Shown here: piece by piece, positions 1-64,000 of the stretch | How positions within the stretch are numbered: position 1 is the first letter of the stretch | Layout: the number at the start of each line of letters is the position of its first letter | IMG/VR virus record: IMGVR_UViG_3300044996_000613 | Reading direction: 5' to 3' (one strand) | Origin: an uncultured virus (IMG/VR IMGVR_UViG_3300044996_000613) | Lineage: Duplodnaviria > Heunggongvirae > Uroviricota > Caudoviricetes | Length of the DNA stretch: 64,000 bases | Translations under genes and position numbers: made by a program | Notes under the pieces: model-generated | Database searches by the model: none | Told to the model about the DNA's origin: nothing | Seen by the model: the letters and a program-made list of their open reading frames with translations, nothing else

Positions 1-2
1 TC

Positions 3-323
3 CCAGATGCGATTGATACTGCTCTCCCCAGCCCACCAAGGCTGGGGTGTCTCGGTGTGGTGCAGAACCGCGAACCACACCTTCCTGGTCATGACCTGAC
101 GATCCAGCCAGGCATCAAGATCGGTGATTTGCGTCGTGATTGCCCTAGCGCGCATGCCTTCGACCGGGACCGTCAGCCTCACGAAGTCCTCGGGCAATCG
201 CTCAAGGTCGTCGCCAAGGACATCCTCTGACTGCTCGGCCTCTGCGTAGAGGCGAGCCAGCCTCCTCATCGTCACATCGTCATACGTCAGCGCATCGTGG
301 ACGACTTCTGCGATACTAGTCAT
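3..323 (-). CDS. hypothetical protein, runs off the left window edge (3'-partial)
   Basis: ATG at 323 overlaps the end of the helicase gene and follows AGGAGG. The frame (MTSIAEVVHDALTYDDV...) is open to the edge. Not in the supplied ORF track. Confidence 0.6.
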   Translation of the reverse strand, partial: MTSIAEVVHDALTYDDVTMRRLARLYAEAEQSEDVLGDDLERLPEDFVRLTVPVEGMRARAITTQITDLDAWLDRQVMTRKVWFAVLHHTETPQPWWAGESSINRIW

Positions 324-3201
324 CGACCTTATGGCCTCCTGTGAGAGCACCCAAGAACTGGCTGGGGGCGCACTTGATTATATCGTTCCACCTCTTACGC
401 ACCTGACACCAGCTAAGGACCAACAAGTCCTTGGCACGGGTGCAGGCGACATAAAGCAAGCGGCACTCTTCGGCCACGTTGTCCGCGCGGGCATGCGGGA
501 ACAACCCATCTTCTACCCCGGCGATCCATACAGCACGGAACTCCAGCCCCTTCACTGCATGGCAAGTAGCCACACAGACACCCTTGTGTTCCTCGTCAGA
601 CGCTGTAGCCAACGTGACCATGGTCAGGAAGTCGCGTAGGTCGCCGAAGCGTCCAGCGAGTTGGTACAACCGATCCAGATTGTCCAGCCGATACTGCTCC
701 TTATCGTCGGACGCATATTTGGTGGCCAGGACGGCTTCCGTCACCCTCTTGACTGCTTCGGCAGGAGAGAACGAGGAGAGGTCGCTCATGATGTCTTCAT
801 ACGCTAAGAAGGCATCGGAGCGGGCCTCTGAGCGCAGTCGGGAGCGCACCGCAGCTAAACTCTCCAGCAACGACACCTTACTGGTCGCTGCCTCGTTAAT
901 GACGGCCTTCACGCTCTCATTACCCAGACCTTCCATGCACTGGGCTGAGCGCCGGAACGCCGGGACTTCGAACGGATTGGCCGCAACCCGGAGGAACGAG
1001 AGCGCGTCCCTGACCTCTGCTCTGTCGAAGAACGACAAGGCTCCCACCACAGTGTATGGTATCTTCTTGAAGGCGAATGCCGCCTCCAGCGGCTGGCTCT
1101 GAGCATTGGTGCGGATCAGTACGGCAATCTCGGTGGGTGGGACCCCCTGAGCCATCAAGTCTTGCGCCCACTGTGCGACCTTCTCAGCCTCCTGATCGTT
1201 GTTCAGGCACTCCACGATCTGAGGGTCGTGGCCATCGGCGCGCACCGAGTGTAGACCCTCTGCTCTGATCGGAGACGGATACTGCTCGATCACGCGCCGG
1301 CTGAGCGCTACGATCCGGCCGGTAGAGCGATGATTGGCAGTGAGGGGGTAGACCTTGGCGCCAAACTCGTCGGCAAAGTCCTTGATGTTCTCGGGAACGG
1401 CGCCCCGCCAGCCATAGATGCTGTTGTGGACCACGATGCCATTGGCCACAAAATTACCAAGCGCCGGTACAGATAGGTCTATTAGTTCGTGCTCACCATC
1501 CAGTGGGGTGATTCCCACTACCCCCACCTCAGACACGGAGCCATCCGGCGCCACAGATGGAACGACCGCACCGGGAAAAAGGTCGGACGCCGTGGCGACA
1601 TGGTACCATTGACCAGAGCCAAACACCGCACGCTGTCTATAGAGTACGCGATCCCCAAGCGTCTGACGGAGACTGGTGGCCACTTGTAGCGCACCCTCGT
1701 ATGAGCTACGGAATATGTCACACCGCCACCCGCTCCACTCATTACCACCCCCGACCTTCTTGACTGCCCTAACGTTTCTCCCGACCATCGGATCAGAGGT
1801 CGCAAGAGAAGCTACTTCAGGGTCGCTAGTCGTTATCGTGACCCGGTGCCCAGAACGATTGCCCCCACTAATACCCTGTGAAGAGTTCATCACGAGAGAG
1901 AGGCGCGGCAACTCGCCATTCGGACAAGAAGCTACGTGGGGACGGTCAATCGAATAACCCCTGTCGGCCAAAAGCCGAGTCGCGCCGGCCTCGCCCCCGG
2001 AAACAGCACTGAAGATGCCATCGACAACCTCGGTGCTAGTCCTCCCGCTGGCCCGAAATACAGTAGTCGGAATGCCATATCGCAGCGAGACGGACGCCTC
2101 TAACACCCTAGCGTCATCCTCTGTGCGACATACTTCTAATACCCATGCCGCTCTCCCTCTCTCCTGCTGCAATCGTTGCGCCAGACCGATCCCATCAGTA
2201 TCTGCCGTGACCTTCCTGACTAACGATGTGATCCCGACACGCCAACGACCCCCCCCATCAGTCATGAGGTAGACCAGACAACTCTCTCTTCTTTTCCCCC
2301 GCGTGCCCCGAGGGATGGCCATAAACATCCTGTGTGTCGGCGAACACACCAGGACCCTGCCGTCAGCAAACTCGACCCTCATGGCAGGACCCCTGAGGCG
2401 CACCATATCCCCGATGGGCACAACCTGTAGACCACTACGATCCGCAGCTACAATGGGGTGGGATGGCCGTAGCTTGCCCGCCTCTACCTCAACACCATCC
2501 CGCACCATGATCGGCGTATCGGCAGCAACACACTGGTCGTGATCTCCGACGATGGTCACATTCCGATACGGGGCCGCCAGACGGCGAACAAGCTCCAGTT
2601 GAGGTCTGTTGGTGTCTTGCACTTCATCTACGAGTACCAACTGGAAGTGGGGGGCGATGCTGTCGATCACACAGAACCTGATTGCGTCTTCAAGCAGATC
2701 GTCGTAGTCGTGGAGTCGGTACTGGCGCTTCAGCTTGTTGTAGCCTTCCCACGCACTGATGTACTCGGTAGTGATCTCTTCCGGGGGCGCTTCCAGGGTA
2801 TATCCCAGGTTACGCTTCATGCTGATCCACTCAGCTACTGGTTTGGCATCCAGACCAAGTCTCCCATCATTGATGACCTCCTTCATCACCGACAGGGCCT
2901 CGTCCTCGTCAGCTATTGAGCCCCCCGTCACTGGCAGAAGGTGGCGAGCACAAAGGCTGTGGAACGTGCTGGCCACAAAGCCTCCACCCCACTCCTTCAG
3001 GCGCGAGCGAGCCTCCTTGGCCGCCTTGTTGGTGAACGTCACCAGAAGGATACGATTGGGCTCTATGGCTCTCGAATACCAGACCGCACGGGCCACGATG
3101 GTCCGTGTCTTGCCGCTACCAGGCCCAGCCACAATTACGGTCGGCTCGGCGGGCGCCGTGGCAGCAGCGATTTGTTCCTCGGTGAGCCCTTGTAGCGGCA
3201 T
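316..3201 (-). CDS. uvrD: UvrD/PcrA/Rep superfamily 1 DNA helicase, intein-containing
   Basis: Motifs AGPGSGKT, TFTNKAA, STFHS, VDEVQDTN, GDHDQ/SIYGWRGA, NHRS, TCHAVKGLEF and EECRLLYVACTRAKD. Confidence 0.95.
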   Translation of the reverse strand: MPLQGLTEEQIAAATAPAEPTVIVAGPGSGKTRTIVARAVWYSRAIEPNRILLVTFTNKAAKEARSRLKEWGGGFVASTFHSLCARHLLPVTGGSIADEDEALSVMKEVINDGRLGLDAKPVAEWISMKRNLGYTLEAPPEEITTEYISAWEGYNKLKRQYRLHDYDDLLEDAIRFCVIDSIAPHFQLVLVDEVQDTNRPQLELVRRLAAPYRNVTIVGDHDQCVAADTPIMVRDGVEVEAGKLRPSHPIVAADRSGLQVVPIGDMVRLRGPAMRVEFADGRVLVCSPTHRMFMAIPRGTRGKRRESCLVYLMTDGGGRWRVGITSLVRKVTADTDGIGLAQRLQQERGRAAWVLEVCRTEDDARVLEASVSLRYGIPTTVFRASGRTSTEVVDGIFSAVSGGEAGATRLLADRGYSIDRPHVASCPNGELPRLSLVMNSSQGISGGNRSGHRVTITTSDPEVASLATSDPMVGRNVRAVKKVGGGNEWSGWRCDIFRSSYEGALQVATSLRQTLGDRVLYRQRAVFGSGQWYHVATASDLFPGAVVPSVAPDGSVSEVGVVGITPLDGEHELIDLSVPALGNFVANGIVVHNSIYGWRGAVPENIKDFADEFGAKVYPLTANHRSTGRIVALSRRVIEQYPSPIRAEGLHSVRADGHDPQIVECLNNDQEAEKVAQWAQDLMAQGVPPTEIAVLIRTNAQSQPLEAAFAFKKIPYTVVGALSFFDRAEVRDALSFLRVAANPFEVPAFRRSAQCMEGLGNESVKAVINEAATSKVSLLESLAAVRSRLRSEARSDAFLAYEDIMSDLSSFSPAEAVKRVTEAVLATKYASDDKEQYRLDNLDRLYQLAGRFGDLRDFLTMVTLATASDEEHKGVCVATCHAVKGLEFRAVWIAGVEDGLFPHARADNVAEECRLLYVACTRAKDLLVLSWCQVRKRWNDIIKCAPSQFLGALTGGHKVDD
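1423..2532 (-). mobile_element. intein (370 aa) in helicase motif III
   Basis: The insert splits GDHDQ|SIYGWRGA. It starts with Cys (CVAADT), has block B 'CSPTHRM', and ends 'NFVANGIVVHN' followed by Ser+1. Confidence 0.93.
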
Positions 3202-3203
3202 GT

Positions 3204-3794
3204 CTACTCTTCCAGGTCCAACGGGGGGACGAGACCTTCGAGATCATCGGTGATGACAACCGTCCGCACCTCTGGATTGGTTGTCTCCGCGATGGAGGAT
3301 GTCACCTTGATGGCAAACTGCACTACTTCATCGGCGGTCATGTCGGGGCGATGGGCGAGCAGGGCTTGTGCGGCCCCCGCAGCCTTCTCCCAGTCGGGCC
3401 CAATGGTTGCGACCTCTCGTCGCTCGAAGGCGCCACCATCCGTAACAGCAACGTGCATCTTCCCATCCATGACCACCAGTAGTTCGTAGGGGATGCCTTC
3501 GTCGCTCAACCGGAGTCCGCCGAATATCGGGTCGTCTGGGCTGCAACAGTACCTAGTCCACTCTTTGCGCCAGACGCCGGGGCCATAGCCTTCGATGATA
3601 CCGCGAAGGGCATCAAACAGGACATCGGCGACACCGACAGGGGCGTTGCTGGCCACCACCAGGCCAAGCGATTTATCGTGCTGGCCCAGCCGAATGACTC
3701 GGACTCGCCCATCAGGTGTCTGATCGTAACCCCAGCAAGTGTCGTGCCCCACAGCGATCTCGCCGTCCTTGGCAACTGCGATGGCTACAGCCAT
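3204..3794 (-). CDS. HslV/proteasome-beta (Ntn-hydrolase)-like protein, catalytic residues apparently substituted
   Basis: The N-terminal strand pattern MAVAIAVAKDGEIAVGHDT and the late 'ATIGPD..AAGAAQAL...AIKV' segment resemble 'MTxIxA...V.MaaD' and 'AIGSG..ALGAL' of HslV-like proteins. Judged by eye. Confidence 0.5.
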   Translation of the reverse strand: MAVAIAVAKDGEIAVGHDTCWGYDQTPDGRVRVIRLGQHDKSLGLVVASNAPVGVADVLFDALRGIIEGYGPGVWRKEWTRYCCSPDDPIFGGLRLSDEGIPYELLVVMDGKMHVAVTDGGAFERREVATIGPDWEKAAGAAQALLAHRPDMTADEVVQFAIKVTSSIAETTNPEVRTVVITDDLEGLVPPLDLEE

Positions 3795-3838
3795 AGCGCA
3801 CCGTTCCTTTCCGAACAGCTAAGAAGGCCATCCTGCAT

Positions 3839-3867
3839 AAGATACCACGGGACGGCCTTCTTGTCAA
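3839..3867 (-). promoter_or_regulatory. sigma70/sigmaA-type promoter TTGACA-N17-TATCTT with extended -10 TG
   Basis: The minus strand reads TTGACA AGAAGGCCGTCCCGTGG TATCTT in the intergenic gap upstream of 3794. Confidence 0.75.
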
Positions 3868-3868
3868 T

Positions 3869-5338
3869 CTACCCGATGCCTGCCGTCTCGTGCTCAGAAA
3901 CCTCGCGGGACTCTCGGCCGTCCTTGGGGGCCCACTCCCCACCACTCGATGCAACACCAGTTGGGGTATAAGCCCCATCGGGCCGCTCCAGTCCGCTGAT
4001 CCAAGGGGTGTAGAGGCCGTTTGTGTCAGCCTTGACTTCCCTCACCTCGTCCAGGTAGACCGGGTAGTTCCAGGTCTTGCCGTACTTTGGGTGCAGGCCA
4101 AACAACAACTGCTGTGGGATGCCCCCAGTGAGCAGCCGGCCGACCGAGAGCGGGCTCGGGCCTGTCAGCGCACCGTTGATGATCTTCACACCACGGATGT
4201 TGTCGAGGATCGACGGCGTGTGGAAATGGCCCATGTGGATGTAGTGCACCGGAAGGTTGAGCAGTTGGGCCATCTTAGCGGTTTCTCGATTGATGCCGTA
4301 GTATGGGATGCCAAGGTTGTTGGGGATTGTATCTCCATGCAGGACTACGTGGTTCCACTTGGGGGCGTACTCCAGCGTGTACGCCATCCACGGCATGGGA
4401 GAGATGAAGAACTTGATGCGTGGCTCCCGCGCGAACCGCTGAGCCAGGAACCGATAGAGCACGAAGTCCCAGTTTGAGCGCCAGTGCTGGGAGTTTTTCT
4501 TCCTCCCCATGCGGCCGTGGTTCCCGGCAACTGCATATACTCTGATTTCCTCGAACTCAGGGAGGAACGTCTCGATGAGGCTTTCGGCAGCGAAGAACGC
4601 CATCGTCATCTGGTCGGCGGCCGGGAGGTCGATGTAGGTACCCTGACTGTCCCAGATCACCTCGTTCTCGATCATGTCGCCCAGGAAGTTCAACACCAAC
4701 CAGGGGACATTGACCATGCCGCGCTGCAGCTTGACGAGACGCAGGACCTGGCGGCCGAGCCTCTCTACCCTGCCCATGAGGATGTCGGTGTTCACCTCGC
4801 CCATGCCCCCGACATCATCGCCCTTCCACGACGACCCGAACTGCCAGTCGCCCACCTCCAGCACTGCGTACTCGGGGTGCCCGCGATCAGGGTCGATGGG
4901 CGGGCACTCGAACGGCTTGGGGTCGTAGGTACCCAGTTGACCGATCAGAGAATCTACAACCGCGTCGATCACAATGTCGCGGTTGTCCAGCTTCTTGTTG
5001 AGCCTGGCGATCTCCTTCGTCATGGCCTCGACCCGACGCCCGTAGCGCTGCGCCAGAGGAGTGTATCTATCGTCCTCGTCGAAGCCGCCCGATAGGGCCT
5101 TGATGGCCTCCTCGGGAGTCATGTTGGCCGCCTTGTGGAACTGTGCGAAGAACCGTAGTGAGTGCTTGATCGACCGCTCGCTGACACCAGCATCGGCAGC
5201 GATCTCAGCGCGTGTCTTACCCTCTATAACAGAGGCATGAGCGACCCCCACGTCCTTCTGCTTGAGGCCGATGGCGTTGGCCAGGTTTTGCAGTGTGGAG
5301 GTCACAACGATATTGCGACCCGCATTGGGCTGAGTCAT
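3869..5338 (-). CDS. calcineurin-like metallophosphoesterase with N-terminal HTH and coiled coil
   Basis: Motifs GDWQFG, LGDMIE, AGNHGR, LHGD and GHFH. N-terminal 'GKTRAEIAADAGVSERSIK' is HTH-like. Confidence 0.85.
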   Translation of the reverse strand: MTQPNAGRNIVVTSTLQNLANAIGLKQKDVGVAHASVIEGKTRAEIAADAGVSERSIKHSLRFFAQFHKAANMTPEEAIKALSGGFDEDDRYTPLAQRYGRRVEAMTKEIARLNKKLDNRDIVIDAVVDSLIGQLGTYDPKPFECPPIDPDRGHPEYAVLEVGDWQFGSSWKGDDVGGMGEVNTDILMGRVERLGRQVLRLVKLQRGMVNVPWLVLNFLGDMIENEVIWDSQGTYIDLPAADQMTMAFFAAESLIETFLPEFEEIRVYAVAGNHGRMGRKKNSQHWRSNWDFVLYRFLAQRFAREPRIKFFISPMPWMAYTLEYAPKWNHVVLHGDTIPNNLGIPYYGINRETAKMAQLLNLPVHYIHMGHFHTPSILDNIRGVKIINGALTGPSPLSVGRLLTGGIPQQLLFGLHPKYGKTWNYPVYLDEVREVKADTNGLYTPWISGLERPDGAYTPTGVASSGGEWAPKDGRESREVSEHETAGIG

Positions 5339-5356
5339 TGATGCTCGCCCTCCGGT

Positions 5357-5833
5357 TCAGAATCCAGGCCCCTCATCCAACGTAGCAGGTGACCGCTGCA
5401 TCTCATCTTGCCCCACCGCTCCCTCTCCGTCTTCAGGCAAGAGTTCAGCCAACTTCCCCTCCACTCGACGGCGCAGATCGAACAGGGGGCCAGCCAAACC
5501 CTTCAGCTTCTCCAGCCGATTGGCTACTTCGTCAGCGCTGAAGGCGTTGGCCGGCAGTGCTAGGCGATCCCGGGCCACATCTTCTTGGACGCTGTTGAGT
5601 ACATAGGCTGCCAGTACCAACTCAGCGAGTATGTCCTGGACGTTGGCCGTCAAGGTCGAGTCTAGTAGATGGGCCGCCACGGCGCTGTGCTCTGGCACGC
5701 TGCCGTCCAGTTGATCGGCGATCATCCAGGGGAAGGATTCGATCCTCCCCAGGACTCTGGCTAGATCATCTGGTGTTCTTACCAGATACAGCGCTTTCCC
5801 AATCAGGTCGGAAATGGCGCTCGAAGACATCAC
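5357..5833 (-). CDS. hypothetical protein (start uncertain)
   Basis: Fills the gap between neighbours on the coding strand. Helical composition, no recognisable motif. Confidence 0.5.
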   Translation of the reverse strand: MMSSSAISDLIGKALYLVRTPDDLARVLGRIESFPWMIADQLDGSVPEHSAVAAHLLDSTLTANVQDILAELVLAAYVLNSVQEDVARDRLALPANAFSADEVANRLEKLKGLAGPLFDLRRRVEGKLAELLPEDGEGAVGQDEMQRSPATLDEGPGF

Positions 5834-6626
5834 ACATCACCTCCCAGAATCCAGCACCGAACGCGATGTCGTACTCTGCCTGCATGTCGAGGTAGGCCGG
5901 CGTGAGATTCGGGCTGCCGATGGGACAGACGATCCCGTTCTGCCGCAGCACCTGGGGGTCGTGAGTCATGGCGTAGTACAGCGGAGTGCTGTAGTTCAGG
6001 CCAGCCTGAACCTGCATCGGGAACAACGTGCAGGAGATGGGCTTGAGCAGGCGCCAGTCGATGTCATTGTCAACCGCAAACGCATGGATGGCGCACTTCC
6101 CATCTGATGGCCGCCAGAAGACGCACGAGCCATCGGGCATCAGTCGGTTCCCTTCTCCGGCGAAGGGGCTGCCCAGGTCAGCCATGCGCGCCGACGCGGG
6201 CGTCATGTAGCCCCGGATGCCCTCGTAGTGGCGCAAGATGCGAGCCTGCCCCGCCGCCTTGACGCGCACAGGTTGACGGCAGCACATCCCATGGCAGACA
6301 ACCACATCGTCTCTCCCCTTGAAGAACTCCTCCCGCATGCTCTCAGACAAGCAGCAGGGGCCGAAGGGGGTGAAGAACGCCCTAGCCTCGACCCAGACAT
6401 CCGTCCTCACAGGGACCTCCGACCCATCAGAATCCACCATCAACGGGCGCATGGTGAGGGGATGGCGCTTGATGGCCCCATGCTCGTCCTTGGCGAACGC
6501 CTCCATGGGCCACCCGGTTGCTGGGTCGATGTCAGTGCGCTCCCGTTTCGCACAGTCCCACGGAACCTCGGCATAGACCAGATGGTTGATCTCCCTGTCA
6601 CCGAATATGAACAGTTCCACTGACAA
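5766..6626 (-). CDS. Cys-rich DUF3109/YkgJ-like putative Zn or Fe-S cluster protein
   Basis: CHGMCC ... GSCVF ... KCAIH ... KPISCTLFP pattern. AGGAGG RBS upstream. Confidence 0.7.
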   Translation of the reverse strand: MSVELFIFGDREINHLVYAEVPWDCAKRERTDIDPATGWPMEAFAKDEHGAIKRHPLTMRPLMVDSDGSEVPVRTDVWVEARAFFTPFGPCCLSESMREEFFKGRDDVVVCHGMCCRQPVRVKAAGQARILRHYEGIRGYMTPASARMADLGSPFAGEGNRLMPDGSCVFWRPSDGKCAIHAFAVDNDIDWRLLKPISCTLFPMQVQAGLNYSTPLYYAMTHDPQVLRQNGIVCPIGSPNLTPAYLDMQAEYDIAFGAGFWEVMCDVFERHFRPDWESAVSGKNTR

Positions 6627-6630
6627 CCTC

Positions 6631-7311
6631 CTATTGATTCTTCACGAAAGCAGCCGGGTGAAGAACGACATGGCTCGGCTTCGTTGGCAACAGCGCGACC
6701 GAATCGAACACGATCCTCAGGAACTCGGCGGCTGTTGCTATCTGCTTGTCCCCGACTCCCTGGGCCGTCTCTTCGTATGTGAACGAAACGGGGTTGCAGG
6801 GGAGGGGGACACGGAACCACTTATCCGCGAAGTCGCGGGTAAGGTACTGATCGAGGGCGTCCACCAGTTCGTGGGTGCCTACATACTCATTGACCGTGGC
6901 AACCAGGCGGAACAGCGGAGGCCACGGTTGGTCCGTAGACACGAACATCTCCGCCTGAACCACCTGAGACAGTACAAGAGCGGCGGCGAACGTCTCAGGC
7001 TCGACCCCATGGCCATCCACGGCGATGGCCCGCGCAGCGCTGTAGCGCATGATACCTGCCCGGGCAGCGTCGAGCGCAGCGTCAGCCTCGTTCCACGATG
7101 ACCCCGGACGTATTGATAGGCCACTGTCGTCGATAGAAACCCGATGAGCCACTGGGCGGGCTATCGGTCGAGGAGTAGGCTCAGCAAAGATGGATGGCTG
7201 GACCACCTGAGGAATGACGATCTCCCTGATTGCAGCCGAGAGATTCTGTTGGCTAGGGGCGTCAAAGACGATGACCGACTCTCCGGGATGCTTGTGCATA
7301 GACCTAGACAC
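6631..7311 (-). CDS. hypothetical protein
   Basis: 226-aa ORF coupled to its neighbours. No motif recognised. Confidence 0.6.
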   Translation of the reverse strand: MSRSMHKHPGESVIVFDAPSQQNLSAAIREIVIPQVVQPSIFAEPTPRPIARPVAHRVSIDDSGLSIRPGSSWNEADAALDAARAGIMRYSAARAIAVDGHGVEPETFAAALVLSQVVQAEMFVSTDQPWPPLFRLVATVNEYVGTHELVDALDQYLTRDFADKWFRVPLPCNPVSFTYEETAQGVGDKQIATAAEFLRIVFDSVALLPTKPSHVVLHPAAFVKNQ

Positions 7312-8590
7312 CTCGGGTCAACGGACGCGCGAATCCGCTCGTGAGATTGCCTGCCACTGCCGCTGCCTGTACCAACACGTCCTGCGACTCCGGGATATGT
7401 ATGTATTCCTGCATCCTACCGATCTCTGACAGCAACATGCTGGCGTCGCCGGTCGTCATCGTAATCCGGATGGGGTCCGGGGTTGCCTTGCATGACATGA
7501 GAAGATCGGCGACATGCAGGGCTAGCTCGTACCAGATGCGTGGTTGGTAGGTCCCCCACTGACCGCTGTGTGTGGCGATGGCGCAGAGCGCGCGCACTAC
7601 ATCATCGTAGATGCCAAGACGCTCTGCAATCATACCGATGTAGGCCGATGTGATGACATCGTGGAGCTTGTAATCGCCCTTGTCTCCGTGCGATCCATAG
7701 CCCCACTTCACCAGATCGTGCAGCAAGCCGGCCGCGTGCATCGTGGGGACGAACTCCTCGTGTCCCATCCCGGACGCGATCTTACCAGCGATGTAGGCAA
7801 CCCCCAAGCTGTGCGATAGGAGCCCACCAGGCCGGTTGGCCCAGGGCGGGTGGTGCTTGCCCGACGACGAAGCGGGGGCTGTCAGGAACGTATCGGGGGC
7901 CCGCCGGAGCGCCTCCCTGGCGAGCAGGTCGAGTGGCTCCCCCAGACGGCTGATGAAGCCATCGAGTAGCTCTGGAACCTCGCTGGAAGGTTCGGAGATG
8001 GTCGCTGCCAACCGCAGATCGGCCACCAACTCTTTATGCTCGCGAGAAGACGCTCCGCCCTTGCGCGCCACGTAGGACGGGTGGTAGGCCAACACCACAG
8101 GGAGGGAGTAGGGGCGTCCCTCCGCCCCCTCAAACAGATACATAAACACCTTGCCGTGATCTTCTGTGATCTTGGCCTTCCGGTGATCGAACAGAGAGCT
8201 ATAGGCATTGGCCCCAAGAGCAACGATCACCTCGGGCTGGACAACTGTAAGCCCCCGCTTGACAAAGGGGATACATGCCGGGACAGCAGGGCTGTCCGCC
8301 GATGGGAATTGGTTCCCCTCAGGACGACATGAGAGGATGTTGTGTATATATAGGGCGCCACGGTCAAGGCCGGCATCCTCAATGGCCTGATCCAGCACCT
8401 TACCCGCCCGTCCCACAAATGGGCGTCCCTGCTCGTCCTCATCAGCGCCTGGGGCCTCACCAACAATGAAGATAGATGCCGACTCGGACCCCTCTCCAGG
8501 TACCGTCTGGGTCGCAGGGCCGCGCAGGCCGCACAGCTTACAGTTCCTGATGTTGGACCGTAGGGTCAAAAGGTCTTCAGCCTTCGTCAT
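7304..8590 (-). CDS. family-4 uracil-DNA glycosylase fused to a C-terminal HD-domain hydrolase
   Basis: UDG part: CKLC, VGEAPG, GRPFVGRAG, SCRP, YHPSY. HD part: PASSSGKHH, GGLLSHS, LLHDLVK, ATHSGQW, HVADL. Confidence 0.88.
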   Translation of the reverse strand: MTKAEDLLTLRSNIRNCKLCGLRGPATQTVPGEGSESASIFIVGEAPGADEDEQGRPFVGRAGKVLDQAIEDAGLDRGALYIHNILSCRPEGNQFPSADSPAVPACIPFVKRGLTVVQPEVIVALGANAYSSLFDHRKAKITEDHGKVFMYLFEGAEGRPYSLPVVLAYHPSYVARKGGASSREHKELVADLRLAATISEPSSEVPELLDGFISRLGEPLDLLAREALRRAPDTFLTAPASSSGKHHPPWANRPGGLLSHSLGVAYIAGKIASGMGHEEFVPTMHAAGLLHDLVKWGYGSHGDKGDYKLHDVITSAYIGMIAERLGIYDDVVRALCAIATHSGQWGTYQPRIWYELALHVADLLMSCKATPDPIRITMTTGDASMLLSEIGRMQEYIHIPESQDVLVQAAAVAGNLTSGFARPLTRGV

Positions 8591-8801
8591 GATTACCCTC
8601 TCGTCCGTGGTTACACTCGGGGCAGGCTACTGCCAGATTCTGCGTGCCATGTCCCCCTCCACGCGATCTGGCCACAACATGCTCTCTGGTACAGGTACCG
8701 AATGGCGTCTCCCTGTGGCACCAGCAACAACGACCGCTCTGCAGCAGCCACAGGTAGAACGCCATCGCTCTATGAGGCTTAAGTTTGGGTATCTTTCTCA
8801 C
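8577..8801 (-). CDS. small HNH endonuclease
   Basis: CCWC ... TREHVVARSRGG ... NLAVACPECN. Confidence 0.8.
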   Translation of the reverse strand: MRKIPKLKPHRAMAFYLWLLQSGRCCWCHRETPFGTCTREHVVARSRGGGHGTQNLAVACPECNHGREGNHDEG

Positions 8802-9915
8802 CGGCCGAGAGCCGCTCTACCCATCTGTCCAACGAAACGCCGCCAAGGTGGGGGATACCAGTCGTCGTCCTGATGCTCTCCACCAATTCCCCTATCTGTG
8901 CCCCGATCTTGTCGGCGAACTCGACCCTCCTGAATGACACGCCATTCCACTCATTGTAGCCACCCCCCTTGGCGGTCACCATCCCCAGTGCCCGCCCCAT
9001 CGACAACACGTCTTCCAGACGATCATACCCTGTCCTGGTAGAGAACAGAAAGTCCCCCTGCATGCCGTCGCCCGAAATCTTGCTCTTCGTGACCTCGACG
9101 GTGTGGCGGCCGATCTGCTCCATCGCGTCGTGCTTCTCGATGGTACGGAAGGCATACAGCCGCAGGACGTGGCTATGCCGCAGGAAGTTGCCCCCGGGGA
9201 AGTGTTGTTCGCCAGCACCCCCACCTGGAGTGAGCTTGTTTCTGAAGTGGTTCGTCACGATGATGGGAGTATCGGTTTGCCGCATCCAGGCCAAGATCGG
9301 GGCTAGACGCCTCGAAAGCACCTTGGGTGCCTCGGGGTACCCCACCCCCTCCGCCATATCCGCCTCATAGTCCTTGGTGGCCACACATGACGCCACGCTG
9401 TCCCAGATGATGAGGGACGGGGGGCGCTCCGTCTTGCTCAGGAACTCCGCCACGGGCCCCTTGCCGCCACCGATCTCCTTCACATCGTGGGTCAGCGCAG
9501 CCTTCATGATGGCCAACACATCTTCCAGAACCGACGTGCGGACGACGGTCAGACGACGTAGCTGGTCGTCCGTGAGCCCAACCAGTTTCGAAAAGTCCCC
9601 CGTCAGGTGGCCCTCGCTATCAAGGAACAGCACCCAGTCATTAGGGTCTGCTAGTGCTTCGCCGGCCGCGAAGATCGACAGCGCAGTCTTACCGGATTTA
9701 TCCTTGCCATGTAGCTGAGTTAGCACCCCCCGGGGGTAGCCCCCACCCGTAACGAAGTCAAGGGTAACCACCCCAGTGCTGATGCGCCGGAACGACGTGA
9801 ACTCGTCGTCCGACAACTGTCCCATCGTATAGGTCTGATCGGCAGACGCGAACCCCGGCGCCTGTGCCGTCTCCTCGACTTCGGTCTTCGTTGTCTTTCT
9901 GGTCCGAGGCATCAT
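8779..9915 (-). CDS. recA: RecA/UvsX-like recombinase
   Basis: ISTGVVTLDFVTGGGYPRG, Walker A GKDKSGKT, FLDSE, Walker B IIWDSVA, TNHFR, PGGNFL, KSKI. Confidence 0.88.
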   Translation of the reverse strand: MMPRTRKTTKTEVEETAQAPGFASADQTYTMGQLSDDEFTSFRRISTGVVTLDFVTGGGYPRGVLTQLHGKDKSGKTALSIFAAGEALADPNDWVLFLDSEGHLTGDFSKLVGLTDDQLRRLTVVRTSVLEDVLAIMKAALTHDVKEIGGGKGPVAEFLSKTERPPSLIIWDSVASCVATKDYEADMAEGVGYPEAPKVLSRRLAPILAWMRQTDTPIIVTNHFRNKLTPGGGAGEQHFPGGNFLRHSHVLRLYAFRTIEKHDAMEQIGRHTVEVTKSKISGDGMQGDFLFSTRTGYDRLEDVLSMGRALGMVTAKGGGYNEWNGVSFRRVEFADKIGAQIGELVESIRTTTGIPHLGGVSLDRWVERLSAGEKDTQT

Positions 9916-10364
9916 ACCCCTCCGAGGGTGGCTCCCGAGCGTACTCCAGACGCCTGGAGAGCCAACAGACTGCAGCGCTTCTCAATGATCTTGCAGGCTG
10001 CATCGTACAACGAGAGCCAGTTGTTGGCTCGCACCACGTCGGCCCGGCTAGCCTTCACCTGCACATCGACCCACGCATCCCGCTCGTCGGCGGTCTTCAC
10101 GTCGGCGACCTGACGCGCCTGCAACGTCCGCTCCTTGCGCTGGGCCACCAACCCGTCTTCTAGTCTCGCCGCCCACGCCTTGATCCTCACCCGCCCCAAC
10201 TGGAGTGACTCGTTGATGCCATCAAGCTGGGCAGCGATCAGAGGGATGGTGGCAGCATCCTGAACATTGGGAAGTCGGTAGTGCGCAAGCAGCGCGCGCA
10301 TCTGTTCGGCCGCCCACTCAAGCTCGTCATCCGAAGATATGGCTAATGGCCATGGCAGTGTCAT
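9912..10364 (-). CDS. helical protein, possible UvsY-like recombination mediator (start reassigned to ATG 10364)
   Basis: About 150 aa, coiled-coil-like, with 'KTADERDAWV...KIIEKR', directly upstream of recA. The longer ORF-track N-terminus overlaps the MTase. Confidence 0.45.
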   Translation of the reverse strand: MTLPWPLAISSDDELEWAAEQMRALLAHYRLPNVQDAATIPLIAAQLDGINESLQLGRVRIKAWAARLEDGLVAQRKERTLQARQVADVKTADERDAWVDVQVKASRADVVRANNWLSLYDAACKIIEKRCSLLALQASGVRSGATLGGV

Positions 10365-11172
10365 CGAACCGGAGAAGGCAGCAGCCGGTGGAGCCGAACT
10401 CGATGCTGGTGGTACGTCGGCGGGCGTCGGCCCGGTACTCGCCATTGATGTCCACCCCGAGACAGTGCCGGCCGCACATTGCGGCGGCGATGTTGGTTGC
10501 TGCTGTCCCCACGAATGGGTCCACGACAACATCTCCAACGAAACTGTGCATCCTGATGAGGCGGTAGGGGACATCTACCGGATACGGTGTCGGATGCGAT
10601 AGGTTACCACGGTTGCTATTGACTGGGCGGATGTTCCAGATACCCTGCCCCCACTCCCCGAACTCCTTGTCGCTCAGTCTGCTCGCCTCACGCGCCTCCT
10701 TGGTTACCTCCCGGCGTCCTGGGAGCCTCCCACGCAAGATGTACTCATGACCATAGCAGACATAGATGAACGGGGGATAAGGGTAGGAACCCCACATCCT
10801 CCAGGCACCCTTGCCCTTTGGGATTGGCTTTGTCCACATGATGTCGGCGTCCAGCAGGAAGCCGCTGTCTTCCATCATGACGGCCATACGGTGGTGCACG
10901 TTGGTCTGGTGGGCACCATCCTTGTGTCCCTTCTTCGGGATCATGCCGATGTTGATGCAGAGCCAACCACCAGGAGGCAAGATACGCGCCGACTGCCGCA
11001 CGAAGTCGCCAATCAGCCCCCAGTACATCTCATTGCTCCACCCCTCTTCGTACTCTTTGTCGGCCAGATACGGTGGAGATGTGACCACGATGCCGACCGA
11101 GTTGTCCGGGATGGCGCGCATGGCATGGCGGGCGTCTGCTACCAGGTAGGCCGAGCGAGGTGCGTCGCTCAT
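10327..11172 (-). CDS. DNA N4-cytosine/N6-adenine methyltransferase, beta class
   Basis: Catalytic TSPPY near the N-terminus, HPTPYP, SAM motif VVDPFVGTAAT near the C-terminus. Confidence 0.9.
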   Translation of the reverse strand: MSDAPRSAYLVADARHAMRAIPDNSVGIVVTSPPYLADKEYEEGWSNEMYWGLIGDFVRQSARILPPGGWLCINIGMIPKKGHKDGAHQTNVHHRMAVMMEDSGFLLDADIMWTKPIPKGKGAWRMWGSYPYPPFIYVCYGHEYILRGRLPGRREVTKEAREASRLSDKEFGEWGQGIWNIRPVNSNRGNLSHPTPYPVDVPYRLIRMHSFVGDVVVDPFVGTAATNIAAAMCGRHCLGVDINGEYRADARRRTTSIEFGSTGCCLLRFDDTAMAISHIFG

Positions 11173-11783
11173 TCTCCCTCAGCCTTTCTGCCAAAACGGC
11201 TAGGGTCAAATGGCTCCCAGTCGGGTACAACCTGCGATGGGTCCCAAGAGTCCGGCGGAGACGGCCGCAGATCGTAAAGCACCTTGGCTATGTCCCAGAA
11301 CCCCTTTCCGGCCCACATCGCCTGGTGTGATCGAAGAGAAATGTTCATATAGGACACTGACTTCTTCCCGTTTTCGTCGGCGTCCCGCTCCAGGCGCTCC
11401 CACTCGCCGAACGGCACCACATGCAGTTCGCGTACTCTGCTAGAAGACAAGCCGTAACGCTTCACCTGAGCATCGGTTGCCTGGCAGGCATAGGAGATTA
11501 CCAACAAGGACGCCCCCCCCGCACGACCGACACCTACCAAACATCGACGCTCGAACTCGGTCAGTGACGCAAATGGGATGGCACTCAGGTTGTTGCGGTG
11601 CTTGACCTCGATGGCATAGGTCAAACCGTTATAGCAGGCTATGATGTCAAACGCACGTGCCGGAGTGAACCGCTCCACCTCTCGGAACATGGGAGACGAG
11701 TCAGGGACCTTATAGGCCCAGGCACACGGAGTCCGATTGACCGAGCGCACGATCTCGCTCGTGACATGTGATTCCTTCATCAA
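11169..11783 (-). CDS. PD-(D/E)XK nuclease, RecU-like Holliday junction resolvase
   Basis: 'AYKVPD...AFDIIACYNGLTYAIEVK...FERRCL....AGG' pattern. Confidence 0.7.
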   Translation of the reverse strand: MMKESHVTSEIVRSVNRTPCAWAYKVPDSSPMFREVERFTPARAFDIIACYNGLTYAIEVKHRNNLSAIPFASLTEFERRCLVGVGRAGGASLLVISYACQATDAQVKRYGLSSSRVRELHVVPFGEWERLERDADENGKKSVSYMNISLRSHQAMWAGKGFWDIAKVLYDLRPSPPDSWDPSQVVPDWEPFDPSRFGRKAEGE

Positions 11784-12202
11784 GGGCCCATCCTGATGCC
11801 CCCCTGGGTCGGCATGACCCAGATGTAGCGGATGTGGGCGTTCTTGATGACACGCCCACCATGATCGCTGGGCTCCACCTCAACCATTTCGTAGGCCACC
11901 CCCGCACTACCAATCCGCAACACCTCGTCGGGGTCGGCTCCGCCAGGGAGGTGCTGGGCTGTGGTTGTATCCACTGTGCCACGCAAGCACTTGGTGACTA
12001 CATCGTACCACAAGGCGTGCAGATGGCCCATAGGAGGTCCGGCCACACTGAAGTAGCGCACTGGAAACGCCGTAGGCTCTTCCTTCTTCTGCTCAGCGTC
12101 GTTCCAGGCAGTGAAGCGTATCGCAACGCGCTTGAGTGTTTCCTCTGGCCAGTAGTTCCCGTAGCCATCGTAGCCTTGCGTGATGATGTCTATGTCGATC
12201 AT
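11780..12202 (-). CDS. hypothetical protein
   Basis: 140-aa ORF coupled to its neighbours. Confidence 0.6.
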   Translation of the reverse strand: MIDIDIITQGYDGYGNYWPEETLKRVAIRFTAWNDAEQKKEEPTAFPVRYFSVAGPPMGHLHALWYDVVTKCLRGTVDTTTAQHLPGGADPDEVLRIGSAGVAYEMVEVEPSDHGGRVIKNAHIRYIWVMPTQGGIRMGP

Positions 12203-12205
12203 AAG

Positions 12206-13372
12206 CTACTCCGGTGGCGTCAGCACCACGCACAGATTCTTCTCCATGGTGGTCTCGCCAACTGCGCAGTCTTCCCAGAACAACATCGACCCGGCGCCTT
12301 CAGCCTTCTTGAGCCCGGCGAACTGCTCATGGTCGATCATCTCGTTGACCGATGGGATGACGACCCCAACTTGGTCCCCAAAGCCCTTGAGTTGGATGGT
12401 CAGGCAGGGGGTCTCGTTGGTTGTCTTGCCGTCACCTCCAGGAGCCTTCACCGTGGTCTTGGCGGCCCCCTTCATACCCTCCAGGCTGATCGCCATTCGC
12501 CCTTTCATAGTCGTCAGCAGAGGGAAGATCGGTCGCCCCGCCATGGGGACATACTGCGCTACCCGCCGAAACTGCGAGACAAACTCCTCCCTGCTGACTG
12601 CGGCCTTCCAGCCGTCCACGTCGCGTGGGCAGACGTAGACCGGCCAGTCGGAGACGTTGGTGTCCACCCACGGGGCACGTACCGTGATCTCCTCGTCGAA
12701 CAGGATCACCGCCCCCTCGCGACTGATAGAGAGCGATCTGGGGACCCCAACAGAGAGTAGCTCCCACGGGATCATACGGAAGCCGGCCTTGCCGTCCTGG
12801 ATGACGCTTCGGGTATCTTCGGGTAGATCGGGGAGAGCAGAGCCAGAAACGTAGGCCGCCGTGTACGACGTAGTGGCGCCCAAGACCAGCTTGCCAGCCT
12901 GGTTAATGTGGAGGTACAGGCACGTATGGTCGCCGCCGGTTGTCGGCCGTCCGCCCCTCGTGTGGTAGGGCTCAAGAAACGCCAGAGCCATCTTCAGTGT
13001 ATCGCCTTCGAGGAGTGGGGCAGCATCGAACTCCTCCTCAGACGGGATCACATCACTGTCGCCGGGCAACTCGAAATCTCCGGCCCCGGCCTTCACCTTC
13101 AGATGGAGGGCGTCGTCGCGGTTGACAACAGACAGGTCTACATCCGTCAAGTCTCGGATCGGGGCCAACATGTTCTTCCTGACCACGATCTCGAACTCCT
13201 CCACTTCGTCTTCCACCACCTGAGACACGATAATCTCCCCCATCGAGTACCCCCGCGCCTCACACCTTGCGCCCTCTCCCTTGCCCTTCTTGGCGGGGAT
13301 GGCGCGGAACTCGATGGTCTCGGCCCCCGTCTGGATGATCGGGGCAATCAGTTGCTCGAAGTTGACCTGCAT
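12206..13372 (-). CDS. divergent DNA polymerase III beta sliding-clamp-like protein
   Basis: 388 aa. 'LVLGATTSYTAA' resembles 'VATDGHRLA' and 'VSREEFVSQFRRV' resembles 'VDREELLEALERV'. dnaE lies in the same block. Confidence 0.55.
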   Translation of the reverse strand: MQVNFEQLIAPIIQTGAETIEFRAIPAKKGKGEGARCEARGYSMGEIIVSQVVEDEVEEFEIVVRKNMLAPIRDLTDVDLSVVNRDDALHLKVKAGAGDFELPGDSDVIPSEEEFDAAPLLEGDTLKMALAFLEPYHTRGGRPTTGGDHTCLYLHINQAGKLVLGATTSYTAAYVSGSALPDLPEDTRSVIQDGKAGFRMIPWELLSVGVPRSLSISREGAVILFDEEITVRAPWVDTNVSDWPVYVCPRDVDGWKAAVSREEFVSQFRRVAQYVPMAGRPIFPLLTTMKGRMAISLEGMKGAAKTTVKAPGGDGKTTNETPCLTIQLKGFGDQVGVVIPSVNEMIDHEQFAGLKKAEGAGSMLFWEDCAVGETTMEKNLCVVLTPPE

Positions 13373-13404
13373 GGAAGGACCCTCTCTTTCTGGTAGAACC
13401 CGCC

Positions 13405-13788
13405 CTAACGGCGCAGAGCCTCGCGAAGCTCTTCACCCGATCTCCCGGCCGCATCCCCTCGCCGCCCCTCCTGCCGAACCTGCTCACGGAACTGCTGGCG
13501 CCTCCCGCCGGATAGCGGAGCCAGTACCAAGTTGTCCCGCAGCTTACCTCCCACGAAATCCTGCCAAGGCAACTGGCGACAGCGGCAGTGCTCCCACCGC
13601 CCCGCGATGCGCCTGTACTCCATGTTGGTGGGGTAGCAGCGCCGGCACTCGGGGAAGTCGGGGGTGTAGAGCGCACAGTGGTCACAGATGTCGCAAACCT
13701 TATAGCAGTGCTTGCGTCTTCTGGAGCGCTCTGCTTCCTCCTCCGCCTTCATGAAGAACCAGTAGATGCTGCCCCAGTCGCCCTCCAT
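13405..13788 (-). CDS. small Cys-rich hypothetical protein (start reassigned to ATG 13788)
   Basis: The ATG overlaps the kinase stop and follows GGAGG. Cys pattern CYKVCDICDHC...CRRC...CRC. Confidence 0.55.
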   Translation of the reverse strand: MEGDWGSIYWFFMKAEEEAERSRRRKHCYKVCDICDHCALYTPDFPECRRCYPTNMEYRRIAGRWEHCRCRQLPWQDFVGGKLRDNLVLAPLSGGRRQQFREQVRQEGRRGDAAGRSGEELREALRR

Positions 13789-14429
13789 TAGACGAACACC
13801 TCCATCATCTCGATCACCTTGCCCTCCTGCTCTTTGAGCGGAACGCTGGTGTCGAGTTGATAGTCCCAACGATCCCAGTGGTCGAGCCCAACCTCGCTCG
13901 CGTGCTCCAGTAGCTCCTGGGGGTAGTCGCCATAGACCTCCTCGACCCGGAGCAGGCGCTGCTCTTCCGGTATCACACACCGGATCAGCTTCCAGCCGGC
14001 CCGCATGAACGCCCCTGCCTCGTTCCCGAATCGTAGGTCGTCACAAATGAGGTGGATGCGGGACCCCGACCTGTTGACGGCGTCACGGACCCACACATCG
14101 GGGTCCAGCGCCCGGAAGTCGGTCCCGAGGTCCTGGAGGAATCGGCGCGGCTTCTCCCCCTTGTCGAAGACATCGGTGTTCTGCGATCTTCTCTCCTCGA
14201 AGGCGCGCAACGCACTGACACCCAAGCTGGGGCGGCCATCGAACAGCCGGAGCAAGATGCGCCCAACGACGGTGTCGCGCGCCACCCCATCTAGAGTGCA
14301 AGCCTGCGCTAGCTCCTTCAGGGGCTCAGCGATGACCACCCTACTGAAGTATGGGTAGATACTCATGATGAGGTTGCTGACCGTAGTCTTACCGCTACAC
14401 ATCTTACCGGAGACCGCTAGTTTGGCCAT
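13788..14429 (-). CDS. deoxynucleoside monophosphate kinase
   Basis: P-loop SGKMCSGKTT, AEPLK, RRFLQDLGTDFR, DDLRFGNE, HASE. Confidence 0.88.
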   Translation of the reverse strand: MAKLAVSGKMCSGKTTVSNLIMSIYPYFSRVVIAEPLKELAQACTLDGVARDTVVGRILLRLFDGRPSLGVSALRAFEERRSQNTDVFDKGEKPRRFLQDLGTDFRALDPDVWVRDAVNRSGSRIHLICDDLRFGNEAGAFMRAGWKLIRCVIPEEQRLLRVEEVYGDYPQELLEHASEVGLDHWDRWDYQLDTSVPLKEQEGKVIEMMEVFV

Positions 14430-14432
14430 CGT

Positions 14433-15584
14433 TTACGAAGCCCCCTTGCTCCACCGTTCGACCATCTTGGTCACTGACGAGCACTGGGCGACGTTCATCT
14501 GACCCAGGTCCTGCAGATGAAGATTCGCCAAGATGCCTTGGAGCACATCGTCCGTCATGCCCTTCTCGGCAACGAGTCCTTTCAGGCGCTCGATCATCTC
14601 TGGGCTAGCCGGAGATGTGAGGGTCTGGATGTCGGGCGCCCCAGGAGGCGGAGGAGGCATCTGGGGGGAGGCTACCCCAGGCTGCGCGGCTAGGGTGGGC
14701 GGAGCAAGAGGCGCCATGGGTTGTTGTGGCCCCCCCGGCAGAGCCTGCCCCCACGGCTGCTGAGGCGCCGGCTGAGCCACCATAGGTTGCTGTTGGGCCA
14801 TCGGCTGCGGGGCCACCGGCAGAGCCTGTCCCCACGGTTGCTGAGGCGTCGGTGGTATCCCCCATTGCCCTGCGTGCGGCTGCTGCGTAGGATGAGCACT
14901 GGTGGGGGCGGGAGGCGGCGGAGGCATGGACGCCCAGTCGTCCTCAGACGCCGTGTCCTTGCCGGCCACACCGACACCCAGGTTGTAGCAGGAACGGTCG
15001 AACGCATTGGTCTGCGCCAGCTTCATGAACTGAGGCCACATATTGTCGAGGTCGCTCTTGTTGCCGTCCCTCGACGGGTGGTAGCCGGCGTAGCGGATCG
15101 CATCGAAGGAGACCCCGCGCGACCCCTGCAACAGCGCCTTGTCACGGAAGCTAGCAGCCCCTACCGCATCCGAGATGCCGACCCCCATGATGATGAGGCG
15201 CCCCAGGCATAGAGCCCAGATGTCGCCTGCCATCTCCACGATGCTCTGCCCCATCACCGTGAATACGTGAGACGCCCCGGCCTGTGACAACCGACGCACG
15301 TAGGCTTTGTGCGTCGGCACTAGGCCGAAACTGACCTTCTGCATCTCCTCGTCCGGGAACTGCTCGCGGAGGCTGTTCTTCAGTTCGATGTCGGTGGACG
15401 CCAAGACCTGGAGGACTAGTTCTGGTGGCGGGGGAGGGACTTCCATCATGCCAAGCGAGTCAAAGACCCTCACCGGCTGCGGCGAGGCTACCATCGGCGC
15501 CGCCTGCTGAGGCGGCGGGTAGCCCGGAGACATTGCTTGCGGCTGTGGCACTCCGTTCGAGAACTGCGTCGGCTGGTAGCTCAC
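14433..15584 (-). CDS. Rad52/Sak-like single-strand annealing protein with P/Q-rich regions
   Basis: 'LREQFP...YVRRL...GRLII.G...DAVG...KLAQTNAFDRSCYNLGVG' matches the Rad52/22 core pattern. PQQPWGQALP occurs twice. Confidence 0.65.
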   Translation of the reverse strand: MSYQPTQFSNGVPQPQAMSPGYPPPQQAAPMVASPQPVRVFDSLGMMEVPPPPPELVLQVLASTDIELKNSLREQFPDEEMQKVSFGLVPTHKAYVRRLSQAGASHVFTVMGQSIVEMAGDIWALCLGRLIIMGVGISDAVGAASFRDKALLQGSRGVSFDAIRYAGYHPSRDGNKSDLDNMWPQFMKLAQTNAFDRSCYNLGVGVAGKDTASEDDWASMPPPPPAPTSAHPTQQPHAGQWGIPPTPQQPWGQALPVAPQPMAQQQPMVAQPAPQQPWGQALPGGPQQPMAPLAPPTLAAQPGVASPQMPPPPPGAPDIQTLTSPASPEMIERLKGLVAEKGMTDDVLQGILANLHLQDLGQMNVAQCSSVTKMVERWSKGAS

Positions 15585-16426
15585 TCGTACTCCTCCTCTT
15601 CCTCTGCTAGGAGAATGGAACCAGATGGTTCATCTACAGCCTCATCTAGAGACACATCGAGAATCTCAACCTGCGCCAGATCGGGGTCCCTCAGCACAAC
15701 GGGGAATCCCCCACTCTGGAGTTGGCCGGCAAAGCGCAGCATCGCAATGTTGGTCGGCGGCGGCACCGTATTGAAGAACGACTCGATGCACGTCCCCGGC
15801 CGAAACCGCTGCACTCCGTAGACATCGACGTGCTCCTTGAAGTCGCCTAGCCAGCGGACGATGGCTAATGCGTCGCCGTTGTTCACCCTGGGGACCACTG
15901 TTGTCCTCAACTCCAACCTCGGGGAACCCCCATACTCCTGGCGGAACACAACCACGGTCTCTACAGATGCCCTGACCGTCGCTGCCAGGCTATGGGCATC
16001 AATGACTCCCCCAGTGGCTACATCATAATACGCTGGATCGGCCTTGATGTCAACCGCTACATGCACGATTTGGTCGCGGCGGTCGGACAATAGCTCAGCC
16101 AACGTACTGGGGTAACAGCCATTGGTGTCCAGCTTGACCGGGAGGCCGAGTTCCCTCAGCCCGTCCAACAGAGGAGATAGAGCCCAGAGGGACTGCAGGG
16201 GCTCGCCGCCGGAGATGACAACCCCCTGCAGGAGCCCCTTGCTTCTGTCGATCTCATGGAGCACATCTTCAAGGGTGAGAAGACCCTCACGCTTCTTGAG
16301 AAGATCAGAGTTCTGGCACCACCCACACTGCAGATTGCATTGAGGTAACCAGACGGTAGCAACTACCTTGTCTTCCCAGTCCACCGTGCTCTCTGGGGTA
16401 AATCCATAACCCGAGGCAAAGTTCAT
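15581..16426 (-). CDS. nrdG: anaerobic ribonucleotide reductase activating radical SAM enzyme
   Basis: CNLQCGWC, ISGGEP, KLDTNG, ELRTT. Adjacent to nrdD. Confidence 0.92.
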   Translation of the reverse strand: MNFASGYGFTPESTVDWEDKVVATVWLPQCNLQCGWCQNSDLLKKREGLLTLEDVLHEIDRSKGLLQGVVISGGEPLQSLWALSPLLDGLRELGLPVKLDTNGCYPSTLAELLSDRRDQIVHVAVDIKADPAYYDVATGGVIDAHSLAATVRASVETVVVFRQEYGGSPRLELRTTVVPRVNNGDALAIVRWLGDFKEHVDVYGVQRFRPGTCIESFFNTVPPPTNIAMLRFAGQLQSGGFPVVLRDPDLAQVEILDVSLDEAVDEPSGSILLAEEEEEYE

Positions 16427-18519
16427 GCTGCTGCTTCGGCCTCCTCTACTTCATAATACTCGCGTGATCGGTGTTCGGCTACCTTCCCTGGATTCCACTG
16501 CGCCACAGGACGATAGTAGCCAACGATACGGCTCCAGACCTCCGTCTCCCGGCCACAATGGCAGATGGGCTGTTCCCCAGGTAGTCGCCCGTGCTCCCGG
16601 CAGATGCTGTAGACCGGCGAGAGCGTGATATAGGGCAACTCCGTCTGGTGGCACAGGTACTCGACGATTCGGCGTGCCTGGGCCCCCGATGTGAGCGGCT
16701 GCCCCAAGTACACGTGGAACACAGTCCCCCCTGAATATCTGGTCTGCAGTGGAGCCTGATGGCGGATCGCCGCAGACAGTGATAGGCGACTGTCAGCCGG
16801 GAGCAGTGTGCTCCCAGTGTACGAACGCCTCTCACGATCAGCAGTGCAGCCAGGAAAGCGCTCGGCATCGCTCTTGGCGAGCCGGTAACTGGCGCCCTCG
16901 GCCGGCGTGGCCTCTAGGTTGAACAGGTAGTGGTGCTCGTCGTGCTCTTCGTTCAACTGGTCCACGATACCCCTCATAAGGGCGAGAGTCTTGTTGGCCA
17001 GAGCATATCCCAACTCCCCTTCGATCCCGTCACCCACCAACTCGACGGCAGCCTCGTGGGCTCCACACAGCCCAATGGTAAGGAAGTGCTGGCCCCAATA
17101 TGACCCGTTCCTGGCACGGACCCCGGCCAGATAGTGCCTGGAGTAAGGGTATAGGCCACGCTCCGTCTGATTGTCGATCACCTTACGCCTGGCAATCAGC
17201 GCTGTCGCCGCCAGACGAGTCAGGCGCTCAACATGGCGGAAGTAGGCATCCTCGTCTCCGTGCGCCATCAATGCGGCTCTGGCAAGGTTGACGGTGACTA
17301 CCCCCAGACTCCCGGTGAGGGGGACGCTGCCGAACAGGCCACCGAGTCTACGCCGCATCTCGCGATGATCCAATCGCAATCTGCAACACATGCTGCGAAC
17401 ATCCTCTGGATTCATGTCGGACCCCATGAAGTTGGCAAAGTAGGGGAGGCCGGTACTAGCCGCCATCGAGAAGATAGGCTGCCAGCGGTCTTCATCCAGA
17501 TCGCTGTTTCGCCAGATGTTGTAGGTCGGGATGGGGAACGTAAACGGCCGCCCCGATGCGTCACCATCTGTGAGCACCTGCGCCAGCGCCTCATTTATGA
17601 GGTCCATGTCCTCTTGCAGGTCGGCGTAGGTATAGCCCAGGATGCGGCCGGCCACCCTCGGGTGTTGGTCCTTCAGGTGCTCAGGGACGGTCATGTCAAG
17701 AGTGATGTTGGAAAACGGGCTCTGCCCCCCAATTCTTGTGGGGACATTCATATTGAAGACGAACTCCTGGATGGCCTGCAACACCTGGTAGTAGTCGAGA
17801 CCATCTTCCCTTACATAGGCAGCCAGCAGCGTGTCGAAGTTGCTGACGGCCTGGGCCCCAGCACTTTCCCCCTGCATGGTGTAGAGGAAGTTCACCAGTT
17901 GACCTAGCGCCGTCCGAAAGTGCCTGGGGGGCTTACAGACAACCTTACCTGGGGCTCCGCCGAAACCCTCGTCCAGAAGCTGCTGCAAATCCCACCCGCA
18001 GCAGTAAGGGGCGAATATCCCGAGGTCATGGACATGAATGGCCCCGTCTACATGAGCCTCTCCGACCTCGGGAGGCAAGAGGTGCAGCCACAGACGTGCC
18101 GTCACGGCATCCGCCATGTAGTTGTTGAATCCCATGAGGCCGTAGGTCACGTTAGCGTTCTCTGCGATCCGCCAATCCTCTTGGCGCAAGTAGCCGCCAG
18201 CTAGCTCGTCCACGTTGATGATGAGGTTGGCGTATCCACGAGAGATAGCTCTCTTCTCACGATAGAGGATGTACGCCCTGGCCTCTCTGAAGTGAGCCCC
18301 CTCCATTAGGGCGCGCTCCACAGTGTCCTGGATGGTCTCGATGTGAACCTCATTAACGACCGGGAGTAGCTCAAGTACGCGGGACGCAACCTGGGAGGAG
18401 GTTTCTACCGCCCCCTCGCCCTCGCCAGAATCAACGGCATTAAACGCCTTCTCGATTGCCGCCCGGATACGCTCGGGGTCGAACGGGACAACACTACCAT
18501 CTCTCTTGATGACATGCAA
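16423..18519 (-). CDS. nrdD: class III (anaerobic) ribonucleoside-triphosphate reductase with ATP cone
   Basis: VIKRDG ATP cone, HVHDL, PYCCG, RSMCCRL, EATPAEG and the glycyl-radical loop SRIVGYYRPV. Confidence 0.96.
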   Translation of the reverse strand: MHVIKRDGSVVPFDPERIRAAIEKAFNAVDSGEGEGAVETSSQVASRVLELLPVVNEVHIETIQDTVERALMEGAHFREARAYILYREKRAISRGYANLIINVDELAGGYLRQEDWRIAENANVTYGLMGFNNYMADAVTARLWLHLLPPEVGEAHVDGAIHVHDLGIFAPYCCGWDLQQLLDEGFGGAPGKVVCKPPRHFRTALGQLVNFLYTMQGESAGAQAVSNFDTLLAAYVREDGLDYYQVLQAIQEFVFNMNVPTRIGGQSPFSNITLDMTVPEHLKDQHPRVAGRILGYTYADLQEDMDLINEALAQVLTDGDASGRPFTFPIPTYNIWRNSDLDEDRWQPIFSMAASTGLPYFANFMGSDMNPEDVRSMCCRLRLDHREMRRRLGGLFGSVPLTGSLGVVTVNLARAALMAHGDEDAYFRHVERLTRLAATALIARRKVIDNQTERGLYPYSRHYLAGVRARNGSYWGQHFLTIGLCGAHEAAVELVGDGIEGELGYALANKTLALMRGIVDQLNEEHDEHHYLFNLEATPAEGASYRLAKSDAERFPGCTADRERRSYTGSTLLPADSRLSLSAAIRHQAPLQTRYSGGTVFHVYLGQPLTSGAQARRIVEYLCHQTELPYITLSPVYSICREHGRLPGEQPICHCGRETEVWSRIVGYYRPVAQWNPGKVAEHRSREYYEVEEAEAAA

Positions 18520-18542
18520 TGGGGTAGGGCCTCCACAGGGGG

Positions 18543-19223
18543 TTATGAGGCCTCAGGGGACAGCGAGGCTGGGGAAGTATTCCCGGCCTCCGGAACCATT
18601 GCTGGGCCCCGCTGCACAGCCGTGAGCGCCCGGTCAACCTGCCCCAACTGCTGGAGGAGGACCTGTCTCTGCTGCTGTAGGAACGCCGGGTCGTTCTGAC
18701 GCTCCTGCTGCATCTGCAGTGCTTCCTGCCGCCGGAACATCAGGTACCTGGCGTGCAAGGTCTGTAGGGCCAGCAACTCCCATGCCTCCGGCTTAAGGTA
18801 CGCTACCATCTCGAATTGGCCGGTCTCCATCAGGAACTGAATGAAGTCAGCCAACAGAGCGCGGGCTGCCTCCGGGAGACGAGCCGCCCTCACGGCCGCC
18901 ACTGCCTCCATCTGCTGCTTCGGGAGACAGCAGTTCTTGTACTTGTTGCCGCTCCCGCAGGGACAAGGCTTGTTCCGTCTGGCGCCGGCGTTGGCTGTGG
19001 GTGATGGCTGCTGTTTCACGGGCTCAGCGAGACGGGGACCGGGAGGGGGTGGAGGTGCATCATCTGATATGGGAACAATCGGCACGGTTGGTGCAGGGGG
19101 AACTGGCCCACCAGGCACTGGGGCTTCTTCTCGCTCCGGGGTCGGACTCGGGTCGGGACCGTAGGGACCTCCCTGCGCATCGACAACTACCAGTTCAGGA
19201 CCTTGTGTTTCTTCGGGCGTCAT
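18543..19223 (-). CDS. SEC-C (Zn-binding) motif protein with Pro-rich N-terminus (start reassigned to ATG 19223)
   Basis: RNKPCPCGSGNKYKNCC. GGAGG upstream of ATG 19223. Confidence 0.75.
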   Translation of the reverse strand: MTPEETQGPELVVVDAQGGPYGPDPSPTPEREEAPVPGGPVPPAPTVPIVPISDDAPPPPPGPRLAEPVKQQPSPTANAGARRNKPCPCGSGNKYKNCCLPKQQMEAVAAVRAARLPEAARALLADFIQFLMETGQFEMVAYLKPEAWELLALQTLHARYLMFRRQEALQMQQERQNDPAFLQQQRQVLLQQLGQVDRALTAVQRGPAMVPEAGNTSPASLSPEAS

Positions 19224-21174
19224 TGACCTGACCTCCGTGATGCTGGTGATAAAGAGCAGCCGCTGCGCGGGCCACCCGACCATCCGGTGCGAAGACTCGC
19301 AAGATAACATCTTGATCGACGCTGCACCCCATATCGTACAACCTACGCCGCCAGAAGTCAACCCCGTCGCTGTCAACAACCACAATGGGAGGCAAGCAAA
19401 GAATGCGCGTCGTAGGCTCTACGGGCATCTGCGCCCACACCTCGGGGTCGAACACAATCTGCCCAACCATCTCATTGTCGTCCCATACACTGGCAATCAT
19501 CCCGTCTGGACCAGTCAGCAGGATGCGGAGCGTGGGTGCCACCATCGTAGGCCGAGAGACCGCAACATCTGCCCTCAGTAATCGTGCAAAACTGGCTGTC
19601 CCCTGTCCCTCATTTACCACGTGGACTGGGTAGGTGCCCCCTCCTTCGGTGCGTAGGGCGAGCGCAGCCTCCCATACCCCCCGCTTCGCCAGTAGCCTCA
19701 GTCCGGTCTCGTAGCGAGACACGACATACTCGTGGCTAAGCTCACTAGGAAGATATGGCGCTCCAGGTAGCCCAGTTGAGAGGGTTGATGCAACAGCAGC
19801 CACAATTGCCTCCGGGGCAATGCTGTCCGCCACTACAATTGGCCAGCCCTTTTCGTTATCCCACCAGTGGGGGGCAGACCCTGGCGTACACGCTACCGGG
19901 ACCCCCATCATCGCCGCTTCGATCAGGGCAACACTGTTGGCCTCCCTACGAGACGTGAATAGCAACACATCGGCCTCGGCCATCAACGCCATCACATCTT
20001 CGTGTGGGATGATGCCATGGGCCTCCGCACCGATGCGAGATAGCTCCTGCACCAGGTCGCGGTACAGAGGCTGGTGTTCACCAAGACCAACCACCACTAG
20101 CCGCCCGAGCTTTGACAGCGAATCGGCTGCTGCCAATAGGATGTCTCCCCCCTTCTCAGGCTCGGCGCGCGTCAAACATAGAATGAGTTTGCCCTCTCCC
20201 TGCCGTTGGCGCCGGGGCTCTCTATCTCCAGTCAGCGCTGTGTTGGGGAACGGCGCCACAGGTGGCGCCTCTCCCATCACGGCAGGAATGACCAGATTAG
20301 CCCTGTCTGGGTGCGCGACAACGGCATGCAGGCGAGACGAGCCTCCTAGCACCCTCTCAGCGACCACATCACAGGAGTGGTGCACCACCATCGTCGGGCA
20401 GGTAGGAGCGGCCTGCAAGGCACGTTCCACCCCTGGCCATACATGGCTGATCGCCACATCATACTTGGGGTCGCCCAGCACCTTCCACAGAGAACCATCC
20501 AATATCGGCAACGGCTCCAGACCGGCTGCTGACCATGCTTGGTCATCATCGTCTCTTCTCTCAGTACTGACCACATCAACATGGTGGCCAGCACCCTTCA
20601 ACGCCACAGCAAGCATCAGCGCCATTCTCTGTGCCCCATTGGGGACAATGTTGGGCACCGCACATACGATGTTCAGCGCCCCCCTGGACATGGCTCTGCA
20701 GAGGGCCCCGTGATAGGCCAACAGGGGGTCGTCGTTCTCTTCCATATTACAGGGGGACAAACGCTGGGCAGCGTAGCTCAGATCGCCACCATCGCTTGGG
20801 GAGACAGCCGCCAGCAGAAGCCACTTGGGGTAGGTAACTACTCTGTCGCCATGGGGCACCTGGACGTAGCGCCCCCGCGCCAACTGGAGCGCAGTGAGCG
20901 CCATCCCCGCAACCCCCAGATGCAGCATCCGCGCGGGGCGGACATTCGGCTGGTCTGCCCTCCAAGACTTGGCGGCAGCCCAGACTTCCGGCTCCGTGTC
21001 GGGGATCACCAACACAAGTTCATATCTGTTGTCGGATGCGAGAGGGGCCAGACGGCACCGCAGTTCTTCCAGGTCGAGGATGTTCTCAACCACCTCGATA
21101 TGGGTAGTGTGGATGTCATACTCGTGGAGGATATGCGACCTGAAGTTGGACCTCACCCCACCAACCATGTTCAT
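19195..21174 (-). CDS. glycosyltransferase (GT4/GT-B domain) with degenerate GT2-like N-terminus
   Basis: NGAQRM, TRAEPEKGGDIL, ADVLLFTSRREANSVALIEAAMMGVPV (EX7E). Confidence 0.85.
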   Translation of the reverse strand: MNMVGGVRSNFRSHILHEYDIHTTHIEVVENILDLEELRCRLAPLASDNRYELVLVIPDTEPEVWAAAKSWRADQPNVRPARMLHLGVAGMALTALQLARGRYVQVPHGDRVVTYPKWLLLAAVSPSDGGDLSYAAQRLSPCNMEENDDPLLAYHGALCRAMSRGALNIVCAVPNIVPNGAQRMALMLAVALKGAGHHVDVVSTERRDDDDQAWSAAGLEPLPILDGSLWKVLGDPKYDVAISHVWPGVERALQAAPTCPTMVVHHSCDVVAERVLGGSSRLHAVVAHPDRANLVIPAVMGEAPPVAPFPNTALTGDREPRRQRQGEGKLILCLTRAEPEKGGDILLAAADSLSKLGRLVVVGLGEHQPLYRDLVQELSRIGAEAHGIIPHEDVMALMAEADVLLFTSRREANSVALIEAAMMGVPVACTPGSAPHWWDNEKGWPIVVADSIAPEAIVAAVASTLSTGLPGAPYLPSELSHEYVVSRYETGLRLLAKRGVWEAALALRTEGGGTYPVHVVNEGQGTASFARLLRADVAVSRPTMVAPTLRILLTGPDGMIASVWDDNEMVGQIVFDPEVWAQMPVEPTTRILCLPPIVVVDSDGVDFWRRRLYDMGCSVDQDVILRVFAPDGRVARAAAALYHQHHGGQVNDARRNTRS

Positions 21175-24100
21175 TATGGGTCCCTCTCTAACATCTTCGT
21201 AATCGCCGCCGATAGACGGCCGTTAGAAGAGAAAAGACGATGGGCGTGGTCGCGGATGTTCTGGGCATAGAACCCAACCCGCGACAGGTGCTTGGTGATC
21301 TCTTGCTGGATGTCGCCACGGGAGGCCACTACCCCGTTGTAGTGAGAGAAGATCAGCCCCCACCCATTATCGACCGCCGCTACCGGAACCCCCGCCAACA
21401 AAGCATAGAGGGTATCCAGCCACGATGACGCCACCACAAGCGCCGCCCCTTCTAGGTCTTGTGGGCCCGACAGTGAACGCAGATGGAGCCACCCGGGGGC
21501 ACATGGGACATCACCAACGCACACAATGCGCTCCCCCAAGTTGACCGGGCTGACATTGATTGGGGGATAACACAAGACCGAGCCCAAGGGGGAGCTACCA
21601 TAGGCAACAGGACTGAGGTACACGTCTCCCAACTTCTCGTCACCGCGCCCCACAGACAGAAGAGCACCGTCCGCACTCAGTGACAACGCAATCGCTGCGC
21701 CACTGGTCACTCGCGTCCCATCTTGAACTAGCGTCGCCTCGATCATCTGACCGAGAGCGACAGCGTCGTCCCCCTCCACACACAGTGAAACCTCCAGCGA
21801 TTGTCTCTCGTAATGCCGATCTAACATGGCTTCCGCAGCATACCACTTGTCGCGCAACGAGATCATGCGGAGCATGGCGTCATACTGTCGGACGATGTTG
21901 CCCCAACTCCACGCCGGCGGGACAGGACCGACCTCTACACCATCAGCTAGCGCCTCCTCACAGCCACTCAACAGAAGGTCGGGTTCTGGGCTATCAACAA
22001 TGAAGAGCCCAGCCACTTGCTCGGTGGGGGCCGCATTGACAGACACCACCACTGGGCGCCCCACCACCAAGGCCTCCATGATAGCCAAGCTCCGAGCCTC
22101 CCGCCGAGATGGCACCAACAAAACATCCGAAGCATCCATCCAGCGCACGACATCCTCGTGACTGAGGGGGCCGAGACTGACGGCTCCTGCCCGACGTAGG
22201 GCGGGCTCTACCGTCTCGTACTGAGGTTGCCCTCGCTGCACCCCGATAACGACCAGATTCCAGCCTCGCATCACGATGCGCTCTGCCATCTCTGCCAGAA
22301 TATGACCGCCCTTCTCGTTGTCCGCTCGTGTGACGCAAAGCAGAATCTTAGCCTCCGCGTCCAGCCCCAACCGACGACGAGACTCTTCCTTACCGACCAC
22401 TATCGACATGATCTCGTCGGTGTCCACACCATTGCCAATGGAGAGTGTCGAAGGCTGGCCCGCATCCCCCTCGTTCTCGAACGCATAGCGTGCCCGTCCC
22501 CATGGGGCCACCGCAGCATGGATACGAATGCGATCCGGGATGGGGGGACGGTTGTCTACCTCCGTCGAGTGGTGGACACACAAGGCCGGCAGATCAAGAT
22601 GGGTCATAGGCAACTGGTTCGAACCGATCCATCCATGGATCAGCGCGACATCGTACTCCCGAGCGATCTCAGGGGCTACCAGGTCTTCGGCCTGGATATG
22701 CGAGACGCGGGCTCCACAAGTATCCCAACGAGGGTCCCGGTAGGCCGTCATAGGCCACAGCGATGCTACGTCTACCTGATGCCCCAACTTCACCAACCCC
22801 TCTACAACTGTCAGGGCAACTCGCTGTCCACCATTTGGGAACAGATCGGGCACCACACACAGGATGCGCAGCGGACGGTCGTAGCCCATGCAGAACGCAT
22901 TGTGATAGGCCACCCGCGCGTTCATCTCGTACTGGACCGGCATCTTGTCCCCAACCCGGCTGCGCTGCTCGCCGTGGCTGTGCAGTTCATAGGCCAACGC
23001 CTGGTCATAGTGGGTAGCCCCAGCCGCTGCCAACCGCGCCCAGGTCCCCCAGTCCTCGGCGTAGCGCCAATGTGGCTCATTACCTCCAGCAGCAACAAAC
23101 GCCCAGCGGGGGACCATGACTGACTGGCAGTAGACCTGGTTGGTCCCCGTCTGCACATCGGGACAGTAGTCGTGGGAGTACATCACCCCTAAAGGCACCC
23201 CGTCCTTCACGGCTAGGGCCCACCCAAACGACAACAGCACATCTGGGTTCTCTTCATGGTATGCCGCTCGGCGCTCTAGGAATCCCGGGATATAGCGGTC
23301 ATCCGGGTCGAGGAGAGCCACCAGCGGAGCCCCCGCCTCCCTAATCCCCCTGTTCCTAGCACCAGACAACCCCAGGTTCTCCGGCTGCTTCACGGCCTTT
23401 ATGCGGGCGTCTTTCCCCTCCCATCCCCGCATCAGATCATAGGTATCGTCCTGGTTGCCATCGTCTACCAGCACTACCTCTAGATCGTCCATCTGGGAAA
23501 GGATACTGTGGATCGCACCATCCATGAGGTGCTTGTATCCCCACACAGGCATGACGACCGACACCCTTGGTACTGACTCTACAGCACGCACATAATCAGC
23601 ATCGGCCAAGGGGATGGTCCCCTTCCAGACATGCTTGAAGTAGCTCAGTGAATACTGAGGCGGTAGAGAAGATGCGTCTGGTAGCAATTGGGTGTGGAGA
23701 ACCCCGCGCATGATCGCCTCGGGGCTGTCGTTGGGGATCAGCGCAACGGGGACACCCCTCTCCTTCGCCAACCACGTCGCATCTCCCACCTCTGTCGCAA
23801 CCACTTTCATCCCGGCACCCAGCGCCTCGACAAGGGATATGGACGCCCCCTCGCCGGCACTCGCCAACACGAACGTATCGCCCTTCCCCAGGTGGCGGGT
23901 GGCACGGAGGTCGCCGTAGACTAGATCAAGACGATCATCCACTCCCTCCTCCTTGGCGATCTGGAGCAAATCATCGCGCAGGTGCCCGTTGCCAATCAGG
24001 ACCAACCTGTGATCTGGGAGCAGGCGAAGGGACCTCACCAGCCCTTGTAGCCCCTTGTGCTCAGCTAGTCTCCCCAAGTACACCAGTGTATTCTGCTGGT

Positions 24101-24791
24101 GGGGATGATCGTGCTCTTCCACATCCACGGGTGGTGGGCACCAGGTAGCCTGTGGGAACCTGGACAACATCCATCTGCCGACAACGACCAGTCGGTCAAT
24201 CAAGGCAAGCGAGTAGTCGGCCATATGGAAGTCGGAGCCCATATGGACCGTGAAGATGGTAAATGGCCTGCTCTCCTGCTGTGACAGGTGGTGCACAAAC
24301 GCATTGGTGTTCCCGTGCCAGATCAGGACATCCACCGCTATTGCTGCCTCGGCAGCCTCGCGGGAGTTCCCTGTCTGGTATGGGACACCCAACGAGTCGA
24401 GGTACTCACCGACTTCCGGCAGGCAGGACCCAATGAAGAAGATGGAGACATCGCGCCCCTCCTGCCGTAGCTGGTGCGCCAAAACAGCATTGTAGCGGGT
24501 TGTCCCCGCCACAAAGCCATGAGGCGTAACGATCATCACCCTGCCACTGCCGCTCATTCGTAGGGGTGGGGTGTAGAAGATTCTGGCGGCAATCACGTCT
24601 GAAGACACTGGGTCCACCTTCGACGCCGCCAAGAGGTCGGGCATGGGGGCCCCATCAGTCAGCTTGACGGCCGCATCAGGGGGCGCCAACGGCATGATGT
24701 CGGCCGCCGTGACATCTACCGGACCCGAATAGCCGTTGATGCGCAGGTAGATCGTCCCTGTCCTCTCGTTGTACACCAACAGATCAGCCAT
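21174..24791 (-). CDS. tri-domain glycosyltransferase GT4-GT2-GT4 (start reassigned to ATG 24791)
   Basis: First GT4: YLGRLAEHKG...EGASISLVEA. GT2: VSVVMPV, VLVDDG, ARNRGI, LDPDD, AEDW. Second GT4: TRADNEKGG...EARSLAIMEA. Confidence 0.9.
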   Translation of the reverse strand: MADLLVYNERTGTIYLRINGYSGPVDVTAADIMPLAPPDAAVKLTDGAPMPDLLAASKVDPVSSDVIAARIFYTPPLRMSGSGRVMIVTPHGFVAGTTRYNAVLAHQLRQEGRDVSIFFIGSCLPEVGEYLDSLGVPYQTGNSREAAEAAIAVDVLIWHGNTNAFVHHLSQQESRPFTIFTVHMGSDFHMADYSLALIDRLVVVGRWMLSRFPQATWCPPPVDVEEHDHPHQQNTLVYLGRLAEHKGLQGLVRSLRLLPDHRLVLIGNGHLRDDLLQIAKEEGVDDRLDLVYGDLRATRHLGKGDTFVLASAGEGASISLVEALGAGMKVVATEVGDATWLAKERGVPVALIPNDSPEAIMRGVLHTQLLPDASSLPPQYSLSYFKHVWKGTIPLADADYVRAVESVPRVSVVMPVWGYKHLMDGAIHSILSQMDDLEVVLVDDGNQDDTYDLMRGWEGKDARIKAVKQPENLGLSGARNRGIREAGAPLVALLDPDDRYIPGFLERRAAYHEENPDVLLSFGWALAVKDGVPLGVMYSHDYCPDVQTGTNQVYCQSVMVPRWAFVAAGGNEPHWRYAEDWGTWARLAAAGATHYDQALAYELHSHGEQRSRVGDKMPVQYEMNARVAYHNAFCMGYDRPLRILCVVPDLFPNGGQRVALTVVEGLVKLGHQVDVASLWPMTAYRDPRWDTCGARVSHIQAEDLVAPEIAREYDVALIHGWIGSNQLPMTHLDLPALCVHHSTEVDNRPPIPDRIRIHAAVAPWGRARYAFENEGDAGQPSTLSIGNGVDTDEIMSIVVGKEESRRRLGLDAEAKILLCVTRADNEKGGHILAEMAERIVMRGWNLVVIGVQRGQPQYETVEPALRRAGAVSLGPLSHEDVVRWMDASDVLLVPSRREARSLAIMEALVVGRPVVVSVNAAPTEQVAGLFIVDSPEPDLLLSGCEEALADGVEVGPVPPAWSWGNIVRQYDAMLRMISLRDKWYAAEAMLDRHYERQSLEVSLCVEGDDAVALGQMIEATLVQDGTRVTSGAAIALSLSADGALLSVGRGDEKLGDVYLSPVAYGSSPLGSVLCYPPINVSPVNLGERIVCVGDVPCAPGWLHLRSLSGPQDLEGAALVVASSWLDTLYALLAGVPVAAVDNGWGLIFSHYNGVVASRGDIQQEITKHLSRVGFYAQNIRDHAHRLFSSNGRLSAAITKMLERDP

Positions 24792-25515
24792 CGGAGATGC
24801 GATCCCCTTCCGCTCCTCGATGCCGGGCGTGGAGACCATAGTCCAGGACGATGCTACCTGGGTGGTCGTAGTAATACAGCAGGGACAACCGCTCGTCGTC
24901 GGGTATAGCTGTTGCTGGGAAAGAGAGCCTCCCCAAGAACTCCCATGGATGCGCTGTGCAGCCAAGTCCTACACCGTGGACTGATACCTGCCGAGGATAG
25001 CCAGCCGGGGCTGTCGATGGCGCATAGACGAAGTGAGAGACGTGAATCTCCTCCACCTTCCCCACTTGCCTCCGCACCTCGGGCTGGTACAGCCACGCAC
25101 ATGTATAGTACTGGTCCCCATGACGGTTCCGCATCATGGGGGCTGCCAGGGCCCCATGGTCGTTGGACAAGTTGGCAAGCTGTCCCAGCAGCGAGGAATC
25201 CACTACCATATCGTCGTCCAGCCAAATGACCACAGACGCCGGCTCCACAATCGCAGCACAGCGGAGGGCCTCACGAGCCTGGTTGATGCGAGGCAGGGAC
25301 GTGTTCCCTTGGAAGCGGATGGGGAGCACCCGCGCGAACGGAGGGAGCCTGGCATCCCAGCCATCCGCGTTGGGCGACACGTACCATGTGACTACCCAGT
25401 CTTCCTGCAGGCCGGCGATAGCTTGGATCAAGCTCTCGCACCAGCGAGCCCTAAGACTGGGAGTCAACACGTACAATCTGTCTGATGAAGATTGCGTCCC
25501 CATCATCGCTGACAT
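24784..25515 (-). CDS. GT-A fold (GT2-like) glycosyltransferase
   Basis: YVLTPS, AREALR, WLDDDM (DxD), GVGLGCT, DD, H.H. Paralogous to 29465..30307. Confidence 0.65.
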   Translation of the reverse strand: MSAMMGTQSSSDRLYVLTPSLRARWCESLIQAIAGLQEDWVVTWYVSPNADGWDARLPPFARVLPIRFQGNTSLPRINQAREALRCAAIVEPASVVIWLDDDMVVDSSLLGQLANLSNDHGALAAPMMRNRHGDQYYTCAWLYQPEVRRQVGKVEEIHVSHFVYAPSTAPAGYPRQVSVHGVGLGCTAHPWEFLGRLSFPATAIPDDERLSLLYYYDHPGSIVLDYGLHARHRGAEGDRISDG

Positions 25516-28500
25516 GTCCTTTAAGTACGACCCCCGCCTGGGAGCCGATTTCCTCCAGCTTCTCGATCAGTTCTTCGTCGAAACAGAGGCCCCGCTGTAC
25601 CGAGGTCCCATCCGTGAACTGCATGTACATGTAGTTGCGGCCCTTCTTCGATTCGCGCACACCCAACTCAAGGATACGACCGCAGACGGTGACTCCTTGC
25701 TGCCCAGGAGCGAGGTCCGAAAGCGGGGTTGTCCCCTCACCGATTCGGCCCCTCAACTCCACATCACGAGCCATGGCGCTGGGAGAGCACGCCAGCAATT
25801 CGTACTCCTTGAGTTGCACAGCATCGGCGTCATCTTCTATACCATGGGAGGGGGCAACAAACTCCCCCCATTCCAGCAGCGCCTCCATCGAGGCGTGCCC
25901 CTTCCTGGCAATCTCGATGATCTCCTCGACTCGATCCGCCAGAAACTGCCGGCTCGGGCTGAACGCATCGAACGCGCCTGCCCACACCAGACACTCCAGT
26001 TGCCGGCGATCAAGCCCATGAGGCAGCAAGCGACGACAGAAGTCGATGGGGTCGGCGTAGGGGTATCCCCCATCAGGCGCCTGCTCGCCACGAAACCCAC
26101 GTGGCTTGATCTGACGCACCGCTACGATGGCTCGGGACAGCTTCTGGCCAATGTGCTTGATCCGCGAGAGCCCAAATCGAATAGCCCCTTCCTCTGGTTG
26201 GAATTGCTCTCCAGCCAGGTTGATGTCAGGAGGGAGCAGCACCAATCCAAGACGTGGGACCTCTTCGATGTATGGAAGGAAGAACTTGTCGTCGTCCTGG
26301 GAGGTCAGGGCGGCCGCTATGAACTCCTCGGGGTAGTTGATCTTCAGCCAGAGCATCCGCATGGAGATGCAGGCATAGGCTGTGGCGTGCGCCTTGTTAA
26401 ATGCGTAGTCGGCGAACTTGACCAGCTTGTCTGCCAGGCTATCCGCCAGTGCCTGAGGATAGCCCCTGGCCACGATCTCTGCCTTCATCCTGTTGAGAGG
26501 AGCGATGATCTGATCCTTCTTCTTCTTGCCGATGGCTCGGCGCACCTCGTCAGCCTCTGTGAACGTGAAACCCAGGGCCCACAGGCACTGGATTACCTGC
26601 TCCTGGTACACCATGATCCCGTAGGTGTCTCTTAGGGCCGGCTCCCACTCCGCCAAGTCACAGGTGGCATCCTGAGGGTGGTGCTTCCGGTGGGCGTAGT
26701 CGGGGATGAACTCCAGCGGACCAGGACGGTTGAGCGCCTCCACCACAGCCATGTCCTGTAGGCTGGTGGGCCCAATCTGGCGTAGCGCCTCCTGTGCAGT
26801 GCGCTTCTCAAGCTGGAAGATTGCTACCGTCCTCCCGGCACGTGCCATCGCCAACGAGTCAGGATCATCCACCGGGATGCTATACCAGTCCACAACGACC
26901 CCACGCCGTGCTTTGACCATGGCGATGGTATCGCGCGCCGCCCCCAAGGTCCTCAGGCTCAACACGTCGATCTTGAGCAGCCCCATCTTCTCAGTCTGAT
27001 CCATGTCAAACTGATAGATTTCAACGGCACCCTCTCTTCTTGTTGGTTGCTGCGGAGCCAGATTCGTGAGAGGCTCATTCGCAATCACGATCCCGGCAGC
27101 GTGAGCGCCGACCTGCCGGATGGCCCCCTTGACGCGCTTCCCGCTTTCCCGAGACCCACAGATCATGCGAGCCCGCTCAACAACCGTCACCAGATCGGGA
27201 TTCTGCCCAATCATACGGAGGGCGTCTGCGTTGTCACCTGCCTGCTCAGCCGGCAGCGACAAGTCGAGGGCATCCCAGTCTCGGATCAGCGCATTCAGGT
27301 TGTTGAGTTCCTCGAAGTCAAGGCCCATGGTAGCCCCAACATCCTTGATCGCCGCCTTCCATTCAAGGGCCTGAAACGTGCAAATGCGAGCTACACGATC
27401 CGCCCCATAGGTGTGTTGCAAATAGCCGAACACCCGCTCGCGCTCTTCCCAATCGAAGTCAAGGTCGATGTCGGGCATTGATGCCCGCTCGACATCGAGG
27501 AACCGCTCGAAAAACAAACCGGCCGCTATGGGGTCGATGTCAGTGACCCCCAACAAGTAGGAGCAGAGGGAGCCAGACGCCGACCCGCGCCCAGGCCCCT
27601 TGAGGATACCATTCTCTGCACAGAACTGAGCCATGTCGGCCACGATCAGCATGTAGCCGGCGAGGTTGGTGTCCTTGAACGCATCCATCTCACGTCGCAG
27701 CCGGTCATAGTACTGCTGAAGCACGTGGTCGGGCTGCCCGGACACATGCCCCATCCTCGTCAGCCAGCCCCTATGGAGCGCCTCTACGAACACATCCCAA
27801 TCCGACATCCCCTCAGGTATGGGGGGAGCAGGCAGGCGCTCCAAGACCTTCGGGAGCACCACACGCCCGGAATTGTCGATGGCGAGGTCGAGCGAGAAGT
27901 CGGCCCAATCCGCCACCATCACAGTGTTGGCTACTGCGTCAGCCGGGAGCCACCCCAGCATCTCTTGTTCGGTTGCTAGGTACTGGTGCTGCGGCATGGC
28001 TGCATTGTCGTCGTCTCTGGAGTTGCGGAGCCTGATACTTCGCAAAAGCTCTGCCTTCCTCCAGTCGTCTGGAGAGGCGAAGTGGGCGTCGTTGGTGGCC
28101 ACCGTCTTGATCCCCCATTGCTGCGACGCCTCCATCAACCAGGGGACGATCTCCCTCGACCTCCCGAAGTTCCCGGTATACAACTCAAATAGGAACCGCT
28201 CACCATACGCCGCCCTCAACTGCTCGGTGATCTCAGAGAAGACCCCAGTCCTGTCCCTCCCGGTAGACGCCATTTCTTCGTACAACTGGCTGGGGTAGCC
28301 AAACCAACAGCCCGATAGGAGAGCTATCCCCTCATGGTTCTCGGCCAACTCGTCTATGGTCACCCGAGGCTTATGATAGTAGTGCTTAGGGCGATAACCA
28401 GACGTGACCAAGGCGCAGAGATTCCGGTAGCCCTGTTCGTTCAAGGCCAGCACCGTGATGTGCCAGCCTCTCGTCTGCTCGCTGTAGTTGCGCACACACC

Positions 28501-28702
28501 GCAATTCGGCCCCGAGGATGGGCTTGACCTTCCCATCTGCTGTTGCTTCGCACATATCGACAGCCCCATAGAGGCCGTCGTGGTCAGTAAGGGCAAGCGC
28601 CGTTTGCCCTATCTCGGCAGCACGCTGAACTAGCTCCTTGGGTTTGTTAGCCCCATCGAGCATGCTGTATTCTGAGTGAACATGAAGATGGATGAATGCC
28701 AT
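25451..28702 (-). CDS. dnaE: DNA polymerase III alpha subunit
   Basis: PHP motifs HLHVHSEYS and ALTDH, GRGSASGS, MPDIDLDF, HAAG, KIDVL, YQEQV, YAFNKAHA, and a C-terminal OB fold. Confidence 0.97.
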   Translation of the reverse strand: MAFIHLHVHSEYSMLDGANKPKELVQRAAEIGQTALALTDHDGLYGAVDMCEATADGKVKPILGAELRCVRNYSEQTRGWHITVLALNEQGYRNLCALVTSGYRPKHYYHKPRVTIDELAENHEGIALLSGCWFGYPSQLYEEMASTGRDRTGVFSEITEQLRAAYGERFLFELYTGNFGRSREIVPWLMEASQQWGIKTVATNDAHFASPDDWRKAELLRSIRLRNSRDDDNAAMPQHQYLATEQEMLGWLPADAVANTVMVADWADFSLDLAIDNSGRVVLPKVLERLPAPPIPEGMSDWDVFVEALHRGWLTRMGHVSGQPDHVLQQYYDRLRREMDAFKDTNLAGYMLIVADMAQFCAENGILKGPGRGSASGSLCSYLLGVTDIDPIAAGLFFERFLDVERASMPDIDLDFDWEERERVFGYLQHTYGADRVARICTFQALEWKAAIKDVGATMGLDFEELNNLNALIRDWDALDLSLPAEQAGDNADALRMIGQNPDLVTVVERARMICGSRESGKRVKGAIRQVGAHAAGIVIANEPLTNLAPQQPTRREGAVEIYQFDMDQTEKMGLLKIDVLSLRTLGAARDTIAMVKARRGVVVDWYSIPVDDPDSLAMARAGRTVAIFQLEKRTAQEALRQIGPTSLQDMAVVEALNRPGPLEFIPDYAHRKHHPQDATCDLAEWEPALRDTYGIMVYQEQVIQCLWALGFTFTEADEVRRAIGKKKKDQIIAPLNRMKAEIVARGYPQALADSLADKLVKFADYAFNKAHATAYACISMRMLWLKINYPEEFIAAALTSQDDDKFFLPYIEEVPRLGLVLLPPDINLAGEQFQPEEGAIRFGLSRIKHIGQKLSRAIVAVRQIKPRGFRGEQAPDGGYPYADPIDFCRRLLPHGLDRRQLECLVWAGAFDAFSPSRQFLADRVEEIIEIARKGHASMEALLEWGEFVAPSHGIEDDADAVQLKEYELLACSPSAMARDVELRGRIGEGTTPLSDLAPGQQGVTVCGRILELGVRESKKGRNYMYMQFTDGTSVQRGLCFDEELIEKLEEIGSQAGVVLKGHVSDDGDAIFIRQIVRVDSQS

Positions 28703-28709
28703 GGAGCAC

Positions 28710-29468
28710 CTATAACGTTATACCGACCGCCCTACATCGTCTTTTGCTGCCTGCCACACACTGATCGTCGATGTCGCAGCCAACAAATCTACGGCCGAGA
28801 GCCTTAGCAACTGCCGCTGTTGTCCCGGAACCAAGGAACGGGTCCACAACAAGATCGCCAGGATTTGAGGATAGGAGAACCACCCTCTCCAATAGGGCCT
28901 CTGGCTTCTGCCCCTTGAACCCTTGATATTGTCTACGACTATGGAAGGCAGACGATATTTCCCAAACATCGGTAGGATTCTTCGTGCTGGCAACTACATC
29001 GGCATTCGTCTTCATCCAGCGATCCGTCTTGCGCCCCGCCTGGCGGGAGTTGACCAAGACATCACCGAGATTGAACGCGGGAGCCGCACCGACCCTAACA
29101 CAGTAAATCAGAGGCTCCCACATTTGGCTCAGGCGCCTCTTGGCGCCATAGTTTGGGGTCTGCCGGTGCCACACAACCAAGTTGCGCCACTCCAACGACT
29201 GATCCGCAGCTACTACGTTGAGGAACAGGCGCAACCAATCCTGTGCACAGGCAATCCACAACGAGCCTCCAGGGCGCAAAGCAGATGCGGCAGCCGATAC
29301 CCAAGATGAAGTCCACTCTTCATAGTTAGGGACTATGTCTGTCTTCTGATGACCCATCCGCACACCTATATTGTACGGTGGGTCAGCAAACAGAAGATCG
29401 ACTTTGCCTTCCAGTGGCACCAAGCAATCCATTACATCTTGGCAAACGATCTCGGGCTCGTACATCAT
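28710..29468 (-). CDS. DNA N6-adenine/N4-cytosine methyltransferase, beta class
   Basis: ADPPYN, QKPEALL, VVDPFLGSGTT. Confidence 0.92.
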   Translation of the reverse strand: MMYEPEIVCQDVMDCLVPLEGKVDLLFADPPYNIGVRMGHQKTDIVPNYEEWTSSWVSAAASALRPGGSLWIACAQDWLRLFLNVVAADQSLEWRNLVVWHRQTPNYGAKRRLSQMWEPLIYCVRVGAAPAFNLGDVLVNSRQAGRKTDRWMKTNADVVASTKNPTDVWEISSAFHSRRQYQGFKGQKPEALLERVVLLSSNPGDLVVDPFLGSGTTAAVAKALGRRFVGCDIDDQCVAGSKRRCRAVGITL

Positions 29469-30307
29469 ACTGGGACCCCTCCCGAGTCTAGATGCGTGAC
29501 GTGCAACGACATGTCCACATGGATATGGATGCCATTCGCTTGGAGTTGGGCTGACGCCAACATATCATCTGCACTGAAGTCACGCAAGGTAAACTCGACC
29601 GCCTCAGCGGCCTTGGGGGTCCACAAGGTAGCAGCCAACCCCACGCCATCTACTTCAACCAGGCCGACCTCGTTGCCCGTCAGATACCTGGTAACGGCGT
29701 GTAGGTGGTTGTGTCCACTACGCAACCAGGCGACCCCAGGCTTCTCGGACAACACATCGGGACCGAAGACCACCTGCTTAGCCGGCCGCGCCAAGGCCGA
29801 CGTAGGGTCGTAGCGCCATGCGGCGACGGTGGGTACATCCGCCCGTCTCATGTAGCACTTGGCCGACACCACATCTACCTCGTGGGACAACAGACGAATA
29901 AACAGGTCCGGCGGAGGGACCATGTCGAAGTCGATCCACAAGATGTGGCTCGGCCTCAACATGAGCGCCGCCCGGCGGAGTCTCTCCCTAGCGTCTATGA
30001 TCGCTTGCAGCGCCACTACCGCCGCGTCATCCTTGAGGACGCGACCATGATGGACACGGAGGGTCTGCACAACCTCCGAGTAGTCCTTGTCGTTGTAGGT
30101 CATCACAAACGGGATGCCAGTTCTGTAGATGCGCCATCTGACATCTTCGGCATATTGTGGGGTCGCCCGGTTCATGTCGATCAACCAGACGTGCTCAAAC
30201 GGTAGCGTCATCGCCGGGGCTGCCGCCAAGAAGTCATTCAGCGCATACGCCTTGTGCTGCGCTGTGGGGACCAGGATAACAAGGCGATTTCTGTCACCAG
30301 AGCCCAT
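29465..30307 (-). CDS. GT-A fold (GT2-like) glycosyltransferase
   Basis: ILVPT, ARERLR, WIDFDM (DxD), DGVGLAAT, ADD, HVTH. Confidence 0.7.
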   Translation of the reverse strand: MGSGDRNRLVILVPTAQHKAYALNDFLAAAPAMTLPFEHVWLIDMNRATPQYAEDVRWRIYRTGIPFVMTYNDKDYSEVVQTLRVHHGRVLKDDAAVVALQAIIDARERLRRAALMLRPSHILWIDFDMVPPPDLFIRLLSHEVDVVSAKCYMRRADVPTVAAWRYDPTSALARPAKQVVFGPDVLSEKPGVAWLRSGHNHLHAVTRYLTGNEVGLVEVDGVGLAATLWTPKAAEAVEFTLRDFSADDMLASAQLQANGIHIHVDMSLHVTHLDSGGVPV

Positions 30308-31352
30308 TGAGCCACCTCACGAGTTCGCGCGCCCGATGGCGCCACAGATGCCCCTCCATCACCCACTCAGAAGCCTGCTGTGCCTCATCTGGTGAGAATG
30401 GAGAGATGTCAGCCACCTGTTTCTCCACTTGCTCAGCATCATCCGGGATGGACACTACCAACGGCAATGCCTCGGCTTGTGGGAGGTTCCAGACCACCGG
30501 CCGCACCCCCGCCAACAAGTATTCATACACCTTGATTGGGCTCACCCAGCGAGTGAGTTCCTGACCAGGTCGGAACAGAGCCAACCCGATGCGCGGGGTC
30601 GAATTGAGGTCTCTCCCACCCGATGCCAACACAAAACTAAGATAGGCATGCGAGACCCAGCCCACCTCTCCCCCCAAGCCGAACTTCCGTGCCTGCATCC
30701 CATTTCCCAGAAGGGGGTTGCTGTCCTGCGGCGACTGGCCGCAAAGCAACGTCGCCCGCAGCTTCCCGACCTTCCGCAACACATCAACGGCCACGTAGCG
30801 CTCATCCAGACTGCCTACATAGACAGCCGAGGTGTGGTAAGCATACCAGCAGGCATCTCTCCCTTTCAGCCAGCGCTGTGGCCAGAGCGGAGCGTCGCTG
30901 GCTGCGTTTGGGAGGTATAGCTTGTCCCCTTGGTATTGCTCGTATACATCATCCTGGAACGAACAAACCATGGCATCAGCGACCTCTAGCAGAACCTGCT
31001 CAGTCTCGGCCAGCGCATACTGCTGCGCAGAAGGGAATGACGGCCAGTGGTCGAAGCGGTCGTAGATCACCTTGAAGCCCCGCCGGTGGGCGGCCTCGGC
31101 GGCCCAGATCATCTCCCGTCCGGGGGTCGTCACCAGAATTGCCACCTTGTCCCCACGAGCCTCCAGGTCGTCGAGCATCATGTCTACCGGCTCGCTGCGA
31201 TACACGGGGCCGGCGCCAGGGACATAGACGTTGGTCTCAACGACGTGAGCCTCTACCCCCGACATCTCACTCAGTCGCCCCAAAAGCTGAGGCACGCGCT
31301 GCCCCTCTCCCAGAAGGCGTAGAGGCGCACTAATCAGCGCTGCTACCTGCAT
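30294..31352 (-). CDS. GT-B fold (GT4-like) glycosyltransferase (start reassigned to ATG 31352)
   Basis: QRVPQL, VIYDRFDHW, YLPNAA, YVGSLDE, SPIKVYEYLLAG, LWRHRA. GGAGG upstream. Confidence 0.8.
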   Translation of the reverse strand: MQVAALISAPLRLLGEGQRVPQLLGRLSEMSGVEAHVVETNVYVPGAGPVYRSEPVDMMLDDLEARGDKVAILVTTPGREMIWAAEAAHRRGFKVIYDRFDHWPSFPSAQQYALAETEQVLLEVADAMVCSFQDDVYEQYQGDKLYLPNAASDAPLWPQRWLKGRDACWYAYHTSAVYVGSLDERYVAVDVLRKVGKLRATLLCGQSPQDSNPLLGNGMQARKFGLGGEVGWVSHAYLSFVLASGGRDLNSTPRIGLALFRPGQELTRWVSPIKVYEYLLAGVRPVVWNLPQAEALPLVVSIPDDAEQVEKQVADISPFSPDEAQQASEWVMEGHLWRHRARELVRWLNGLW

Positions 31353-32457
31353 CGGTTCTCCCTCCTGACACCCTGTGGACCACATAGCCCGACGAAGAGC
31401 GAGGCGTATAGACGTTGCTCCCCGTGCTGACGATCTGGCTGCCACAATGACGCATGGACAAATACTCCGTTGGGTCCACCTCATTCCCATGCGGCCTCAG
31501 GTCGCAAACGTACCACCCTCTGGCGAAGGGGCGAAAAGCGTCGGCTGGGGCTCTAATAGGAAGAGGCACTGCCCGGATGCCGAAGGGGCTGGCCGCATTG
31601 AGCGGGTAGCTCCCAATCACCTCTACCTGGTAATCGGAGTCTATCACCAGGTCTGCGTGGTCACTAGTCACCGCATCCACGATGTAGGTCACGGCGCAGT
31701 TGTCACGTTCAGCCTTGAACAGAGCAGCATTGGCATTCGCCTGATCCAGTCGTTCGGGGATGTTAACCTCGTGCTGGATATGGTAGGCATACTCGTCGAG
31801 GAAGTGGAACCGGAATCCACTCTTCCCTAACCGATACCAAAGTTCGTTGTCCTCGTACCCCCACGCCTCGAAGCCAGGATGCCAGGCGCCCACTTGCAAC
31901 AACCAGTCACGCCTGAGCGAGATGCCGCTACCCCCACCCAATGACCATAGCGGCTGAGCGGGTGCCCTCTTCAGCCAGTCGCACTCCTCCAGAACGGGAC
32001 GCCTCCAGTCGTGCGTTGCTGCCCGCCAAATATCGGGCGACACATGGTGCTCCAACGACTCCTCTCGCCCTACTCCCCCATCAGGCCACACAATGTTCTT
32101 GTGGAGGTTCGCCACTAACAGGGGGGCCTCCCCGATATGCTCCTTGTGAGCATAGTAGTGAGAGCGGACAAGGCTGGGATACATGACGACATCGGCATCG
32201 CAAAACAGCACGATGTCTTCTTCCAGATGTGGCAACGGAGCGTTCCGAGTAGCAGAAGACGCCCACCCCCTACCGTTAGAAATCACAGCATCTACGTTCC
32301 CCAACGCATCCGGGTGCTCTGGGCGCCATCCATGGCAGGACACGACGATCCGCCCCACAACCTTGCTACGAGCAACATCCTGCCACCAAGGCAGCACCGC
32401 CATGAAGCGCTCACGGTGGTAGTCGGCGCACGGGATCACGATGTCAAGCCGATTCAT
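31330..32457 (-). CDS. GT2 glycosyltransferase with GT7-like C-terminal motif (start reassigned to ATG 32457)
   Basis: DIVIP, ATRN, FCDAD (DxD), GFEAWGYEDNEL, YHIQH. Confidence 0.88.
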   Translation of the reverse strand: MNRLDIVIPCADYHRERFMAVLPWWQDVARSKVVGRIVVSCHGWRPEHPDALGNVDAVISNGRGWASSATRNAPLPHLEEDIVLFCDADVVMYPSLVRSHYYAHKEHIGEAPLLVANLHKNIVWPDGGVGREESLEHHVSPDIWRAATHDWRRPVLEECDWLKRAPAQPLWSLGGGSGISLRRDWLLQVGAWHPGFEAWGYEDNELWYRLGKSGFRFHFLDEYAYHIQHEVNIPERLDQANANAALFKAERDNCAVTYIVDAVTSDHADLVIDSDYQVEVIGSYPLNAASPFGIRAVPLPIRAPADAFRPFARGWYVCDLRPHGNEVDPTEYLSMRHCGSQIVSTGSNVYTPRSSSGYVVHRVSGGRTDAGSSAD

Positions 32458-32896
32458 GTTGCCCGTCCCCTTGCACCAGCGAAGATACCACACCCGTAAG
32501 CGCCTCGATCCGCCCCCCCACCGACTGTAGCTCGGAAGCGACGCCTTTCAGATCGGCGTTGAATCCGTCCATCCTGGCCTCCAAGCCGGTGATACGTGCC
32601 TCGTCAACCTTGAATGACTCAGCATGGGAAGCATCTGCGATGCGCGCCAGGTGAGACGCCATTACGTCTAAGGCTATTGGGGGGCAAGGGTGGGGACGGA
32701 CTACCTCTACAAAGGGGGTTGACGCCTCGGTGACACCAACGACCGCTAGAACCGGGGCGTCAAACATCTCACCAGCAATCCCCTGTCGCAGGGACGCGAT
32801 CTCCTCAGCCTGTGCCTTCACCAAGGCCTCGGCCACTGACAACCGTTCCCTCAATTCGACCTTCGTCGGCTGCCTCATCTTCCCCCTGGACATCAC
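32444..32896 (-). CDS. hypothetical coiled-coil protein
   Basis: Coupled ORF with heptad-like segments. GGAGG upstream. Confidence 0.55.
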   Translation of the reverse strand: MMSRGKMRQPTKVELRERLSVAEALVKAQAEEIASLRQGIAGEMFDAPVLAVVGVTEASTPFVEVVRPHPCPPIALDVMASHLARIADASHAESFKVDEARITGLEARMDGFNADLKGVASELQSVGGRIEALTGVVSSLVQGDGQHESA

Positions 32897-33147
32897 CCAC
32901 CTCCCCTACGAATCTGGTCGCTCGCCTTCTTCGCGAGGTCGAATTGAAGGTCTCTCAGAACCTGCAGCGCCTTTTGCGCCTCCTGTGGCATCAATAAGAT
33001 GGTGGCTAGAGTCGCCCCCATCTGCTGAGTTAACTTGTCGATGTCCTCCTGGTTGTACTGCTCCAGACCTTCCGCCTGGAGTACGAAGGAGATCGCCCAG
33101 TGCCGTCCTCTCTGTGTGGACCGCAGCGTGTGCTGACTTGTGGCCAT
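32893..33147 (-). CDS. hypothetical protein
   Basis: Strong GGAGG RBS before ATG 33147. Its stop overlaps the next gene's start. Confidence 0.55.
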   Translation of the reverse strand: MATSQHTLRSTQRGRHWAISFVLQAEGLEQYNQEDIDKLTQQMGATLATILLMPQEAQKALQVLRDLQFDLAKKASDQIRRGGG

Positions 33148-33598
33148 CGAGAACCTCCATCAGGCGCTCGGCGTGCGACATACCGTCTACGGGGATGCTA
33201 CCGCTCATGTAGGCAAAACGCAACTCTTCAGCCAGCGTTGCCGGTTTCGGCCTGACGATGCGCAAGATGTCGCGCCACGTCCAGCGACACCCATCTAACG
33301 AGAAGAATGGGTCCCCTCTCAGAAACCACGCGGGAGGCATTGTTGTCAGCATTTCAGCAATCGCTCGCTTCATGCCGGAACCCAACCCGCGTTTCTTCCG
33401 CAATCTGTCGATGAACGTAACCAGTTCGTCGCGCGACTGGATGGCAATAGGTAATAGGCCGTAGCCAGTGTCTGACCCCTGCTGGTCAGACCATAGCTCG
33501 ACCAGTGCATCTACGCGCTCGCTAGGACTTCGCGCCGCTAGCTTGCGTAGGAAGATGTCGTGCCCCCCACCAAGTGGGGGGCCGTCACCTACGCGCAT
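32906..33598 (-). CDS. TROVE (Ro60/Rsr)-like partial-domain protein
   Basis: 'GLGSGMKRAIAEML...WTWRDILRIVRPKP' resembles the TROVE signature 'GWGRalRkAva.W...WshrDLLRLsHPKP'. GGAGGAG RBS. Confidence 0.5.
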   Translation of the reverse strand: MRVGDGPPLGGGHDIFLRKLAARSPSERVDALVELWSDQQGSDTGYGLLPIAIQSRDELVTFIDRLRKKRGLGSGMKRAIAEMLTTMPPAWFLRGDPFFSLDGCRWTWRDILRIVRPKPATLAEELRFAYMSGSIPVDGMSHAERLMEVLDGHKSAHAAVHTERTALGDLLRTPGGRSGAVQPGGHRQVNSADGGDSSHHLIDATGGAKGAAGSERPSIRPREEGERPDS

Positions 33599-33617
33599 GG
33601 CACTCCTCCAGCCGCTT

Positions 33618-33785
33618 CTACTCCGCGTCGTCCATGAAACCAGCCTTGGCGCCCGTCAGCTTGATGGTCACGGCGACGATCTCTTCCCCCTCCTTGTTCT
33701 CCTTCTCAACAAGGGTGGTGGACTCGACCGCGAGTCCTAGCTTGGCAGCGAACTGCTCAATCTGCTTCCTGCGGTTTTCCCACAT
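33618..33785 (-). CDS. small hypothetical protein (55 aa, MWENRRKQIEQFAAKLG...)
   Basis: Fills the gap between two genes on the coding strand. Shorter than anything in the supplied ORF track. Confidence 0.55.
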   Translation of the reverse strand: MWENRRKQIEQFAAKLGLAVESTTLVEKENKEGEEIVAVTIKLTGAKAGFMDDAE

Positions 33786-33791
33786 ATCGCT

Positions 33792-34958
33792 CTACTTCCT
33801 GCCTTTCTTGAGTGGCGGGGTTGCCGCCTTATGGGTCAGCCACGAAGACGTGGCTTGGAACCGCTGGGTAGAGCGCACCATCTGCTCCAGACCTGGCTTA
33901 GCGGCGCCGTGCTTCTCCAGCAGGTCGTCCAGCCCCTGTGAACTGAACGACATCGCGGCAACGATCTCGCTCTCAGAGACTCCAGACTGCCTCAGGATGT
34001 TGTAACAGGCCTCAGTGTCCGTAGACCTGTTGGCCCTGTTGTTGACCCTGAAAATGCCGATAGGTGTGGCGACCTCCTGGCTCCCAGCATCCGCCATCCC
34101 TTTCACCAGGGAATCCTGCAGCGCTTTGGAGTCCTTCTCTAGCGTATACTGAAGTTGGTCGAGCATGTACCACTTTGCATACGCCGCCTGGGGGTTGTCG
34201 GCCGGCATGGAGATCGCCGCCTTGGCCTGGTCAGGCAGTTCGGCGTAACGAGGGCACTCGCTCCTGACATGGCAGTAGCAGCAGTACTTATTCAACGTGG
34301 GCTCGAACTGGCCCGCCTGGATGCGGCGGACGATGTCGTTCAGGTACATGTACAGACTGGGGATCAGGTCGTCTTCGGCGACCTGGGACATCATCTTCCC
34401 CTTGCGGAGGTACATCAAGCTGAGAACGACCTGTGGGTACTGCGGCCACAAGGCCCGAGCAGCCACGTAGTACATGGCCAACTGCAGGTTGCTCTCCATC
34501 TCCCACGAAGTCATGGGAACCAGTGATGTCTTGTAGTCGATCACCTGGATGGTCTGGGGCCCTACCATTTCCACACGGTCTATGAGCCCGGTGATCTGGA
34601 CATCACCAACAGGAATCTGGAACTCCTGCTCGACAGCCATCAGCTTCGAGAAGTCGATGCTGTCAACCCCCGCCTTGATGAGGGATGGGCAAATAGCTAG
34701 ATCGCCAAACGGAACGACATCGGTGGCGGCCATCGCGCTGGCGAGGCAGTCATCCACCGTCCGTTCTCCCTTGCTCTCCGTGTAGTACTGGAGCGCCAGA
34801 TGGCAAATCGACCCGATCAGCAGTGGGACGGTTGGCGCCTCGCGCTTGCCCTCGTGGTACCTACGGTACCACTTCAGTGGGCACTGCACGTAAAGCTGAA
34901 CTCCCGTGGGGGACAGCGGTAGATCGGCCGTGTCGTAGTCAAAGGGTGTCGGCTCCAT
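33792..34958 (-). CDS. RecB/AddB-like PD-(D/E)XK exonuclease with four conserved Cys
   Basis: SPTG...CP, IGSICH, GLIDRV, VIDYKT, QLAMY, CCYC...CP. Confidence 0.88.
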   Translation of the reverse strand: MEPTPFDYDTADLPLSPTGVQLYVQCPLKWYRRYHEGKREAPTVPLLIGSICHLALQYYTESKGERTVDDCLASAMAATDVVPFGDLAICPSLIKAGVDSIDFSKLMAVEQEFQIPVGDVQITGLIDRVEMVGPQTIQVIDYKTSLVPMTSWEMESNLQLAMYYVAARALWPQYPQVVLSLMYLRKGKMMSQVAEDDLIPSLYMYLNDIVRRIQAGQFEPTLNKYCCYCHVRSECPRYAELPDQAKAAISMPADNPQAAYAKWYMLDQLQYTLEKDSKALQDSLVKGMADAGSQEVATPIGIFRVNNRANRSTDTEACYNILRQSGVSESEIVAAMSFSSQGLDDLLEKHGAAKPGLEQMVRSTQRFQATSSWLTHKAATPPLKKGRK

Positions 34959-35631
34959 GGATGTCGCCTATCCTCTCCCTGATGCGTCGCTTGATGTCGG
35001 CGCAGCGGGCCGACACCGACTTTGGGTCAGTCGAGTGCATCGCTGCGTAGTCCTTGTAGCTCCCGCCCTCCATCACCCATAGAAGAAGCTCGCGATCTCC
35101 TGGGGAAAGAGACTCGTTGGCGGCATCCTGAATCTGCTTCGCCAGCATGTGGATGTGCTCTGATGTCTCGTGCTGAGCACCACCCACATGCTGCTCGTCC
35201 TCTACGTCCTCGATGGTTGACAGCGGCACTTCTCTGTCCTGTTGGCGCCGATGCCGCGTCAGCCAGTTCTGGCGCTTGCGGTTGAAGCAGTTTTCCGCAT
35301 GAGCCCAGAAGTACGGGTTCTTCGGGTTGAACCCAACAACCACCTTGTACAAGTACTCATAACACCAAGACACTGCCTCCCCATCGTCCATCCCAGACTG
35401 AACCATCTTGCGCTGCCAGTAGCGCAAGAAGCGCTCTCCCTGCTGTATCAGCCGGTCGAGGGCCTCGCGGGCGGCGTTCTCGTCATCTTTGGTGACCGGA
35501 TCACTTGGCTTCTCTCCGGCAGCTTCTTCCTCAAGCTGCTTCTTCTGCTTGAGGGCAACATATCTGACAATTATGACGAGACGCCGAGTATCGTTAGGTT
35601 GGTCGCTCTTGCACCGTTGCCCTGGCGGCAT
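34939..35631 (-). CDS. sigma70-family (ECF/SigH-like) RNA polymerase sigma factor
   Basis: Region-2-like 'YLYKVVVGFNPK..YFWAHA..CF.RK..NWL' and region-4 HTH 'LSPGDRELL...EGGSYKDYA....DPKSVSAR..DIKRRIR'. Confidence 0.65.
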   Translation of the reverse strand: MPPGQRCKSDQPNDTRRLVIIVRYVALKQKKQLEEEAAGEKPSDPVTKDDENAAREALDRLIQQGERFLRYWQRKMVQSGMDDGEAVSWCYEYLYKVVVGFNPKNPYFWAHAENCFNRKRQNWLTRHRRQQDREVPLSTIEDVEDEQHVGGAQHETSEHIHMLAKQIQDAANESLSPGDRELLLWVMEGGSYKDYAAMHSTDPKSVSARCADIKRRIRERIGDIHGADTL

Positions 35632-35658
35632 TAGCTGTCATACGCCCTCCTATTGCGG

Positions 35659-36585
35659 TTACTCTCCCAGCGCACCCACTAGCTCCGGAGGAGCGGGAGG
35701 GGGAGGGACTCCACCAGCCCCTGCGGGAGGCACCACAGAGTCACCAGGAGCCACCTGCCGAGAGACCTGAGGGGCCTGAGGGGCCGCCGGCTGCTGGTAG
35801 CTTTGCTGTGGCTGAGCTACCTGCTGAGGCATCATAGGCTGCGGTGGCTGTGGCGGCTGCGGCAGAGGGACCGACTGCATGGGAGGGGGAGCCATCTCCG
35901 CCTGATTCCCAGGATAGGGCTGCTGCTGAGGCTGCTGAGGGTAGCCCTGCTGAGGCTGTTGAGGGTAGCCCTGCTGAGGCTGCTGAGGGTAGCCCTGCTG
36001 AGGGTAGCCCTGCTGAGGGTAGCCCTGCTGAGGCTGCTGAGGGTAGCCCTGCTGAGGGTAGCCCTGCTGAGGGTAGCCCTGCTGAGGGTAGCCCTGCTGA
36101 GGCTGCTGAGGGTAGCCCTGCTGAGGGTAGCCCTGCTGAGGCTGCTGCTGGGCCACCTGCTGTGCCTCTCTGCGCTTCTCGACGATCTGGCCTGGTGAGA
36201 ATCTCGCCACCGAGTTGTTGCCCGGGTCCCAGTCCAGGATATACTGGAACCCCAACTCGGGATGGAGCACCACCTGACTGGCGCGGACGCACAAGACGTA
36301 CTCGTCCCTGCCCTTGGTCTGGCTGAGTTCCCCCCAAACCTCGATGGGGAGCCCAACCAACTCGGAGCCCTGGGCGTGGTAGTGCGCCTGTGCTTGCTGC
36401 AGCGGTGCAAGGGCGGGCGGGTCGAACACACTCACGATAAAGTTACGCACAAATTGGCGCGTCTTCCCGCCGTACTCGTTGACCTGCAACACGTTGACCG
36501 TGAGGTTGGCGCTCTTATCGCCTACGTCGGCGCGCTTCAGAACTCCCCTCATGTACACTTGCGTCTGGTATAGGTCAGCACTCAT
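35659..36585 (-). CDS. SSB-like OB-fold protein with long Q/P/G/Y low-complexity tail (start reassigned to ATG 36585)
   Basis: N-terminal beta-rich 'VYMRGVL...ANLTVNV...FIVSVF...IEVWGEL...VRASQV' pattern. Next to primase and helicase. Confidence 0.6.
35919..36150. repeat. coding tandem repeat of 15-bp (GGGTAGCCCTGCTGA) and 9-bp (GGCTGCTGA) units
   Basis: Directly visible. Encodes 11 GYPQQ units interspersed with PQQ. Confidence 0.95.
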
Positions 36586-36621
36586 GGCGTTGTCCTCTCC
36601 CGATTCATGGTATCTGTACAC

Positions 36622-37920
36622 CTAGCCTGGGAGCGCCCCAGGTTGAAGCTGCTCGCTGTACGACGATATGACCCTCCGATGGTATTCCTGTTCGGTCGGG
36701 TGGGTCGCCACACAGAACTGGTCTGTATGGTAAGCTATATTAGTACTCAAGATGTTGGTCTCGTCCCGCACATAGATGCCACCTGGGTCGCGGCTCGCCA
36801 TGCGCAAAGCCCCGGCGTACTTGGCCGCCCAACCGGCCGGGCTCTTCACTGGACACGACCCCAAGACGGGACACTTCATCTTGTCGCAGTTGGGGGGGCC
36901 GGCGAAACGGGCGGCCTCGGCTACCTTATTGAACGGGCTGTGGGCGTCCCAGTCTTCGGGGTTGAATCCCGGCGCCGACTCCGACACCCTAAGCCACTCC
37001 TGGGCCCCAAGCGCACCACACGCCTTGACCATGTTGACCCCAAAGTAGAGCCACAACTCGTAGTCGCCCAACTCGCTGATTTGGCCGTAGCGGTCATCCT
37101 GTCCCGAGAGCCCACGAAGACGATGGCAGTTATCATAGAGGTAGCGGAGTATCTCGTGACTAGGGGCTGGAAGGATGTAAGTGGCATTGACCTCGCGCGG
37201 TCGGTAGGTCTCCTTGAGGTTCTCCAGATAGGGCCAGAACCACTCGCTCTCGTGGCGTTCCGGCGTAGTGACCCAAAACGACATGCGGGTCCAGCGGGCC
37301 TCTACTCCATCTTCCGGCGCTGCCGTAGCACCCTTCAGATTCCGGGTCCCGATCACCCGGATGATCCGCGCGATGTCGGCCGTCACCTGCAAGTCGATCT
37401 TGACCGGCCTGTCGGCCACCCGCTCCTGAAGCAGCACCGCCAGCTTGCGAAGCCCAAGACGAAGAGACTGCCGCTCCGCACTGTCACCAGGAGCGATAGG
37501 GGGGGTCGCCAACCAGACGTAGGCCCCATTCCCACTACACGCTACCACGGGGTAGTTGTGGATGCCTTCCTTCATGCAGAACACAGCGAGGTCTTGGGCC
37601 GCCTGGATGGCGTAGAGCGTCCCAAGATTGCCGGGGTACAATGGCCGCTTCCCTCCGTCTTGGCCGGGGTCGATGTCGAATAAGACGTTGTTGATCGACA
37701 CCACTCCCGCCCCACCAGCCGAGATGCGCTCATTCACCCCCACGTAGACGTGCCACCAATCATCAGCTTCACGACAGACGCTGACGAACTCGTCTTCGCC
37801 CGCAACATCAACCAGACGCGGGCGACGGTCGGCAACGGCCGACAGGAGACGCATGTGGGACCCTGTAGCGTGCCCCAGCAAACGGTAGGTCTGCCTGACT
37901 GCCGGTTCGTCGATCCTCAT
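36622..37920 (-). CDS. archaeo-eukaryotic primase (AEP)-superfamily primase with Cys-containing C-terminal domain
   Basis: VYVGVNER, FDID (DxD), SGNGAYVW, DIARIIRVIGTRNLK and C-terminal PPNCDKMKC....CPVKSP. Coupled to the helicase. Confidence 0.75.
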   Translation of the reverse strand: MRIDEPAVRQTYRLLGHATGSHMRLLSAVADRRPRLVDVAGEDEFVSVCREADDWWHVYVGVNERISAGGAGVVSINNVLFDIDPGQDGGKRPLYPGNLGTLYAIQAAQDLAVFCMKEGIHNYPVVACSGNGAYVWLATPPIAPGDSAERQSLRLGLRKLAVLLQERVADRPVKIDLQVTADIARIIRVIGTRNLKGATAAPEDGVEARWTRMSFWVTTPERHESEWFWPYLENLKETYRPREVNATYILPAPSHEILRYLYDNCHRLRGLSGQDDRYGQISELGDYELWLYFGVNMVKACGALGAQEWLRVSESAPGFNPEDWDAHSPFNKVAEAARFAGPPNCDKMKCPVLGSCPVKSPAGWAAKYAGALRMASRDPGGIYVRDETNILSTNIAYHTDQFCVATHPTEQEYHRRVISSYSEQLQPGALPG

Positions 37921-39416
37921 TGGGTCTCTGGTACCACCTGTCCCCCCGGCGGAGGGAGGTTACCACCGACGACCACATGTTCCGGCGACAACTGCTCCGG
38001 GTACGGGACGTAGCAGTGATGGTCCATAGAATACAACAAACGAAACCGGGAGTCAAGGCTCACCCCACGCCCTCGTGCCTTGGTCACATACCCCTCCGCA
38101 TAATCTACCGTCCCTTCAGAGTAGAGATCGGCCCGGAAAAGCTGGGTCACACTGTGGCACGATTTCTCTAGCGCAGAGCTACCAGCCAGATCGTCTACCC
38201 GAGGGCGCTTATCGGCCCTCTTCCACTTCTCACGGTTCTCTTGACAGGCCAGAAGGATGAGGGCGTTGAGACGCAGCGCCTGCTGCTCCAGCGAGTGGAC
38301 GATGTACTCCACCTCATCGTGGCGCCGACCCCGAGCTTCGTCAGACCTCACCCGGTTGATCGTGTCGATCATGAATACCCGATAGCCACGACGATACCGC
38401 TCGTCAATCAGCGCCTGAACCTCCGACAACTCGAAGTTCATGTGGTGAACAACATCGAAGATGTTGTCCTCCGACATCTTCGCCATATATCCCCCGAAGC
38501 TCTGCTTGGCGGCACCCCACTGCTGCCAAGCCTCGGTGTGGGACATGCCGGCGGCCTCGAACTGCCTCACCCAGTCGTAGCGGCGCGTTGGGCTGATCCC
38601 CATGATCTCCGCAAACAGGTCCTCGGCGAACTCGGCCTCCCTGACCTCGTAGTTGAGGTAACAGGTACGGAAGTTGAGACCAAAGCACATGGAGCGCAAG
38701 ATGCTTCGGAGGAGGGTACTCTTCCCGTGCCCAGTGGCTGCCGATACCCCATTGATGCTCCCTAGCGGCATTCCTGGGCGGTTACCGCGCGAGATGAGGC
38801 GGTCCCACTCGGGGAAGCCGGTGCTGTAGTACTCGCTGTCGATCTCCCCTATCCGGTTCGCCAGGTAGAGCCAGTGGGCAGGTTCTACTCCCTGCCCGGT
38901 TAGTACACGGAGACTAACCGTCTCCGTCGTCATCTGCCGCAGATCAGGAACCACATCATCAAGCGTAGCGTCTCCGGCCGCCAGAGCCTGTAGCGCCTGT
39001 CCAAGGGCCCCGGCGTTCTTCCTGACATCGCAGTATCTCTGCCACGCCTGGAATCGAGACAGCAGGGTGCGGAAATTGGCGCGCGACAGGGGTGTGCGTA
39101 GGAACTCCGTCCAGAATGTCGAGGCGTGCTGTTCCGGCTTGCCGGTCGCCTGAGCGATGATCGAGATAACGCTGCTCCGGTGCTGCACTTCGCTGAGCAC
39201 TGGAGATACCTCTACCGCATAGGCCCGACAGATGTACTGGTAGAGCGCATGGAACATGGGATCAGGGAACGCAGGCCCCTGAAGCTGAGCCCTCGACAAC
39301 TGTTCCGCTGCACCTTCTACAAAGAAGGCTGACGCAATAAGCGAGGATTGCTCTTCAATGTTTGGCGCAGACAGCACCTTAGCATCAGCCATTAGCAATA
39401 ACCGCCCGTAGGTCAA
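37917..39416 (-). CDS. dnaB: DnaB-like superfamily 4 replicative helicase
   Basis: STGFPEWD, Walker A AATGHGKST, NYEV, FMIDT, ACQENR, DLAGSSALE, TKARG. Confidence 0.85.
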   Translation of the reverse strand: MTYGRLLLMADAKVLSAPNIEEQSSLIASAFFVEGAAEQLSRAQLQGPAFPDPMFHALYQYICRAYAVEVSPVLSEVQHRSSVISIIAQATGKPEQHASTFWTEFLRTPLSRANFRTLLSRFQAWQRYCDVRKNAGALGQALQALAAGDATLDDVVPDLRQMTTETVSLRVLTGQGVEPAHWLYLANRIGEIDSEYYSTGFPEWDRLISRGNRPGMPLGSINGVSAATGHGKSTLLRSILRSMCFGLNFRTCYLNYEVREAEFAEDLFAEIMGISPTRRYDWVRQFEAAGMSHTEAWQQWGAAKQSFGGYMAKMSEDNIFDVVHHMNFELSEVQALIDERYRRGYRVFMIDTINRVRSDEARGRRHDEVEYIVHSLEQQALRLNALILLACQENREKWKRADKRPRVDDLAGSSALEKSCHSVTQLFRADLYSEGTVDYAEGYVTKARGRGVSLDSRFRLLYSMDHHCYVPYPEQLSPEHVVVGGNLPPPGGQVVPETQ

Positions 39417-40494
39417 TGGTAGGCACAGACGCTAGTGCCTCTATCCGCTCCTGTACCTTCCGTTGAGCAATTGCGTGAGGGGCTTCGTGGTAGATGGACA
39501 CCACATGCCGGGGGATCAGATGTGCCACACCTGCCTGTCCGAGGTCCTCCATCCTAGCCATGGCCTGCTCCACCACATGGGCACCATACAGCGTCAGATA
39601 GGCCCCAAACGTCTTGCTCTGATAGGTCTGCCCACTTTCTCCGCACATCTTCTTCCAGGCCGCCAACACGATGTAGTAGTTGCTGGCTCTGTCTTCTGTA
39701 ATAACGGTAGACGACACGTCTATCTCTACAGGAGAAGATAGCAACACCCGGCTGTCCTCGGGAGCCTGACGCACAGTGATGATGCCGGTAGCCCACCGCT
39801 CACAGACGTAGATCAGCCACGACTGATCGAAGGCCTTGGCCAGCAGATGGCGCTGCTCTTCACCACTACGCACGTAGTTCCCGCTCTGCCGCACAGCCCA
39901 GGTGGCCGCGTCGATCAGGTTGCGTGGCGACCTGAGACAGATCGCTTCAGCCACATAGGCTCTCTGCCACATGGGCAGCCCCCCGTCTCCCGCCACAACC
40001 TCCCCTTCCGGGGGTTGGAGCATCGCCAACATGGGGTCTAGGTGATCGTACTGGCTGTAGGTGGCACAGATGATCGAGCGTAGGTCGGCCTCCTGGGGTT
40101 CGTGCAGACGATATATCGCCCCCTCACCTGTGGGCTGGGCCCCGCGCGACGGATCGTACCGCTCTCCCCTACTCGACAGCGCATCCAAGACCTCGTCTCT
40201 CCAGGCCAACACTAGCGTGCGTAGCGATGTCTTCGAGTAGGTGGACAATCCGAGACCAGGGACTACAGCTTCGAGCCGAGGAACGAGAAATGCTTCGCCA
40301 TGGGTAGGCCAGAGCTTAGTGATGGGGCCAAGTGGGGATGCAACGTGCTTCGGGAAACCAGCAACGACCGCCTCGTCCCACGTCTCGGGACCCCCATCAC
40401 CAATGGACGCCAGCGCGGAATGGGCAGCCCAAAACGCACGCTGTGTATCATTTCTTGGGGGTCCACCAAAAAACGAGGTGGGGTCTTTCCGCAT
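39385..40494 (-). CDS. hypothetical protein
   Basis: 369-aa ORF overlapping the helicase start. Confidence 0.65.
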   Translation of the reverse strand: MRKDPTSFFGGPPRNDTQRAFWAAHSALASIGDGGPETWDEAVVAGFPKHVASPLGPITKLWPTHGEAFLVPRLEAVVPGLGLSTYSKTSLRTLVLAWRDEVLDALSSRGERYDPSRGAQPTGEGAIYRLHEPQEADLRSIICATYSQYDHLDPMLAMLQPPEGEVVAGDGGLPMWQRAYVAEAICLRSPRNLIDAATWAVRQSGNYVRSGEEQRHLLAKAFDQSWLIYVCERWATGIITVRQAPEDSRVLLSSPVEIDVSSTVITEDRASNYYIVLAAWKKMCGESGQTYQSKTFGAYLTLYGAHVVEQAMARMEDLGQAGVAHLIPRHVVSIYHEAPHAIAQRKVQERIEALASVPTIDLRAVIANG

Positions 40495-41252
40495 CAGATC
40501 AGCCGTCTCCTGATGCGCAACCCTGCCTGGAGCAGGTCGCGCTCGTCCAATGGATTGGCGCCATACACGTCCACCTCAGGCGATGATAGCTCCGGGAGGA
40601 TGCCACTGTCAAGACCCCCAGCACCGATTGTGCGTAGCCATTCGTCTGCCCGGGTCATCATACGGGCACGAACAACACCAAATCGAACCGCGTACTGGAT
40701 GGGGTAGAGCCGTGTGTCCCACGCCCTCTTCACCATAGATGCCCACGGCTGGACGAACCGAACAGACACAGGAGAAACAGGACGGGTCAATCCGCTCTTC
40801 CCGGCTATAGCTCCCCAGCAGGTAGCCCTCAGCCCCAGACGCTGCACCAGCCACTCGTAGTCCACCCCATAGGGCTCCACGTCTCCCGGCGGGCCCCAGG
40901 CCATCTCCACCATGCTGGGGAGAGACCATAAGGGTTCGCTCAGGCTCCCTATCGGCACCACACGCAGAAGGTCGTAGACATCAGCAGTCGAAGCCTTGTA
41001 GTCGTCGATCCATCCGCGCTCCTGAGACCCAGCCGCATCACGGATCGCACAGATCGCAGCACTCGACGCCTGCGCAACTGCCACCCTGACGGTCGTCCCG
41101 AACAAGGCCCCCTGTCTCCCAATGGTATCCTGGAGGAGAGGGAGGAGGTCTTTGTTCACCATCCATCGGTCAACAAGCTGACGCTGGATGCTTAACAAAA
41201 AACTGGCCTTTGCCAGTCCTACGTCAGTCCCCGGTAGGATCGGCATATCCAT
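40494..41252 (-). CDS. hypothetical protein
   Basis: 252-aa coupled ORF. Confidence 0.6.
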   Translation of the reverse strand: MDMPILPGTDVGLAKASFLLSIQRQLVDRWMVNKDLLPLLQDTIGRQGALFGTTVRVAVAQASSAAICAIRDAAGSQERGWIDDYKASTADVYDLLRVVPIGSLSEPLWSLPSMVEMAWGPPGDVEPYGVDYEWLVQRLGLRATCWGAIAGKSGLTRPVSPVSVRFVQPWASMVKRAWDTRLYPIQYAVRFGVVRARMMTRADEWLRTIGAGGLDSGILPELSSPEVDVYGANPLDERDLLQAGLRIRRRLI

Positions 41253-42510
41253 CGAAGATTAGCTCTTCCCCACGTAGATGGCGCCCGATGTCCTGGATGA
41301 CAATGGCGTTGGTGATTGCTTCTGCTAGGGGAGCAATGAGCAGGCCACCGAAGAAGTTAATCGGCCTTTCGTCGGCCTCCAGTATCTGCCCATAGACCCA
41401 GTTGAACACACTCAGGCACAGATTGCTCTGCGGCCGGATGCCGGCCCTCCCGAGCATGCGCTCCACCTGTTCGGGGGAAACGCACACCTCTCCGTGTCCG
41501 CCCAACACAGAATCGCGAAACCACTCGTAGCTGGCTGCTATACGAAGAGGCGCTGCCTGCCCCGATAGTTGCTCCATGGTGGCCAGATACTGGACCACAT
41601 CCCCCCAGGGTACCCCTCCATCCAGGGGATATTCCGGGATGGCGGCACGCAAACCACTAGGCAAAGACAGAAGCTCGTTGCCACTCACGCCATCCCCCCT
41701 CCAGGCCACCGAACACCGCGCAACCGCAATCGAGACCCCCTTAACGGCGAGCACGCCATCTTCTGGTGGCCACGGAGGCCCATAGAGCGCCCGAGACACC
41801 ACAGCGGGTTCCCAAAGCCTCCCGCCGTCCAGGATGGTCTGAGAGACCGCCGCCCTCACCGCTTCGAGCCCCTCGATGACATCCGACTGGATGCTTGCCC
41901 CATTACCAAGCGACGGCCCATCGCTGGAACCAGACTCGATAATGGCATTCAGCCTCCCTCTCTCAGCAGCAGCCATAGCTACCAATGGGTCTCCCATTGA
42001 ACCAGGAACAACAGGACCAGCCGGGGGTCCGTCTTCTATAATCCGTTGTTCCCAAGGAGTCCTCTTCACAGCGTTGATCGGATGTCCCTCCTCTGGTAGT
42101 TCTACCATCGGCGGGGGGTCCCCCGTCTTGTAGACCCCTACCAATACTCGGAGGGCATCCTGGTCCAACCGGACGACTAGCGTCGTCTCCCCACTGCAAT
42201 GAGGGCACGACCCCCCCTTACCTCTTCTTATTGATGATGGCTTTCTGCATTTAGGACAGAAGCGGAAGGCCCTAGAGATCAGACCTTCCGCTTTCAGAAC
42301 AGCTATGCGGCGCCCTAGCGCCATTCTCGCAGCGTCAGCGCTGTCAACCGCGCCTCCCTGCTGGCCAACAGCCACAAGCCTACCAGGATCGACCCCAACG
42401 TCCAACCGAGAGAGCAGAGGCTCTTGGTGCTTCCACTGCTCAACGAGCCAGAAGAAGCAGGCAAGGGCTATCGGCCGGCAACCCCAGTAGTCTCTGCGGT
42501 CTTCGCTCAT
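41224..42510 (-). CDS. hypothetical protein with Zn ribbon (CPKC-x14-CPHC)
   Basis: A pair of CxxC motifs follows a possible winged-helix segment 'GRRIAVLKAEGLISR'. Confidence 0.65.
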   Translation of the reverse strand: MSEDRRDYWGCRPIALACFFWLVEQWKHQEPLLSRLDVGVDPGRLVAVGQQGGAVDSADAARMALGRRIAVLKAEGLISRAFRFCPKCRKPSSIRRGKGGSCPHCSGETTLVVRLDQDALRVLVGVYKTGDPPPMVELPEEGHPINAVKRTPWEQRIIEDGPPAGPVVPGSMGDPLVAMAAAERGRLNAIIESGSSDGPSLGNGASIQSDVIEGLEAVRAAVSQTILDGGRLWEPAVVSRALYGPPWPPEDGVLAVKGVSIAVARCSVAWRGDGVSGNELLSLPSGLRAAIPEYPLDGGVPWGDVVQYLATMEQLSGQAAPLRIAASYEWFRDSVLGGHGEVCVSPEQVERMLGRAGIRPQSNLCLSVFNWVYGQILEADERPINFFGGLLIAPLAEAITNAIVIQDIGRHLRGEELIFDGYADPTGD

Positions 42511-42515
42511 ACCCC

Positions 42516-42941
42516 CTAACCGATCCGTGTCTGCTCGCCTTTGAGGAAGGCCTTCACCGCCTTGATTGCGTCGGGGTCGCCGACAATCAACGACAACGCA
42601 GTGCCGACTGCTTCCTCTTCTATAACTTCGACAACGTCGGTATTCCCCCTGTCGCGTAGAGCCAACGACCTGTACAGAGAGGCAGTGTTGCTAGCCGTAA
42701 CTCCAGCCGGCACCTTCTCTTGGGTGTCTACGATCTTCAGGATAGCCTCAACGACATCCTTCGCTCTGTTGCCCACGACGACCAGGAGGAGTCTGAGAAT
42801 GACCTTGGCAGCCTGAACTGACATCTGGTTGCCGGCCTGGTCGCCCTTCAGCTTCCTAAGAAGAGCGCTCCCGACTAACCCCAATGCCAAGCAGACTGCA
42901 CCAACGACGATGGTAACATAGATCGGCGTGGTTGTGTCCAT
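42516..42941 (-). CDS. membrane protein with N-terminal TM helix, possibly holin-like
   Basis: Hydrophobic N-terminus IYVTIVVGAVCLALGLVGSALL followed by a basic patch. AGGAGG RBS. Confidence 0.6.
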   Translation of the reverse strand: MDTTTPIYVTIVVGAVCLALGLVGSALLRKLKGDQAGNQMSVQAAKVILRLLLVVVGNRAKDVVEAILKIVDTQEKVPAGVTASNTASLYRSLALRDRGNTDVVEVIEEEAVGTALSLIVGDPDAIKAVKAFLKGEQTRIG

Positions 42942-42976
42942 GTCTTCTATAACCTCCTATGGTATCCAGCGAGAGA

Positions 42977-43005
42977 GTAATACCACGAACGGACAGTGCT
43001 GTCAA
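42977..43005 (-). promoter_or_regulatory. sigma70/sigmaA-type promoter TTGACA-N17-TATTAC with extended -10 TG
   Basis: The minus strand reads TTGACA GCACTGTCCGTTCGTGG TATTAC. It heads the replication block and shares CGTGGTAT with the promoter at 3839-3867. Confidence 0.7.
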
Positions 43006-43032
43006 CCCCATCCTAGCGATGCCTCGATTAGG

Positions 43033-43089
43033 CTAGTACTTCTAGGACCTCTAGGACTTCTAGACGTACAGAATCCCAAGAACGTCTAG
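43033..43089. repeat. 9-bp periodic CTAG repeat plus CTAGACGT/ACGTCTAG inverted pair
   Basis: CTAG at 43033, 43042, 43051, 43060 and 43086 (another at 43013). Confidence 0.75.
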
Positions 43090-43198
43090 TAGCATATGAA
43101 GAGGGTGTTTGTGGCTGTTGGACACAATGAGTATATATGTTGAGTGCAGCTTTTTCCTGGTAAACATGCACACTTTCACAGTTTAGGCCCAGTGATTG

Positions 43199-43661
43199 AA
43201 TTGAACGGTTTCTGTTCATTTGCCTACCAATCACGTCTTCTCAGTAGGGGGGCTAATGAACAGAAGTTGTTCATTTGCATGGGCGCGGCAACACCCGTTT
43301 TCTGCTGGAACTACGGGAGATTTTATAAGCAGCTATCCCTGACCCAAGGAGCCCCAAAGAGGCGCGGACACAACATAAAAGAAGATATGCAACTATGCAG
43401 TCGTATTCAGTGTACAATATAAGTTGTGCGACACATATTGGACTACTATCTTCTTGTTGGCTGATGGCCCAGATAGGCAAATGAACAGAAACTGTTCATT
43501 TGACACATTTTGTCATTGTTATATCCACTAAAAAGTAGATATATGAGTCTTTTTCGTGTACGCTACCCAACGCCAAATGAACAGAAACTGTTCATTTCCC
43601 AGCCAAATGAACAGTTTCTGTTCATTTGGCATGGGGTGAAATGAACAGAAACTGTTCATTT
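43199..43661. repeat. six copies of the 23-bp palindrome AAATGAACAG-(AAA/TTT)-CTGTTCATTT in AT-rich non-coding DNA; candidate origin or operator array
   Basis: Copies at 43199-43221 (2 mismatches), 43254-43276 (3 mismatches), 43479-43501, 43575-43597, 43605-43627 and 43639-43661. Confidence 0.92.
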
Positions 43662-43798
43662 CACCTCCAACACCATCAGAGCCACGATCAGATAGGTAGT
43701 TGTGGAAGACGAGGAATCTGGGGTGTAAGGTCGTCAACACACCTCAGCCTGGCAGTGGGTTGCGTCGTAGTATACGAAGACAGAAAGAGGAATCGCCA

Positions 43799-44113
43799 AT
43801 GGAGTGGATGGTGCTGAGAATTGTCGCAAGCCTGTTGTTGCTAATCGACTTCGCGCTGTCCGGTGGGCTCATAGCTCTAGGTGTGTCTCAGTGGGCATTG
43901 ATCCGTGGAATAGAGATCAACCCCATCCTGAGGCACTTATCCAACAAATCGAAGAACCTCAAGTGGGATCGCCGGGCCCGCGTCTGCTGGGTCTTGTACT
44001 GGGCCTTCTGGGTTGCCCTCTGCTGGCTGCTTCCGGCGCCCACCATCCCATACTACTGCGCTGTAGTAGTCGTCGTGAGCCTGTATGGCATCGGCTCAAT
44101 GACGGCGTTCTAG
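43799..44113 (+). CDS. small multi-pass membrane protein (DUF5658-like E.NP motif); the only convincing plus-strand gene
   Basis: AGAGG RBS before ATG 43799. Three to four hydrophobic segments. 'LIDFALS...GIEINPIL'. Confidence 0.65.
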   Translation: MEWMVLRIVASLLLLIDFALSGGLIALGVSQWALIRGIEINPILRHLSNKSKNLKWDRRARVCWVLYWAFWVALCWLLPAPTIPYYCAVVVVVSLYGIGSMTAF

Positions 44114-44301
44114 GTGGCGTAGGCAAACTCAATGAAGAATGGGTAGTCTACACGAACAATTGCGCAACCAATTAGGTTGGCAAATCCAGAGCTTTCTCCA
44201 CTCTTCTTGAATCCAGCCGACGCCGACCTCACTGGTGGCACCTTCTCCCACCCATGGGTGTAAGTGCGGTGGGTGTGGCCTTGCTTGACTGTGTTATTCA
44301 T
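44110..44301 (-). CDS. small hypothetical protein
   Basis: GAGGG RBS, directly downstream of the peptidase. Confidence 0.4.
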   Translation of the reverse strand: MNNTVKQGHTHRTYTHGWEKVPPVRSASAGFKKSGESSGFANLIGCAIVRVDYPFFIEFAYAT

Positions 44302-44316
44302 TCGTCCCTCAGCTAA

Positions 44317-45252
44317 CTAGTTGGCCTTGAACTGCACCAATCCGTACCCGAACAGCGGATCGCGCCCTGGCGCTCCCAGGTCCATGGCGTCGGCGCGCAT
44401 GTTGTCCCATACGAATTCGGCCATGGTCATGTTGTTGGGCTTGGTGTCTCTGAGAGACTCCCAGTATAGCGCTGCGACACCAGAGACCACAGGACAAGCC
44501 ATGCTGGTGCCCGACAACAGCGAGTAGCTATTGGTGGGCCAGGTTGAGTAGATGTCGGTGCCGGGGGCCGCGATGGCCACGCCTGGCCCCGGTGAAGAGA
44601 AGTCGGCGTGGTTGTGCTGCTGCCCCACAGCCGCCACTGCGACGACCTCCTCCCACCTGGCGGGGTAGTCCACTGCATCAGCCGTTGGAGGAAGCCCACG
44701 GCCGTCGTTCCCGGCAGCAGCGAACACCAGCGATCCAGCCGCCCGAGCATCCTTGATGGCCTGGTGGACGTTATCCGGTGGGAGGTCGTTGCAGCCGAAC
44801 GACATGTTGATGATGTTACAACCATCTGCAGCGGCGGCGCTGACGGCATTAGCAACCCAGTCGTAGTCGCCCCACCCAGAGTCAGAGAGCACCTTGTAGA
44901 CGTACAGGGAGCACTCGGGGGCTACTCCCACAACCCCGATGTCGTTGGCTCTAGCTCCGATGATGCCGGCAGTGTGGGTCCCATGACCGTCTTTGTCGTC
45001 TAGACTACTGCCAGTGAAGTCCTTGAATGAGACGATGCCGTCCTTGAGATCGGGGTGGTTTGCAGCGCACCCGGAATCCAGGATACCGACCTTCACCCCG
45101 GCTCCGTTGACACCCGTCTCCTCTGTACGAACGACCTTGACACTCCAGTCTACGGTCTCCGAGAGAGACGCCATCACATGAGTGGGATTGCTCGGACGGA
45201 TGAAGAATGCTCCGCTACCCATAGGAACCGCCTCCTTATGGCGTTGTGCCAT
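44317..45252 (-). CDS. subtilisin-like S8 serine peptidase
   Basis: Catalytic triad ILDSG, HGTHTAG and GTSMACP. Oxyanion motif AAAGND. Confidence 0.95.
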   Translation of the reverse strand: MAQRHKEAVPMGSGAFFIRPSNPTHVMASLSETVDWSVKVVRTEETGVNGAGVKVGILDSGCAANHPDLKDGIVSFKDFTGSSLDDKDGHGTHTAGIIGARANDIGVVGVAPECSLYVYKVLSDSGWGDYDWVANAVSAAAADGCNIINMSFGCNDLPPDNVHQAIKDARAAGSLVFAAAGNDGRGLPPTADAVDYPARWEEVVAVAAVGQQHNHADFSSPGPGVAIAAPGTDIYSTWPTNSYSLLSGTSMACPVVSGVAALYWESLRDTKPNNMTMAEFVWDNMRADAMDLGAPGRDPLFGYGLVQFKAN

Positions 45253-45676
45253 TTCTCGCGTGGTTCACCAGGAAGTTGATGATGTCCACCATCTCGATAC
45301 CCATGAAGTTGAAGACAGCAGACATCAGGCCCAACATGGCAACAACGGTAGCTGCCCGGATAGTCCAAGTCTTCCAGGCAACGCCTCTTGATCGCTCCGC
45401 CAACAACAGCGCACTGAGGTCAGCCCTACACTTAGAGCAGCCCTCGACGTGTTCGTTTATTATGTTGTGGAGATCGGTAATCTTGTCCTTAAGGTCTCGG
45501 ATGTCGCGCTCGACTTCTCCTGCAAACCCGCCTACTTGCTCGGAGACCTTTATGAGACCAGAACCAAGATTACCAAGAGCCTGGCAGACGATGAGCGCAG
45601 TCTGTAACTGCCCTGAAATGCTCTCTGGCTTGTCGCCCGGCCCTGTGGGTGTCTGGTTCTCCTTGTCCTCTTTCAT
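45236..45676 (-). CDS. coiled-coil protein with C-terminal TM helix (XhlA/holin-like; start reassigned to ATG 45676)
   Basis: Heptad segment 'VERDIRDLKDKITDL' followed by hydrophobic 'AATVVAMLGLMSAVFNFMGI'. Confidence 0.55.
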   Translation of the reverse strand: MKEDKENQTPTGPGDKPESISGQLQTALIVCQALGNLGSGLIKVSEQVGGFAGEVERDIRDLKDKITDLHNIINEHVEGCSKCRADLSALLLAERSRGVAWKTWTIRAATVVAMLGLMSAVFNFMGIEMVDIINFLVNHARNGTTP

Positions 45677-45821
45677 CGTATATCGCCTTCGTTCTCGCTG
45701 CCGTATGCGCCTCATCGACTCTGACCTCGACATCGCTGATGGCATCACCCATCCCCAGTTGAATCATCTCAGCCAGTGTGTGTCCCTTGTGCAGTTCTTC
45801 CAGTGCAACTATGTATGACAT
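45570..45821 (-). CDS. hypothetical protein
   Basis: Coupled to the upstream gene. Its 3' end overlaps the next gene. Confidence 0.4.
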   Translation of the reverse strand: MSYIVALEELHKGHTLAEMIQLGMGDAISDVEVRVDEAHTAARTKAIYDERGQGEPDTHRAGRQAREHFRAVTDCAHRLPGSW

Positions 45822-46135
45822 GGGGGCTCGCCTCCATCACGGCAGAATGCCAGGAACGCACGCTGGCCATCACCAGTAGCAAACTGCCGGTCGAAGTCCT
45901 CTAGCTCCTGGTCGGTGATGGGCCCCGCACCAGTCTGCCTTTTCTTCCCTGCTGAGCCGGCACGGGTGGTTACGCTGGTGAGCCCGAAACACCCCGGGCA
46001 TGCGAAGACTGCCACGAAGTGGCTGGTGACACGATCCCAGCGGACATCAACAAGCTGATCGCTCCCCAACATCTGCTGGCACCCAACGCAGCTTATGTGG
46101 TCTGGCAGATTCACATTGAAATTGACTCGCATCAT
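45809..46135 (-). CDS. small Zn-ribbon protein
   Basis: CVGC...CPGC, C-terminal 'PITDQELEDF'. AGGAG RBS. Confidence 0.6.
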   Translation of the reverse strand: MMRVNFNVNLPDHISCVGCQQMLGSDQLVDVRWDRVTSHFVAVFACPGCFGLTSVTTRAGSAGKKRQTGAGPITDQELEDFDRQFATGDGQRAFLAFCRDGGEPPCHT

Positions 46136-46156
46136 CGTCTCCTACAGGAAGTATAC

Positions 46157-49100
46157 CTAGTGACCGAAAGCGGCCCAGTGGAGGGTCCCGCCTTCAGCGA
46201 CCTTGACCTTGGCCCACTTGGTGGTCACGTCCATGACGTGGGCGCTGCCAGACTCTTCTCCACTGAGGTAGGCAAACACACCTGGAATCTCCCGATAGAC
46301 CACCTGAGCCGCGTTGATCGAGCCTGTGTCTGCTGCCGGGACCACACGGTTGTTGGCGAATAGGATGTACCACTCGTCGTCGGATTCCTCGCTGATGTAG
46401 GCACTTCCCGCGTATACCCGGAGGTCGAACTCCACACGGAGCCCGACGTAGTCGGTCACGAGCTTGAAGCTATCCAGCGGCAACCGGCGCATGGGCACAA
46501 CGGCTAGCCACACCTTGCTGACGCCGCTGTCGCTACCGACGAACCTCGATAGCTCGTAGTCAACAGATCGCAGGTCGATCCATCCCTCTGCCACCTCATC
46601 GTCGTAGATGAAGGGGCGCCCCCTGTTGATGAACCTCCAGCGGTTCTCGACGTGATCCCAGGCGAACATTATGGCGCAGACGATCTCACCGGCTGTGTCG
46701 ATGGCATAGCCTTGGAACTCCAGCCAAAGTCGGCGTAGCCCGTAGGTCGGCAACACTCCGCCGGTAGGCGTCTCCTGCCACGGGTTGGTCCTGAGCGCCT
46801 GAAACGCCCCAAACTGCCGACCAACGTACTCCGTTTCGTCTAGCAGTCCGGTTGGGAAGACCGACGACACATCGAAACCTACCATCAACACGGGGACGTA
46901 TCCGGTCCCGCGTGGGGTGATCTCAGCCTTCACGTTGTCCAGGGCAATGATGGCTTCGCTCTCTTCTCCTGTCAAGCCACGTGGTGTGGGGGCGTGCCCC
47001 TCGGCACCCCCTGGGGGTGGGGCCGGTAGTTCGTCTCCATCAGGGACCACATTGTAGGTCTCAACCTCGACTACATAGGCATCGTGGTCGATGACTGCCG
47101 ACGCCGTGAATCCCCCTCCAGACTGGGCCTCCTGATCGGCACGCAGAGCACCAAAGCCGGAGCCGGCGAAGCCTGTATCCACATATCCATACAGCAGTTG
47201 GATCGACGATGGGAATGAGTCGCCGGCGCATCCAAACTCGAACTGCCCAGGCTCGGGCTGGATGATGATGCTGTCGTACAGTGTGCGCCCCTGAGAGCGG
47301 TCCACCAAGAACGGTTCGATGCTGAAGTACAGCGTGTAGCCAGCCGAGACAGCAAAGTAGGACTCGTACTTGCGGTCCACGTAGTCTTCGACATCCTCCC
47401 AGTTGTCGGTTTCGTCGATTTCCATGTTCAGCTTACGGACGTACACCCTGGTTACCGGGTGCAGATTTGGCGATGGGACCGTCACTAGGCCGAATGGCTC
47501 GTTGGAGTTCAACTGGGTGTACTCGGAGCCAGACGGCAGCGAAGGCATGTTGACCTTGAAGATGGTGTACTCCCCATCTCCATCCGCGTTTCGCGACAAA
47601 ACCGGGGTGTCCGACCCGATGTACCCACCGGGCAGTGCGGTATTGACTGCCCTGATCGGGCTCAGCGTTGCGCTCGCCGTCCCGAAGTAGCATCTCTTCT
47701 TTGTTGATCCGGCCCCCTCACTGCCATCCATGCCAAGCGCGACAGCGTATACGTACCAAATCAGAGGACTATCAATCTTCTTCGTAAGTACTGTGGTCCC
47801 AAGCAGCGCCACACCGGCCGACGCAAATCCGGATGTGGGGGTGTTACTAGCATAGAGCTTAACCCCACGTACCCAGTCAGCCGGATCGTAGTCGTCCCAC
47901 CGACTCTTGATCCACAGCCCTTGGTTGGACGAGTCGATGTCGTCATCATCCCTGTGGGCGACCTCAGTGACGAAACCACTAGGTGCCGCTGGGGCGCCCA
48001 AGCCATCGAACACGGTCATCTTTGTGCTGCTGTTATACGGTTGGCGATACCCTGAATTCCAGGCTTCAGTGTACCCAACTGCCAACTGGACGCTGTGGCC
48101 ATAAGACGTGTCGGCCACCTTGACGACGAATCCAAAGTTGGGGCGTCGCAGCAGGACGGCCTCTCGCACGTAGTCGGACACGTCGAACGCCACGTAGTCG
48201 CTGGACGAACTGATGACCTGGGTATCCACCAACTCCAGGTTGGTCGGTCTGTCGTCCCAGTAGATGTAGTAGCCTCCGCCGGATCGGGGGTCGAACTCGT
48301 CATCAAGCACAGCGTAAAGCTCCAGCGTCACCGAGCTTCCGCTGCAGTACTGGACACCAAGGGCTACCTCTGACCTCATGATCGGAGGTACTTGGTTTCC
48401 TGGACGGTCGCGAGTCACTAATGCGCCCGTGTCTGTGTTCCAGTAGGAATATATGTAGTAGTTGAAGAAGAAGAAGCCCCACCGATCTTGGGTAGAGTTA
48501 GAGACTTCAACGTATGCGGATGAAATTGGATTGTAGTAGCTGTCTTCGTAGAATCCACAGAAGAAGTAAGACAAAGTACGCCACAAGTCGCTCTCTGGTG
48601 CCCCGTCAATATCATCCATGACATACGAGTATTCAGGGATGCTGCAGATGTAGGTACTAGGGAGGCTTACAGAGAGCGGAGCAATCTCCGACATTCTACC
48701 GTCCGAGTCGAGAGCCACAACGGCGTAGTAGGCATTTCTCGTGGAGATGCCATCAAACTCGTTGTCGTCGTAGTAGGTTTCGGTTATCGGTGTGCCCGTC
48801 AACCTTGTCCACTCATGCCCTGTTATACCCTTGCCGACCTCATAGCGGCGCCACACATGGTAGCTGATGGGCTCGAAGCCAATGCTGTCGTCAGCCCGCT
48901 TCGTGGGGGCGCTCCACGAAATACGCTGCCCAGTAGCCTTGAGTGTAGCAGCCAGCGACGGCCGGCCAGGAGTAGCGAACGCGGGGGTCCCGGTCTTCCA
49001 GGTATTGGGCCGGCTGCAGGGATGAGATGTGGTGGGACTTTGAGCCTGCACCGAGAACCACATGTTGTCATGGTCACGCGGATTGTAGGTGAAGCTGGTG

Positions 49101-52100
49101 TCCACGATGTCCTCGCTGATGCCCGCTGCTGACAGGTCGCTGTAGAGGTAGCGCACATGGTAGGCATCGCAAGTGATCGTCGCACCAAGCTCATTCAGTG
49201 TCACCGGCGTCCACGAGACGTAGACCTGTTGGGTGCGGAAGTGCGCGCGGTTCACCTGATCGGTGTCTTCTTCACAGTTGGCAAACTGGAACTCGACCTC
49301 CAGGTATCGGCCGGTGTCGCTGATCGACACCTCGGAGGCGAGATCGGCCAACGGCGACCACGGCTCCCCCGTCAGCCCGCCCTCGGTCTCTGCCGCCCTG
49401 TAACGAAACTGGATCGTCCCCCCACCACTACCGAGCTTGTAGATGAATCGGGCCTTATCCCAGGTGGCTCCAGAGAACCCGGCATCTAGGACATAGTTGG
49501 CCGTACCGGCAGTCTGGCCCGTATCTAGCGTCAGGTAGCCGTCGTCATTGGCTGACCAGCCGATGTCGAGTTGCCACTCCTCATCGGAGTAGACCTTGAT
49601 TGGGAGGCTCCCCCAGGTCTGTACCCCCTGCCGCACCATGTTGCTGACTTCGCTCATGTTGGGGGCATACACCACACGTACTGCTCCCGGCTGAGAGTCA
49701 ATGAATGTGATCTTCTTCCCAGTGATCTCATACTCGCTGCTGGGGACAACCAGCCCAGTTTGTAGATTTCGAACGTGATGGACCGTCGTCGGCGTGTAGG
49801 TTAGCTGCCCTTCCTTCGTCGCTGGGGTCTGGTACTCCACGTAAATCTTCTCTGCATCGTGGGCAGAGACATCGTACACGTAATCGACCTTCGGGAAGCT
49901 GTTACTTGTGATCGTGAACGAGATACTGACGTTCCCGTTTTGCGTCACGATGAAGCCCATGTTGCGCTTGGCCCCGGTCTTCCACGCCTCCAGGTAGGTA
50001 GCGATGTTGGCGCTATACTCGTAGGTGGAGCCCGAGACCAACGAACGGGTCATCGTGCAGATAGGAGTCGGGTCCACGTAGGATGTGGTGAGCGTCGCCT
50101 GGTCGCCGACTTCCTTGATGACCTCGTAGAGAGTCAGGTCTACGGGGTTGGGCGAGATGCCCGCTGGCATGGTGAGGCGCAACCGCAGAGTGGCGCTCGT
50201 GATCGTCCGCTGTCTTGCCCACATGTAGAACGCCCAGCCAAGACGGAAGAACAGTGGGGAGCCCCAACCGTCCTTGAACTGCGAGTCGAGCTTCTCGATC
50301 TCGGTCCCCTTAGGGATTCCAAGTTCGTTGTTATGGAACCCGATGGAGCCAGTTTTCCCGCCGTCGTTGGTGTAGGTTTTGGTCAGGCCGGTTGCAGCCC
50401 CTTCGGCCGCCAGCGGCCTCTGTCGGGAACCAAAACGAATGTAGCTGTAGCTATCTTCGTTGGATGGAACCCAGTAGCTCAATTCCTTCACGCAGCGGTA
50501 GACATCCCCGGCTCCATCAGGAACCAGCCAGACGCGAGCCGACCCGATGCCCATTGGAGGGTGAAGGACGTAGAAGTCCTGTGTCCCGGTCCCTGCGCCA
50601 GTATCATCTCCAGTGCCGATATACTCACCCCACCACTGTCCGTTGTCGGAATCGAAGTATATATCGTCGGCGAACACATTGCCGTCCGTGCCGAACGACA
50701 TCTCTTCATATGGCTTGTAGGTGTAGTAATTGGGATACGATCCGCCCGCGAAGTAGTCAGCGTAGTAGTAGCCATAGTAGTCATATGGTGTGGCTTCCCG
50801 GAGGTCCCAGTCGGCCATCCATACCTTGAGTAGATCAAGTGATGCTACATCTGGGAAGAACCCAAGCGGCAGGTTGTAGGTGTCCCAATCGAAAGCCAAC
50901 GGCACCATATCCGGGCGCACGATGCTGATGACCCCATCCGCCGAATCGGTCTTCACTTGGAGGTTGGAAATCGACTCGTTGTTGCTCCACTCATCAGCGG
51001 TCCCAATGACCTCTCCGCCCTTGACTGTGAACGAAGGAGCCAGCGGGCGATCTTCCAGCGCGATGCCGGACGGAATCGCAGATACGGCGCTGCTCTTGTC
51101 GCCCTCCACACTCAATCGCACAGCCGATACGCAGTACCAGTACGTGTAGCCGTTGGTGAGCCCGGTGTCGGTGTAGGTGGTCCCACTGATGAGACTGGCA
51201 TTGACACGGGTCCATGGCCCGGCCGAACCACCGCCGCTTTGTACACAGCTTCGGTAGACGATGTACTGGCAACCAGAGATCAGGCCACCAGCGACATCCC
51301 TGGTCACTGCGACCCAGTTGAGCACAACCTGCTGGTTGCCAGGTGTGGCGGTAAGCCCGGTAGGGGCGGATGGTGCCGGCGACGCGCTAGGGGCCGCATT
51401 CTGCGGCTGGTTGTACGAGTTGGTGGCGGGGTCGGTGAGCGACGAAACGTCGCTCTCCCTGCCATCTGCCGTATAGCAGGCTACCTTGTACCAGTACGTG
51501 GTACCATTGGTTAGCCCTGTATCGTTGTAGCTCGTTCCCGAGATCGTAGCGATCAACGAGTAGGCTGAATTGTCGAGGCTGCGGTACAGCCGGTAGCCCA
51601 CGACGCTTGTGTCCCCCGACGCAGCCCACGAGATGGTCAGCCGCTGGTTACCAATCGTGATCGGGTACATGTACGGCGGGGCTGGCGGGTAGACATCAGC
51701 CAGGTTGAACGAGTGGACCGCCACATTTGAGCCGTACACATGCCCCGCGAGCGCATCAAGGCCCTGCGCAGCAGGGGGGGCCTGTGACAGATGGCGGAGG
51801 TCGATGGGCGCCCCAAACGTGTCGCCGTCGTCATCGAACTCAACAACGAAGATGACGGGCTTGTCGGGCCATCCGGCAGTCCGATTGTACCAACCGAAAT
51901 CCACCTCGTTGTACTGGTTCTTCTCAGCGCAGCAGTAGTAGTAGCCATCCCCTTCGCCGGCTGGTGACCCCACATCCACCCACTCTCTGACCGCCATGTC
52001 GGTGCGCTCGGTGCGGTACATTCCGGGGCCGACTTCGATCTCGGTGGCGCTCTTCTTATTGATGGCCAGACCGAAGTAGATGGCTTCTCTGTGCTGTTGC

Positions 52101-55100
52101 CCCAGGCCGCGCTCAGCCTCAGTGATCTGTTCTCGGTGGAGCGCCCCCTCCGTACCAGTGAAGATCAATGGATGGAGGTTGACCAGGTAGGAGCACCACC
52201 CATCATCGGCGTCCTTGATCGGCCGGTCGCCACGAAGCACGATGCGCGCCATCTCCAGGCTACGGGTCTGGAGTGCAGGTGGGTATCCATCGGCCCCCTC
52301 TACCCCTTCGTAGACCGCAAACGATGTCCCGGCGCTGATTTGGCAGCTATCCGTGCGCTTGCCCCAGTGGCGGTAGGTCACATCGTACTCCACACCATCC
52401 ACCGGATCGAAACCGGAAGGCGTCCAGTCCACCCGGTCGAGACCCACCTCATAGTCGTGCTCGATGTCGATGTCGTATGCCGCCCCTCCGCTGTGGGCGG
52501 CCTCGGGGACACCGATCAACGCAAAGTTGTCGAACTTGACCGTGCCGGTCTTGTTGTCGAACACAATCAAGACCTCACCGTGACTGATGTAGTCAGTCGG
52601 CATGTAGTCGTAGGTGACCTCTTGCCAGGTACCCGATCCTACAGGCAAGGTGATCGTGTGGTCAAGCTCCAGCACATTGTCGTCGGTCCACAGCCGGAGA
52701 CGGACGGAAAGCTCGGCGTCCTCGCCGCCAACTGTGATGTTGCGCCAGTAGTCAAACGAGAGCCGCAGCGGACGCTTGGAGAATGCCTCTCCGCTGTCCT
52801 GGTCGATGCTGAACCGCTGCCGCACGTGGTGCAGTTGGCTGCCCGAGTTGCTGATTGCCAGGCACTTGGAACGCGGGTCGTTGGCGAAGCCGGCATCCAT
52901 GAGTGTGCGCTCGGCTGTGTCGATCTCGTAGAGCCAGTCCCAGTCCTTCCACCAGCGGTTGGCGTTGGCGGTTGTGTCTCCCTCACTGGCGTCCCAGGTG
53001 ATCGCACCGAGTACGACCTCCCAGCCATAGGGGGCACCAGTACCGTACTCAAAGTGCCCGTTGAAGATATGGTTGGGCACCATCCAGCGACCATCTTCTT
53101 GTACCCAGACCGTCACGAAGTCTGTGCGCATCAGGGCGCCGTTGATCCCATTGGCTGTGTATGTGCAGTGGGCCCGGACGTAAATGTACCCATCGGCCTG
53201 CACGTAGTCATTGAGGTCGGATGTCAACTCGCCCTCAAGAGCCATCTCAACGTCGGTGCCAAGGTTGTCGTCGTCGTAGTTGGCTAGCTCTTCCCAGCTA
53301 CTTCCGTTCCAGATCGACAGAGCCGCCCCATACTCTGTGGTAGCACCCACCGGACGCTCGCCGCACCCCTCCCAGCGCACCTTGATCTTCGATATTGTTC
53401 CGTTGTTCTCGATGTGCCGGAATCCGAAGATGTGCATGATGTACTCGCCGCTGGTGACGGCCGATTCGCTCTCGGAAGTGACGCCATCAGAGAAGAACAT
53501 GTTCTGATAGGTCTCGTCCTCGTCATTCAGCACGGGCTCACCGTTGCTCTCGAACCCGGCGTCGGTGAATTCCTGGGCTGCACCGGGGAGCGACTCTGGA
53601 TCGACAGCCAGTGTGCTGTAGGACAGGTGCCAGCCGATGTTGGTGTGGGCGTCGCTTCGCGGGCGACGTAGCGTGTGGTCACACCAGGCATCAGCCTCAA
53701 TGCGGCGGATGCTCTGAAGTGGGAATTGCAACCCCTCGATGGGGCTGTAGTGGGACCACACGTTGAAGCTGTTGGGTTCATCGGCCACCAGATCGAGCGC
53801 CACGAACGGATGGTAGGTGTCGCCATCGGCTGGGTGCTGTCGGATGGCGACGGGCTTGAGGACAGCCTTGTGGCGCGACGGTTCCCCGATGTTGTCTAGG
53901 ACTACCCGCTGCCCGTCGATGTAGGCGATCCCAGTGCTACCCACATCGAGATAGACGCTACGGCTAGGGGTTGTGTCGTCGTCGGCGTCGATGATTGTGT
54001 CATCGACGATCAGGCCGTCGCCACCTAGCTCATTGAAGTAGGTCAGGAGGATTTGAGGGATGAGGCCGGGCGCATCGTCGTTGCCTGTCCCCTGCCAGGA
54101 CCTGGCATCAGTGATCGACGACGCGGGGACGCGCTCTTCACCAACCAGTTCGTTGGTCATGTAGATGTAGGCTAATAGGATCATGTCGCTAGGCAGCGAT
54201 GGTGCCTCTGCGACTTCAGTGATCTCTACAGTCGTCCCCTGGAGGGCGTAGGTGACACCATCCTCATCCATGTAGAAGATGTCGAGACGGTGAAAGCCCT
54301 CAGCGCACGACCCGAAGCTGTAGGCGTGGAAGCCTCCAGCGTACTCACGGCGCCTGCCCTGGGCGTAGTATACACCAGAGGTAATGTAGACCTGTGATGA
54401 GCCGGCGTCGGTGGGATATGCCTGCACCTGGCACCCAGACGCCACTACGTTTCCGTGAAGCTCGTAGGTTCGCATACGGATGTTCTCTACGAGTGAATCG
54501 GCGTCTTCACGAGCGTCGATGCCTTCGTCTCCGGTCCAGATAACCTGGCGGCGCACATAGAGCACATTGTCCGACAGGGTGGCGGACTCTTCGTCAACGA
54601 TGGCGCCGTCGCGCCGGATAAGGACCCACCCAACACGCACGTGCTCTTCGTCCATGGCGGGGACCTGAGGAGACGCGGATGGTGTCCCGGTCTTCACATC
54701 CACCACCCCATCAAGGCCCAACTGCATGAGGGCGTAGCGGGGCAGCGCTTGGTAGTACTGGGCCCAGAAGTTCGTACCCGGCGTCGGATAGGCGAACTTG
54801 TCTGCCTTGAAGTGGACCTTACTGTCGTCAGTCAACTCGTAGTTGTCGGTCGGGACCGGCTCGGCCTGGTCAATGTCGCCAGCGTTGAACACACCCGACG
54901 TGACCCAGATGTACGCATAGTCCGACTCGACATCCACTGACGCCCCGCCAGATGCCACGTTGGCGGATGCTGCAGCCAGGTAGATGTCGCCACCGGCCCC
55001 CACGTAGTCCAGGACATTGCTACTGATCTGTCCGCTGATCTGGGTGATCGACGTTGTGGCCGTCCCCAGGCTCTCCCACTCGTCGGTGTCCCAGTTGAAG

Positions 55101-56683
55101 ATGAACAACTCGGCCCCGCCGTCGCCGGTGCCATCCCAGCGGTAGTTGATCTTATTGATGTTGCTGCGCGTGTAGCCGTGCTCTGCCTTGAACACATGCA
55201 GCGAATGCTCTCCATCTTCTGCCGAACTGCTGTTGATAACAGTTACGGCATCTGCTGAGCCCAGCTTGGCCCGCTCGGTCACCGTCAACGCTGTGCAGTT
55301 GGCGTCGTAGTTGGCCTCGGAGGGCTTGCTGGTCGGCTTGCTGGTTGTAAACGTGTCGCTGAGACGCTTCGTCAACAGGTCGGGGTTGGCCTCGATGTAC
55401 TTGTACAGCACCTCGCCCCCGACCAGCAGCAGCTTCATGACTGGCAGGTAGGTCATCGTATAGTCGGATGTGCTAGACGAGTAGATCATGTACTCCTGGA
55501 GGGTCTGGTTCTCGTCCGGGTCGTCTGTGGGCGCCACGAAAGCGCACGCCTGTGCCTGCGCTGCCGCTACGCGCATGAGCCAGTCCACACCACCGGAGAG
55601 GTGCTTCTCGATGTAGGCTGTTCCCGCTGACACCGTGAGGCCCATGGACACCCCAGGTGTGGGCTCGAAGCCGGTGACGATGCCTTCGCCGTCAAGGTCG
55701 GCCCCCCGGAGGTAGATTTCCTCCATGGCTGCATCGGCTTTGGCAACCGCGTTGTTCATGTCCTCCAGCATCTGGTAGAATGCCTGCTGGAAGTCCAGGA
55801 GGTCTTCGGCCGGCGTAAGGATGCGGCGCTCGTCGTCGATGAGGGCGTAGTTCCCAGTGGCTATCTCCTCGTCCGTGAGACCAGATAACCCTCGGTCTTC
55901 GTCCTCCTCCATATTGCGGTATGGCTTGGCCTTGGGGCCTGGGTAGTACAACTTGGCCAGCAGGATGCGTCCCGTGGCCGTATCGGACGGGGGTAGCGCC
56001 AGGTAGCCTTGGTAGGCTACCTGCATGTAGGGGTCGTCGTCACCGCCAGGAACGTAGTCACCATTGGGGTCCACATCGTCTTCGGAAACTGACGTGCCAG
56101 CAGCGATAAACAACTCGCCGTAGATGTCCAACTCTACGAAGAACAGTCCTGGAACCCTGAAGCGGTACTTGCAGCGAAGCTCTTCCTCGGCCCCAAAGTC
56201 GTCGAAGAGGGTGACCTTGCCGTTGGGGGCGTCGAGGGTATACTCGGAGTAGCGCGAGAGGGCGACACGAGCGCCAGTGCTCGCATTGTACTTGTAGGCG
56301 ATGAACGAGCCGTCATCAACCACATCTTCGTACTGAAGTTCATACTGCCCAGCAGAGGGAGCCGACGACACGATCTCGTCTTCCACCTGAACGTATGGGG
56401 TGGGGACGTTCTTGAATGCCCCGTCGTAGGAGACGCGGTAGCCGGAGATGTAGGCGGTGCCTTCCTCTACCTGAACAACACCACTGGTGCCCTCCCCGAA
56501 ACCGGAGGCGCCCTGGGCTTCGAGGACCTTGATGGACGAACCTGCGTCGTTGCCCAGCACCCCGTCCCCATGCAGTTCGTTGACTGCGAGACGGAGGCTA
56601 GCGGCAGTCGTCATCAGTCTGTTCTCGACATCCCCTTCCCCTACCGTCTTCTCCCAAACCGACCCTACGTGCTCGAAACGCAT
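46157..56683 (-). CDS. giant (3508 aa) modular virion structural protein, probably tail/baseplate/adhesin, with FN3 and putative carbohydrate-binding domains
   Basis: FN3 repeats ('PTGLTATPGNQQVVLNW...YTDTGLTNGYTYWYCVSAV'), repeated 'V.V..G.AYI.G' structural modules, two DNRLRE-like segments, acidic composition. Confidence 0.8.
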   Translation of the reverse strand: MRFEHVGSVWEKTVGEGDVENRLMTTAASLRLAVNELHGDGVLGNDAGSSIKVLEAQGASGFGEGTSGVVQVEEGTAYISGYRVSYDGAFKNVPTPYVQVEDEIVSSAPSAGQYELQYEDVVDDGSFIAYKYNASTGARVALSRYSEYTLDAPNGKVTLFDDFGAEEELRCKYRFRVPGLFFVELDIYGELFIAAGTSVSEDDVDPNGDYVPGGDDDPYMQVAYQGYLALPPSDTATGRILLAKLYYPGPKAKPYRNMEEDEDRGLSGLTDEEIATGNYALIDDERRILTPAEDLLDFQQAFYQMLEDMNNAVAKADAAMEEIYLRGADLDGEGIVTGFEPTPGVSMGLTVSAGTAYIEKHLSGGVDWLMRVAAAQAQACAFVAPTDDPDENQTLQEYMIYSSSTSDYTMTYLPVMKLLLVGGEVLYKYIEANPDLLTKRLSDTFTTSKPTSKPSEANYDANCTALTVTERAKLGSADAVTVINSSSAEDGEHSLHVFKAEHGYTRSNINKINYRWDGTGDGGAELFIFNWDTDEWESLGTATTSITQISGQISSNVLDYVGAGGDIYLAAASANVASGGASVDVESDYAYIWVTSGVFNAGDIDQAEPVPTDNYELTDDSKVHFKADKFAYPTPGTNFWAQYYQALPRYALMQLGLDGVVDVKTGTPSASPQVPAMDEEHVRVGWVLIRRDGAIVDEESATLSDNVLYVRRQVIWTGDEGIDAREDADSLVENIRMRTYELHGNVVASGCQVQAYPTDAGSSQVYITSGVYYAQGRRREYAGGFHAYSFGSCAEGFHRLDIFYMDEDGVTYALQGTTVEITEVAEAPSLPSDMILLAYIYMTNELVGEERVPASSITDARSWQGTGNDDAPGLIPQILLTYFNELGGDGLIVDDTIIDADDDTTPSRSVYLDVGSTGIAYIDGQRVVLDNIGEPSRHKAVLKPVAIRQHPADGDTYHPFVALDLVADEPNSFNVWSHYSPIEGLQFPLQSIRRIEADAWCDHTLRRPRSDAHTNIGWHLSYSTLAVDPESLPGAAQEFTDAGFESNGEPVLNDEDETYQNMFFSDGVTSESESAVTSGEYIMHIFGFRHIENNGTISKIKVRWEGCGERPVGATTEYGAALSIWNGSSWEELANYDDDNLGTDVEMALEGELTSDLNDYVQADGYIYVRAHCTYTANGINGALMRTDFVTVWVQEDGRWMVPNHIFNGHFEYGTGAPYGWEVVLGAITWDASEGDTTANANRWWKDWDWLYEIDTAERTLMDAGFANDPRSKCLAISNSGSQLHHVRQRFSIDQDSGEAFSKRPLRLSFDYWRNITVGGEDAELSVRLRLWTDDNVLELDHTITLPVGSGTWQEVTYDYMPTDYISHGEVLIVFDNKTGTVKFDNFALIGVPEAAHSGGAAYDIDIEHDYEVGLDRVDWTPSGFDPVDGVEYDVTYRHWGKRTDSCQISAGTSFAVYEGVEGADGYPPALQTRSLEMARIVLRGDRPIKDADDGWCSYLVNLHPLIFTGTEGALHREQITEAERGLGQQHREAIYFGLAINKKSATEIEVGPGMYRTERTDMAVREWVDVGSPAGEGDGYYYCCAEKNQYNEVDFGWYNRTAGWPDKPVIFVVEFDDDGDTFGAPIDLRHLSQAPPAAQGLDALAGHVYGSNVAVHSFNLADVYPPAPPYMYPITIGNQRLTISWAASGDTSVVGYRLYRSLDNSAYSLIATISGTSYNDTGLTNGTTYWYKVACYTADGRESDVSSLTDPATNSYNQPQNAAPSASPAPSAPTGLTATPGNQQVVLNWVAVTRDVAGGLISGCQYIVYRSCVQSGGGSAGPWTRVNASLISGTTYTDTGLTNGYTYWYCVSAVRLSVEGDKSSAVSAIPSGIALEDRPLAPSFTVKGGEVIGTADEWSNNESISNLQVKTDSADGVISIVRPDMVPLAFDWDTYNLPLGFFPDVASLDLLKVWMADWDLREATPYDYYGYYYADYFAGGSYPNYYTYKPYEEMSFGTDGNVFADDIYFDSDNGQWWGEYIGTGDDTGAGTGTQDFYVLHPPMGIGSARVWLVPDGAGDVYRCVKELSYWVPSNEDSYSYIRFGSRQRPLAAEGAATGLTKTYTNDGGKTGSIGFHNNELGIPKGTEIEKLDSQFKDGWGSPLFFRLGWAFYMWARQRTITSATLRLRLTMPAGISPNPVDLTLYEVIKEVGDQATLTTSYVDPTPICTMTRSLVSGSTYEYSANIATYLEAWKTGAKRNMGFIVTQNGNVSISFTITSNSFPKVDYVYDVSAHDAEKIYVEYQTPATKEGQLTYTPTTVHHVRNLQTGLVVPSSEYEITGKKITFIDSQPGAVRVVYAPNMSEVSNMVRQGVQTWGSLPIKVYSDEEWQLDIGWSANDDGYLTLDTGQTAGTANYVLDAGFSGATWDKARFIYKLGSGGGTIQFRYRAAETEGGLTGEPWSPLADLASEVSISDTGRYLEVEFQFANCEEDTDQVNRAHFRTQQVYVSWTPVTLNELGATITCDAYHVRYLYSDLSAAGISEDIVDTSFTYNPRDHDNMWFSVQAQSPTTSHPCSRPNTWKTGTPAFATPGRPSLAATLKATGQRISWSAPTKRADDSIGFEPISYHVWRRYEVGKGITGHEWTRLTGTPITETYYDDNEFDGISTRNAYYAVVALDSDGRMSEIAPLSVSLPSTYICSIPEYSYVMDDIDGAPESDLWRTLSYFFCGFYEDSYYNPISSAYVEVSNSTQDRWGFFFFNYYIYSYWNTDTGALVTRDRPGNQVPPIMRSEVALGVQYCSGSSVTLELYAVLDDEFDPRSGGGYYIYWDDRPTNLELVDTQVISSSSDYVAFDVSDYVREAVLLRRPNFGFVVKVADTSYGHSVQLAVGYTEAWNSGYRQPYNSSTKMTVFDGLGAPAAPSGFVTEVAHRDDDDIDSSNQGLWIKSRWDDYDPADWVRGVKLYASNTPTSGFASAGVALLGTTVLTKKIDSPLIWYVYAVALGMDGSEGAGSTKKRCYFGTASATLSPIRAVNTALPGGYIGSDTPVLSRNADGDGEYTIFKVNMPSLPSGSEYTQLNSNEPFGLVTVPSPNLHPVTRVYVRKLNMEIDETDNWEDVEDYVDRKYESYFAVSAGYTLYFSIEPFLVDRSQGRTLYDSIIIQPEPGQFEFGCAGDSFPSSIQLLYGYVDTGFAGSGFGALRADQEAQSGGGFTASAVIDHDAYVVEVETYNVVPDGDELPAPPPGGAEGHAPTPRGLTGEESEAIIALDNVKAEITPRGTGYVPVLMVGFDVSSVFPTGLLDETEYVGRQFGAFQALRTNPWQETPTGGVLPTYGLRRLWLEFQGYAIDTAGEIVCAIMFAWDHVENRWRFINRGRPFIYDDEVAEGWIDLRSVDYELSRFVGSDSGVSKVWLAVVPMRRLPLDSFKLVTDYVGLRVEFDLRVYAGSAYISEESDDEWYILFANNRVVPAADTGSINAAQVVYREIPGVFAYLSGEESGSAHVMDVTTKWAKVKVAEGGTLHWAAFGH

Positions 56684-57408
56684 TAGCTATCCCCTCGCGG
56701 ACCCATCATGGCTGTGATGTAGTGCTGTTGCGCATACTTGTCCGCCAGCCTAAGCGATGCAAAGGTCCCGATGTCGAGTTCTGGCTCTTCGCTCTCAATG
56801 ATTGCGAACTTGCAGTCTGGTCGTATGGCGTTGAAGATCGCCTCGCCCCGAGGTTCATCCAAAGCAGACAGTCGGAAGGCTCCTGCTCCCATCCATACCC
56901 GAGCCTCGTGGTACCTCTTCTTTGGCTTCTCTATGGCGCGCCAGTTGCCGGCAGATGGGACAAGCACACCTTTATCGGTGTCGTGTTCGGTCCAGCGGCG
57001 AACCAGCAGGCACGCATGGAAGCTGTCGGGCAGGCGTCGCAGCCGTTCTACGAGCCTCCGAGGATGGGTGGGGACCATGGTATCTCCCATAAGCACGACG
57101 AACACATCCTGGAGGTCGCCAACTTCGGCCAGCGCGTTCAGCGTACAACCACCCGGTGCGTAGTCTGCCGAGTCCGCCACAGCCACATCGAAGTCCATGG
57201 CCGCCCCCAACGCCACTATCTGAGGGGCTAGCCACCAGGCAGTCACAACAGGCTCCAGTCCTCCATGCCGTAGGTACTCAACTTGCCACTGTAGCAGCGG
57301 CTTGCCGAGCACATGCAGCATCGGCTTGGGCCTGTGTTCAGTCAGCTTGCCTAGCCTTCTCCCCCGTCCTGCTGCTAGGATCACGGAGTCGTAAGGAGCC
57401 TTGAACAT
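56683..57408 (-). CDS. sugar-1-phosphate nucleotidyltransferase (HddC-like; start reassigned to ATG 57408)
   Basis: ILAAGRGRRL, PKPML, VLMGD, IEKP, LDIGT. Confidence 0.88.
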   Translation of the reverse strand: MFKAPYDSVILAAGRGRRLGKLTEHRPKPMLHVLGKPLLQWQVEYLRHGGLEPVVTAWWLAPQIVALGAAMDFDVAVADSADYAPGGCTLNALAEVGDLQDVFVVLMGDTMVPTHPRRLVERLRRLPDSFHACLLVRRWTEHDTDKGVLVPSAGNWRAIEKPKKRYHEARVWMGAGAFRLSALDEPRGEAIFNAIRPDCKFAIIESEEPELDIGTFASLRLADKYAQQHYITAMMGPRGDS

Positions 57409-57477
57409 TGCCTTATCCTTCCCTGTCCCACGAGGCAGAGCCCGCACTTGAAGTATTCCTCAGCTACCTACCCACCT

Positions 57478-58020
57478 TCAACTGCCCTGGCTAGCCGATA
57501 CCATGAACGGGCGAAGCACGTCGAACAGGGCCCTAGCAGGATCGGTTTCGGCATGGACCCAGGCGAAGTGGGCCCCGATGGCAGCCGCAAACGCGCTATC
57601 GCTGCCTTCCCGCCTGCCGAGGTTGTCGCCCACCACGAACTCGACCGTTGGCTTACGCCAGACAATCTCAGTGATGTCGCGGCACACCTCTGCCATTCTG
57701 GTGCCAGGCTTCCTGCAGACGCAACCGGAATCCTTGGCATGGGGGCAGTACACGCTGGCTAGGGGCTGTAGGCCGATCTGGCGCCACAATTCGTCGTCGA
57801 TCTGTTCCAGCGTTTGAGCAGAGAAGTGAGTGTGGGCTCCCGCCTGGTTGGATACCACGAACACAAATGGAGTGATCCCCATGGCCAACCGGAGGGCTTC
57901 TCCGGCCTTTGGGGTAGCCTTTACGTCTTCTGGGCTGTTGACGTAGGTCCCTAGCTCCATCTCGTTCAGGACGCCGTCCCGGTCGAAGTAGATAATAGCT
58001 GGGTCATGGTCCCATCCCAC
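57478..58020 (-). CDS. gmhB: D-glycero-D-manno-heptose 1,7-bisphosphate phosphatase (HAD IIIA; start uncertain)
   Basis: FDRDGVLN, VSNQAG, Zn motif CPH....CVCRKP, VGD...SD. Confidence 0.88.
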   Translation of the reverse strand: MGWDHDPAIIYFDRDGVLNEMELGTYVNSPEDVKATPKAGEALRLAMGITPFVFVVSNQAGAHTHFSAQTLEQIDDELWRQIGLQPLASVYCPHAKDSGCVCRKPGTRMAEVCRDITEIVWRKPTVEFVVGDNLGRREGSDSAFAAAIGAHFAWVHAETDPARALFDVLRPFMVSASQGS

Positions 58021-58985
58021 CTTGGTGATGTATTCACGCACACCAACGAGTGGGCGGTGCAGAAAGACGATAGGCGAGTGTAGTCTTCCTTGTTGCGTAG
58101 ACATACGAAGATGAACCCCTTTCCCCCGCCGCCGCAGAGCTTGGCGGGCATACCTTCAGCATTGAGATGGTCCACCATCTGTACGGTCGGCGATGGCGAC
58201 GAACATGTGTCATGGTTGGCCTTCTTGATGCCCCAGGCTTCCTGCAACGCCTCTGCCATGAAGTCGAACTCCCCCTGGCTCACCTTCTGGAATGTCTCGA
58301 TGGCCAAGGCGACCCCCCGCCTAGTGGCGTCAGCGCGGTCCTCGATCTGCCTTAGATTGGATTTGTAGCACTTGAACTCTCCGTCACCCGAGGTGGTTTC
58401 CGGCACATAGACCAGAAAGCAGTGCTTATTCATGTAGCCCGTGAGGCCGCGCCTTAGACGCACGGGGATGGGGTAGACATCAACATCTTCTCCTTCGAAC
58501 ATCAAGAGGTTGACGCCGCCGTAGGCCGAGGCGTAGATTTCCTGAAGCCCCATACAGCGCCCGAGGCCTTCGATCTCGATACGCTCCCCCCAGTGTGCGA
58601 CAAGCTCAGGGTGGGGATCGGTGTGCCCCGACAGATGCAACAACAAGCTCACCATGCCGGTTGTGAACGCACTGCTGGCCCCCATTCCGGTTTGATGCCC
58701 TGGCAACTCGCCATGAGAACTGATCTCCAGCGGCGGGCAGTCGGGGTATAGTAGTTCCACCGACTTCTTCACTATCTCGTGCTGGATGCCACCAATGGTA
58801 GGGGACACATCGACTTGGCGGTACCGCACGTGCCAGTTATTGGTTAGCGACACGTGTGCTAGGGCGCGGATGCACTGTTGGGTTGAGAACGAGAACACCG
58901 CTCCCTGCTCGTGTTGGAACCACTCGCGGAAGTCACTTCCTCCGCCGGAAATCGAGACCCTGTATGGGGCAGACAGCAGACGCAT
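57966..58985 (-). CDS. hddA: GHMP sugar kinase, HddA-like (heptose-7-phosphate kinase)
   Basis: APYRVSISGGGSD, HEIVK, TGMGASSA, YASAYGG, AWGIKK, KLCGGGGKGF. Adjacent to gmhB. Confidence 0.8.
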   Translation of the reverse strand: MRLLSAPYRVSISGGGSDFREWFQHEQGAVFSFSTQQCIRALAHVSLTNNWHVRYRQVDVSPTIGGIQHEIVKKSVELLYPDCPPLEISSHGELPGHQTGMGASSAFTTGMVSLLLHLSGHTDPHPELVAHWGERIEIEGLGRCMGLQEIYASAYGGVNLLMFEGEDVDVYPIPVRLRRGLTGYMNKHCFLVYVPETTSGDGEFKCYKSNLRQIEDRADATRRGVALAIETFQKVSQGEFDFMAEALQEAWGIKKANHDTCSSPSPTVQMVDHLNAEGMPAKLCGGGGKGFIFVCLRNKEDYTRLSSFCTAHSLVCVNTSPRWDGTMTQLLSTSTGTAS

Positions 58986-59962
58986 TAGCCGGTCTCCAGA
59001 TAGGACTCGACGGCTGCTTCCACAGCATCGAGGATGTCGCGGCTCTCCAGTGGTTTGACACTGAAGAAGCCTGAAGTCCCCTTAGTATCCAGGAGCGTGT
59101 GCATTACCTCACCCAAGACCAAGTTCGGGGTAGTGCGGACTTGGGGGGCTCCACGGCCGCGCTTGTGGAGGCTGTCGGCGACGAACAGAGCGATCTGTCG
59201 ATTTGAGAAGTAGCCTCTCCCATCGCTACCGATGTTGAAGATCAGGTGCCCTCCTCCGTCCCTTCTCGACTTCGACAACTTGGTGGCGGCCTCCAAGATG
59301 TGGTCTACCACATAGTCCACTGGGACATAATCGCGATACACCTCCCCGCCGCCTCTGAGGGCAATCTCCCCTGCACGGCGCCCCGTGGCCTGATTGACCA
59401 GCAACGGGATCAGCCCCCTGCATCCGGCACCAACCACGTTCCCGAAGCGGAGCGAAATGGCGTGGGCGCCCGTGTCGTCGGCCCACAGGTCCAGCACCTT
59501 CTCGCACATGTCCTTGGTGCAGCCGTATAGCCCACGAGGGGCGTTGTTTGGCGGGATACAGCAATTCTGGCAGTCACCATATACAGCCCCGCTCGAAGCA
59601 AAAACCACGAATCGAGGCTGGATGTGCGTCAGGATGTTGATGGTGGCCTGGACATTTGATGCCACCATCTCAGTGGCCTGAGAGGTGTGGACTTCCACAA
59701 CGGCTGATGCTGCCAGATGGATGACCGGGAGCCCGCGATAGCGCTCGGCGAGGTGGGCTACTTCCCCTTCATCCCGGAGATCAATCTGGAGAGGGGTATA
59801 CGGAACCCCTGGCGTGGTGGGTTCCACCCTATCGAGACCGATCACCTGGTGTCTGCCCCAACCAGCTTCCTGCAGGCGCCTCGCTGTGTGCCTGCCAATG
59901 AAGCCACTAGTTCCTGTCACGATCATACTTGAACCAGACTCCGACTGATCCGTCAGGGCCAT
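58985..59962 (-). CDS. NAD-dependent nucleotide-sugar epimerase/dehydratase (extended SDR)
   Basis: IVTGTSGFIG, HLAA, ASSGAVYG, YGCTK, LRFGNVVG, RDYVPV, FNIGS. Confidence 0.9.
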   Translation of the reverse strand: MALTDQSESGSSMIVTGTSGFIGRHTARRLQEAGWGRHQVIGLDRVEPTTPGVPYTPLQIDLRDEGEVAHLAERYRGLPVIHLAASAVVEVHTSQATEMVASNVQATINILTHIQPRFVVFASSGAVYGDCQNCCIPPNNAPRGLYGCTKDMCEKVLDLWADDTGAHAISLRFGNVVGAGCRGLIPLLVNQATGRRAGEIALRGGGEVYRDYVPVDYVVDHILEAATKLSKSRRDGGGHLIFNIGSDGRGYFSNRQIALFVADSLHKRGRGAPQVRTTPNLVLGEVMHTLLDTKGTSGFFSVKPLESRDILDAVEAAVESYLETG

Positions 59963-60983
59963 CGAAGCTGACCCCCTTCTGTGTGGTCGGGGCCCCACGG
60001 AGGAGCCTCCAGGCCGTCATGATGTCGCGCGGGATGGAGAGCGTGTAGTGCTGCGGCAACGGGTTCTCATACTGGATCACGACGGGCGCCGGCTCTCCGA
60101 AGAAGCTCACTCGCCCTGCGGGGATGTTCCTGGGGATGGAAACAGCGGCCCCACGAACGTCAATGAGAGCCTGGCGCCCTTCCCAGATGTTGGCCGCCCT
60201 AGCCTTTGCGGCCTTGTGGTTCCTTGCCCACTCCTCAGCCTTGTGCATATCCGCTTTGGTCTTCTGCAGATCGTGCTGCCTAGCGATGTATGAGAAGAAA
60301 GGGATGTGGATGAAGCGGATGTCGTAGGCCGCCGCCAAGAGCCAGAAGTCGTAGTCTTCGGCTGATGACAAATCGCGCTGCCCGCCAAGCGCGTGGTACA
60401 TCCACGTGGGCATCATAGTGCTCTGGCAGAGCACACAACAGCCTGGCTGTAGCCTCTCATATGTTGCGGGGCCCTGGCTATCGAATGGGTGCATGCGGCC
60501 CAGTGGGTCCTGGACCCAACCGTTAGCGTGGACGATGGCGGATGCTGCCCCCCACGAGAGCGCACTGGCCGTTATCCCGATGCGACCGGGGAGCACCTTG
60601 TCGTCTGGGTCTAGCCAGCACACGTAGTCGCCATCGACCTTGGAGACGCCAAAGTTGCGCGCTAGCCCCAGAGGGAGGCCGGCATCCAGTCTGTAGATGG
60701 AGACCGCCCTAAATGACGACCTCGATTCGAACTCGTCCACCATGCGGCATAGTGACTCGTACTCCTCTGGGGATGATCCATTATCAATGAAGACAATCTC
60801 CGTTGCTGTCTTCTCTTCGTCATAAAGTGACGACAGGCTACTGAGAGCATCACCTAGATATGAAGAGTAGTTGTAGTAAGGCATGATGAGGCTGACCGTG
60901 GGGGAGTCCGGGGCCCACCGCAACAGAGAAGGGGCTCCAGCAGTAGCAGATGCACCACCGAAGAACATTACCTCAGTTCTCAC
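59907..60983 (-). CDS. GT2 glycosyltransferase
   Basis: VSLIMPYYN, FIDNGS, ARNFG, WLDPDD, AEDYDFW. Confidence 0.9.
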   Translation of the reverse strand: MRTEVMFFGGASATAGAPSLLRWAPDSPTVSLIMPYYNYSSYLGDALSSLSSLYDEEKTATEIVFIDNGSSPEEYESLCRMVDEFESRSSFRAVSIYRLDAGLPLGLARNFGVSKVDGDYVCWLDPDDKVLPGRIGITASALSWGAASAIVHANGWVQDPLGRMHPFDSQGPATYERLQPGCCVLCQSTMMPTWMYHALGGQRDLSSAEDYDFWLLAAAYDIRFIHIPFFSYIARQHDLQKTKADMHKAEEWARNHKAAKARAANIWEGRQALIDVRGAAVSIPRNIPAGRVSFFGEPAPVVIQYENPLPQHYTLSIPRDIMTAWRLLRGAPTTQKGVSFDGPDGSVGVWFKYDRDRN

Positions 60984-60984
60984 C

Positions 60985-62187
60985 CTACCTGCTCCTGACT
61001 CCGAAGATGCGGCCCCACACCTCGGTTCCCCGTAGATGCCACGGCTGTAACGTGCGTGGCTGCGCCCCGCACAACCCTACAGCGATCTCTGCCATTTCAT
61101 CTGTGTCCCCTTCCACAGCGCTCTTGCAGGTTGTGGAGGGGATCGCCCACAATGCGCTGTGGGCAGATGGCGGGATGACGGGAATGATGCCAGCCATGAG
61201 CGCCCCGAGCGCCAGGTCAGCTACCTCTTGGCTTGTGTCGGTCCCCACAAATACCCTGGCAGCCGGCAGGCTGATCGTCCCCACCTCGACCCTCCGAGCC
61301 TCAAGCCCTGCAGCCTGGATGCGGTTCGCCACACCACCGGACCCGGCGCCGCACACCACCACATCGCACGAGGAGCGGTCTCTGATGGAAGGCGTCGGGA
61401 CGGCGAACGCCGCCTCGGTCGTACTTGTGGTCAGCGCCATGGCGGCTGCTTCGATGCTACCGGATGTACATAGGCACAGAGGAGGCACAGACTGGATATG
61501 GCCCACGTCGTCTGCTAGCCATCGCCAGTGTGCTGCGTCCCCAGCGTCTGATTGGACGGGCATGGACAGGCGGTCGGCGACCCCCTGGGAAGCTCGGACG
61601 GCAAACCCCTGCGCCGACAGCCGCCTCATGTACAGGATGTTGCGCTCGGGGACACCGGCGATGGCGCTCATCTTGGATACGCGGATGGGGGGCAGCCCAG
61701 ATAGCTCAATGCTCCTACGCAACATGCTGCCTAGCTCTTCCCCAACAACAGCCCTGATGATGTTGGCTATTCTGTCGGCCAGTACCAGGCTACTGTCCAT
61801 GTTGCCATCTCGCCACCTGCTGTTGGGTCGCGGGTCGTCATCGAAGCTCTTGAGTTCGTCGGCCCACGGGCGACGCATAGGCTGGGCAACGAACATCTGG
61901 CGGCTCTTCCCAACCTGGATGATGCCTTCATCGTTGGTGATTGCGATGTGCGGGATACCGGCAACCTGAGCGTCTACTACCTTCAGGTCAAACCAACTCA
62001 ACATCTTCTCAATACAGGCACGCCGCGCCGGGTCAGTGTCGTAGAAGGACAGAGGGGCAATTGCCCGCGCCGGGAGGCTAGCAGACAGGGCAGCAGCCCG
62101 TTTCGCTAGAGTGCGATATGGGTCGTTGCCGAAGTCTGATTCGATGTGAAGAACGATGTCGCCTGTGATTTCCCTGGTATCTCCCAA
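60985..62187 (-). CDS. hypothetical protein in the sugar-modification cluster (possibly degenerate GT-B)
   Basis: AGGAGG RBS. C-terminal 'LALGALMAGIIPV' resembles the GT4 'EAMAAG.PV' tail. Confidence 0.55.
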   Translation of the reverse strand: MGDTREITGDIVLHIESDFGNDPYRTLAKRAAALSASLPARAIAPLSFYDTDPARRACIEKMLSWFDLKVVDAQVAGIPHIAITNDEGIIQVGKSRQMFVAQPMRRPWADELKSFDDDPRPNSRWRDGNMDSSLVLADRIANIIRAVVGEELGSMLRRSIELSGLPPIRVSKMSAIAGVPERNILYMRRLSAQGFAVRASQGVADRLSMPVQSDAGDAAHWRWLADDVGHIQSVPPLCLCTSGSIEAAAMALTTSTTEAAFAVPTPSIRDRSSCDVVVCGAGSGGVANRIQAAGLEARRVEVGTISLPAARVFVGTDTSQEVADLALGALMAGIIPVIPPSAHSALWAIPSTTCKSAVEGDTDEMAEIAVGLCGAQPRTLQPWHLRGTEVWGRIFGVRSR

Positions 62188-62211
62188 AATGCCCCTCCTA
62201 GCCGTAGAACG

Positions 62212-63999
62212 CTACCGCCATCCTTCACAAATCCAGTGAACCTTCACCTGCCAGTAGAGTGGGAAGCGGTAGAAGACGCTGAACTGGTTGGTGCTCTTAC
62301 CCCCCTCGTATATCTCGACAGTCTCCTCGTTCACCTCGATCTTGTTGCCCTCTAGACCTTCTACGGCAATCGTGACCCAACCGAAGTAGGCCGGCCAGTT
62401 GTATCCATAGTATAGGTACTCGTAGCCGTACCACCACTGATCGACGTAGTAGTCGGCGTCGTAGGCATAGTCGTAGTTGTCCCAGTAGCCGTAGTAGCCA
62501 TAGTAGGCTAGGTCGTATGGGTCTTCGTACTGGATTGCGTAGTACTGACCCCAGTCTTCATAAGGCCCGACGTATACGGCCTCGATGGCTAGCGTGATCC
62601 TGGACGGGGTGCAGGCCACTGGGACATTCACGACGGCCGAACTGTAGTCGGTGTCCACTGCCGATGCGTGGAAGCCAGTGCTGTCGGCCTGGGCGCTCCC
62701 ACTGCTGGGTGCGTATATGAATAGGTCTCCCTCGATGGTCACACTTCGTGCCCCTTCTGGGACGTAGGCCGGCTCGCCCCAGAATATTCCCCAGTTGTAG
62801 AGCACGGGAGTAGCCGATGCGTCTTCGGTCGCCAGTACGGCACGAACCTGCATCAGGGTGTCACCGCTCTCCCCGCTGACGCGGTTCAACTGGCCGGCGA
62901 TCATGGGGGCCCAAGTCGGGATGTCGTCCAGCGGATTGAGGCTGTATTGGAACGTGATCGACGTGTTGTCCGGCAGGTACATGTCAGCAAATAACACAAG
63001 CTGATCCCAGTAGGCCAGAGGTGAACTGGAGAGGATCGGGCCATACAGGATCAGTACGGTCCCACTGTCTCCAGTTAGCCAGTATGTCCCGAGCGATGGG
63101 TTGTCGGTGATCGACGGATAGGCTTTGCCGGTTGCCTCCACAACAGCACTGGGGCCGTTCCCACCGTAGCCGCTATTGAGCGTCGTGAGCAGTGGTGACT
63201 TCCCGGTTTCCGCGTACACAGAGGGGACCACCGACAGGTCGGTGTAGGATTCACTCTGTGTCACCACATGGAGGTCAAAGGCGTCGATGTTGCCTGTGAC
63301 GCCCGGTCCGGCGGCCACCCGCAAGACATAGGTCTTGTAGAGGCCGTTATTGTACTTCCCTGTGAGACCCTGGGCGACCGCCACTGTCTTCTGATATTCG
63401 TCAACATCAGATTGGTTGAGGCTGGAGATCAGCAGACCAGTATGCGCACTAGAGAACGATCCCAGTGTCCCCTGGTCGTCGTACTCAGCAATGGCAAACG
63501 CGACGGTGCCGAAGCTCGCGCTATCACGATAGACCATTGTGATCTTGGCTACTGGCCCCTGTAGGTAGAGGTAGTAGTAGCCGTTGGTGCCTTGGACGTA
63601 GATGTCGCCGCTGGCCTGAGCATCCCCGGTCTCCGTGTCGAACGAAACGGCCGTAGCGTAGTAGTCGTCAGCCGGATCGCCGTCAAGCAGGTCTTCAGCC
63701 TCATAGCGCACCACGCTGGTGGCCATGATGTCGATGTTCACCGTGTCGTGCTCAGTAATACCACCAGTGAGGTAGGCAGCCCCAGGCGCCGGATTGTCTT
63801 CCCATGTGGCTGAGGCCTTTGTGACGCTCGTGGCTACGTTGAGAATAGCAGACGACTCGTTGATGTGTGTCTCCAGGTCATCGTTGGGAGGGCTGAAACC
63901 ACCAGGGACATCGTTGGAGGCGATGGTCAGGTTATCGAACTCTTCGCTTGTTATGAGGACTGCTGTTGGGTTGCCATCGACATCGACCTCATACTGTTT
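62212..63999 (-). CDS. large structural protein, 5'-partial (runs off the right edge), with a Tyr-rich segment
   Basis: The frame stays open from 63741 to the edge (KQYEVDVDGNPTAV...). Beta-rich acidic composition and 'QVRAVL...ATPVL' resemble phage tail/baseplate proteins. Confidence 0.65.
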   Translation of the reverse strand, partial: KQYEVDVDGNPTAVLITSEEFDNLTIASNDVPGGFSPPNDDLETHINESSAILNVATSVTKASATWEDNPAPGAAYLTGGITEHDTVNIDIMATSVVRYEAEDLLDGDPADDYYATAVSFDTETGDAQASGDIYVQGTNGYYYLYLQGPVAKITMVYRDSASFGTVAFAIAEYDDQGTLGSFSSAHTGLLISSLNQSDVDEYQKTVAVAQGLTGKYNNGLYKTYVLRVAAGPGVTGNIDAFDLHVVTQSESYTDLSVVPSVYAETGKSPLLTTLNSGYGGNGPSAVVEATGKAYPSITDNPSLGTYWLTGDSGTVLILYGPILSSSPLAYWDQLVLFADMYLPDNTSITFQYSLNPLDDIPTWAPMIAGQLNRVSGESGDTLMQVRAVLATEDASATPVLYNWGIFWGEPAYVPEGARSVTIEGDLFIYAPSSGSAQADSTGFHASAVDTDYSSAVVNVPVACTPSRITLAIEAVYVGPYEDWGQYYAIQYEDPYDLAYYGYYGYWDNYDYAYDADYYVDQWWYGYEYLYYGYNWPAYFGWVTIAVEGLEGNKIEVNEETVEIYEGGKSTNQFSVFYRFPLYWQVKVHWICEGWR

Positions 64000-64000
64000 G

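Follow-up and report, generated by a model that had tools for sequence, protein, structure and literature searches.

Palindromes bound by protein dimers are found in clusters in divergent control regions, as in the lambda OR/OL-type operators and in the sites of plasmid Rep autorepressors. The lambda O initiator has its DNA-binding domain at the N terminus, and the functions that deliver the helicase follow. The lambda origin is described as four imperfect 19-bp inverted-repeat iterons (six in Stx phages), where O dimers bind beside an AT-rich tract that unwinds (PMC7466680). The iterons of RepA_N replicons (pSK41, pTZ2162, and the RepA of the Vibrio PLE) are described as semi-palindromic direct repeats whose inverted sub-repeats, with arms of 8, 9, or 13 bp, converge on a poly-A tract (PMC7145576).

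We analyzed a 64-kb stretch of DNA from an uncultured virus (64,000 nucleotides, hereafter the window), in which six palindromes are clustered in an AT-rich intergenic island (Table 1). By analogy, this array would work most like the lambda origin among known systems. Both have several inverted-repeat sites of about 19 to 23 bp (six here, four of them perfect), and both have an easily unwound AT-rich tract (here 43495-43555) directly beside these sites. In contrast to the lambda origin, which lies inside the initiator gene and is made of regular tandem iterons, the array is intergenic, irregularly spaced, and of mixed orientation, with sites to the left and to the right of the AT-rich tract. 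In addition, the 428-aa protein that we consider a candidate binder of the palindromes showed no homology to lambda O in Pfam and PHROGs scans and is predicted to carry a zinc ribbon in its wing. The resemblance to the RepA_N iterons lies in the 10-bp arms, which converge on AAA or TTT in five of the six copies and on AAG in the remaining one, and in the initiator, since RepA_N initiators are winged-helix dimers and the 428-aa protein is modeled likewise, with PDB entry 4pta among its structural neighbors. The RepA_N iterons are described as direct repeats, whereas orientation is mixed and spacing irregular at our locus. By the tests applied, the array and the 428-aa protein would belong to neither the lambda nor the RepA_N family. 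As for the lambda OR/OL and plasmid Rep operators, they share with our locus the clustering of palindromes in a divergent region, in which distant clusters could loop. They differ in that, here, four perfect sites, all identical, enclose the DNA of lowest stability, a single site falls on a predicted promoter hexamer, and the strand composition switches at the locus.

The palindromes lie in an AT-rich island between divergent genes

A preliminary description of this DNA had placed the palindromes in an AT-rich region between divergent genes, at the head of the replication block, and the ORF map agrees with this setting (minus-strand start at 42941, plus-strand start at 43799). Positions 43001-44000 have a GC content of 46.5%, compared to 55 to 64% elsewhere, and the lowest value, 35%, is reached at 43500-43599. 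The operon that runs leftward from 42941 starts with the gene for a 141-aa protein, for which family searches (PHROGs, Pfam) gave no match, and continues with genes for three orphan proteins of 428, 252, and 369 aa and for a DnaB-like helicase, the latter being three genes downstream of the gene for the candidate binder. Farther along the operon are genes for exonucleases, a DnaE-type polymerase, NrdD/NrdG, a UvsX-like recombinase, and a UvrD-like helicase. On the other side of the island, the gene for a 104-aa protein is the sole plus-strand gene called nearby. It faces convergent minus-strand genes, one of them for an S8 subtilase, another for a 3508-aa protein in which DUF4815, fn3, CBM96, and Hoc-like domains were matched, and others for sugar-nucleotide proteins. 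Nearly all genes of the window are on the minus strand. None of the small ORFs in the island is preceded by a convincing ribosome-binding site, and most of them run through the palindromes; we treated them as spurious.

No tRNA gene was found in the window, and no capsid or terminase gene was recognized within it. Because of the latter, the label "phage" rests on the replication genes, whose best tblastn matches are phage records (31 to 35% identity).

TABLE 1 Positions, in the window, of the palindromes, the candidate unwinding element, and the neighboring genes
Feature	Position	Strand	Basis or remarks
DnaB-like replicative helicase	37917..39416	-	phrog_19 1.1e-31; Pfam DnaB_C 9.7e-17
428-aa orphan protein, operon gene 2, candidate palindrome binder	41224..42510	-	
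141-aa protein, leftward operon gene 1	42516..42941	-	Hydrophobic N-terminal helix; AGGAGG ribosome-binding site upstream
Non-coding AT-rich island between divergent genes	42942..43798	no strand	ORF map, composition; 857 bp
Copy 1	43199..43221	no strand	Degenerate, 2 mismatches, center TTT
Copy 2	43254..43276	no strand	Degenerate, 2 mismatches, center AAG
Copy 3	43479..43501	no strand	Perfect, center AAA; borders easily melted tract on left
Candidate DNA unwinding element	43495..43555	no strand	Stability scan; in 73-bp spacer 43502-43574
Copy 4	43575..43597	no strand	Perfect, center AAA
Copy 5	43605..43627	no strand	Perfect, center TTT, orientation opposite
Copy 6	43639..43661	no strand	Perfect, center AAA
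104-aa multi-pass membrane-like protein	43799..44113	+	AAAGAGGAA upstream; no family match

We then scanned the whole 64-kb window with AAATGAACAGNNNCTGTTCATTT, allowing up to 3 mismatches, and obtained exactly 6 matches, versus 0 in 100 dinucleotide shuffles. The six sites correspond to the pattern AAATGAACAG-N3-CTGTTCATTT, and this reproduced the coordinates, the gaps between successive copies (32, 202, 73, 7, and 11 bp), and the centers of the six palindromes reported earlier, the center of copy 2 being AAG. The start-to-start spacings (55, 225, 96, 30, and 34 bp) are irregular, and the orientation is mixed. Copies 3 to 6 are perfect (n = 4) and the arms of copies 1 and 2 are complementary at 8 of their 10 positions; copies 4 and 5 together make up a 26-bp inverted repeat. 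The exact 10-base half-site occurs nine times in the window, always within the island (9/9), and the island still holds 11 of the 12 matches with at most 1 mismatch and 13 of the 41 matches with at most 2 mismatches. A single further perfect palindrome with 10-bp arms is present in the window, at 56000. Judging from these scans, we take the array to be real, unique in the window, and of the protein-binding type.

The centers of the four perfect sites are separated by 2.86, 3.24, 6.10, 9.14, 12.00, and 15.24 helical turns, so they sit roughly in helical phase, on about one face of the helix. Every site has A/T runs at positions 1 to 3, 11 to 13, and 21 to 23, that is, approximately one turn apart. 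The periodicity of these runs and the near-phase spacing would be compatible with bent, wrapped DNA.

Half-site flanks and hairpin formation

We aligned the 12 half-sites toward their centers and found that position -3 is a G in 10 of them, that position -1 is always a C (8 cases) or a G (4 cases), and that A never occurs at position -2. On this alignment, the conserved unit appears to exceed the 23-bp core, with a length of about 29 bp when the flanks are included. The stem extensions noticed previously, GCC/GGC at 43602-43630 and GGTG/CACC at 43635-43665, are present, and the longer inverted pair formed by copies 1 and 3, with TAGGC in common, was also recovered. These copy-specific flanks had been interpreted as co-varying, with selection acting on a hairpin or cruciform structure. 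Our analysis does not bear out this interpretation: random re-pairing of the 12 flanks gave P values of 0.064 for the summed extension and 0.129 for the two longest, and the flanks follow the extended half-site consensus, from which symmetric flanks are expected fairly often. Moreover, identical flanks recur among copies (TAGGC in 1R and 3L, CATGC in 2R and 5R), which looks like a history of duplication rather than compensatory change. Since the flank pairing is not significant and any palindrome folds stably, selection on a hairpin structure is not supported.

We nevertheless weighed the possibility that the island is a structural element, whose hairpins or cruciforms would act as priming or loading signals, as N4-type hairpin promoters, or as a structured RNA. 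When folded as DNA hairpins, the perfect copies reach -7.7 to -14.6 kcal/mol (-3.5 and -8.1 kcal/mol for the degenerate ones) and a 26-bp stem is possible between copies 4 and 5. The non-palindromic AAA/TTT center is kept in five of the six copies and alternates in copies 4 to 6, and copy 6 has a private 4-bp extension, which would also suit a structural role. However, such stability comes automatically with a palindrome, and the flanks do not pair more than the P values given above indicate. In addition, the stems are AT-rich, no U-tract follows them, and terminator prediction called nothing at the copies. Rfam returned 25 matches at an E value of ≤1, all under the gathering scores and mostly to miRNA-like hairpins, so the multi-hairpin noncoding RNA or protein sponge listed among the earlier candidates found nothing beyond generic hairpin matches below threshold. 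N4-like hairpin promoters were rejected, as the 3508-aa ORF within the window has no RNA polymerase signature in Pfam or PHROGs. Taken together, we regard a structural element of this kind as quite improbable. The AAA/TTT center marks the orientation of the sites and is probably a bend-favoring A-tract, not a hairpin loop.

A related possibility is that the palindromes are extruded as strand-specific hairpins, which would make the island a hairpin-coded bidirectional origin built from one repeated module. After melting of the AT-rich tract, AAA loops would be exposed on the plus strand by copies 2 (AAG), 3, 4, and 6 and on the minus strand by copies 1 and 5, and the 428-aa protein or an unrecognized primase of the operon would read stem and loop, so that helicase loading or priming takes place in opposite directions. 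In function, this would parallel the ssiA/ssiB signals of RSF1010. We consider this variant improbable.

Duplex stability and strand composition around the island

The stability of the duplex was evaluated over the whole window with nearest-neighbor parameters, at sizes of 40, 60, 80, 100, and 150 bp. At all five sizes, the least stable duplex of the 64-kb window is at 43495-43555 (24 to 28% GC). At 60 bp, its value is -1.138 kcal/mol per step, versus a mean of -1.514 (sd 0.072), which is about 5 sd off. The four perfect copies flank this minimum, with copy 3 on its left and copies 4 to 6 on its right. Easily melted AT-rich DNA is typical of promoter regions too, which weakens the argument for an origin.

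We then examined the strand composition at 10,984 fourfold sites, taken from minus-strand genes only, so that the direction of transcription is constant across the island. The cumulative GC skew of the plus strand is V-shaped with a minimum at 42349, and a two-segment likelihood analysis located the change point at 42445; its 2-logL interval (41917-44836) brackets the island. The pooled G:C counts are 2401:2637 for the left side and 1250:1040 for the right side (Fisher, 3.9e-8), and the difference is also seen between genes (37 genes versus 11; Mann-Whitney, P = 0.007, or 0.013 when the giant gene is left out). For G/C, 7 of the 8 fourfold codon families shift with the same sign, and for A/T all 8 do. 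Rightward of the island, the plus strand turns G- and T-rich at these sites, which corresponds to the classical signature of a leading strand and would imply forks leaving the island in both directions. The GC skew had been put forward in the preliminary description as a way to evaluate the locus, and the sign switch at fourfold sites does bracket the island; the raw skew over all positions bends nearer to 47-48 kb.

Several features temper this result. The change is uneven among codon families (Ala, -0.16; Gly, -0.14; Arg, -0.11; Thr, -0.10; Pro, Ser, and Leu, about 0), an effect that could equally come from differences in codon usage. Furthermore, the change point coincides with the boundary of the operon and of gene classes, and the fourfold skew is flat over 0-14 kb. 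Overall, the switch provides moderate support for an origin. Regarding other origin-related motifs, 2 of the 25 DnaA-box-like sites with one mismatch in the window are located in the island, which is uninformative.

A predicted winged-helix dimer encoded next to the array

The 5' end of the 428-aa gene is at 42510, 689 bp from the closest palindrome copy. In the models, the protein begins with a winged helix whose wing carries a zinc ribbon; a disordered, Pro-rich linker then leads to a poorly modeled helical domain at the C terminus. For residues 1 to 130, the AF2 model (pLDDT, 82.7; pTM, 0.78) has a helix-strand-helix-helix-strand-strand fold, and the CxxC...CxxC zinc ribbon is inserted between the last strands. 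An exhaustive structural comparison showed that almost all of the best 50 matches listed are winged-helix domains, with Z scores of 5.7 to 7.4. They include MukF (7.4), JetA (7.1), ORC1 (6.8), MarR (6.6), CAP (6.5), LexA (6.4), TubR (6.2), and 4pta (6.0), and the full-length model gave the same picture of winged-helix neighbors. The entry 4pta ("Structure of MDR initiator"), which we take to be a RepA_N protein, was matched with an rmsd of 3.3 over 80 residues and ties with dozens of unrelated winged-helix proteins; likewise, transcription factors tie with initiators among the neighbors listed. Foldseek searches of the PDB with both models returned nothing significant at an E value of ≤0.001. 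The models thus support only the generic winged-helix fold class, as Z scores of ≤7.4 sit in a range deemed common.

Residues 1 to 130 were predicted to form a homodimer with an ipSAE of 0.67, versus 0.00 for the best control, a contact agreement of at least 94%, and a pLDDT of 81. Of 30 solved homo-pairs, 20 reached the mark used for homodimers; of 23 single chains, 1 did. The predicted symmetric interface involves residues 9 to 24, 44 to 53, and 123 to 125 and leaves helix 58-74 free. This exposed helix is the putative recognition helix of the dimer.

Sequence searches returned very little for this protein. Only 3 matches were found among 1.84 billion representative proteins, one of which is a fragment from the window itself, and one homologue with 72% identity was obtained. 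Pfam gave only a sub-threshold match to Cys_rich_KTR (E value of ≤1) and none to RepA_N, and no PHROGs family (0) was matched. In a PDB sequence search, the 428-aa and 252-aa proteins had 0 matches and the 369-aa protein had a single weak match (E value of 0.57). ESM Atlas models of the 428-aa and 369-aa proteins were poor (scores of ≤0.82) and gave no lead.

Occurrence of the palindrome and of related loci

In 185,579 species genomes, the exact 23-mer was found only twice, each time as an isolated single site; in metagenome contigs, it was found in the phage's own contig and at 3 isolated sites. Two of the genomic and metagenomic sites are the same loci under different entries (L013 and L015; L011 and L016), which leaves 3 independent low-GC loci, a number close to the chance expectation, and we take them as chance occurrences. 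The motif scan of viral contigs yielded 9 loci with one site each, of which 8 have a GC content below 42% and 7 share one flanking sequence; by eye, the flanks look coding. Phage and candidate host genomes had been seen in the preliminary description as places to find the 23-mer, and our scans of viral contigs and species genomes uncovered single isolated sites only and no array.

Searches for related loci in viral contigs with the 428-aa protein, the S8 protease, the polymerase, or alignment A2 found none. The helicase alignment found one locus in viral contigs, with 24% identity (L014), and none in genome contigs. Against phages, no match came from blastn with the island or from tblastn with the 428-aa or the 369-aa protein; tblastn with the 428-aa protein against plasmids was also negative. 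The only close relatives (P0002 with 72% identity; P0005 and P0006 with 50 to 52%) are known as proteins alone.

The DNA originates from lake-water metagenomes, and no RNA set was listed among the sources of the region. Contigs assembled from 4 lake-water runs are identical to the window over the island, with some bins uncovered, and this identity carries no conservation signal. A JGI contig of 64,081 bp is 100% identical to the window from position 36091 onward. The helicase is also present on a 78.9-kb contig, and a 50%-identical relative is on a 215-kb contig, which implies that the genome is larger than the window. We had considered the window as a rotated circle of 64,081 bp and dropped this idea given the helicase on the 78.9-kb contig.

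These data bear on the view that the palindromes are recruited sites of a host global regulator or a REP/BIME-like repeat of the host. The copies 4 to 6 do alternate in orientation, as repeats do in BIMEs. Yet a host repeat is hard to reconcile with a 23-mer that has 2 isolated sites in 185,579 species genomes and 3 in metagenome contigs beyond the phage's own, and the exact half-sites are all within one island instead of being dispersed in the window. This origin of the palindromes is therefore highly unlikely, which leaves a small probability for degenerate sites of the host.

We also evaluated whether the island could be a centromere-like partition site, a packaging site, or a terminus, to which a ParB- or TubR-like protein or a small terminase would bind. 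Clustered palindromes are typical of parS-type sites, which the array resembles, and TubR is among the tied structural neighbors of the 428-aa protein (Z score of 6.2). The position of the island would fit as well, given that it sits where a structural-looking block ends and the replication block begins, and that these two blocks meet in this manner at the ends of linear co-oriented phage genomes. On the other hand, ParA, ParB, TubZ, and terminase were not recognized among the proteins scanned within the 64 kb, and the contigs of other assemblies run across parts of the island or have their ends at other positions (such as the JGI contig, which starts at 36091), which argues against a terminus. 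Partition or packaging is thus a long shot. An array of recombination sites had been another early candidate and fared no better, since no recombinase was recognized in the window and a 3-bp center is atypical of recombinase core sites.

Promoter-like sites and transcriptional control

With a sigma70-like position weight matrix, a model that may not be that of the host, 15 of the 128 top matches of the window fall in the island, that is, in 1.5% of the sequence. The best one (TTGGGT-16-TAAAAT) faces left with its -35 element at 43347, and a second one (TTGACA-17-TATTAC) is just upstream of the leftward operon. Copy 3 overlaps a TTGACA hexamer at 43500, so 1 of the 6 sites is on a predicted -35 element, with the reservation that the promoter type of the host may differ. 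The same reservation applies to a scan with a strict consensus, which detected 0 promoters in 42400-44400.

This enrichment in promoter-like sites raises the question of whether the palindromes are purely operators, through which a dimeric regulator would control both divergent promoters with no role in replication. The regulator could be the 428-aa protein or another phage protein, and it might act with cooperativity or looping between 43199-43276 and 43479-43661. The location of the palindromes in a divergent intergenic region and the overlap of copy 3 with TTGACA are in keeping with this idea, and autoregulation would fit a 428-aa gene that belongs to an operon transcribed from the island. 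Many of the 50 structural neighbors listed are repressors or activators (MarR, CRP/FNR, LexA, and ArsR). In addition, the inner 17 bp of the sites, TGAACAG-AAA-CTGTTCA, place the centers of the half-sites at a distance of 10 bp, which is that of classical helix-turn-helix operators. What speaks against it is that merely one of the six sites touches a predicted core promoter element and that the strict scan called no promoter. Pure operators also leave unexplained the switch of the fourfold skew and the bracketing of the least stable tract, and four identical perfect sites are atypical of operator sets with graded affinities, in which such sites are less common. We hold this explanation to be possible, if rather unlikely.

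A candidate replication origin

Our best explanation, to which we give an even chance, is that the array is the core of a lambda-like replication origin in a large freshwater phage-like element, in which dyad-symmetric iterons would flank an unwinding element. The stability minimum, the switch of the fourfold skew, and the homodimer model of the adjacent winged-helix protein support this reading. The context is also suggestive of replication, as the island heads the operon that encodes the DnaB-like helicase, the exonucleases, the DnaE-type polymerase, and the UvsX-like recombinase. The degenerate copies 1 and 2, located 225 bp away from the perfect cluster, count against an origin. The preliminary description had inferred both the binding of a dimeric protein and selection on hairpins or cruciforms and had named an origin among its candidates; the dimeric protein, now with a winged-helix homodimer model, and the origin, now as the leading candidate, are retained, and the hairpin or cruciform selection is not.

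For such an origin, we infer each of the following binding and replication steps. Dimers of the 428-aa winged-helix/zinc-ribbon protein would bind the sites of about 29 bp through their recognition helices, and copies 3 to 6 would assemble a bent nucleoprotein complex similar to the lambda O-some. The bent complex would then melt 43495-43555, and the C-terminal domain of the 428-aa protein would recruit the DnaB-like helicase encoded downstream, possibly via the 252-aa or 369-aa proteins. Replication would subsequently run bidirectionally from the island. Because the sites are in the promoter region of the operon that encodes the 428-aa protein itself, the same binding may autoregulate transcription, and the occupancy of the sites may tune the promoters of the island as well.

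To our knowledge, hardly any uncultured phage has a mapped replication origin. Four signals were combined here from sequence alone, namely, a unique array, the minimum of duplex stability in the window, a skew switch at silent sites, and a neighboring protein predicted to be dimeric, and the outcome is a testable pair of origin and initiator in a lineage that has very few relatives. The placement of a zinc ribbon in the wing of a winged helix, as the models have it, would be an unusual domain design. If the island is an origin, the locus would represent a new family of initiators and a compact replicon module. Should the island instead be a switch made of operators and their repressor, the locus would amount to the early control circuit of this group of phages.

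A second repeat upstream of the replication operon

The AT-rich non-coding island between the divergent genes contains, besides its palindrome array, a distinct repeat at positions 43033 to 43092, consisting of three or four tandem 9-bp units that are based on CTAG and resemble CTAGGACTT. It also has an inverted partner (CTTCTAGACGT / ACGTCTAGTAG). CTAG is rarer than expected across the window (127 observed versus 231 expected), and its density peaks at this repeat, where 100 bp hold 6 CTAG. Since the repeat lies ∼60 to 120 bp upstream of the promoter-like site of the replication operon (TTGACA-17-TATTAC), we propose that it may be the site of a second regulator.

Window ends and strand composition

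A public contig of 64,081 bp, close to the length of the window itself, overlaps it but is shifted by 36,090 bp (window position 36091 is contig position 1). If the ends of the window were joined across a gap of 81 bases, the ORFs there would share one reading frame. However, a recorded contig of 78.9 kb, which carries the helicase of this element, argues against reading the window as a 64-kb circle.

We also looked into the plus-strand GC skew at four-fold degenerate sites of minus-strand genes, which was flat over positions 1 to 14000 but distinctly negative between 14 and 42 kb. Strand composition here changes for a second time, at ∼14 kb, within a single block of co-oriented genes.

Additional genes

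Other genes of the window
Feature	Position	Strand	Remarks
UvrD-like helicase	316-3201	minus	two halves, ∼400 residues between them
Uracil-DNA-glycosylase-superfamily domain fused to HD phosphohydrolase domain	7304-8590	minus	
Glycosyltransferase/sugar-nucleotide gene regions	19195-24965, 29465-32493, 56683-60983	minus	
S8 subtilase	44317-45252	minus	after the 3508-aa ORF, two small genes between
3508-aa ORF	46157-56683	minus	DUF4815, fn3, CBM96, Hoc-like Ig domains

The insert of the UvrD-like helicase gave a subthreshold match to Intein_splicing (24 bits versus a cutoff of 35.8) and may therefore be an intein. The 3508-aa ORF and the S8 subtilase look like a giant fiber or decoration protein with its own dedicated protease. 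The set of glycosyltransferases is unusually large, one multidomain member having 1263 aa, and is accompanied by sugar-nucleotide enzymes (epimerase, GHMP kinase, and nucleotidyltransferase). Together, these genes suggest an extensive capacity for glycan or DNA/protein glycosylation.

Follow-up and report, generated by a model that had tools for sequence, protein, structure and literature searches.

Activated heptose for S-layer glycans and capsules is supplied by the GDP-D-glycero-alpha-D-manno-heptose pathway (GmhA, HddA/WcbL, GmhB, and HddC), and heptose genes are annotated in phages as well. An HddA-like kinase adjoins an epimerase and a glycosyltransferase (GT) in Caulobacter phage Cr30 (gp006-gp010), and a nucleotidyltransferase (NTase), two epimerases, and a GT in Synechococcus phage Bellamy (genes 212-222); both phages also encode a phosphoheptose isomerase of their own, and the annotation of the stretches compared includes no GmhB. 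These two and cyanophage SynMITS9220M01, for which heptose genes are listed (PMC7378029), are T4-like phages.

Larger groupings of sugar genes have been described in jumbo phages and cyanophages, where epimerases, sugar kinases, NTases, HAD phosphatases, and several GT families occur together (Iyer et al. 2021, PMC7824862), and in pelagimyophages, whose host-recognition clusters combine tail fiber genes with GTs and rfaE (PMC7029224). In mycobacteriophages Che8, Corndog, and Myrna, soluble phage-encoded GTs act on virion proteins in the cytoplasm (Freeman et al. 2023, as described in PMC12363180 and PMC12619734), the capsid and tail tube being glycosylated (PMC12363180). In DNA hypermodification, a sugar phosphate is converted to a bisphosphate, a 1-phosphate, and an NDP-sugar, with heptose among the sugars, and GTs then follow (Pyle et al., bioRxiv 2023.12.21.572611; Lee et al. 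2026, PMC13326640).

Here, we analyzed a sugar-enzyme cassette in a 64-kb stretch of DNA (the window) from an uncultured lake-water phage. The locus is best explained as a sugar-nucleotide operon in the late module of a DnaE-type large freshwater phage.

RESULTS

A tight operon between two giant genes

All eight genes of the cassette and its flanks lie on the minus strand. Their transcription order was established from ORF calls, Pfam, and NCBIfam and is that given, with the same families, in the initial annotation of 56683..62187 and its flanks: the 3' end of the 1682-aa gene, a 400-aa orphan, GT2, an SDR enzyme, a GHMP kinase, an HAD-IIIA phosphatase, an NTase, and the 3508-aa gene (Table 1). 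The 1-bp overlap previously noted with the giant gene is real, as the NTase stop codon shares one base with its ATG (TAATG at 56683). The TAATG arrangement recurs at the SDR/kinase junction, and the remaining cassette junctions are overlaps or gaps of 1 to 24 nt, with ribosome-binding sites AGGAGG and GGAAGGA. Terminator-like sites were no commoner than expected by chance (12 observed versus 9.6 ± 3.8 expected). The locus is a tight operon of five recognizable sugar enzymes and one very divergent transferase-like gene between two huge fiber-like genes. TM-like segments were absent from every cassette enzyme and every Pfam-supported GT, which fits glycosylation taking place in the cytoplasm on a soluble acceptor; one borderline hydrophobic stretch occurs in the orphan (residues 321-340).

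The gene junctions were bridged by contigs from four lake metagenome runs other than the source, and the locus is therefore reproducible and not chimeric. The gene content of the window, all on one strand, is phage-like (DnaE, DnaB, a UvsX-like protein, NrdD/G, a dNMP kinase, and exonucleases). Neither 50,697 phage records nor IMG/VR contained a close relative of the phage. In the survey of synteny in related phages suggested earlier, gene order appears conserved: the longest contig is 10,673 bp for P0019 (a homologue of the 1682-aa protein), P0006 (of the orphan), and P0002 (of the kinase) alike, and 215,187 bp for both P0020 and P0012, so that homologues of the three proteins appear to share contigs, one of them of 215 kb.

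Table 1. Features of the cassette, its flanks, and the other GT genes of the window
Feature	Position	Strand	Basis or remark
1682-aa protein (P0018), 3' part (last 595 codons); large, fiber-like, probably carbohydrate-binding virion protein	62212..64000	-	ORF open at 5' end (window end)
Orphan, 400 aa; probably very divergent GT-B fold (GT4-like), candidate second transferase	60985..62187	-	Predicted structure
GT2 glycosyltransferase (GT-A fold), soluble	59907..60983	-	PF00535, 62.8 bits vs cut-off 23.3, E 4.8e-17
Extended-SDR NAD(P)-dependent epimerase-type enzyme	58985..59926 (ORF to 59998; likely start ATG 59926)	-	PF01370, 124 bits, E 7.9e-36
GHMP sugar kinase, HddA/WcbL-like (anomeric kinase, sugar phosphate)	57966..58985	-	PF00288, 28.3 vs cut-off 22.3
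HAD-IIIA phosphatase, GmhB-like	57478..58020 (ORF to 58104; likely start GTG near 58020)	-	TIGR01662, 53.7 vs 44.6
Sugar-1-phosphate nucleotidyltransferase	56683..57408 (ORF to 57447; likely start ATG 57408, GGAAGGA before it)	-	PF12804 (46.3 bits), PF00483
3508-aa giant protein, probable virion fiber/surface protein, translationally coupled to cassette	46157..56683	-	DUF4815, 49 bits vs cut-off 30
GT-A (Glyco_transf_7C/GT2_3)	31330-32493	-	Pfam
Weak GT-B candidate	30294-31490	-	E 0.016
Anp1-like (GT62-type) GT	29465-30307	-	Pfam
Weak GT candidate	24784-25515		E 0.039
GT4-GT2-GT4 fusion, 1263 aa, soluble, inside replication module	21174-24965	-	Pfam; no TM-like segment
GT4, soluble, inside replication module	19195-21174	-	Pfam; no TM-like segment

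Cassette enzymes

The catalytic motifs of the assigned families are present in the translations: the Asp-rich DPDD motif in GT2, and both GxxGxxG and YxxxK in the SDR enzyme, whose top NCBIfam matches, GalE (9e-23) and ADP-heptose 6-epimerase (2e-14), were both below cut-off. For the kinase, the top NCBIfam match was HddA (NF049969, 38 bits versus a cut-off of 600), all four PDB sequence matches were heptose kinases (3k85, 4n3o, 4usm, and 4usk), and the PHROG match was phrog_34407 (E 1.9e-23). The phosphatase matched GmhB PRK08942 with 60.8 bits (cut-off 178, E 1.2e-16) and, in the PDB, 3l8h and 4pnh, the aligned part including the DRDGV motif and the C-P-H...C-x-C-R-K-P loop. By its title, 4pnh is a D,D-heptose 1,7-bisphosphate phosphatase and 3l8h only a putative HAD-like hydrolase; we take both to be GmhB-type. 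The top NCBIfam match of the NTase was MurU (65 bits), the other best ones being archaeal GlmU, AglF, and RmlA, while HddC reached only 28 bits against a cut-off of 300; its PDB matches were 4y7t (MurU; the best) and 5xhw/6jq8 (a 6-deoxy-mannoheptose pathway protein). Identity to heptose enzymes is only about 22 to 30%. The names HddA-like, GmhB, and HddC-like given in the initial annotation hold as a likeness at the family level judged from sequence, all matches lying far below the NCBIfam equivalog cut-offs.

The window was also said to encode seven or more GT genes. We found five Pfam-significant GT genes with seven GT domains, to which the GT-B-like orphan and two weak candidates may be added.

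The orphan

The orphan has no match in Pfam, NCBIfam, or PHROG. It starts with TTG, 6 nt downstream of AGGAGG, and its GC1/GC2/GC3 values (0.62/0.52/0.71) are similar to those of the other genes. Its conservation is established: a search of 1.84 billion representatives yielded three homologues with identities of about 30%, i.e., a four-member family. An AF2 model built with the alignment of homologues as input had a pLDDT of 64 and a pTM of 0.62. When this model was compared with 48,161 chains by VIA-align, the top Z values were 8 to 10.2 over residues ~178-399, and about 45 of the best 50 rows were GT-B glycosyltransferases, judged by their titles. These Z values are only slightly higher than the stated background of 7 to 8, and the model is a middling one; no Foldseek match reached E<=0.001 in the PDB or BFVD. 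The model points to a divergent GT-B-like fold as the probable one.

Flanking proteins

The full-length 1682-aa protein was recovered together with three homologues of 1657 to 1680 aa. The window protein itself matched nothing in Pfam or PHROG; the homologue P0021 exceeded the Pfam cut-offs for F5/8 type C and CBM_4_9, and the family profile weakly matched a CBM32 chain (E 0.002). In the 3508-aa protein, fn3 and CBM96 matches fell below their cut-offs, Fn3 matches were found in the PDB, and the Fn3 region matched PHROGs annotated as tail, tail fiber J, and Hoc-like. Members of PHROG_358/DUF4815 carry the annotation of a virion, baseplate, neck, or tail protein (PMC8341000). On these domain matches, both flanking genes would be structural, encoding virion fiber-like proteins.

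DISCUSSION

The kinase, phosphatase, and NTase conform to the HddA-GmhB-HddC route in their logic, a reading supported by their families, and an NDP-sugar for soluble transferases is the probable product of the cassette. The GHMP kinase would phosphorylate C1 of a sugar already bearing a distal phosphate, most likely D-glycero-D-manno-heptose 7-phosphate coming from a host GmhA or from one that the phage encodes beyond the window. The distal phosphate would then be removed by the GmhB-like phosphatase, the NTase would form the NDP-sugar, the nucleotide part of which we infer, and the SDR enzyme would epimerize it. Finally, the soluble GT2 and the GT-B-like orphan may transfer the sugar in the cytoplasm, probably together with the seven other GT domains found in the rest of the window. 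The sub-equivalog matches, the MurU-type rather than HddC-type NTase, and the lack of GmhA/SIS in the window count against the best explanation given above.

That the phage makes its own activated heptose, as claimed initially, agrees with the route logic, the heptose-kinase matches, and the surroundings of kinase relatives, but neither Pfam (E<=0.001 and E<=1) nor tblastn with the Cr30 and Bellamy GmhA detected a GmhA/SIS gene in the 64-kb window, and we therefore call the sugar heptose-type, heptose being likely rather than proven. Among 80 metagenome loci with a relative of the kinase, a GmhA homologue was found within 5 kb in 38, and homologues of the window's own NTase and GmhB in 28 and 18, respectively; among the 22 of these in which 3 kb or more lies on either side of the kinase relative, the respective counts within 5 kb were 15, 15, and 10, and at least one of the three was present in 19. 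On balance, heptose is the probable substrate, with a mannose-type hexose phosphate as the main alternative. In the latter case the cassette logic would be unchanged, the kinase and phosphatase forming a "mutase bypass" on a hexose 6-phosphate (e.g., mannose-6-P) to yield NDP-mannose or an epimer; this alternative concerns the substrate and not the target, and would feed mannosyltransferase-like GTs. The missing GmhA and the low identity to heptose enzymes are in its favor, as are the Anp1-like (mannosyltransferase-family) GT of the window and the GDP-mannose users among the orphan's best structural matches (PimA, PimB', LpcC, and a methylmannose polysaccharide mannosyltransferase). Nevertheless, we consider it rather unlikely, as heptose enzymes are the best family and PDB matches of the kinase and phosphatase, GmhA usually adjoins relatives of the kinase, and heptose-7-P would come from a Gram-negative host.

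The most likely acceptor would be the phage particle, notably the two giant fiber-like proteins whose genes flank the cassette and share its transcript, and we propose virion fibers as the target tentatively. Counted against a virion acceptor is the position of the other GT genes among replication genes and not late genes, as well as the fact that seroconverting phages typically also pair receptor-binding with glycan-modifying genes. The NDP-sugar and GTs could instead act during infection on lipid-linked intermediates and so alter an envelope glycan of the host (LPS core/O-antigen, capsule, or S-layer glycan), in which case the receptor of the CBM-bearing fibers would be masked and superinfection, or progeny loss on debris, blocked. 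Heptose is a typical envelope sugar, the family of one flanking protein contains carbohydrate-binding modules, and the NCBIfam matches of GT2, every one below cut-off, are polysaccharide enzymes. Such a target is unlikely, however, since no membrane component (Gtr-like, Wzx/Wzy/WaaL-like, or an initiating transferase) was found in the window and the Pfam-supported GTs have no TM-like segment; moreover, about eight GT domains and a dedicated sugar pathway are, to our knowledge, far beyond the needs of known seroconversion modules. The published readings of analogous clusters, which also count against a virion acceptor, favor host polysaccharide for both the pelagimyophage (PMC7029224) and the jumbo-phage and cyanophage clusters (PMC7824862), in each case as a proposal. 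Also counted against a virion acceptor is the heptosylated DNA obtained from a different phage gene set: an HAD/kinase fusion, a cytidylyltransferase, and a GT-B made mono- and di-heptosyl-5hmC (bioRxiv 10.1101/2023.12.21.572611). With DNA as the target, transfer of the NDP-sugar to a hydroxylated pyrimidine in the phage's own DNA would serve to evade restriction. The UDP-arabinose route of DLP3/RB69 comprises an isomerase, a kinase, a GmhB-resembling phosphatase, and an NTase resembling MurU 4y7t (PMC13326640), the structure that is also the best PDB match of the window's NTase. The window further encodes a T4 gp1-like dNMP kinase (phrog_139, 5.7e-24), five GT genes lie among replication genes, and DNA-glycosylation clusters also occur near structural genes (bioRxiv 10.1101/2023.12.21.572611). 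Modification of DNA nonetheless seems improbable: no thymidylate-synthase-like, TET/JBP, or C5-methyltransferase match was found in the scanned window ORFs (E<=1 for 23 ORFs of unknown function), even though most of a replication and nucleotide-metabolism module is encoded there. This absence is weak, since the window covers 64 kb and the contig is at least 91 kb long. In addition, the kinase is of the GHMP type versus the APH/protein-kinase-like type of the DNA systems, and neither the NTase nor the phosphatase had a BLAST-level match to RB69- or DLP3-type phages among 50,697 phage records. Taken as a whole, the initial interpretation is partly supported, and its substrate and its virion acceptor are the parts that we infer.

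Comparison with known systems

Since the Cr30, Bellamy, and jumbo-phage clusters, with their sets of heptose kinase, isomerase, epimerase, and GT genes or other sugar genes, are already in print, the designation of the locus as an undescribed system was overstated. What is new here is the rarity of the orphan and its GT-B-like model, the apparent sharing of contigs in related phages, and the non-chimeric contig. With the GDP-heptose pathway the locus shares a GHMP anomeric kinase, a Cys/His-loop HAD-IIIA phosphatase, and an NTase in one operon; it differs in having no GmhA in the window, in an NTase that resembles MurU, GlmU-N, and AglF more closely than HddC, and in its setting in a phage fiber-gene operon. 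Cr30 and Bellamy have the kinase in similar company, but the identity of their kinases to that of the window is only 23 to 27%, and they are T4-like while the window phage is DnaE-type.

DNA-hypermodification systems share with the window a GmhB-like phosphatase and a MurU-like NTase, whereas base hydroxylation, kinase type, and sequence set the window apart. Its assembly of enzymes is like that of the jumbo-phage and cyanophage clusters, with GHMP and MobA/RmlA-like members in place of the PfkB kinases and HIGH-superfamily NTases described there (PMC7824862), and its association with fiber genes is like that of the pelagimyophage cluster (PMC7029224). The GTs of Che8, Corndog, and Myrna, apparently without a sugar-activation pathway of their own in the published descriptions (PMC12363180, PMC12619734), provide the working model adopted here, in which soluble GTs would act on virion proteins in the cytoplasm.

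Organization of the cassette

Every long ORF of the window lies on the minus strand, and the G+C content is about 60%. The cassette (an orphan gene, a GT2 glycosyltransferase, an SDR, a GHMP kinase, a GmhB-like HAD-IIIA phosphatase, and a sugar-1-phosphate nucleotidyltransferase, NTase) is enclosed by two genes for very large proteins. The gene order described in the initial annotation, together with the 1-bp overlap of the NTase gene and the giant gene downstream, was borne out, because it agreed with our ORF and family scans and with the reading of the junctions, where a TAATG stop/start overlap was found both between the SDR and kinase genes and between the NTase and giant genes. The TTG start of the orphan is preceded by AGGAGG, and GGAAGGA precedes an internal ATG of the NTase at 57408. 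The SDR and the phosphatase likely have shorter forms than their ORFs, starting at 59926 and at about 58020, respectively. Scans for terminator-like and promoter-like sites gave counts not above chance, and there was no RNA run among the seven runs containing the stretch.

Features of the cassette and of the genes flanking it
Feature	Position	Strand	Remarks
Upstream ORF	62212-63999	minus	5' end open
Orphan, 400 aa	60985-62187	minus	no family match
GT2	59907-60983	minus	PF00535, E 4.8e-17
Extended SDR	58985-59998	minus	PF01370, E 7.9e-36
GHMP kinase	57966-58985	minus	GHMP N domain above Pfam cut-off
HAD-IIIA phosphatase	57478-58104	minus	TIGR01662 above cut-off
Sugar-phosphate nucleotidyltransferase (NTase)	56683-57447	minus	generic NTP_transferase domains found
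Giant protein, 3508 aa	46157-56683	minus	DUF4815 above cut-off

The stretch was found in seven lake-water metagenome runs. The initial annotation had allowed that the contig might prove chimeric; the locus is not an assembly chimera, since contigs of four non-source lake runs, which cover 44001-64000 at 99% or more, bridge the giant/NTase, GT2/orphan, and orphan/upstream junctions. Loose contig ends recur at 44812, 57205, 59229, and 61928 in several of these four runs, which suggests co-occurring variant genomes that part ways within the S8 peptidase gene (at 44812) and within the NTase, SDR, and orphan genes; the cassette may be a site of recombination or variation.

Enzymes of the cassette and their sugar substrate

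The GT2 protein scored 62.8 bits against PF00535 (cut-off, 23.3) and has in its translation an Asp-rich DPDD motif of the DXD type, as befits a GT2 (GT-A) enzyme, and the SDR scored 124 bits against PF01370 and carries both the Rossmann GxxGxxG and the catalytic YxxxK motifs of the extended SDRs. The closest matches of the latter were GalE-type epimerases, followed by ADP-heptose 6-epimerase. In the SDR 4,6-dehydratases an acidic pair follows the Ser/Thr; since the residues following Ser in the present protein are not acidic, by this rule it would be an epimerase or reductase rather than a 4,6-dehydratase.

The phosphatase scored 53.7 bits against TIGR01662 (HAD-IIIA), above the cut-off of 44.6, and fell below the cut-offs of the two GmhB models (60.8 versus 178 and 31 versus 150 bits). 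GmhB enzymes have a DxDx(T/V) motif and a Cys/His metal loop; the DRDGV motif and the CPH...CxCRKP loop of the phosphatase align to PDB entries 3l8h and 4pnh, of which the latter is titled a D,D-heptose 1,7-bisphosphate phosphatase and the former only a putative HAD-like hydrolase; we take both to be of the GmhB type. The NTase, judged by its family scores, appears to be a generic nucleotidyltransferase: MurU was its best NCBIfam match (65 bits versus a cut-off of 250), and archaeal GlmU, AglF, and RmlA also outscored HddC (28 versus 300), the heptose-1-phosphate guanylyltransferase. MurU (4y7t) likewise came first among its PDB matches, which also included the 6-deoxy-mannoheptose pathway proteins 5xhw and 6jq8.

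For the kinase, the best NCBIfam model was HddA, the GHMP kinase specific for heptose 7-phosphate, with a score of 38 bits where the cut-off is 600, and all four PDB sequence matches were heptose kinases (3k85, 4n3o, 4usm, and 4usk). We then surveyed the surroundings of distant kinase relatives (36% identity or less in the best segment) at 80 metagenome loci among the matches listed, using tblastn with the window enzymes and the GmhA of the Caulobacter phage Cr30. A GmhA homologue lay no more than 5 kb from the kinase gene at 38 of these 80 listed loci, an NTase homologue at 28, and a GmhB homologue at 18. Where at least 3 kb was present on both sides (22 of the loci listed), the counts were 15, 15, and 10, respectively; at least one of the three genes was found at 19 of these loci and all three at 5. 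Because homologues of GmhA, NTase, and GmhB lie near its relatives, the kinase family is, by genomic context, a heptose-pathway family.

The isomerase GmhA, an SIS protein, converts sedoheptulose 7-phosphate to heptose 7-phosphate. Searches for it in the window found no Pfam match in ORFs of at least 150 aa or, at E<=1, in 23 unknown ORFs, and no tblastn match at E<=1e-4 to GmhA of Cr30 or of the Synechococcus phage Bellamy. GmhA may be supplied by the host or by the genome beyond the window. Its not being found in these 64 kb also speaks for a different reading, in which the kinase and phosphatase could apply the same logic to a hexose 6-phosphate instead of a heptose; on the side of heptose stands the genomic context of the kinase family.

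The orphan gene

A word-based search with the orphan returned only the orphan itself. An exhaustive HMMER search of 1.84 billion representatives yielded three homologues of 416 to 426 aa with about 30% identity, and because of these the orphan is a real, conserved gene. None of the four family members matched Pfam, the ESM Atlas gave no usable match for the orphan, and a comparison of its profile with PDB returned nothing under E 0.4.

The fold predicted from the single sequence was poor (pLDDT 41), and that predicted from the four-sequence alignment reached pLDDT 64 and pTM 0.62 and consists of two alpha/beta halves. Foldseek found no match of the model in PDB or BFVD at E<=0.001, and the weak top rows were enriched in glycosyltransferases. 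They also included SIS isomerases, among them GmhA 3bjz (probability 0.84, TM 0.17/0.32); these rows were discounted as a likeness generic to Rossmann-like folds. VIA-align against 48,161 chains gave top Z scores of 8 to 10.2, and about 45 of the best 50 rows were, judging by their titles, GT-B enzymes, mostly GT4 (LpcC, PimA, BshA, PglA, MshA, and WaaG), aligned over residues ~178-399. The similarity is moderate, since the best background Z is 7 to 8 according to the tool's own note. GT-B enzymes have two Rossmann-like domains, the C-terminal one binding the nucleotide sugar, and the GT4 signature is EX7E; in the alignment of the orphan family, Glu is not conserved at the presumed positions of the GT4 Glu pair. 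On the model, the orphan is probably a very divergent GT-B-like protein.

The flanking giant genes

The upstream ORF encodes the last 595 residues of a 1682-aa fibre-like protein whose homologues have 1657 to 1680 aa. One of these (P0021) contains F5/8 type C and CBM_4_9 domains above the Pfam cut-offs, and two others score below them; the family profile weakly matched a CBM32 chain and had no match in PHROG. In the giant protein, Fn3 and CBM96 scored below their cut-offs, and the Fn3 region matched PHROGs annotated as tail, tail fibre J, and Hoc-like. Proteins of PHROG_358/DUF4815 are annotated as virion, baseplate, neck, or tail in an excerpt of PMC8341000. Based on these CBM-type, DUF4815, and Fn3/PHROG matches, both flanking genes can reasonably be taken to be structural.

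No significant similarity between the upstream ORF and the giant protein was detected by BLASTP, and a comparison of profiles by hhalign showed only a weak motif common to their N termini (E 0.0022, probability 13%). Both contain unusual Tyr-rich stretches, Tyr making up 9.2% of the upstream and 6.0% of the giant protein. Directly downstream of the giant gene, at 44317-45252, lies a subtilase (S8) gene (phrog_3677, "protease," 6.9e-78), whose product might process the giant protein during its maturation.

Genome setting and relatives

The window is a phage-like replicon. It encodes DnaE, DnaB, a UvsX/RecA-like protein, NrdD/NrdG, a T4 gp1-like dNMP kinase, exonucleases, two N6/N4 DNA methyltransferases, and a UvrD-like helicase; no tRNA genes were found in it. 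The helicase (961 aa, 316-3201) has a weak match to an intein-splicing domain at residues 474-593, between the helicase halves, and a uracil-DNA-glycosylase-superfamily domain is fused at 7304-8590 to an HD phosphohydrolase domain that matches phrog_5889, whose function is not annotated. The palindrome TGAACAG-N3-CTGTTCA, the core of a 23-nt unit, occurs six times at 43199-43670 (0.12 expected by chance), in a set that looks like an operator or iteron array. The copies are confined to a low-GC (0.52), ORF-poor gap of 1.4 kb between the S8 peptidase gene and the replication module, where Rfam matches were hairpin noise below the gathering scores.

Five more GT genes lie within the replication module (19195-32493). 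They encode a GT4, a GT4-GT2-GT4 fusion of 1263 aa, an Anp1-like GT, a GT-A enzyme, and a weak candidate for a GT-B. The fusion scores 29.3 bits against the Pfam family "GT4 in conflict systems," whose cut-off is 26 bits. The GT gene at 29465-30307 has a 4-bp overlap with the stop of a gene for an N6/N4 DNA methyltransferase.

A contig of 91,223 bp is recorded for the kinase protein, so the contig is at least 91 kb long, of which the window holds 64 kb. The DnaE of the window is only about 31 to 35% identical to any of the phage records (n = 50,697). The Moraphages, large freshwater phages with core GTs, were ruled out as its lineage, as they use a family B polymerase (excerpt of PMC12619734) and the window encodes DnaE. 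A search of the phage collection with the DNA of the locus gave no match, and protein searches with the upstream ORF, the phosphatase, and residues 1-1500 of the giant protein were likewise negative.

For homologues of the 1682-aa protein (P0019), the orphan (P0006), and the kinase (P0002, 49% identity), the longest contig on record has in each case a size of 10,673 bp. The recorded size is likewise identical for the homologues P0010 and P0015 (7,357 bp) and for P0020 and P0012 (215,187 bp). We take these equal contig sizes as a sign that the fibre-orphan-kinase arrangement persists in related phages (47 to 55% identity), one of them jumbo-sized. Searches of IMG/VR with the kinase, upstream ORF, DnaE, orphan alignment, and fibre-family alignment turned up no close relative, and neither did two genome-contig scans.

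Target of the sugar

The initial annotation proposed a glycan on virion proteins or a remodelled host surface. A soluble cytoplasmic acceptor is favoured because no TM-like segments were found in the cassette enzymes or the Pfam-supported GTs (the orphan has one borderline hydrophobic stretch), because no Wzx/Wzy/WaaL/Gtr-like proteins were found among the scanned ORFs of the window, and because the cassette is translationally coupled to the giant fibre-like gene. It is established that mycobacteriophage virions are glycosylated by phage GTs (excerpts of PMC12363180 and PMC12619734), and we tentatively regard virion proteins as the likeliest target, at less than even odds. The soluble enzymes and the fibre coupling lend the virion side of the proposal partial support; against it stand the published analogues, which were read as a change of host polysaccharide. 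That reading, given by the authors of analogous clusters (excerpts of PMC7029224 and PMC7824862), would make a host-surface glycan the target, which we consider less likely here than the virion in view of the membrane-free GTs and the Wzx/Wzy/WaaL/Gtr-like proteins not found in the window.

Glycosylation of DNA is a real rival, improbable as we consider it. Heptosylated 5hmC is made by a phage HAD/kinase fusion, a cytidylyltransferase, and a GT-B (excerpt of bioRxiv 2023.12.21.572611), GmhB-like and MurU-like enzymes serve as phosphatase and NTase in the UDP-arabinose route of DLP3 and RB69 (excerpt of PMC13326640), and the window encodes a dNMP kinase. On the other hand, a ThyA-like hydroxymethylase/hydroxylase, TET/5mYOX, and a C5-methyltransferase were not found in the window (ORFs at Pfam E<=0.001; 23 unknown ORFs at E<=1), and neither the NTase nor the phosphatase has a BLAST-level match to phages of the DLP3/RB69 type. 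The remaining probability falls to other or unknown sugar targets.

It is a rather unlikely specific scenario that a lineage of large DnaE-type freshwater phages puts a heptose-containing glycan of its own on the 1682-aa and 3508-aa fibres by means of the orphan, which would then represent a hitherto unrecognised, very divergent GT-B family kept beside the fibre gene. If true, this would be the first virion glycosylation with phage-encoded sugar activation outside the giant eukaryotic viruses. Sugar pathways and glycosyltransferases recur in large aquatic phages, and the identity of the target of their heptose-type cassettes bears on particle shielding, receptor masking, or DNA protection by phages. 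The locus described here is such a cassette in compact, translationally coupled form; it is attached to two giant fibre-like genes, and one of its genes, itself conserved, belongs to a new, probably GT-B-like family. As a compact operon, it would be a convenient set for heterologous reconstitution, which could separate virion, host-surface, and DNA glycosylation.

Comparison with known systems

HddA-like kinases occur in 10 of the 50,697 phage records. In Cr30 the kinase adjoins a GT, an epimerase, and a phosphoheptose isomerase, whereas the present cassette lacks the isomerase; in Bellamy the kinase has as neighbours an NTase, a GT, an isomerase, and two epimerases. Distant kinases also occur within large sugar islands on two IMG/VR contigs, and heptose genes are mentioned for the cyanophage SynMITS9220M01 in an excerpt of PMC7378029. 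Since these cases exist, the kind of system is known, and calling it undescribed, as the initial annotation did, was an overstatement. The sugar and host-recognition clusters described in jumbo phages and cyanophages comprise epimerase, sugar kinase, NTase, HAD phosphatase, and GT genes, often with tail-fibre genes (excerpts of PMC7029224 and PMC7824862), and the window shares with them this enzyme set and the fibre-like neighbours. Particular to the locus are a complete kinase-phosphatase-NTase-SDR-GT operon without GmhA (within the 64-kb window), a conserved GT-B-like orphan family, and a physical link to the two giant fibre-like genes, all in a phage lineage that has no described relatives.
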